From assembly GCA_963715195.1 (NCBI GenBank), contig CAVQRT010000001.1, positions 1-22,985 on the forward strand: a stretch of 22,985 nucleotides of DNA, read 5' to 3'. This stretch comes from Thermodesulfovibrionales bacterium (GTDB lineage: Bacteria > Nitrospirota > Thermodesulfovibrionia > Thermodesulfovibrionales > SM23-35). Positions 1 to 22,985 of the stretch are shown in pieces. Numbering within the stretch: the stretch's first letter is position 1; every line of letters begins with the position of its first letter. Under the pieces are notes generated by a model. That model searched no databases, had not been told where the DNA came from, and worked only from the letters and a program-made list of their open reading frames with translations. Both the position numbers and the translations under genes were made by a program.

Positions 1-796
1 CTCCCTTGTTCCATGCGTAATCCGCTGCACTTTGCAATGTTGTGGAGCTGCTCGAACCGCCTATGCTGATATTAAGAACCCTGACACCGTGATCAACCGC
101 ATAGGTAATAGCCCTTGAGATGTCATAATACGATGCGTAATTGCTGGAGTTCAGAACCACCAGGGGCATGATGGGATTATCACAAGCAAGTCCAGCTACC
201 CCGGTAACATTGTTAGTCATGGCAGCAGCGGTGCCGGCCACTGCAGTACCGTGTCCCAGAACATCGTGGGTGTCGGTATTGCTCCCAAGAAAGTTATACC
301 CCGTGATCAGCTTTCCTGCCAGATCCGGATGATCCGGGTCAACTCCGGAATCAATGATCGCAATAGGCATACTTCCTGATCCTGATGTGATATCCCACCC
401 TGATGGTGCATTAATTTTTGGAAGATGCCACTGCGAGGGATAGTAACTGTCATTCGGTGTTGTGGATGGCTCTGCAAGGAAATTATTCTCGACAAATTCC
501 ACATGCGGATTATGTGAAAGGGCCTCTCTTACCGTCTCAAGTACATGAGATGGCACCTTAATCCGCTTGATCCTGAGCTGCTGTATTTCATCGGCTACCA
601 TTGCGCCGTGAGCGTTTAAGGCTTCATCTGCTTTGTTCTTCGGTGTATCAATGCGGAACTCAATCAGCAGTTCATCTTCGACGAATGATTTCTTGTTCTG
701 TGCCCATGCATTGTCATCTTTGCAGATTAAAACCATAAGGCACAGGAAAGAAATACAAGAACTGCTGAAACTCCTAAATGTTTTCTTTTTCTTCAT
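1..796 (-). CDS. S8 (subtilisin/thermitase-like) serine peptidase with signal peptide and propeptide; continues beyond window start
   Basis: Absent from ORF track (no stop in window). Manual translation from ATG 796 (SD AAAGGAGG): MKKKKTFRSFSSSCISFLCLMVLIC...PNDSYYPSQWHLPKINAPSGWD...IAIIDSGVDPDHPDL (catalytic Asp)...GHGTAVAGTAAA (catalytic His)...VLNISIGG; open to the window edge. Confidence 0.95.
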   Translation of the reverse strand, partial: MKKKKTFRSFSSSCISFLCLMVLICKDDNAWAQNKKSFVEDELLIEFRIDTPKNKADEALNAHGAMVADEIQQLRIKRIKVPSHVLETVREALSHNPHVEFVENNFLAEPSTTPNDSYYPSQWHLPKINAPSGWDITSGSGSMPIAIIDSGVDPDHPDLAGKLITGYNFLGSNTDTHDVLGHGTAVAGTAAAMTNNVTGVAGLACDNPIMPLVVLNSSNYASYYDISRAITYAVDHGVRVLNISIGGSSSSTTLQSAADYAWNKG

Positions 797-1045
797 GAAA
801 CCCTCCTTTGAATTTTTATAATCGCTTAAGCCCGTTCTTCTCTACAATTTCTTTAACTGACAGTTTTTTTATACGGATTTCCAGGGCGAAATGACGTGAT
901 AGCAATCACACCCGTCATTATGTTGCTGGGGTGTAGGTTCACTTGAAAGATGTTCTGGTGCATTTTGGCGTGCTATTCTAGGCTGTGAAGATGAGAAATG
1001 AGTGAAGGAGAAATTAAATTTTCTTAATTAAATCTGACGAGGGTC

Positions 1046-1152
1046 TCATTGCGAAGGTTCCCAGTCCTGACATAAGTCGGGACGGAACGACGAAGCAATC
1101 TCGCAGTCTTGAGTGAGATTGCCGCGCTCCTGTTAGTGGCTGGACAATGACA
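1046..1152. repeat. GTCA/CGTC-tagged palindromic REP-like dimer with nested hairpin
   Basis: TCATTGCGAAGG...GACGAAGCAATCTC / GAGATTGCCGCGCTCC...CAATGACA; internal hairpin GTCCTGAC-ATAA-GTCGGGAC. Confidence 0.7.
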
Positions 1153-1232
1153 ATTTTACAGTATTCAATGCATTTGTATTAATTATCGGTTTAGTAATTA
1201 GATTCTGTCCATAAAACGTGTCTCACACAAGC

Positions 1233-1391
1233 CGTTATTCCCCGACTTGATCGGGGAATGCACCCTTCGACAAGATCAGGGTGACAAATTGGCATGGTGA
1301 GCGTTAGACTGAGCTTACGCCGAAGGCTTTTCGAACCATGGATAGGGAGCCTGCCCCGTACTCGATACGGGGGTAAAGCCCGACAATGACA
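1233..1391. repeat. Nested palindromic REP-like elements
   Basis: GTTATTCCCCGACTTGATCGGGGAAT hairpin (cf. 10433), CCCTTCGACAAGATCAGGGTGACA, CATGGTGAGC...TCGAACCATG, CCCCGTACTCGATACGGGG, ending CAATGACA. Confidence 0.7.
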
Positions 1392-1404
1392 TATAATGGT
1401 TTAA

Positions 1405-1531
1405 CAGGCTGCTGAAAAAGTCTGTTTCTGTCACCCTGAACTTGTTTCAGGGCCTCCTTTTTGATTTTAGGAGATGCTGAAATAAATTCAGCATGACAAA
1501 CTGTCCCGAAAGGGACTTTTTCAGCAGCCTG
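1405..1531. mobile_element. MITE-like element with 18-bp perfect terminal inverted repeats, enclosing a TGTCA...TGACA palindrome pair
   Basis: CAGGCTGCTGAAAAAGTC (1405-1422) and GACTTTTTCAGCAGCCTG (1514-1531) are exact reverse complements; no coding capacity. Confidence 0.6.
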
Positions 1532-1602
1532 CTCTCGGATATTTATGAAAGGTTTAAAGAGCAGTCATGAAATTGGGTTTGGAGGGAACTACACCGGAAT
1601 TT

Positions 1603-3428
1603 TTATATGCCGCAGGCTTTTTCGCCGGTTTTGATCACTATGCCGTCGAAACCTTCATTTACCATCGAATGAGCCTCTTCAATATCATAAAATCCGGTAA
1701 TACGGACCTTATAAAAGTCCCCCTGATGGCAGATCTTAATTTTTTTATTTGAAACTTTTTTCTGCAGGCGTTTCTTGAATGTCGCAGCGGACTCCTGAGA
1801 CTTGAATGCCCCGACCTGCAGTGCATACGAGGTATCCTTTTCATCGTGTTTCATCGCGGATGATGAAGAGGTAACCTGTGTTCTTTTTTCGATATTAGAG
1901 CTTTTCTCTGATAAGGCCTTCTTTTCCGGGGGTACACCCTTAGCATTTAAATACACGGGTCGCTTTGATTCCTTTCTCGATATCGCATCCTTCATGATAT
2001 TCGAGAGTGCGATAAAATCCGGTTTATAAATCTCCCCTCTCCTGAACCAGGTTTCCTGCATTCCTGAGACAAATATCTCAAGTTCAGCCAACGCAATGTT
2101 GAGATCATTGATTGCAACCAGATATTCATTGTATGCCTTGATCAATTCGGCTTCTGCATTCAGAAAGTTGACCATTTTGATGGTGCCTTCCGAATATTTT
2201 TCCGCCGTCTGTTTGAAACTATACTCAGCTGTCTTCAGCTGCTTCTCTTTCACCTCCACTTCCCTTGTCTTTTCCTGAACATGTCCGCCATGCTTCCTCT
2301 GCCTGGAAAATGATCCTCTTCGTCAGATCCTCATGCTCGTATTGCTGCTTCTGCATTAATGCTTTTGCCTTTGACACTTCTGCCTTTGTCCTGTTCCATT
2401 CAAACAGCGACCAGTCGAGCTGCAGAGATAGCATCCATTGCTCGGGTCTCGTCACATTGGTTTCCTTCTGCATCATGTATTTCCCTTCGAGGGAAACCTG
2501 GGGCAGGAAACCACCGCGGGCAATTATGATATCTGAGCCTGCTGCCTGCGCCCGTGCAGAAGACATCTTTAGGTCCTCCCTGTTTGAGAGTGCGAATTCT
2601 TTGACCTCATGAAGCGGAGCAGTGAAGAAACTATTGAGCGGTTCGCCTTTTAGCATAAGGTTTTCGTCGTCCCGGCAGTAAATAAGCCTTTTGAGGTTGC
2701 TGAGCGCGGTCTCAGCCCGGTTCCTTGCTTTAAACACTTCCAGTTCGGAGGCAGCGAGATCGTTTTCAGCGATGAACAGGTCTTCCTTTCTCACATATCC
2801 TTCCTTATTGCGCTCCTGAATAACCCTGAAGCCTTCTTTTTTTGCATCCAGAATCTTTTCGAGTATACCGGTATACAACTGTTCTTTTAAAACTTCATGA
2901 AAAACCTTTTTTACCTCAAAGACGAGCAGTCTTTTCTTTCTCTCAAGATCATATCTCGCCTCTTCATTTAATTTTTGAGACTTTTTGTATGAATGCGTTA
3001 AACGCATGCCGGTAAAGACGGGTTGTTCAATGCTGAATGCAACACCATAGGTTTCCTGATTGTCAGCAGAGAGCTCAACATCAGACGGGTGGAACTCCTG
3101 AAAGAAAGGTGTCGCGGGGGACGAGGAAAAAATCATCTTTGTCCCTGAGGTCATAGTTTCCCTTTAATTTTAACGAGGGAAGAAACCGTGAGGATGCCAT
3201 TTTGACATCTTCTTCCGCTGCCCGAACATCCATTTCGTGTGACTTCAGCCATCGGTTATTTTCTAATGCCCCGGAAATACAGTCATCAAGGGTGAGTTCA
3301 AGGGCGGATGCAGGGTGAGTGAGTAAAGAGAATGTGAAGATGAAAGCTATGAAGAATAGAGTGCAAGAAATGCCCCTCTTTGGTAAAGAGGGGTTAGGGG
3401 AGATTTTCTGAATAAACAATGAAAACAT
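1603..3428 (-). CDS. TolC-family outer membrane efflux protein with C-terminal SPOR domain (2 apparent frameshifts)
   Basis: ORFs 3081-3428, 2225-3154 and 1603-2259 join into signal peptide + LTLDDCISGALENN...FLPSLKL...IEQPVFTG...FLPQVSL...LDWSLFEW (OEP repeats), then YALQVGAFKSQESA...FYKVRITGF (SPOR). Confidence 0.88.
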
Positions 3429-3472
3429 TTTTCTTAAAATCCCTCCTAACCTCCCTTTGCCAAAGGGAGGAA
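3373..3472. repeat. CCCCTC/AAAGGGGG palindromic repeat pair overlapping the TolC start
   Basis: CCCCTCTTTGGTAAAGAGGGGTTAGGGGAGATTTT and AAAATCCCTCCTAACCTCCCTTTGCCAAAGGGAGG in inverted orientation. Confidence 0.75.
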
Positions 3473-3514
3473 TAATAATATTGCTAAGTTTATAGCGAAC
3501 TCTGTTTCAATGTT

Positions 3515-3615
3515 CGTCATTATCCGGCTTGGCGGGAATCCTTCCGCTTCCTCCTTAGTAAAGGGGGATAAAAAGGTTTGTTTGTAAGAAAGATTCCGGA
3601 CAAGCCGGAATGACA
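3515..3615. repeat. CGTCA...TGACA REP-like dimer
   Basis: CGTCATTATCCGGCTTGGCGGGAATC ... GATTCCGGACAAGCCGGAATGACA; right half recurs at 9533-9583 and 18080-18107. Confidence 0.75.
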
Positions 3616-3650
3616 ATTTTACCCTATATTGACCTGAAGTCATAGACTTC

Positions 3651-4675
3651 TTATCGCAAAAATCGTACCGTAACGGTCATATTGTTCTTGAGACCTGTGA
3701 AATCTTCCAGCCGGATGAAAATAACCTGTGTATTAATGTCAAAAGATGCCATGGGATCGAAGGTCCGCTGGGATTTTCTCTTTACGTTCGGAAGAACCTT
3801 ATACACTGTTCCGTTATATGTTTTGTCCTTGTAAGCGTCTGTTATCACTTCAACGGATTGCCCCTCTTTGACCTTTCCGACATCGGTTTCTTCAAGCTCT
3901 GCCCGGATTCTCAACTTGTCCGGATTGACAAGTTCAAGGACAGGAGTGCCGACGTCAACTGATTCACCAACATGCTTGAATTTTTCAGTCACGACGCCAT
4001 TGAACGGAGATGTCAGCGTATAGTCTTTCAAAGATGCCTGATAGTATCTCAATTCTGAATCAGCCTTCTCAGCCGACGATTTTGCCTGCTCGATCTCTTC
4101 GTCTCTTACGCCCTTTTTCAGTTTTTGCATATTCGTTTTGGATTCATCGAATTCTGCAGATGCTCTTTTGAACTGCTCTTCTGCCTTGCTCAGTTCTATG
4201 AGCGTTGTAGCGTCTTTTTCATAGAGCCTCTTTTGTCTCTCGAACTCATCCTTGGATTCCACGTATTTCGCATCTGCCGACTGCATCCTGCTCTTTGCCA
4301 TTGCAACATCCTCGCGCCGGTAGCCTGACTCAAGCTCTCTGAGACGTGAGCGCGCCTCGAAGAGGGTGGATTCTGCCATTTTTACCTTTGCCCTAATCTT
4401 GCTGTCATCGAATTTCACCAGGGGTGTTCCCGCCTTTACCTCATCGCCTTCTTTTACGAGGAAGCGTAGATATTGTAGAGGAAACCTGGCTGCTTGCGTC
4501 GATCTTCTCCTCGCTTTCCACGATTCCTTTCGCTGTTATAAACATCTGTTTTGTTTCAGCACGCTGGGCCGTCGCGTTTTTTTTCCGTAAAATGCCTCGG
4601 ACCGAAGAGGGCAAGAAGAACAGCAACGACGAGAAGACCTATCAACAAAAAGATCGCAAATCGGTTATTTTTCAT
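3651..4675 (-). CDS. HlyD/DevB-like periplasmic adaptor (membrane fusion protein), frameshifted in the 5' part
   Basis: ATG 4675 overlaps the ATPase stop (ATGA); N-terminal TM MKNNRFAIFLLIGLLVVAVLL; AKGIVES, KEGDEVKAGTPLVKFD (lipoyl half), coiled coil, TLTSPFNGVV...GESVDVGTPV, VGKVKEGQSVEV. Confidence 0.9.
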
Positions 4676-5361
4676 GCTTGCCCTCCTTTTTCCCGAATAA
4701 TCATGCCATCCTCCATGTAGAGAATACGGTCAAAGACCTCTTCGACCCTGCTATCATGTGTTGCCACAAGGATGCTTTTCTTCCTCCTGGTGGCAAGTTC
4801 TTTAAGTATTTCCATGACTTTCCTGCCGTTCATCTGATCAAGGTTCCCCGTCGGTTCGTCCGCGAGAATAATGGGGGAGTCCGCTGCGAGGGAACGAGCT
4901 ATGGCAACCCGTTGTTTTTCTCCACCGCTCAGATCTCTCGGGAGGAAATGCAAACGGTCTGAAAGGCCCACACCGGCAAGCATTTCCTTTGCTTTCTGCC
5001 CGGCATTTTCGGTCACCCCTTTTAATTTTAAAACTAACACGACATTTTCAAGAGCGGTCAGAGCAGGGAAGAGATTGAACCCCTGAAAAATGAAAGAGAT
5101 AAATTTTTTCCTGATGCCCGGCAGAGAGGCTTCCCCGAGGGTATTTGTTTCAATGCCATACAGTTTGACTGTACCGCTTGTCGGCCGCAGTATGCAGCCG
5201 ATCAGGGAGAGCAGGGTTGTTTTTCCGCTGCCTGAAGGCCCGAAAAGGCCTACCATCTCGCCTTCATGCAACTTAAAACCAACGGATGAGACTGCCCTGA
5301 CCTCAACCTTTCCTTCTGAGTAGATCTTTGTTAAATCCCCTGCAATGACAGGTGGTTCCAT
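4672..5361 (-). CDS. ABC transporter ATP-binding protein (LolD/MacB/DevA type)
   Basis: Walker A GPSGSGKT, Q-loop FIFQGFNL, signature LSGGEKQRVAIAR, Walker B ILADEPTGNLD, switch VATHD. Confidence 0.96.
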   Translation of the reverse strand: MEPPVIAGDLTKIYSEGKVEVRAVSSVGFKLHEGEMVGLFGPSGSGKTTLLSLIGCILRPTSGTVKLYGIETNTLGEASLPGIRKKFISFIFQGFNLFPALTALENVVLVLKLKGVTENAGQKAKEMLAGVGLSDRLHFLPRDLSGGEKQRVAIARSLAADSPIILADEPTGNLDQMNGRKVMEILKELATRRKKSILVATHDSRVEEVFDRILYMEDGMIIREKGGQA

Positions 5362-5539
5362 GCTCTACCTCATCTGCAGAGAGCATGCTGATTGTAAAGA
5401 ATACAGCTTAGGCAATTTCGGTTGATAAGAATAGCCACTAAACATGCTCAATCTTATCATAAAAAAGGAAAAGTTTGCAGTGCGCAGAAAGAGAAGCAAG
5501 CATCTTAAAGGAGATGAAAAGTATTCTTAAAATATAAAC

Positions 5540-5587
5540 TATTTATCGGTAATCCCCCTCTATCCCCCTTTAGAAAAGTGGGAATTA
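5540..5587. repeat. CCCCTC/AAAGGGGG palindromic repeat (left arm of the pair flanking acyltransferase 1)
   Basis: TATTTATCGGTAATCCCCCTCTATCCCCCTTTAGAAAAGTGGG; near-identical inverted copy at 6495-6538. Confidence 0.75.
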
Positions 5588-5714
5588 TTCAAGGAAAAAA
5601 AAGAAGAAATTTCCTATTTTTGCTGGGAGTACGGGGAGGAATCGAATTTCGTAATAAATTACTTAATTTCTACTATAATTGTGTATAATAGCGCATCTTT
5701 ATAAGGACTATCAC

Positions 5715-6386
5715 ATGGTGCAGTTCCATTTCAGAAAAGTTGTTGATAAGGCTGAGCTCGAAGAAGTCTTCCGGCTGAGATATAAAGTCTACTGCGATGA
5801 GTGGGGATTTGAAAAAGCAGAGGATCATCCGGGCGGCCTCGAATTCGACATCTTCGACAGCAGTTCAATGCACTTTATTTCATTGAATGAAACAGGGCAG
5901 ATAATCGGTACCATCCGCATCATCCTGAATTCTGAAAAAGGATTCCCTATAGAAAACCATTGCACGATTGATGCTGATCTTTCACACCTGAACAGGCAGA
6001 AACTCGGAGAAATATCGCGTTTGGCTGTCAGCAAGGAATTCCGCAAGAGATTCGAGGACCGCTTTATCTATGAAGGGACTCAGGAATACATTCAGCCGCA
6101 GTCTGTTGCTCACGAAAGAAGGACTCGCCACGAGATTGTCATCGGTCTCTATAAATGTATTTATATAGAGAGCAAAAGATTGGGTTTGACCCACTGGTAC
6201 GCTGTCATGGCAAAAGGGCTCTATATCCTATTGAAGCGGATGGGCATTATCTTTAAGCCCGTTGGTCCTGAAAAATTTTATCATGGATTGAGAACTCCAT
6301 ATCTGGGGAATATCGCTGATATAGAAGCTGAGGTGTCGAGACTGCACCCGGAGCTCTTCAAGGAATTCCAGGAAGCCCTGAAATAA
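5715..6386 (+). CDS. N-acyl amino acid synthase, PEP-CTERM/exosortase-associated acyltransferase type (GNAT/FeeM/LuxI-like fold)
   Basis: ATG 5715 after AAGGA; EVFRLRYKVYCDEWGFE...GLEFDIFD, IGTIRII, GEISRLAVSKEFRKR, WYAVMAKGL, VGPEKFYHGLRTPY; tandem TATAAT at 5674 and 5684. Confidence 0.9.
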   Translation: MVQFHFRKVVDKAELEEVFRLRYKVYCDEWGFEKAEDHPGGLEFDIFDSSSMHFISLNETGQIIGTIRIILNSEKGFPIENHCTIDADLSHLNRQKLGEISRLAVSKEFRKRFEDRFIYEGTQEYIQPQSVAHERRTRHEIVIGLYKCIYIESKRLGLTHWYAVMAKGLYILLKRMGIIFKPVGPEKFYHGLRTPYLGNIADIEAEVSRLHPELFKEFQEALK

Positions 6387-6429
6387 ATAGTTCTTCTGCA
6401 AAAAATCTGAAGAAAAAAATTATTTTCAG

Positions 6430-6538
6430 TAATCCCCCTCCATCCCCCTTTATAAAAGGGGGAATAATTACCTTGTTATAAAAGAATAAAGGACCCCACT
6501 TTTCTAAAGGGGGGTAAGGGGGGATTATTCGATAAATA
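6430..6538. repeat. Complete CCCCTC/AAAGGGGG palindromic dimer between convergent genes
   Basis: TAATCCCCCTCCATCCCCCTTTATAAAAGGGGGAA ... CCCCACTTTTCTAAAGGGGGGTAAGGGGGGATTA. Confidence 0.8.
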
Positions 6539-6559
6539 TTTGTGTCTTTTTGTGCAAGT

Positions 6560-7429
6560 TTACGTGCTTAGTGCGCGGGCTTTGCGGAGAATAAGCTTCC
6601 TTCGCAGCCTGTGCAAAAGATTTTTGCCGCCTGATCTCATGCACCCAATTTTGAATTTTCCCCTCATGAGGTCGATCTGCATATAATAGGGTACAGCTCT
6701 GACCTTGCCTTTCCCTGTGAGTATCTTCACTACTTCAGTAGCAACAAGAGATGCGGCAAGGGTGCAGGCGGGAGATACTGCTGGCCCGGTTTTTTGCCTG
6801 AGGCTCACCTTTGACATGTCTATGTACCGGATGTGATATGGGCGAGGCGCGAGCCCTGCTGCAAAGGAGGCGATTTTTTCAAGATATTCCATGGCATCCG
6901 ATATTCCGAAGTATTCATCAAACGACATGCCCCGGGGAGAGAAGACCTGCAAGGTTGCACCGAATCCCAGTGGAGCTGATGTTATTGCGTATATGCCGTT
7001 TTCTCTTGCCTTTTCAAATAACAGTCTTCTCGCATCGATCTCGAAAAAATCTATCCCGTCGATAACAATATCCGCACCCTCGAGAAAAGACTGCACATTG
7101 TCTGTAGCAATCTTTTCAGCAAGAAGCTTTATTTCGGCGTAAGGATTGATATCTTTCAGCATGCGGGCCATTATTTCAACCTTCTTTTCACCGAGGGTGC
7201 TCATTGCGGCTCCATACTGCCTGCTGATATTGACCGCTTCATAGATGTCGGGGTCTGCGATACTGAATTTCCCGACCCCAAGCCTGGCGAGGGTTAGCAT
7301 ATGGATGCCTCCAACTCCGCCAGCGCCCGCAACGGCAACTCTTGACTTCAAAAGCTTTCTCTGATCGTCTTCCGTGAGAAGTCCTATATTCCTTGAAAAA
7401 GGTTCTTTTATGAGAGCGTCGATGTTCAT
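6560..7429 (-). CDS. ThiF/MoeB (E1-like) adenylyltransferase, MoeW/TyzB-like; putative oxazolone-forming cyclodehydratase
   Basis: FSRNIGLL, VAVAGAGGVGG, ADPDIYEAVNISRQ, KKVEIMAR, DIVIDGIDFF, APLGFG, GPAVSPACTLA; lacks the two CxxC Zn motifs of true MoeB/ThiF. Confidence 0.9.
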   Translation of the reverse strand: MNIDALIKEPFSRNIGLLTEDDQRKLLKSRVAVAGAGGVGGIHMLTLARLGVGKFSIADPDIYEAVNISRQYGAAMSTLGEKKVEIMARMLKDINPYAEIKLLAEKIATDNVQSFLEGADIVIDGIDFFEIDARRLLFEKARENGIYAITSAPLGFGATLQVFSPRGMSFDEYFGISDAMEYLEKIASFAAGLAPRPYHIRYIDMSKVSLRQKTGPAVSPACTLAASLVATEVVKILTGKGKVRAVPYYMQIDLMRGKFKIGCMRSGGKNLLHRLRRKLILRKARALST

Positions 7430-7599
7430 GTATCGATTGTCTTATCTCGAACACTATATCATAAAAAATGGCTATTCCCAAAATGAAGAAAATTTAATTT
7501 GATTTTTTCATCTTTAATTTGGGAAAATTGAAACGTTGTGGATTTGAATACAGATAGTTACATTAAATATACAATACGGAATTATCTGAGAGAGGTACG

Positions 7600-8238
7600 T
7601 TGCTGACATTTCACAAGGTAGAAACAGAAGAGGATTTAGAAAATGTTTACCGGCTCCGTTATCAGATATACTGCATTGAAAAAGGGTATGAGCCGAAGGA
7701 AAAATATCCTGACGGCATCGAAATGGATGAGTATGATGTGTACTCGATTCACTTCACCGCAAAAATACGTGACCATACTGTCGGGACAGCCCGGCTGATT
7801 CTCAACAACCCCCTTGGTTTTCCTGGTGAAAAATATTGTAAAACTGACATCGCTTCCTTCAGGTTGAAAAAGGAACAGACCGTTGAAATATCCCGCTTTG
7901 CTGTGAGCACCACATTCGTCAGGGCATTACAATTCGACAGGACAAGAATCCTCATCGGCCTCTTCAGGGAACTGTATCAGGAGACCAAGCAATTGGGGAT
8001 CGAAAATTTGTGCGCAGCCATGGGGAAGGGTCTTCAGAGACTTCTCTGTAAATACGGCATCGTATTTTCGCCCTTAGGGCCGATAATTGATTACCACGGT
8101 CCCCGGGCACTCCACGTCACTTGCATGGCAAATATCGAGGAAGACATTTTCCTGAAGGACTGTGATCTCTTCAAATTTATTTCTTCTCCGGTGAATTTTA
8201 ATCCGTATGCATTAATCCCTCAATACCATCCTGTCTGA
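7600..8238 (+). CDS. Second N-acyl amino acid synthase (FeeM/ExoAT/OxzA-like acyltransferase)
   Basis: TTG start after GAGAGG; VYRLRYQIYCIEKGYE...GIEMDEYD, VGTARLI, VEISRFAVS, AAMGKGL, LGPIIDYHGPR. Confidence 0.88.
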   Translation: MLTFHKVETEEDLENVYRLRYQIYCIEKGYEPKEKYPDGIEMDEYDVYSIHFTAKIRDHTVGTARLILNNPLGFPGEKYCKTDIASFRLKKEQTVEISRFAVSTTFVRALQFDRTRILIGLFRELYQETKQLGIENLCAAMGKGLQRLLCKYGIVFSPLGPIIDYHGPRALHVTCMANIEEDIFLKDCDLFKFISSPVNFNPYALIPQYHPV

Positions 8239-8245
8239 TTCTGCT

Positions 8246-9325
8246 GTGCCTGGTGAAGAAGAACTAAGAAGAATTGTCGCTGCCGGCACTCTTGCACCCT
8301 CAGGGGATAACTGCCAACCGTGGAAGCTGTATTTTGACGGCGCGCAATTGCACCTCATCAATCTGCCTGAACGTGATACCTCCCTCTATAATGTCAATGA
8401 CATAGCATCCTTTATAGCCTTTGGCGCAATGCTGGAAAACATGAGCATTGCCGCACAGAGTCTCGGCTACATACCTTCTGTCTCACTGTTTCCAAAGGGC
8501 ATGAAGATACCTTTGGTAGCAAGCATTCAGTTTGCCAAGGGACAGACGCTGGATGATCCGCTTCTCCCTTATATGCCGCAACGATGCGTAAACAGAAAAC
8601 CGTACAAGCGAAAGCAATTAACGAAAGCTGATATCGATGCATTATACAGGACAGTTGGTGAACGGAAAGAAGCCAGACTGTGTCTTATAGACAAGCAGAG
8701 CGAGAAAAACCTTCTGGCAAAGGTCCTCGCCATGAATGACAGAATCGTTTTTGAAAATGAAAATTTGCATAATTTCCTTTTCACCCACATTAGGTGGTCG
8801 AAGGACGAAAGAGAGACAAGCAGGGACGGATTAAGCATAGACTCGCTTGAATTGGGCGCATTCCAGTCCAGAATTATGAAAGTCCTTTCATCATGGAAAC
8901 TTGTTCAATTGCTGAACAGGTTTGGGTTCAGCAGGTTTGTGCCACAGCAGGCCTATCAATTGTGTAAGGGAGCATCTGCTCTGTGCATTCTCTCATATGC
9001 GGGAACAGGGCTGGACAGTTACCTGAACGGCGGGAGGGTGCTTCAGAGGATCTGGCTGACAGCAACTTCATTGGGTCTGTCGCTCCACCCCATGACAGGC
9101 CTCATATACCTGATATATGCCGTCCACAGTGGCGGCAAAGGCTTAAATGACAATCATAAGCGAGTGCTTCTTACGTCATTTGATGCCCTGAAGAAACTTT
9201 GCCCGTTAGGGGCAAATGAATCGTATATCATGGCTTTTCGTATCGGTTACGCAGACCCTCCTTCTGACAAGTCCCTTCGGTTGCCGTTGGAAAAGGTGCT
9301 CGTGTTCGGGCCTTCGCCATATTAA
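8246..9325 (+). CDS. Nitroreductase-superfamily flavoprotein (Acg/TyzC-like, duplicated fold); putative dehydrogenase/oxidase
   Basis: AGTLAPSGDNCQPW, FGAMLENMSIAA, RCVNRKPY, GGRVLQRIWLTATSLGLSLHPM, FRIGYADPPSDKSLRLPL; 7 bp downstream of acyltransferase 2. Confidence 0.88.
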   Translation: MPGEEELRRIVAAGTLAPSGDNCQPWKLYFDGAQLHLINLPERDTSLYNVNDIASFIAFGAMLENMSIAAQSLGYIPSVSLFPKGMKIPLVASIQFAKGQTLDDPLLPYMPQRCVNRKPYKRKQLTKADIDALYRTVGERKEARLCLIDKQSEKNLLAKVLAMNDRIVFENENLHNFLFTHIRWSKDERETSRDGLSIDSLELGAFQSRIMKVLSSWKLVQLLNRFGFSRFVPQQAYQLCKGASALCILSYAGTGLDSYLNGGRVLQRIWLTATSLGLSLHPMTGLIYLIYAVHSGGKGLNDNHKRVLLTSFDALKKLCPLGANESYIMAFRIGYADPPSDKSLRLPLEKVLVFGPSPY

Positions 9326-9408
9326 GAGATCCTCACAAATAATCAATTCCCTGAAAAGTGTGATACTATGAGAGTATGAGGAACATGAGCAGCAACATAT
9401 TGTTAAGT

Positions 9409-9583
9409 AATCTCCCCTCACCCCTCTTTATGAAAGAGGGGATTATCTTGCATTGATTTTTGATGGGATTATATCAATCCATATCTTTTTTAGAGGGAGT
9501 TACACACTCCTGCACCCCTCTCAAGAGGGGGGGAAAGATTCCTGCCCTCTGAAAAGACGGCAGGCAAGCAAGCCGGAATGACA
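9409..9583. repeat. Cluster of palindromic repeats of both families
   Basis: AATCTCCCCTCACCCCTCTTTATGAAAGAGGGG; CCCCTCTCAAGAGGGG; GAAAGATTCC[TGCC...GGCA insert]CAAGCCGGAATGACA. Confidence 0.7.
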
Positions 9584-9642
9584 TCATAGATGCCTATCAG
9601 CTTTCATGCTGTGAATTTCGTTCATTGGTCGTCGATTTAAAA

Positions 9643-10395
9643 ATGAATCCAGACAGCAATTATATCGATAAACTAACCAGGCTTTCAGATTTTTTGGAAA
9701 AACAGGTTGACCTCGATGCATGCCTTCGCGAACTCTCTGCAAAAGCTGCAGATATCCTCAATTCTAAAAACTGTTCAATTATGCTCCTGAAGGAAAGCGA
9801 TGATGAACAGGGGCTTAAGTTAAGAGTCTTCGCGCATTGTGGAAGTCTCCCTGAAGAGGCTTTCCGTGAACGTATGAATGTGCGTGAAGGGATTTCAGGC
9901 CACGTTGTAGCAACAGGAAAGGCACTGCTGATTGAGGATATCGAAAATTCACAATTTTCTCACGCAGCCCGGCGTCATTACCCTAGCAGGTGCTTGATAT
10001 CTGCGCCGATCATCATGAATAAGAAGGTCATCGGTGTTATACATGTGAATACCCCCAAACGTAAGCATATTTATAACCTGGAAGATTTGAATCTGCTGAA
10101 TATTGTGGCCATGCTGGTGAGCAAATCAATCCAGGTCATCCAGGTGCAGAAGTTAATGCAATCTCAATACACGATTTTCGCCATGGCTGAAAGAAACAAA
10201 AAGGAATTATCCAGTATTGCTGCAACAGCCTGTCAAGACCTTGATAAGGTTGCAAAACTGTTAGCAAAGACATTTTATCGGGAAATGAGCAAGGCCGGAT
10301 TCGGCCCAGATCATATCATTGATGCAGCCTCGGAAATCATTTCACTGCTGAATGACAGTGTCGTAAGACATAAAAAACGGCGGGAACGGAGTTAA
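9643..10395 (+). CDS. Stand-alone GAF domain protein with helical C-terminal extension
   Basis: CSIMLL...EGISGHVVATGKALLIEDI...ISAPIIMNKKVIGVIHVN...YNLEDLNLLNIVA; no kinase, GGDEF or HTH output recognised. Confidence 0.85.
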   Translation: MNPDSNYIDKLTRLSDFLEKQVDLDACLRELSAKAADILNSKNCSIMLLKESDDEQGLKLRVFAHCGSLPEEAFRERMNVREGISGHVVATGKALLIEDIENSQFSHAARRHYPSRCLISAPIIMNKKVIGVIHVNTPKRKHIYNLEDLNLLNIVAMLVSKSIQVIQVQKLMQSQYTIFAMAERNKKELSSIAATACQDLDKVAKLLAKTFYREMSKAGFGPDHIIDAASEIISLLNDSVVRHKKRRERS

Positions 10396-10432
10396 AGAAG
10401 GTTTTTCTTAAATTGTTGTGTGTATGGTTTTG

Positions 10433-10503
10433 TGTCATTGCCCGACTTGATCGGGCAATCCAGGTAAAGGGAATGGATCCCCCGGTCAAGCCGGAGGATG
10501 ACG
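10433..10503. repeat. TGTCA...TGACG REP-like dimer between convergent genes
   Basis: TGTCATTGCCCGACTTGATCGGGCAATCCA ... TGGATCCCCGGTCAAGCCGGAGGATGACG. Confidence 0.8.
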
Positions 10504-10551
10504 AAATATGAGTTTAGGGATAGACTATTGGTAGACTGATTTGATTTGAGC

Positions 10552-11247
10552 TCATTTATCCCTTGTCTTCCCCACCAACCTCTCCACGAATTCCTTCGTA
10601 AACGGGCTGCCGTGTGAGGCATGGATGACCTTTGGCGATAATGAAAGTACCCTCCTGATGCTTTCTTTCAATTGGGATAAATCGTTTGCAAACAACGGCA
10701 AGTGAGGAGTTCTTTTCCGGAGAATGCCGCCCATGAGCAGATCTCCGATGATTGCTGTCCTATCAGATAAAATCACCGATACCGAACCGGCAGTGTGCCC
10801 CGGCGTGTGGATGATTCTGCCGTCTATACCAAAGTCTTTCAGATCAATATCTGTTTCGAAGGCAATATCAACCTCAAGTGCTTTATAAATGGGTTCATCC
10901 TTTCTTATAAGCAGTGACTTGAAAAGTCGGCCCGCTAACCCTATTGGCACCCCAATATAATTGATGCCCTTTTTAAGATATTCTGCATCCGCCCTGTGCA
11001 TTCCGATCGGCGCGCCCGTTAATTTTCTTAGTTCATCCGCACTGCCATAGTGGTCAATGTGGCCATGGGTAATAATTATTAAAGAGACATCCGATGGTTC
11101 GATATCATTTTCACGGAGAGCATCGAGTATCTTTTCACCATTCCCCGGGTAGCCTGTATCAACGATTACGGCTTTATTGCCTCTGATAATAAATGATTTG
11201 ACAGCGCCGAGTTTTATGGGAATGATGGAAAGCGAGGTATTTCTCAA
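10552..11247 (-). CDS. Metallo-beta-lactamase fold hydrolase
   Basis: IVDTG, THGHIDHYG (HxHxDH), HTPGHTAGS, IIGD, ASHG. Confidence 0.93.
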   Translation of the reverse strand: MRNTSLSIIPIKLGAVKSFIIRGNKAVIVDTGYPGNGEKILDALRENDIEPSDVSLIIITHGHIDHYGSADELRKLTGAPIGMHRADAEYLKKGINYIGVPIGLAGRLFKSLLIRKDEPIYKALEVDIAFETDIDLKDFGIDGRIIHTPGHTAGSVSVILSDRTAIIGDLLMGGILRKRTPHLPLFANDLSQLKESIRRVLSLSPKVIHASHGSPFTKEFVERLVGKTRDK

Positions 11248-11251
11248 TCTC

Positions 11252-11483
11252 TCAGTCAGGAGTAAACTGCTGAAGTTGTTTTGAAACAGAACTGATGACT
11301 TCCTTTATCTTCTCTATCAAAATCGAGGCATTTCGCAGCGCTCAGGGCAGCGTAATAACTTCTATTTACAGCAGATTCCCACCTGCTCTCCTTAAAAAGG
11401 AGTCTTGCATCTTCGAGCAATCTCTCAGCCTTCTCAAGTCGATACTTTGAGAGCGTCTTCTTCTCTTCTTTGTCGAGAGTCAT
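11252..11483 (-). pseudogene. HEPN domain toxin with apparent internal deletion
   Basis: N-terminus LEKAERLLEDARLL...SAVNRSYYAALSAAK is joined out of frame to a C-terminal-like helix NASILIEKIKEVISSVSKQ...TGA(11252); central region missing. Confidence 0.75.
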
Positions 11484-11791
11484 AGAAGATTATTCCCTCC
11501 TTTTTAATACTGTTGAGAAATGGGCTGCCGAGCCTCTCGTGGAATTTCAATTCCTCTTGTGAACGGATTGTAAGGGAAAAAGATATGTCCGTTGCAAGTT
11601 CATACATATAAAAAATATCAATGATCTTATTTTTCAATTCTCGCGATTTTTCATCTACAACGATCAGTACGTCGAAATCAGAATCGCCCCGGAAGTCTCC
11701 CCGAGCCCTCGACAATGGCCTCCAAGATTCTCCTGTCGGCAGACAGTTCACCGGCGATCTTCTGCAAAATATCCTTTTCTTTTTTAAACAT
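11434..11791 (-). CDS. Minimal nucleotidyltransferase (MNT) antitoxin, frameshifted at the GS motif
   Basis: ATG 11791 MFKKEKDILQKIAGELSADRRILEAI, frame change, then SRARGDFRGDSDFDVLIVV...SPFLNSIKKEGII; overlaps the HEPN start. Confidence 0.8.
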
Positions 11792-11857
11792 ACGTGAATG
11801 CTATCACACGTCATTGCGGTATTACAAGTTTGAGGGAAGGTATAGATATTGAGGTAA

Positions 11858-11911
11858 TTGACAAGACTAAAGAAAATGCCTTACAATGAAAGTAAGGAAT
11901 AGAATCCTTAC
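11858..11911 (+). promoter_or_regulatory. Sigma-70 promoter with overlapping palindromic operators for the AbrB-VapC operon
   Basis: TTGACA (11858) -18 bp- TACAAT (11882); CCTTAC-N7-GTAAGG and GTAAGGA-N6-TCCTTAC inverted repeats; SD AAGGAGG follows. Confidence 0.75.
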
Positions 11912-11923
11912 AAGGAGGTATTT

Positions 11924-12151
11924 GTGGTTACAGCTAAACTTACATCAAAAGGACAGATAACCATACCGAAGGAGGTGAGGGCCAAACTCGGCATTGCTTC
12001 CGGCGAAGATATTGTTTTTGAGGAGAAAAATGGTCTTTTTTATATTAAAAAAGGTATCAGAAAATCTCCTTTTAACAAATGGATAGGATACCTGAAAACC
12101 GCTCAGGTAAAAAAGACAGATGCAATCATTGAGGCGTTGAGAGGGAAGTGA
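11924..12151 (+). CDS. AbrB/MazE/SpoVT-family antitoxin
   Basis: AKLTSKGQITIPKEVRAKLGI; GTGA overlap with the toxin gene. Confidence 0.93.
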   Translation: MVTAKLTSKGQITIPKEVRAKLGIASGEDIVFEEKNGLFYIKKGIRKSPFNKWIGYLKTAQVKKTDAIIEALRGK

Positions 12152-12615
12152 TAACCGCAATCGATACTAACATCCTGCTTGATATTCTTATTCCTGATGA
12201 AGAGTTTATGCTGAGTTCTAAAATTTTGTTGGAGAGTTATGCAGAGAAAGGACAGCTCATCATCTGTGAAGTTGTATACGCTGAGCTTGCTTCTCAATTT
12301 CATTCCGGAAAAACACTGAAAGATTTCTTAGCAGATACCCACATCAGGTTAACGCATTCAAATGAGACATCACTTTTCCTTGCTGCTGAAAAATGGAGAG
12401 ATTATAGGGTAAAAAGGAAAGATGGTCTGCATTGTCAAACATGCGGGAAAAGCATTCCTATTAATTGTCCATCATGCAAAAATACTATTTTATTCAGACA
12501 ACATATCGTCAGCGATTTTATGATAGGAGCTCATGCATTTATAAATGCTGACCTGCTGCTCACGAGAGACCGTGGGTTTTACAAAGCGTACTTCAAAGAC
12601 CTCAAGATGGGATAA
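12148..12615 (+). CDS. vapC: PIN domain (VapC-family) toxin with zinc-ribbon insertion
   Basis: AIDTNILLD, VVYAEL, SDFMIGAHA, LLTRDRGFY; insert CQTC-X8-CPSC. Confidence 0.9.
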   Translation: MITAIDTNILLDILIPDEEFMLSSKILLESYAEKGQLIICEVVYAELASQFHSGKTLKDFLADTHIRLTHSNETSLFLAAEKWRDYRVKRKDGLHCQTCGKSIPINCPSCKNTILFRQHIVSDFMIGAHAFINADLLLTRDRGFYKAYFKDLKMG

Positions 12616-12650
12616 AAATTATTGACGCAGGGTCGGCGGCTTCGCCTGAG

Positions 12651-12863
12651 TAACCCCCTCTATCCCCCTTATCCTACGGGGGAAGTATTTTCCCCTTTTC
12701 TCGTATTTTGTTCCTCCCCTTATCTTCAGGGGAGGTATAGGAGGGGTTATCCTCTCCGCCAGTTTGGTCAAAAACAGTCTAATTGGAATCCTCGTACCCT
12801 AGGATTCTATTGTTTTTTCTGATTGTTCACTTGAATCCTTGGACCCTTGACCCCTCGAATCCT
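12651..12863. repeat. CCCCTC palindromic dimer followed by degenerate short tandem repeats
   Basis: TAACCCCCTCTATCCCCCTT...GGGGAGGTATAGGAGGGGTTA (12651-12749); TTGAATCC/TTGGACCC/TTGACCCC/TCGAATCC octamers up to 12863. Confidence 0.7.
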
Positions 12864-12871
12864 GTCTCTTT

Positions 12872-14006
12872 TCATCCTCTAAACAATATCGCCGGATCAA
12901 TTCGCCTGATTTTTCTTATGGAGATATACGCCGAGGCAAAACACATGAGGAAGGTCATGAAAAATACGATGAGATTTGTCCACCATTTGACGACCATTAC
13001 CATATCAATGGCCTCATAAAATTTGACTGAAATGAGAGTTATGATCAAGCTGATCAGATAGCTGAGAAGCGCGATGATAAAGGCCTGGGTGAAAATGATC
13101 TTATAGACATCCATATTCTCTGCACCGAGTGCTTTCAGTGTGCCGAATTCCTTTATATGCTCAGTGGTCGAATTATAGATCGTCTGCCCAACAATTAAGG
13201 TGCCCACCAGGAAACTTATTAATATCGTGATCAGAAACGCATACCCAACACCTGTTTCAAAAGTCCAATACATTCGCGTTTTCCTGCTAAATGCAGCTTT
13301 TGAATACACATCAACCCCCTGCAATTTCTCTTTCAGGCTTTCGATAACTTTGTTTACCGAATAACCTGGTAAAACCTTGGCGATGATAAAAACAGTGTTA
13401 TCTGGACCGACCCAACCGATCAAGACTTTGCGCGAGTGTGTACGATGTAAATATTATTGGTGCAGTGGTGAAGGATTTTACTTCCTCTGATATCCCTACA
13501 ATCTGTAACCTTCTCCAGAATATGTCTCTATATTCGCCAACTTTTATCTTACCCAGTCGTCTCATAGCAGATTCATCAACGATAGCAAAGTCTACCGTTC
13601 TTTACTGACTCTTGCATCGCCGATCTTCATTTTCCAGGGTCCGCCAATCCCTGTATCCGGGTTGTATCCAACGATTTCAACCTGTTCAGTTCCACCTTCT
13701 TTTTGTCTTGATATTAGCGCCCAGGTAACGATCAACTTTTCTGCCCACTGCACACCTTCAGTGGAGAGCACATGGTAATAAAGGTATTCCGGGAATCGGA
13801 TGGGAAAAGTCAAAGTTTTTACTGTTTTTTGATGTTATCCAGATATCTCCGGGTGAATGATCAATTATGGTAGATGATGTTTCCATCAGACCAAAATAGA
13901 TTCCTAGTTGTGCAAAGATAAGACTTACAGCGAATATGACGCCAATCAGGGTAATAAGGGTTCTGACTTTATCGTAGAGGAGAATTTTGAGAGCAACGTC
14001 AAACAT
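12872..14006 (-). CDS. ABC transporter permease (MacB/FtsX, DevC-like), about 3 apparent frameshifts
   Basis: Fragments 13758-14006 (KVRTLITLIGVIFAVSLIFAQLG...GDIWITS), 13592-13813, an unlisted frame (AIVDESAMRRLG...SFTTAPIIFTSY) and 12872-13423 (IKEFGTLKALGA...IRRIDPAILFRG). Confidence 0.9.
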
Positions 14007-14150
14007 TGATAAATATTATCATAGATAGCATATGTCTACAATGTGCTTTGACGATCGGAAGTACCGGTAAATATATGATGATGAGTTTTCAGCATTGTCT
14101 GAAAAGGTGGCCTTAATTCATCAAGTGAGACATGATAAAATGTAATTATT

Positions 14151-15635
14151 ATGAAAGTACTGCTTATTAATGCGAATACATTCAAGCAGCCATGGCCCGT
14201 TATCCCATTCGGGCTTTGTTGTATAGCCGCTTCGTCGAAAATGCATGGCATGAAGTAAAGGTCTTAGACCTCTGTTTTTCAAAGAGACCCTCACTGAAAT
14301 GGCGAATGTCATAAATAGAGTGGAATCCTCAGGTAGTTGGTGTGAGCATAAGAAACATCGACAATTCTGCTGGTTATAATACGCTTTTTCTTTTGGAAGG
14401 GACAAGATCAAGTATCATCAATCCGCTCAAGAAGCATGTTCCATGGCCCAATTGTTATCGGAGGGCCCTCAGTAGGAATTAATGGTGCAGATATGCTCGA
14501 ATTCTTTGATCTCAATTATGCCATCCGGGGTGATGGCGAAGCCGCTATTGTAGAATTTTTGCGAAGACTCAATGATAATCTTTCTTTGAAAGGTCTGCCG
14601 GGACTTGTTTGGAGAGAGAACGGGAGGGTTGTAGAGGACAATGAGCCTTTCCGCATTGACGATCTTGATACTTTGCCCATAGTGAATCCAGGGCGCTATA
14701 TTGATCTCAGACCATACCGGAGATTCGATTCACCACTTCAGGTGCAGACAAAGCGAGGCTGCGCTTTAAAATGTTCTTACTGTACCTATAACAGGATTGA
14801 AGGCGCATACTGCCGTCTTCGAAGCCCTAAGCGAGTTGCAGAGGAGATTCAGCTACTTGTGCGGGAGACAGGCATAAATTATATCGAGTTTACTGACAGC
14901 ACCTTCAATGTTCCTCTCAAACATGCAAAAGCCGTCCTGCGAGCCGTCATTGAACTGAAGATGGATCTCAGATTGAGGACCATGGGCCTGAACCCGGAGC
15001 AGTTGACGAAGAGCTTGCAGATTTGCTCAAAGAAGCAGGATTCCGGGATGTGGATCTGGGAGTAGAATCAGGCTGTGATATTACGCTGAAGGGCTTGGGA
15101 AAAAATTTTACGAAGAAAGATATTCTGAGGGCAGGAAAGCTATTGAATGATCGAGGCATTCCCGTGACTTGGTACCTTCTCGTCGGTGCACCAGAGGAGA
15201 CCCGTGAAACCCTGACAAGAAACGTTTGAAACGATAAATCAAGCTGCGTCGAAATGGGACCTGATTAATGTCGGGGTTGGAGTTCGAGTTTACAAAGGCG
15301 CACCGATTGCGGACGAGATGAGGATTAAAGAACCTGGCTGTGCCGACGACAACTTTCTCAAGCCAGTCCACTACAGCCCTGACGCCCTCAGCCTTGATGA
15401 AGTCAAGGTACTCACCAAGAAGATGGCCTCAAGCCATGCTAACTACTTTATGTATGATGAAGACGAGGATACGCCGCCTTTTGTACTGATGATCGGGGCT
15501 TCTCTCCTCAAGGTATTTGCTCCAAGACAGCCCATTTGGAGGCTGCATATCCTCATAAGGAAAATACAGAATTTCTTGGGGATCGGTTTCTTGAAGAGGA
15601 TACTATTCAATTACAGAAATGGCAAGGCGAATTAG
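14151..15635 (+). CDS. Cobalamin-binding radical SAM enzyme resembling lipid-biosynthesis B12/rSAM proteins; several apparent frameshifts
   Basis: ATG 14151 MKVLLINANTFKQPWPVIPFGLCCIAAS; VLDLCFS; IRNIDN; IVIGGPS...GDGE; QTKRGCALKCSYC (CxxxCxxC); FTDSTFN; LGVESG; LLVGAPEET. Confidence 0.88.
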
Positions 15636-16366
15636 CAGGAAACATATAGATTCTTGAATGGTTTGAGAAAGAAGGGCGTAGGAATTTTCAAATGTTGTTC
15701 CCGCCTATTTTCGGAGGATTTCTCGATACTCATATGGGTATGAAACTGTTTAGTAAGTCTTGCGCCATAAATGTTTGCCGACTCAAACAGGTCATTCCAC
15801 TCCTCCTGGGAAAGGGCAGCTTGTATAGACTCCTTATACCGCTGCTTCATGATTTTCGGGTAAGAAAATCCTAATATGTTTACGTCAAATTCCATAAGAA
15901 ACCTTGATAACCTTATTAAATCCCGCACTAATAGCGCCCCTTCTTTCTTTAAGACCCTTACCATTTCGGCCACCATTTCAATTGGTTTTGGGATATGATG
16001 GAGCATGTTATGACAGAAAACGGAATCAAAAGTTTCTTTTTCAAAGGGTAAATTCTTTGCGTCGCCCTTCACAAAATCGATTCTTTCACTGACACCTTCA
16101 GATTCGGCATTTAATCTTGCCACTTTGAGCATTGTATCGGACAAATCTACACCCGTGACTTTGGCAGTCGGATTGTATTTTGCAACTCCGATTGCGATCC
16201 AGCCTGTTCCTGTTCCAACATCAAGAAATGATCCATCTGATGTACTTAGGTTAAGAACGGACTCAACAAAACCAGCGTGGAGGATTAGCAGATATTTTCT
16301 GACAAGCACGTCGTAGGCAATGACTTCGTCTTCAAGAACCATCGCCTCAGGTTCAAGAATTCTCAT
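15632..16366 (-). CDS. Class I SAM-dependent methyltransferase
   Basis: RILEPEAM, FLDVGTGTG, GVDLSDTML, GDAKNLPF...FDSVFCHNMLHH, RVLKKEG; convergent with the radical SAM gene, 4-bp overlap. Confidence 0.93.
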   Translation of the reverse strand: MRILEPEAMVLEDEVIAYDVLVRKYLLILHAGFVESVLNLSTSDGSFLDVGTGTGWIAIGVAKYNPTAKVTGVDLSDTMLKVARLNAESEGVSERIDFVKGDAKNLPFEKETFDSVFCHNMLHHIPKPIEMVAEMVRVLKKEGALLVRDLIRLSRFLMEFDVNILGFSYPKIMKQRYKESIQAALSQEEWNDLFESANIYGARLTKQFHTHMSIEKSSENRREQHLKIPTPFFLKPFKNLYVSC

Positions 16367-16472
16367 GTTTAATTTTATCAAGAAAATCTTATATTGTCGA
16401 CTGCGTGTAACGTATCTAGCGTATCTCTTAACTCTCCTAGATTACGAATCGGCTTGCGGGCCTTGCGGGCTG

Positions 16473-16511
16473 AAAAAAAGGCAACGGCTTTAACTGATTC
16501 CGTTGCCTTTT
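16473..16511 (-). terminator. Intrinsic terminator of PEP-CTERM gene 1
   Basis: AAAAGGCAACGG-N12-CCGTTGCCTTTT stem with a 7-U run on the minus strand, about 30 bp after the stop at 16540. Confidence 0.85.
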
Positions 16512-16539
16512 AACAAGTTGATGAAAGTTTTAGTTTATC

Positions 16540-17551
16540 TTACGTCCTTTTGCGGCGCGAGACTACCGCTAAACCTAACAAACCAGCTCCGAGCAAAAGT
16601 AGGGTACCCGGTTCAGCAGCCTCGGCGACAACTTCTGTTTCTTCATTCATGGTGAGCGTCACAGTGTATCTACCTGCGGCCAATAAGTCAGTTATCACCT
16701 CAAAGTAATTATTAACCAAAACGGCTGGGTCTAAATCACCTACGACTGCAGATCCCAATTGAGTCGGGTCGTAGATTTCCTGGCCTTCTTCAGCGAACAC
16801 CGTTTGGCCTAAGTTGAGAGAAAATGGATCAAAATTTTCGGTGCCACCCTCAATAGTCCCAACAGTACCATCAGGAGCCCACTCGAGAACTTCAGCACCG
16901 GCAGCATTAGTAATAGTTAGTGACGCCGTAAGACCCCCGTAGCGACGCTAAGCCCACCAACCTGATAACCACCAATAGCAGTGATGATTGCCTCAATATA
17001 TGGAGCAGCATATCCTCCGAACTGAATTGACCCTGGAGCGGTCAGATCTACCTCAAATGTCACAGCCGTTACCGATCTGTTGCTTCCCACGGCACCTGCT
17101 GTCGTTGTTGGCGGCGCTGTTACGTTGGATTCAGCTTTGTTGACCGCCTGGATGCGGATTGAGTTAGTCGGGATAAGTTCTGACGTGAAATCATCCACGC
17201 CTTACTGACAGAATAATTTGTGTCGTCCAAGCCTAGCACGTCCAAATCAGTCGCAGAAGAAGGTTGCGGCGTTCCCTCGGGCTGCCATAATCGCGGTCAA
17301 TGGGGGGATGGCATTTGTGGGCCCAATCGAACCGTAGAGCCGGCTCCGTTTATTGTGGCACTAGCTTTTTCGGTATAAGCGGGTAATGTGATGGTCGGAT
17401 ATATCTGGTCACCATCGGCATTATAGAACGTGAACAAAGCGTCGTAAATATTGTTCCAAGAGACGGCATAGGAAATTACGTCAGCACGTGCTATTGCGGC
17501 AAGCCCCAAGACAAGTATTGAAACCATGAACAATAACAACATCTTTTTCAT
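16540..17551 (-). CDS. PEP-CTERM sorting domain protein 1 (AEP variant), frameshifted
   Basis: SD AAAGGAGGT; signal peptide MKKMLLLFMVSILVLGLAAIARA; Thr/Ala/Gly-rich fragments; C-terminus AEPGTLLLLGAGLLGLAVVSRRKRT. Confidence 0.88.
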
Positions 17552-17653
17552 TTCTTTCACCTCCTTTCCCTTTAAATTTACTTTTGTTTGTTCTTTTTTC
17601 CATCTATAACACCTCCTTTACGGTCTAATTATCTTTTGGATTTAACCCCTCTT

Positions 17654-17671
17654 ATGCAACCCGTGTGCCAG
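17654..17671 (-). promoter_or_regulatory. Sigma-54 (-24/-12) promoter of PEP-CTERM gene 1
   Basis: Minus strand CTGGCACACGGGTTGCAT matches TGGCAC-N5-TTGC. Confidence 0.9.
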
Positions 17672-17728
17672 TTTTTAACATATTGATTTTTAAGGATATT
17701 TTTTAGAGGGGTCTTGAGAGGGGGCAAA

Positions 17729-17772
17729 AGTGTAAAGTTTTCCGACACTTTTTTTATGGAAAACTTTACACT
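17729..17772. promoter_or_regulatory. Upstream activator (enhancer) sites, TGT-N11-ACA type
   Basis: AGTGTAAAGTTTTCC (17729-43) and GGAAAACTTTACACT (17758-72) form a perfect 15-bp inverted repeat; the first site reads TGT-AAAGTTTTCCG-ACA. Confidence 0.75.
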
Positions 17773-17811
17773 CGACATGAAAAAGCAACAGTTTTTGAGG
17801 GGGGGAAAAAC

Positions 17812-18050
17812 GACCGCTACGCTCGAGGAGCACTTCGTTTGAGGACCGCTTCGCTTGAGGACCGCTCTGCTTGAGGCACAAGGTTGGAGGCTGGAGGCCA
17901 GAGGATCACTTCGTTTGAGGCCTGCTACTTGCTGATGCTACACGCTTACTAACGCTAACCGCTACATGCTAATCGCTATGATTTTAAAGCAAATTCTAAA
18001 TCCCAAGCTCTAAATTCTAAACAAATCCCAAATTTTAAATTCCAAACAAT
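17812..18050. repeat. Three adjacent blocks of degenerate short tandem repeats
   Basis: About 16-bp GACCGCTTCGCTTGAG-like units; about 7-bp CGCTAAC/CGCTACA units; about 7-bp AAATTCT/AAATCCC units. Confidence 0.7.
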
Positions 18051-18167
18051 AAATCAAAAAGCTCAATAATGCGCAACAAGAAGGATTCCGAACAAGTCAG
18101 AATGACAGCCCGGGAGAAATTAACATTAAATATTGAAAATTAGTACACAATGTGTGATAATTCTTGT

Positions 18168-18551
18168 ATGAGCGTGATTACCAAGACAATCGGAAAAAGG
18201 AAATATTCTTACCTTGCCATCAGAGAGGGTAAAAAAGTGGTTCATAAATACCTTGGCTCTTTTGATGACCCCAAAGTATCCAAAATAGCATTAATGGAGA
18301 AAGAGACGTCAACTGTCCCCATTCGCTTTAGTTCTCTGTTCTGGGATACAAGTCTGAGTAATGTGCACCTTAAGAGAAATGCCCGGTATATCATCGAACG
18401 TATTCTTGAATTCGGAGACATTGATGCGCTGGAATGGCTGCAGAGGATCTATCCTGTTAAGACAATCATTCATGTATTGTATTTAAACAAAGTCCTTTCG
18501 GAAAGATCGCGTAATTTCTGGACAATATGGTTTGGAGTAGGAGATGCATAG
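18168..18551 (+). CDS. DUF6922-like putative antitoxin with a basic N-terminal extension
   Basis: SLFWDTSLSNVHLKRNARYIIERILEFGDIDALEWL...LSERSRNFW; overlaps the AbiEii start. Confidence 0.75.
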   Translation: MSVITKTIGKRKYSYLAIREGKKVVHKYLGSFDDPKVSKIALMEKETSTVPIRFSSLFWDTSLSNVHLKRNARYIIERILEFGDIDALEWLQRIYPVKTIIHVLYLNKVLSERSRNFWTIWFGVGDA

Positions 18552-19206
18552 GGAATGTTTTCCTGAACAGGGCTGGCTTGTCCTAAAAAGCCTTAAGGAT
18601 TTGTTTTTAAAGCATAAAGCAGTTTTAGCCGGAGGAACTGCATGTGCCCTTCATTTGGGGCACAGGATATCAATGGATCTGGATTTCTTTACCGGTATGG
18701 ATTTTCACATCGAGTACGTTATTGCAGAGATAAGAAGGGCAGAACATCCTTTCCAAGTTGTTTCAGAAGGAGAAGGCTATCTGATTGTAACTATCGAAGG
18801 TATAAAGGTTTCTCTCTTTAAATACGAATATCCCTTCCTGGAAACCCCAGTCGTCTACGAGGCTATTCCGGTAGCCGGTTTGCTCGATATCGCTTCGATG
18901 AAGATTATCGCCATCAGCCAAAGGGGAACGAAAAGGGATTTTGTAGACCTTTATTTCATCATGCAGGAGATCCCCTTTCACAGGATTGCCAATCATATGG
19001 TGAAGCGCTTTGGAAAAGGGAGAGTACATCCTGTCCACGTAGGTAAATCGCTCGTATATTTTTCAGATGCTGATTCAAATCCAGAGCCTGAATATGTTAG
19101 CGGCCGGGGTGAGAGCTGGGAAAAGATCAAGTTTTTTTTCAGGAGCCATGTGAAGCAGTTCGTCCTTGACCTTGATAGTGCGGTGAAGGCAAACTCTAAA
19201 TCCTAA
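18544..19206 (+). CDS. AbiEii/AbiGii-family nucleotidyltransferase toxin (type IV TA)
   Basis: LAGGTACALHLGHRISMDLDFF, DIASMKIIAISQRGTKRDFVDLYFI, KSLVYFSDA. Confidence 0.92.
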   Translation: MHRECFPEQGWLVLKSLKDLFLKHKAVLAGGTACALHLGHRISMDLDFFTGMDFHIEYVIAEIRRAEHPFQVVSEGEGYLIVTIEGIKVSLFKYEYPFLETPVVYEAIPVAGLLDIASMKIIAISQRGTKRDFVDLYFIMQEIPFHRIANHMVKRFGKGRVHPVHVGKSLVYFSDADSNPEPEYVSGRGESWEKIKFFFRSHVKQFVLDLDSAVKANSKS

Positions 19207-19251
19207 ACAAATTCTAATCGCTACTCGCTAATCGCTAACGCTGGCTACCAC

Positions 19252-19880
19252 TTACTTCTTGAGATTGCTCCTTCTGAAAAAAGCAAGGCCTGCAAGGCCG
19301 GAACCGAGCAGGAAAAGCGTTGCCGGTTCTGGGATGGATTCAGTTTGGAAGCTCAGGGCAATTTTACTTACAGAGTAACGACAATCAGGATCAAGAGCGT
19401 AACCGATAAGGCCATCTCTTAATCCAGTCATTGTAAAGCAGGAGTTCAGATGCATTGAAATCAAGTAAACTATCCAGGATTGATCCATTTCGTGCACTTT
19501 TTTCGTTGTTTACTTCACGCTCGTTAGTATCTTCGTACGTGAAGAGCAGTATGCCCTGATTGTGAAAAAAGTCGTGTCACCGGGGCCATCATTGTATCTT
19601 TCTAACTCCAAGGGGAGCAGTTGTCGAGTAAATGGATATAAGAATATTCAGTTTCAATTTTCCAGTTGTTTATGTCTGATAGGGTAAACGTTGCCTCGGT
19701 AATAGTCTCGTCTGAACCAAGGACCTGGAGTAATACCCCATGTGTATGCATAACCATGGTTCAGATTCAATATTATTCGGATTGAGACTAAATTCATAAC
19801 TGACTGCATAAGCATCTTTTCCTACCGAACAGGCAAATGATTGCGAGTGCTGCACAGAGGATGATGAATGATCGTTTCAT
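19252..19880 (-). CDS. PEP-CTERM sorting domain protein 2, multiply frameshifted (pseudogene or sequencing errors)
   Basis: SD AAGGAG, ATG 19880 MKRSFIILCAALAIICLFG; fragments HGYAYTWGI, DINNWKIE, LYIHLLDN-like, ALDPDCRY; C-terminus IPEPATLFLLGSGLAGLAFFRRSNLKK. Confidence 0.85.
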
Positions 19881-19917
19881 GATGGTATTCTCCTTAATAA
19901 ATTATTAAATTTTCTAA

Positions 19918-19933
19918 AGCAAGATTTATACCA
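19918..19933 (-). promoter_or_regulatory. Sigma-54 promoter of PEP-CTERM gene 2
   Basis: Minus strand TGGTATAAATCTTGCT (GG-N10-GC), 37 bp upstream of the ATG. Confidence 0.75.
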
Positions 19934-20124
19934 TGAAATTGTTTTTCTGGTCAGTGATAAAACATGTAAACCAGACAATACAGACTGGTTCAGGAATGAA
20001 TATTTTTTAAGTTATTAATTTAAAAGGGAATTATTTAAAAAGAGTAAACCGGACAGTGTATCTGAAAAATATATCTGAGCTGGCAACCACCTTTAATTGA
20101 AAGGACTGCTAGGCATCAAAAATC

Positions 20125-20147
20125 CAAAAGTGTAAAGTTTTTTTACA
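20125..20147. promoter_or_regulatory. TGT-N11-ACA enhancer site shared with PEP-CTERM gene 1
   Basis: CAAAAGTGTAAAGTTTTTTTACA; the first 17 nt are identical to 17725-17741. Confidence 0.7.
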
Positions 20148-20264
20148 TAAATCTATAGTTTTAATATTTTAATACTAAAGTTTCATTATTTGACTATCTT
20201 AACAAAAAAATTTTATTCTAATTAGTCTCATTATATTTGTATCGAATGGAAACAAAAAAATGTC

Positions 20265-20292
20265 TTGATTTTTATTTTTTTTAAGCTATTAT
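20265..20292 (+). promoter_or_regulatory. Possible sigma-70 promoter for the two-component operon
   Basis: TTGATT -16 bp- TATTAT at the end of an AT-rich tract. Confidence 0.4.
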
Positions 20293-20484
20293 TAATATAT
20301 GTCCCTGGCGCTGTAACCATACAGATCAGCTAATCGAAACTCTTATTACGCCGCGGTTCCGCCGGGGTTATTTAAAACGGGAGGGATATTCAGGGGATTA
20401 CATTGTGGCAGGCGGGGGAGTGTCTTTAGGGGAATGATTCTTCAGAAAGACTTTTTCTAGCAGTAACTTCCGCTATTTCATGAA

Positions 20485-21493
20485 ATGAAAAACAAACAAT
20501 ACTCATATTATTTCTGCGTAGACAAAAATATGTGTGTCAGTTCCTGGGGAAAAGATGCAGAGCATTTTACCGGGAAGACTTCATCATCAGCCCTCAGGAA
20601 AAAGTATTATGAGGTATTTCCGCGGCTGCGGATGAACGGGCAGGATGTTGTGCAAAAGAGCCTTCGGCATAACAAGACATCGATGCTCAATGGTTATACG
20701 TTTAACTGTCTGTACGGTCAGAGCACGTCGGATATCAGGATAGACCCGCTCAGGGATATTGCGGGGAACGTTGTCGGAGCGAAAGTGGCGGTCTACGAAC
20801 CATCCGGAATGCCCTGGAGTTCGGGCACTTGAAGACTCGCGACACTTCATAAACATTGGAAAGCAGGCTACGATCTTTGCGCACAGAATCAGAAATCCCC
20901 TGAATGCCATAAAAGGTGCTGTTGTATACCTGAGGGAAAAGTATCAAAAGGATGAGACATTGCGGGAATTCACCAATATCATGGAAGATGAGATTGGAAA
21001 GCTCAACAACTCCATCTCGAAATTCCTCGGTGCTTCGCTGTCGGACATGGAACCGGCAGAGACCGATATGAATCTGATCCTGAAAAAGATAGAAATTATC
21101 ACTTCCCTTCAGGCGAACAGCCATAAAATAAAATCGAGCTACGAATATGGGAAGATTCCGCCCGTCAAGATAGATTCCTTTCAGTTTGAACAGGCAATTC
21201 TGAATGTCATCAATAATTCCCTTGAAGCTATGAGGGAAGGAGGGAATCTGAACGTGAGGTCAGGAGGGATCAAACGGCTCGGCAAGAAATGGGCCATGAT
21301 CGAGATTTCGGACACCGGCGGCGGAATTAATAACAGTAAAAAAAGTGATTCCCCGGCGGGGTCTTTTCATGAGGGAAGGGGGTTTGGATTGTTTATTACC
21401 CATGAAGTTCTCAAGTCCGTCAGAGGGGATATGGAAATAAAGAGTAAAAGAGGTTCCGGGACAACAGTGAAAATGTATTTGCCAGGGGCGTAG
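20485..21493 (+). CDS. Cytoplasmic PAS-domain sensor histidine kinase (1 apparent frameshift near 20790)
   Basis: PAS-like FCVDKNMCVSSWGKDAEHFTG...PLRDIAGNVVG; H-box FAHRIRNPLNAIKG; N-box FEQAILNVINNSLEAM; G1 ISDTGGGI; G2 GRGFGL; GTTV. Confidence 0.88.
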
Positions 21494-21494
21494 C

Positions 21495-22853
21495 ATGAGA
21501 ATGCCGGATACGAAGGGTAATGTACTGATCGTTGACGACGAACCGAATGCCGTCAGGGTTCTCTCAGCGATACTGGGAAATCAGGGTTATTCCATTCTTG
21601 AATCTCATGATGCTACCAGTGCAGTCAATGTGCTCGGGCACAACGAGGTAGATGCAGTCATAACGGACATCAGGATGCCCGGGGACGACGGCCTGTATTT
21701 ATATGATTACATTTCCGAAAAATATCCTCAGATTCCTGTAATCTTTTTAACGGCCTACGGCACTGTTGACTCGGCCGTCCATGCGATACTCGACGGAGCG
21801 TTTTACTATTTCATCAAGCCGCCGGATTATGAGAAGCTCAAAAGCATACTCGCACGGGCGGTGGAACAGAGCTGTCTGAAAAGAGAGCTTGAATACCTCA
21901 GAAAAAAACTGCCCGCTGAAAGTCATCGGACCCAAATATCTGGTTCCACACCCGAAATGCTCAGGATATTCCAGACGATTGAGGCAGTCAGAGATTCTGA
22001 GAGCAGCACGCTCATCTGTGGTGAAACCGGTACAGGAAAGGAGCTCATTGCAAAGACATTGCATTACAGCAGCATCAGATCTGACAGACCATTCGTCCCG
22101 GTAAACTGTGCTGCGATCCCTCGAGAACTGATGGAATCGGAACTCTTCGGGTATGAGAAAGGTGCGTTTACCGGGGCGCTGTCGAGAAGAGTGGGCAGGT
22201 TTGAAGAGGTGGCCGGAGGGACAATTTTCCTGGATGAGATCGGAGAGATGGAGCTTTCACTCCAGTCGAAACTCCTTCGGGTGCTTGAAGAGAGAGAAAT
22301 GGAACGGCTCGGGAGCAATAAAAAAATAAAAGTTGATTTCAGGCTCCTGTCTTCAACCAACCGCGACCTGCGCGAAGAAGTCCGGAACGGACATTTCAGA
22401 GAAGATCTCTATTACAGGATCAACGTAGTACAGATTACCGTGCCGCCCTTGAGAGAGCGGAAGGATGATATCCCGCTTCTTATCTCGGAATTCATGCGGG
22501 AATTCTGTGCCCGGGAAAATAAAGTGCTTGAGATATCCGATGAGGCGATGAAAATGCTGATGAGTTACCACTGGCCTGGCAATATCAGGCAGCTCAAGAA
22601 TGTGATAGAACGGGCGGTTGTCCTCGCCAAGAAAGGAAATATCAGTATCAGGGATCTTCCCGAAGAGTTCGGACATCGCAGAAGGCAGCAAAGCCGGAGC
22701 GAGAAAATAACGAGCCTGAAGGAATTCGAGATACTGCATATTGCCAATGTCCTGAAGGAATGTCAGGGGAATAAATCGAGAGCAGCAAAAATGCTTGGCA
22801 TATCACGGAAAGCCCTCTATAAGAGATTCAAGGAATTTCCCATTCTGATGTAA
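21495..22853 (+). CDS. NtrC/AtoC-family sigma-54-dependent response regulator (REC-AAA+-HTH)
   Basis: VLIVDDE, ITDIRMPG, GETGTGKE, ESELFGYEKGAFTGA, FLDEIGE, FREDLYYRINVV, WPGNIRQL, GNKSRAAKMLGISRKALY. Confidence 0.96.
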   Translation: MRMPDTKGNVLIVDDEPNAVRVLSAILGNQGYSILESHDATSAVNVLGHNEVDAVITDIRMPGDDGLYLYDYISEKYPQIPVIFLTAYGTVDSAVHAILDGAFYYFIKPPDYEKLKSILARAVEQSCLKRELEYLRKKLPAESHRTQISGSTPEMLRIFQTIEAVRDSESSTLICGETGTGKELIAKTLHYSSIRSDRPFVPVNCAAIPRELMESELFGYEKGAFTGALSRRVGRFEEVAGGTIFLDEIGEMELSLQSKLLRVLEEREMERLGSNKKIKVDFRLLSSTNRDLREEVRNGHFREDLYYRINVVQITVPPLRERKDDIPLLISEFMREFCARENKVLEISDEAMKMLMSYHWPGNIRQLKNVIERAVVLAKKGNISIRDLPEEFGHRRRQQSRSEKITSLKEFEILHIANVLKECQGNKSRAAKMLGISRKALYKRFKEFPILM

Positions 22854-22985
22854 TCGGTTTTCAACAGAGATCATCAGGGTCTTCTTTAGGAGTTACAGAG
22901 GCGATCCGGCGTGAATAGTACTGACGGTTATCGCGTACTCGGTTGTCCCCATATATTCGCTACAAAATCCGCGGCAGCAAAAAAA

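Follow-up and report, generated by a model that had tools for sequence, protein, structure and literature searches.

A predicted split acyl-oxazolone gene set beside exporter and PEP-CTERM genes in a Thermodesulfovibrionales genome

What would a predicted acyl-oxazolone gene set make in a host that seems to live without oxygen, when the known desaturation step is described as O2-dependent (PMC10404671; PMC12856293)? The question arises from the window, a 22,985-nucleotide stretch of a Thermodesulfovibrionales genome, in which positions 5715 to 9325 hold a core locus of four uninterrupted ORFs:

5715-6386, + strand: AT1, N-acyl amino acid synthase of the FeeM/TIGR03694 type (TIGR03694, Pfam FeeM, Acetyltransf_5)
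6560-7429, - strand: stand-alone ThiF-like enzyme, predicted ATP-dependent cyclodehydratase (NF006077, Pfam ThiF)
7600-8238, + strand: AT2, second, more divergent N-acyl amino acid synthase (TIGR03694, FeeM)
8246-9325, + strand: flavin-dependent oxidase of the nitroreductase superfamily, predicted desaturase (NF005901, NF011424, predicted fold)

The first-pass annotation had described an unfused set of acyltransferase, ThiF and flavin oxidase with a second acyltransferase in a probable anaerobe, and our results support this description. Each core gene was found as an unbroken ORF at the coordinates given above. Profile searches of the genome bin (completeness 97.84%, contamination 6.57%) recovered dsrA (580.9 bits) and no match to COX1 or cytochrome bd, which supports an anaerobic sulfate reducer as the host. 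The OxzAB and TyzACB background of the annotation also agrees with the available text of PMC10404671 and of the de Rond preprint (10.1101/2020.06.11.147165).

The four core proteins

The ThiF-like protein (289 aa; Pfam ThiF, 9.1e-50) scored 391.6 bits (cut-off 266) with NF006077/PRK08223, an equivalog model of NCBIfam, over positions 7 to 285 of 296. The same model was passed by the ThiF domains of ThiF-nitroreductase fusions, with 452.6, 425.9 and 360.3 bits for L081, P0176 and L040, respectively; L081 and P0176 are proteobacterial fusions with the OxzB architecture. The identity to the ThiF domains of proteobacterial fusions was 44 to 46%. Scores were 94.6 with the MoeB model (cut-off 449) and 93 with the ThiF model (cut-off 159), and the TrzS family model was matched with 57.4 bits over part of the domain. 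As the annotation had claimed, zinc-binding cysteines are lacking: the protein has just two cysteines (C222 and C263) and no CxxC motif, and thus the zinc tetrad of MoeB and ThiF is missing. None of 90 related ThiF domains contained two CxxC motifs, and at the sequence level this absence is a trait of the family. The glycine-rich loop (G35, G37, G38, G40 and G41), R70-Q71, K83, D124 and D127 were kept in 87 to 90 of the 90 relatives; in TrzS, the motif Asp is described as required for cyclisation (PMC12856293).

The nitroreductase-fold protein (359 aa) starts 7 bases past the end of AT2 and is encoded in a single copy in the genome. It matched NF005901, the TrzS/Rv1355c family model, with 221.7 bits over model positions 374 to 718, which cover the whole oxidase domain, and thereby scored higher than the proteobacterial ThiF-nitroreductase fusions (191.8 and 183.2 bits). 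Its score with the Acg family model (143.9 bits) was below both the cut-off of 199 and its own TrzS-model score, and NF011424 was matched with 227.4 bits in the C-terminal half. The structure model (pLDDT 96.7) predicts an Acg-like, single-chain double fold, and its best PDB match was the Acg homologue 2YMV (TM 0.75/0.81). The model thus bears out the Acg-like fold proposed in the annotation.

AT1 starts with an ATG at 5715, within a larger ORF that opens with a TTG at 5679. It matched TIGR03694, which NCBI names exosortase-system-associated, with 196.9 bits (cut-off 111.95) over model positions 7 to 235 of 241, as well as Pfam FeeM (9.2e-13) and Acetyltransf_5. AT1 is 87% identical to the acyltransferase of another Thermodesulfovibrionales MAG (L027) and 54 to 56% identical to those of Nitrospirota and Geobacteraceae loci. 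AT2 shares 38% identity with AT1, lacks a 21-residue loop, matched TIGR03694 with 155 bits split over two stretches and FeeM with 3e-14, and reached about 40% identity with its best outside match. Pfam FeeM was matched by 65 of 66 acyltransferase sequences (64 locus ORFs plus the two of the window).

Exporter, regulatory and PEP-CTERM genes around the core

The functional unit extends past positions 5715 to 9325 and takes in an exporter, PEP-CTERM genes and, with a weak link, a GAF-domain protein. The surrounding features are as follows:

1603-3428, - strand: TolC-like outer membrane factor with a C-terminal SPOR domain, in three frame pieces (Pfam OEP, SPOR)
3651-4720, - strand: HlyD/DevB-like membrane fusion protein, frame broken (Pfam HlyD_3, 3.2e-18 on 3651-4418)
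4672-5361, - strand: ABC ATPase of a MacB/DevA-like exporter (DevA, LolD models)
5536-5589, no strand assigned: REP-like intergenic repeat, with copies at 3362-3405, 6416-6469, 6495-6527 and 9394-9452
9625-10395, + strand: GAF-domain protein, possible sensor or regulator (Pfam GAF_2, 4.2e-16)
12872-14006, - strand: pieces of a DevC/MacB-type FtsX permease (TIGR01185 DevC on separate ORFs)
16540-17560, - strand: gene for an EDSAP-1-like PEP-CTERM protein, in three frame pieces (NF041538, PEP-CTERM domain)
17655-17670, - strand: match to a sigma-54 promoter consensus upstream of that gene (TGGCAC-N5-TTGCA, 0 mismatches)
19252-19497, - strand: second ORF with a PEP-CTERM tail at its end (TIGR02595, 26.6 bits, cut-off 16)
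20759-22853, + strand: histidine kinase and sigma-54-dependent response regulator pair (TIGR02915, AtoC, NtrC models)

The ATPase scored 213.3 bits with the DevA family, below the cut-off of 295.8, and 199.4 bits with LolD. Its orthologues (62 to 87% identity) adjoin ThiF in 9 of 11 loci of the clade to which the window belongs (L007 to L013, L016 and L027; not L014 and L015). The permease pieces matched TIGR01185 with 93.7 bits (positions 211 to 380) and 21.6 bits (positions 5 to 67). In relatives the permease is intact and lies directly upstream of the ATPase, and the nearest relatives with full context show the order permease, ATPase, HlyD, TolC-like gene and ThiF, with an acyltransferase and a PEP-CTERM gene adjacent. 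In the window, by contrast, the biosynthetic genes lie between the permease pieces and the ATPase. The repeats comprise a direct family (D1) and inverted pairs (I1, I2, I6 and I7), and contig depth in metagenome runs was very high at 3369-3635, 5505-5771 and 6306-6572.

Homologues of the GAF protein were found in just 2 of 80 loci, with 44% identity in L012, between ThiF and the nitroreductase, and 27% in L014; its link to the module is therefore weak. NF041538 matched three ORFs of the EDSAP-1-like gene (positions 1-69, 119-184 and 254-307), and the PEP-CTERM domain scored 23.2 bits (cut-off 16). The sequence TGGCAC-N5-TTGCA, which we take to be the sigma-54 promoter consensus, has its sole exact match within the window upstream of this gene. 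The response regulator scored 383 bits with the PEP_resp_reg model TIGR02915, below the cut-off of 502.6, and higher with the AtoC and NtrC models; the pair is at most a candidate PrsK/PrsR system. An exosortase-family match was present in the genome (31.1 bits, cut-off 25.7).

Related loci and known systems

ThiF-bearing loci were confirmed in 122 of 206 candidate stretches, and the best 80 of the 122 were kept. Of these 80, 57 carried a nitroreductase (15 of them as one ORF with ThiF), 50 an acyltransferase and 39 both. For 41 loci, 5 kb or more of flanking sequence was available at either end, and there the counts were 35 (8 fused to ThiF), 31 and 27, respectively. PEP-CTERM-like tails, detected with a home-made pattern, occurred in 38 of the best 80 loci, at 63 per Mb versus 3.2 per Mb in the window's genome. 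The gene set is common and usually lies beside predicted exporter and PEP-CTERM surface-protein genes. Of 41 genomes of relatives, one, that of the window itself, had a ThiF above the cut-off, as did 12 of 301 across the phylum; being rare among kin, the cluster does not belong to core physiology. Trees of ThiF and of the nitroreductase, made without OxzB, TyzB, TyzC and TrzS, recovered the same main clades, and the window fell in a 15-row clade of each (support 98 for ThiF and 95 for the nitroreductase) with nine loci common to both. Split and fused forms were mixed within the families of both proteins, and the window's ThiF clade held stand-alone forms only. Orthology to OxzB, TyzB, TyzC and TrzS is supported by profile scores and architecture and is thus putative.

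By its published description, the N-acyl tyrazolone pathway TyzA/TyzB/TyzC of Mycobacterium tuberculosis (Rv2336, Rv2338c, Rv2337c; PMC10404671) likewise consists of three separate genes for an N-acyltransferase, a ThiF-like ATP-dependent cyclase and a flavin-dependent oxidase, with the acyltransferase on the strand opposite ThiF and a single-domain oxidase of roughly 340 to 370 aa from the nitroreductase superfamily. However, Tyz has one acyltransferase, not two; TyzA belongs to a small, mostly mycobacterial group and not to the TIGR03694/FeeM type; its host is aerobic; and the available text of that source reports no PEP-CTERM context. The OxzA/OxzB system of Pseudoalteromonas rubra and other Proteobacteria is described with the same three activities (10.1101/2020.06.11.147165; review PMC12596934), but OxzB is a single fused polypeptide, whereas the window has two genes on opposite strands; P. 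rubra OxzB lay outside our data set, in which the window's ThiF clade was apart from the fusions. TrzA/TrzS (Rv1356c/Rv1355c), the N-acyl tryptazolone pathway, is also fused at TrzS, whose relatives are described as mostly from Actinomycetota (PMC12856293). The window's nitroreductase aligns with the Rv1355c family model across the full oxidase domain, whereas the window's ThiF matches the TrzS ThiF half weakly. The same source describes a cluster of 2416 ThiF sequences, including TyzB, OxzB and TrzS, most of which adjoin an oxidase, an acyltransferase or both.

The putative stieleriacine cluster of Stieleria maiorica Mal15 (MIBiG BGC0002080; PMC7293339), with gene roles that are proposed only, is described as holding genes for four N-acyl amino acid synthases and, as separate genes, a ThiF-type "TcdA-like dehydratase" and an oxidoreductase, together with transporters, a regulator and a PEP-CTERM gene. 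It differs in its aerobic planctomycete host and in an added tyrosine C-methyltransferase and fatty acid desaturase. Its products, N-acyl dehydrotyrosines, resemble oxazolones after ring opening. In our survey, planctomycete loci (L045, L054 and L038) carried two or three acyltransferases and ThiF proteins 45 to 48% identical to the window's. The model NF011425/PRK14852 (989 positions) unites acyltransferase, ThiF and nitroreductase in a triple fusion. A "ThiF family adenylyltransferase" of the same length, 989 aa, is encoded on plasmid pDV of Nitratidesulfovibrio vulgaris Hildenborough (NC_005863.1), a strict sulfate reducer; the ThiF part of this protein shares 46.6% identity with the ThiF of the window. 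This gene is annotated as one protein, in contrast to the split window, and its triple-domain content is predicted from the model of equal length. The gene is flanked by XrtA/PEP-CTERM polysaccharide genes on one side and THxN PEP-CTERM protein genes on the other, and a sigma-54 regulator is encoded close by.

Proposed pathway and alternatives

Taken together, the four genes probably constitute a split acyl-oxazolone (azlactone) lipid pathway with export and a role in the envelope or in signaling. Gene content, family membership, fold, conserved motifs, conserved linkage and fusions were observed directly, and the acyl-oxazolone reading of the annotation finds support in the NF006077 and TrzS-model matches and in the families that mix split and fused forms. 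We infer the chemical steps and substrates as follows. AT1 and AT2 would N-acylate an amino acid, with acyl-ACP or acyl-CoA as the source of the fatty acyl chain. ThiF would adenylate the carboxylate of this N-acyl amino acid, allowing ring closure through the amide oxygen to a 5(4H)-oxazolone, and the flavoenzyme would introduce an alpha,beta double bond. The product would be an acyl-oxazolone or, once the ring is opened, an N-acyl dehydro-amino acid. If the locus is active in this strain, the lipid would probably be exported by the adjoining MacAB/DevBCA-TolC-like pump and may have an envelope or signaling role jointly with the PEP-CTERM/exosortase surface-protein system. Several points count against this reading: the O2-requiring desaturation in a host with dsrA and no heme-copper or bd oxidase found; AT2, a predicted synthase that lacks the 21-residue loop; the 57.4 bits of ThiF on the TrzS model; the putative status of the orthology to characterised enzymes; the broken frames of the exporter genes in this contig; and the rarity of the cluster among kin.

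It is unlikely that the pathway stops before the unsaturated oxazolone. The acyltransferases would then make N-acyl amino acids and ThiF a saturated 5(4H)-oxazolone, the flavoenzyme would act only upon O2 exposure or with another electron acceptor, and the ring would serve as a reactive acyl donor, whose target could be a molecule such as an exopolysaccharide or a PEP-CTERM protein. Such a stop would suit a host with dsrA in which no oxygen reductase was found, the tight linkage of PEP-CTERM genes and the NCBI name of TIGR03694, and in TrzS the cyclised saturated intermediate is described as building up under O2 limitation (PMC12856293). However, many strict-anaerobe lineages keep the nitroreductase beside or fused with ThiF, and this retention, with the mirrored trees, argues for a working partner in anaerobes too; moreover, no acceptor protein or transferase for the acylation is evident in the window. 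A role of ThiF and the nitroreductase in sulfur-carrier or molybdopterin chemistry (legacy MoeB, MoeW and MoeY), or in azole formation on ribosomal peptides, is highly improbable. Database names such as "molybdopterin/thiamine biosynthesis adenylyltransferase" and "molybdopterin biosynthesis protein MoeY" suggest it, and azole RiPP systems also hold E1-like proteins and nitroreductase-fold dehydrogenases. We disfavored it given the low MoeB and ThiF scores, the absent CxxC pair, the absence of any YcaO match in a search of the window's genome and the partnership with FeeM-type acyltransferases, which is consistent across loci; the M. tuberculosis proteins formerly called MoeW and MoeY have since been shown to be oxazolone enzymes.

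The locus might also be a decaying remnant, in which the core ORFs are open but the module is dead because the exporter, permease and nearby PEP-CTERM gene are pseudogenes; we consider this quite doubtful. The claim of intactness did hold for the four core genes but not for their flanks: the contig splits the frames of the TolC-like gene (two breaks), the HlyD gene (at least two, with the N-terminal ~100 residues spread over two other frames), the DevC-like permease, a B12 radical SAM gene and the EDSAP-1-like gene. Compared with contig C13, which carries a second copy with 93.6% identity, and with contigs of other public runs, the TolC-like gene has extra bases at 2282 and 3086, and on C13 it is one 633-aa ORF. 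The HlyD gene has an extra base at 4464 relative to C13 and, relative to the contigs of other runs, one at 4460 and one at 4598. These breaks, together with the altered position of the core genes, favor decay, and with HlyD, the TolC-like gene and the permease frame-broken, the locus may have lost export, or all of its activity, in this strain. On the other hand, they may be consensus errors of a two-strain bin, in view of its contamination and of C13; each contig difference was seen in one contig only, at a depth below 6. In the contigs of relatives, the four core genes carry no difference that would break a frame, and their model matches extend end to end.

Under the preferred reading of a split acyl-oxazolone pathway, neither the split form nor a set of two or three acyltransferases at one locus is unusual, and both are already documented; such clusters were published with the stieleriacine cluster in 2020 (PMC7293339) and in the TrzS paper in 2025 (PMC12856293). 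The remaining interest lies in a sulfate-reducing host, with no oxygen reductase found, for a pathway whose known desaturation step depends on O2, and in the tie of these genes to a MacAB/Dev-TolC-like exporter and PEP-CTERM genes.

The four core genes and their family assignments

The first-pass annotation had described four intact genes at 5715-9325, including a ThiF enzyme without zinc-binding cysteines, and each of the observed items was confirmed by uninterrupted ORFs, family models and fold.

Core genes of the window
5715-6386, plus strand: AT1, predicted N-acyl amino acid synthase; TIGR03694 196.9 bits (cut-off 111.95), Pfam FeeM
6560-7429, minus strand: ThiF, predicted cyclodehydratase, 289 aa; NF006077/PRK08223 equivalog 391.6 bits (cut-off 266), model positions 7-285 of 296
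7600-8238, plus strand: AT2, predicted N-acyl amino acid synthase; TIGR03694 155 bits (cut-off 111.95), Pfam FeeM
8246-9325, plus strand: nitroreductase, predicted desaturase/oxidase, 359 aa; NF005901 (TrzS/Rv1355c family) 221.7 bits, positions 374-718 of 722

The ThiF gene is flanked by both acyltransferase genes, lying tail to tail with AT1 and head to head with AT2, with gaps of 173 and 170 bases. The protein carries the ATP/adenylation motif of a ThiF-like enzyme; its glycine-rich nucleotide-binding loop, R70-Q71, K83 and the adenylation-motif residues D124 and D127 were each kept in 87 to 90 of 90 relatives. It has two cysteines and no CxxC motif. None of the 90 related ThiF domains carries two CxxC motifs, so the absence of a zinc site characterises the family as a whole. 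The NF006077 cut-off was also exceeded by a planctomycete split form (408.1 bits) and by fusions from Desulfobacterales (360.3) and Proteobacteria (452.6 and 425.9). Stand-alone relatives of 281-303 aa amounted to 1937 proteins at E ≤0.001 among 7353 candidates, and those with a named source came from Geobacteraceae, Trichloromonas, Nitrospirota and Dissulfurispiraceae.

Two other assignments were considered for this enzyme and rejected. As a sulfur-carrier adenylyltransferase of the MoeB/ThiF type, the protein scored 94.6 bits with a cut-off of 449 for MoeB and 93 bits with a cut-off of 159 for ThiF, and it has no CxxC. An azole-forming RiPP system would combine a YcaO protein, an E1-like partner and an FMN dehydrogenase; no PF02624 match was found in the genome, which is 97.84% complete.

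The nitroreductase gene starts 7 bases past the end of AT2. Its product matched the ThiF-oxidase fusion model NF011424 with 227.4 bits, in the oxidase half, and reached 143.9 bits with the Acg family model NF047509, below the cut-off of 199; it shares the Acg fold but, judged by this model, falls outside the Acg family. The structure model, built with 58 aligned relatives, had a pLDDT of 96.7. The sole full-length match in the PDB was 2YMV, an Acg homologue (TM 0.75/0.81, E 6e-16), and ordinary nitroreductases matched the model in part (TMq 0.30-0.41). The protein is therefore a predicted Acg-like single-chain flavin-dependent oxidase of the kind that lies beside, or is fused to, ThiF. No OxzB, TyzB or TrzS chain was found in the PDB. 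The predicted ThiF-nitroreductase complex, run without controls, scored 0.00 against a mark of 0.32, which speaks neither for nor against binding. A GT28/UDP-glycosyltransferase-like gene, absent from the window, follows the nitroreductase gene at two related loci (L007, 9799-11268; L021, 8941-10173), which hints that some versions of the pathway glycosylate the lipid.

AT1 and AT2 are 38% identical, and a 21-residue loop of AT1 is absent from AT2. FeeM is the N-acyl amino acid synthase family, and TIGR03694 is named in NCBIfam as 'PEP-CTERM/exosortase system-associated acyltransferase'. Both proteins can be assigned to the TIGR03694 system, as they score above its cut-off and the genome encodes PEP-CTERM proteins and an exosortase (Exosortase_EpsH, 31.1 bits on contig C6, cut-off 25.7). 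Pfam FeeM was matched by 65 of 66 acyltransferase sequences (64 ORFs of related loci plus the window's two). The Pfam scan of these 66 also found a cyclic-nucleotide-binding domain in 6 and a PilZ domain in 1, and second-messenger control of the pathway's first step may be common among the loci. Acyltransferase ORFs of 380-520 aa occur, for example, at L032, L042, L046, L068, L075, L077 and L078. Giant ORFs of 1042-1342 aa were seen at L057 (Thermoanaerobaculia; 3658-6951 and 7821-10946) and L083 (Acidobacteriota; 2236-6261). They show other combinations of the pathway's domains, namely acyltransferase with nitroreductase and ThiF with two nitroreductase domains, and among them is an N-terminal stretch of ~690 residues of unknown kind followed by a nitroreductase.

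Conservation and phylogeny of the module

We scanned one genome per species for related loci with ThiF; 122 of 206 candidate stretches were confirmed, and the best 80 loci were retained. ORFs at the loci were taken from stop to stop and searched with profiles seeded by the proteins of the window; for the exporter genes, BLASTP was used. Acyltransferases were counted with an iterated profile and checked with Pfam (50/80), replacing a BLAST-only count that was too low (22/80).

Gene content of the related loci (best 80 loci; the 41 with at least 5 kb on either side)
Nitroreductase of this type: 57/80; 35/41
ThiF and nitroreductase in a single ORF: 15/80; 8/41
Acyltransferase present: 50/80; 31/41
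At least two acyltransferases: 12/80; 9/41
Three acyltransferases: 2/80; 1/41
Nitroreductase and acyltransferase together: 39/80; 27/41

The acyltransferase, ThiF and nitroreductase parts are aligned in one chain in NCBIfam NF011425 (989 positions). Their fusion in several lineages, together with the conserved adjacency, argues strongly that the three activities belong to a single pathway. The gene order of the window recurs at L027, a contig of another Thermodesulfovibrionales MAG, with proteins 87-92% identical.

The ThiF tree (IQ-TREE, quick mode) comprised 94 sequences: the window's, 79 from the related loci (all but L027, whose ThiF is a 165-residue fragment), 10 from named proteins and 4 from MoeB-like outgroups. 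No second ThiF was found in the window's own genome at E 1e-5 with the family-specific ThiF profile, and MoeB-like genes of four related genomes were therefore used as outgroups. The ThiF family was split from them with an SH-aLRT of 97, although the root is not secure because the outgroups and the ThiF of L078 form long branches. The window's ThiF fell in a clade of 15 sequences (support 98) that contains stand-alone forms only, from Geobacteraceae, Desulfuromonadales, Desulfobulbaceae and Nitrospirota. The rest lay in a clade of 74 sequences (support 95) with Desulfobacterota fusions, Pseudomonadota fusions with the OxzB architecture, one betaproteobacterial split form and the split forms of planctomycetes.

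The main groups of the nitroreductase tree (65 sequences, FastTree) match those of the ThiF tree, so the two enzymes appear to have evolved largely as partners. The window's nitroreductase lies in a 15-sequence clade (support 95), and 9 of the loci in it are also in the window's ThiF clade. The profile scores are consistent with these sequence-based placements. The relation to OxzB, TyzB, TyzC and TrzS was gauged by proxy, from profile scores and architecture. No Pseudoalteromonas or Mycobacterium protein was among the best 120 matches to the profile of three proteobacterial fusions, nor among the best 120 matches to the nitroreductase of a betaproteobacterial split locus.

The module is accessory and patchy in distribution, as judged from the number of genomes with ThiF. 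ThiF was above the cut-off in 1 of the 41 closest-kin genomes, the window's own; in one genome of the same genus, ThiF was matched in part, where a contig ends. Among 301 sampled genomes of the phylum, 12 had a ThiF above the cut-off, mostly in two families (5/23 and 6/28).

The adjoining exporter, PEP-CTERM genes and state of the contig

To the left of AT1, on the minus strand, the window encodes an ABC ATPase (DevA/LolD-like), an HlyD-type adaptor and a TolC-like protein with a SPOR domain. These genes score below the cut-offs of the DevBCA models (DevA 213.3 versus 295.8 bits, DevB 75.9 versus 129, and the DevC fragment 93.7 versus 290.35), and the exporter is predicted to work like a tripartite pump of the MacAB/Dev type. 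In the nearest full-context relatives (L007, L010 and L016), a MacB-type permease, ATPase, adaptor, TolC-like protein and ThiF follow one another in this order, and an acyltransferase and a PEP-CTERM gene adjoin. L021 differs, with a LolA-like protein and a DUF1302 barrel besides an ATPase and a permease. The window's own clade comprises 11 loci (L007-L016 and L027), 9 of which hold both ATPase and adaptor, with 48-92% identity. Over all 80 loci, the adaptor was found in 20 and the ATPase in 29 (BLASTP 1e-5), the latter count overstating orthologues because ABC ATPases are common. Unlike in relatives, the biosynthetic genes of the window are located between the permease pieces and the ATPase.

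Other features of the window
3362-3405, 3550-3570, 5536-5589, 6416-6527 and 9394-9452, perhaps also 10429-10529: REP-like palindromic repeat, a C-rich/G-rich hairpin with AT-rich flanks
11256-11814: toxin-antitoxin-like pair, a small ORF followed by a nucleotidyltransferase-like ORF (labels read by eye)
11924-12615: toxin-antitoxin-like pair, a 75-aa ORF and, after it, a PIN-domain protein (Pfam PIN 4.2e-09) that carries a zinc-ribbon insert
14436-15635: B12-binding radical SAM gene in at least three frames, best model TIGR04072 (lipid-biosynthesis B12/radical SAM), 100.6 bits
15632-16381: intact UbiE-like methyltransferase, directly after the radical SAM gene and on the opposite strand
17655-17670, minus strand: exact match to the sigma-54 promoter consensus, 95 bases upstream of an EDSAP-1-like gene

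Several genes outside the core are broken. The TolC-like gene is in three pieces, the first ~100 residues of the adaptor lie in two other frames, and the permease, the radical SAM gene and the EDSAP-1-like gene are also fragmented. The window makes up all of contig C1 of a bin that comprises 2.8 Mb in 36 contigs and is 97.84% complete and 6.57% contaminated. The bin holds a second copy of window positions 1-6197 on another contig (C13:4993-11162; 93.6% identity, 375 mismatches and 22 indel events), which ends within AT1 and probably stems from another strain binned together with the first, not from a true duplication. In the C13 copy, the TolC-like gene is a single 633-aa ORF, and an S8 protease is frame-broken. 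Three single bases of the window, at 2282, 3086 and 4464, are absent from C13. At 2282, 3086/3087, 4460 and 4598, contigs from other public runs are shorter by one base, each case being one contig of depth below 6, and no frame-breaking difference from the window was listed within the four core genes. The frame breaks could have two causes: errors in the consensus of a bin that mixes two strains, or decay of this strain's exporter. None of the 24 public runs listed for the window was an RNA run, and the best DNA runs carry 0.20-0.29 of the sampled words.

The REP-like repeat occupies four gaps (TolC-like/adaptor, ATPase/AT1, AT1/ThiF and nitroreductase/GAF) and thus lies on both sides of AT1. 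Contig depth was 20- to 100-fold in three of four runs at the bins 3369-3635, 5505-5771 and 6306-6572, which contain the first four repeat sites, and not at 9394-9452. Other contigs of this genome carry matches to 3419-3470 and to a separate stretch at 10429-10529. Both toxin-antitoxin-like pairs are located in the interval from the cluster to the permease pieces.

The PEP-CTERM content of the window consists of the EDSAP-1-like gene and a second PEP-CTERM tail. The sigma-54 site upstream of the former is the window's only exact match to the consensus (which we take to be TGGCAC-N5-TTGCA) and fits sigma-54 control of PEP-CTERM cargo genes. A kinase and a sigma-54 response regulator are also encoded, the regulator scoring below the PrsR cut-off. 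No sigma-54 site with up to two mismatches was found upstream of the four core genes, and sigma-70 and terminator scans of 5300-10600 gave chance-level results (12 promoter-like hits with 9.1 expected; 6 terminator-like hits with 4.5 expected). PEP-CTERM-like tails were detected at 38 of the 80 loci (55 hits, 63 per Mb) with a home-made pattern for which at least one hit is visibly false; the same pattern matched 9 times across the window's own genome (3.2 per Mb). Furthermore, the plasmid pDV of Nitratidesulfovibrio vulgaris Hildenborough encodes a 989-aa homologue, with a ThiF part 46.6% identical to the window's, flanked by XrtA/PEP-CTERM polysaccharide genes and THxN PEP-CTERM genes.

Proposed pathway and the oxidant question

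The chemistry of OxzAB, TyzACB and TrzAS serves as the model for the steps (10.1101/2020.06.11.147165; PMC10404671; PMC12856293), and we infer every step, and the export, by analogy. AT1 and AT2 would make N-acyl amino acids, ThiF would adenylate the carboxylate and close the oxazolone ring, and the flavoenzyme would desaturate the alpha,beta bond. The neighbouring pump would then export the acyl-oxazolone or, as in stieleriacines, a ring-opened N-acyl dehydro-amino acid. A metallo-beta-lactamase-fold gene (10552-11247) was considered as the ring-opening hydrolase and rejected, since it had no homologue in the 80 loci (BLASTP 1e-5).

This kind of locus is already known. TyzACB has the same split architecture as the window. 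The Stieleria maiorica cluster, reported in 2020, is described as combining a PEP-CTERM gene and transporters with several acyltransferases and with a ThiF and an oxidoreductase encoded separately (PMC7293339), and in the survey of the TrzS paper most of the 2416 ThiF sequences clustered with TyzB, OxzB and TrzS adjoin an oxidase, an acyltransferase or both (PMC12856293). The locus contributes little to the chemistry, and the remaining points of some interest are the anaerobic host and the recurrent tie to exporter and PEP-CTERM genes. Craig et al. 2011 reportedly treated the exosortase-associated acyltransferases alone. Our literature search found no paper, in the text it covered, that links the oxazolone enzymes with PEP-CTERM, the nearest being the stieleriacine paper (PMC7293339) and that of Craig et al.

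The suggestion that the host is probably anaerobic was borne out and is well founded, because the genome carries dsrA (580.9 bits) and no heme-copper oxidase or cytochrome bd was found in it, at 97.84% completeness. Desaturation by TyzC and TrzS is described as O2-dependent (PMC10404671; PMC12856293), and TrzS accumulates the saturated ring when O2 is limiting (PMC12856293). However, the window's host seems to be a strict anaerobe, as do many other hosts of the family. One speculative and rather unlikely answer is that in strict anaerobes such as this sulfate reducer the oxidase desaturates the oxazolone via an electron acceptor other than O2, or works only upon oxygen intrusion. In the latter case, the exported acyl-oxazolone would be a lipid signal of oxygen exposure and would induce PEP-CTERM/exosortase floc and matrix formation. 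The discussion of the TrzS paper calls the physiological role of bacterial acyl-oxazolones still open (PMC12856293). An oxygen signal of this kind, if true, would give a shared physiological role to the long-puzzling 'exosortase-associated' acyltransferases and the oxazolones.

Taken together, the loci give a consistent picture: a tripartite lipid exporter and PEP-CTERM surface-protein genes accompany the three enzymes in many lineages, strict anaerobes among them. This raises the question of which electron acceptor an 'O2-dependent' desaturase uses in organisms that avoid oxygen, and whether oxazolone lipids, or the opened N-acyl dehydro-amino acids, may be part of exosortase-dependent floc or biofilm building.
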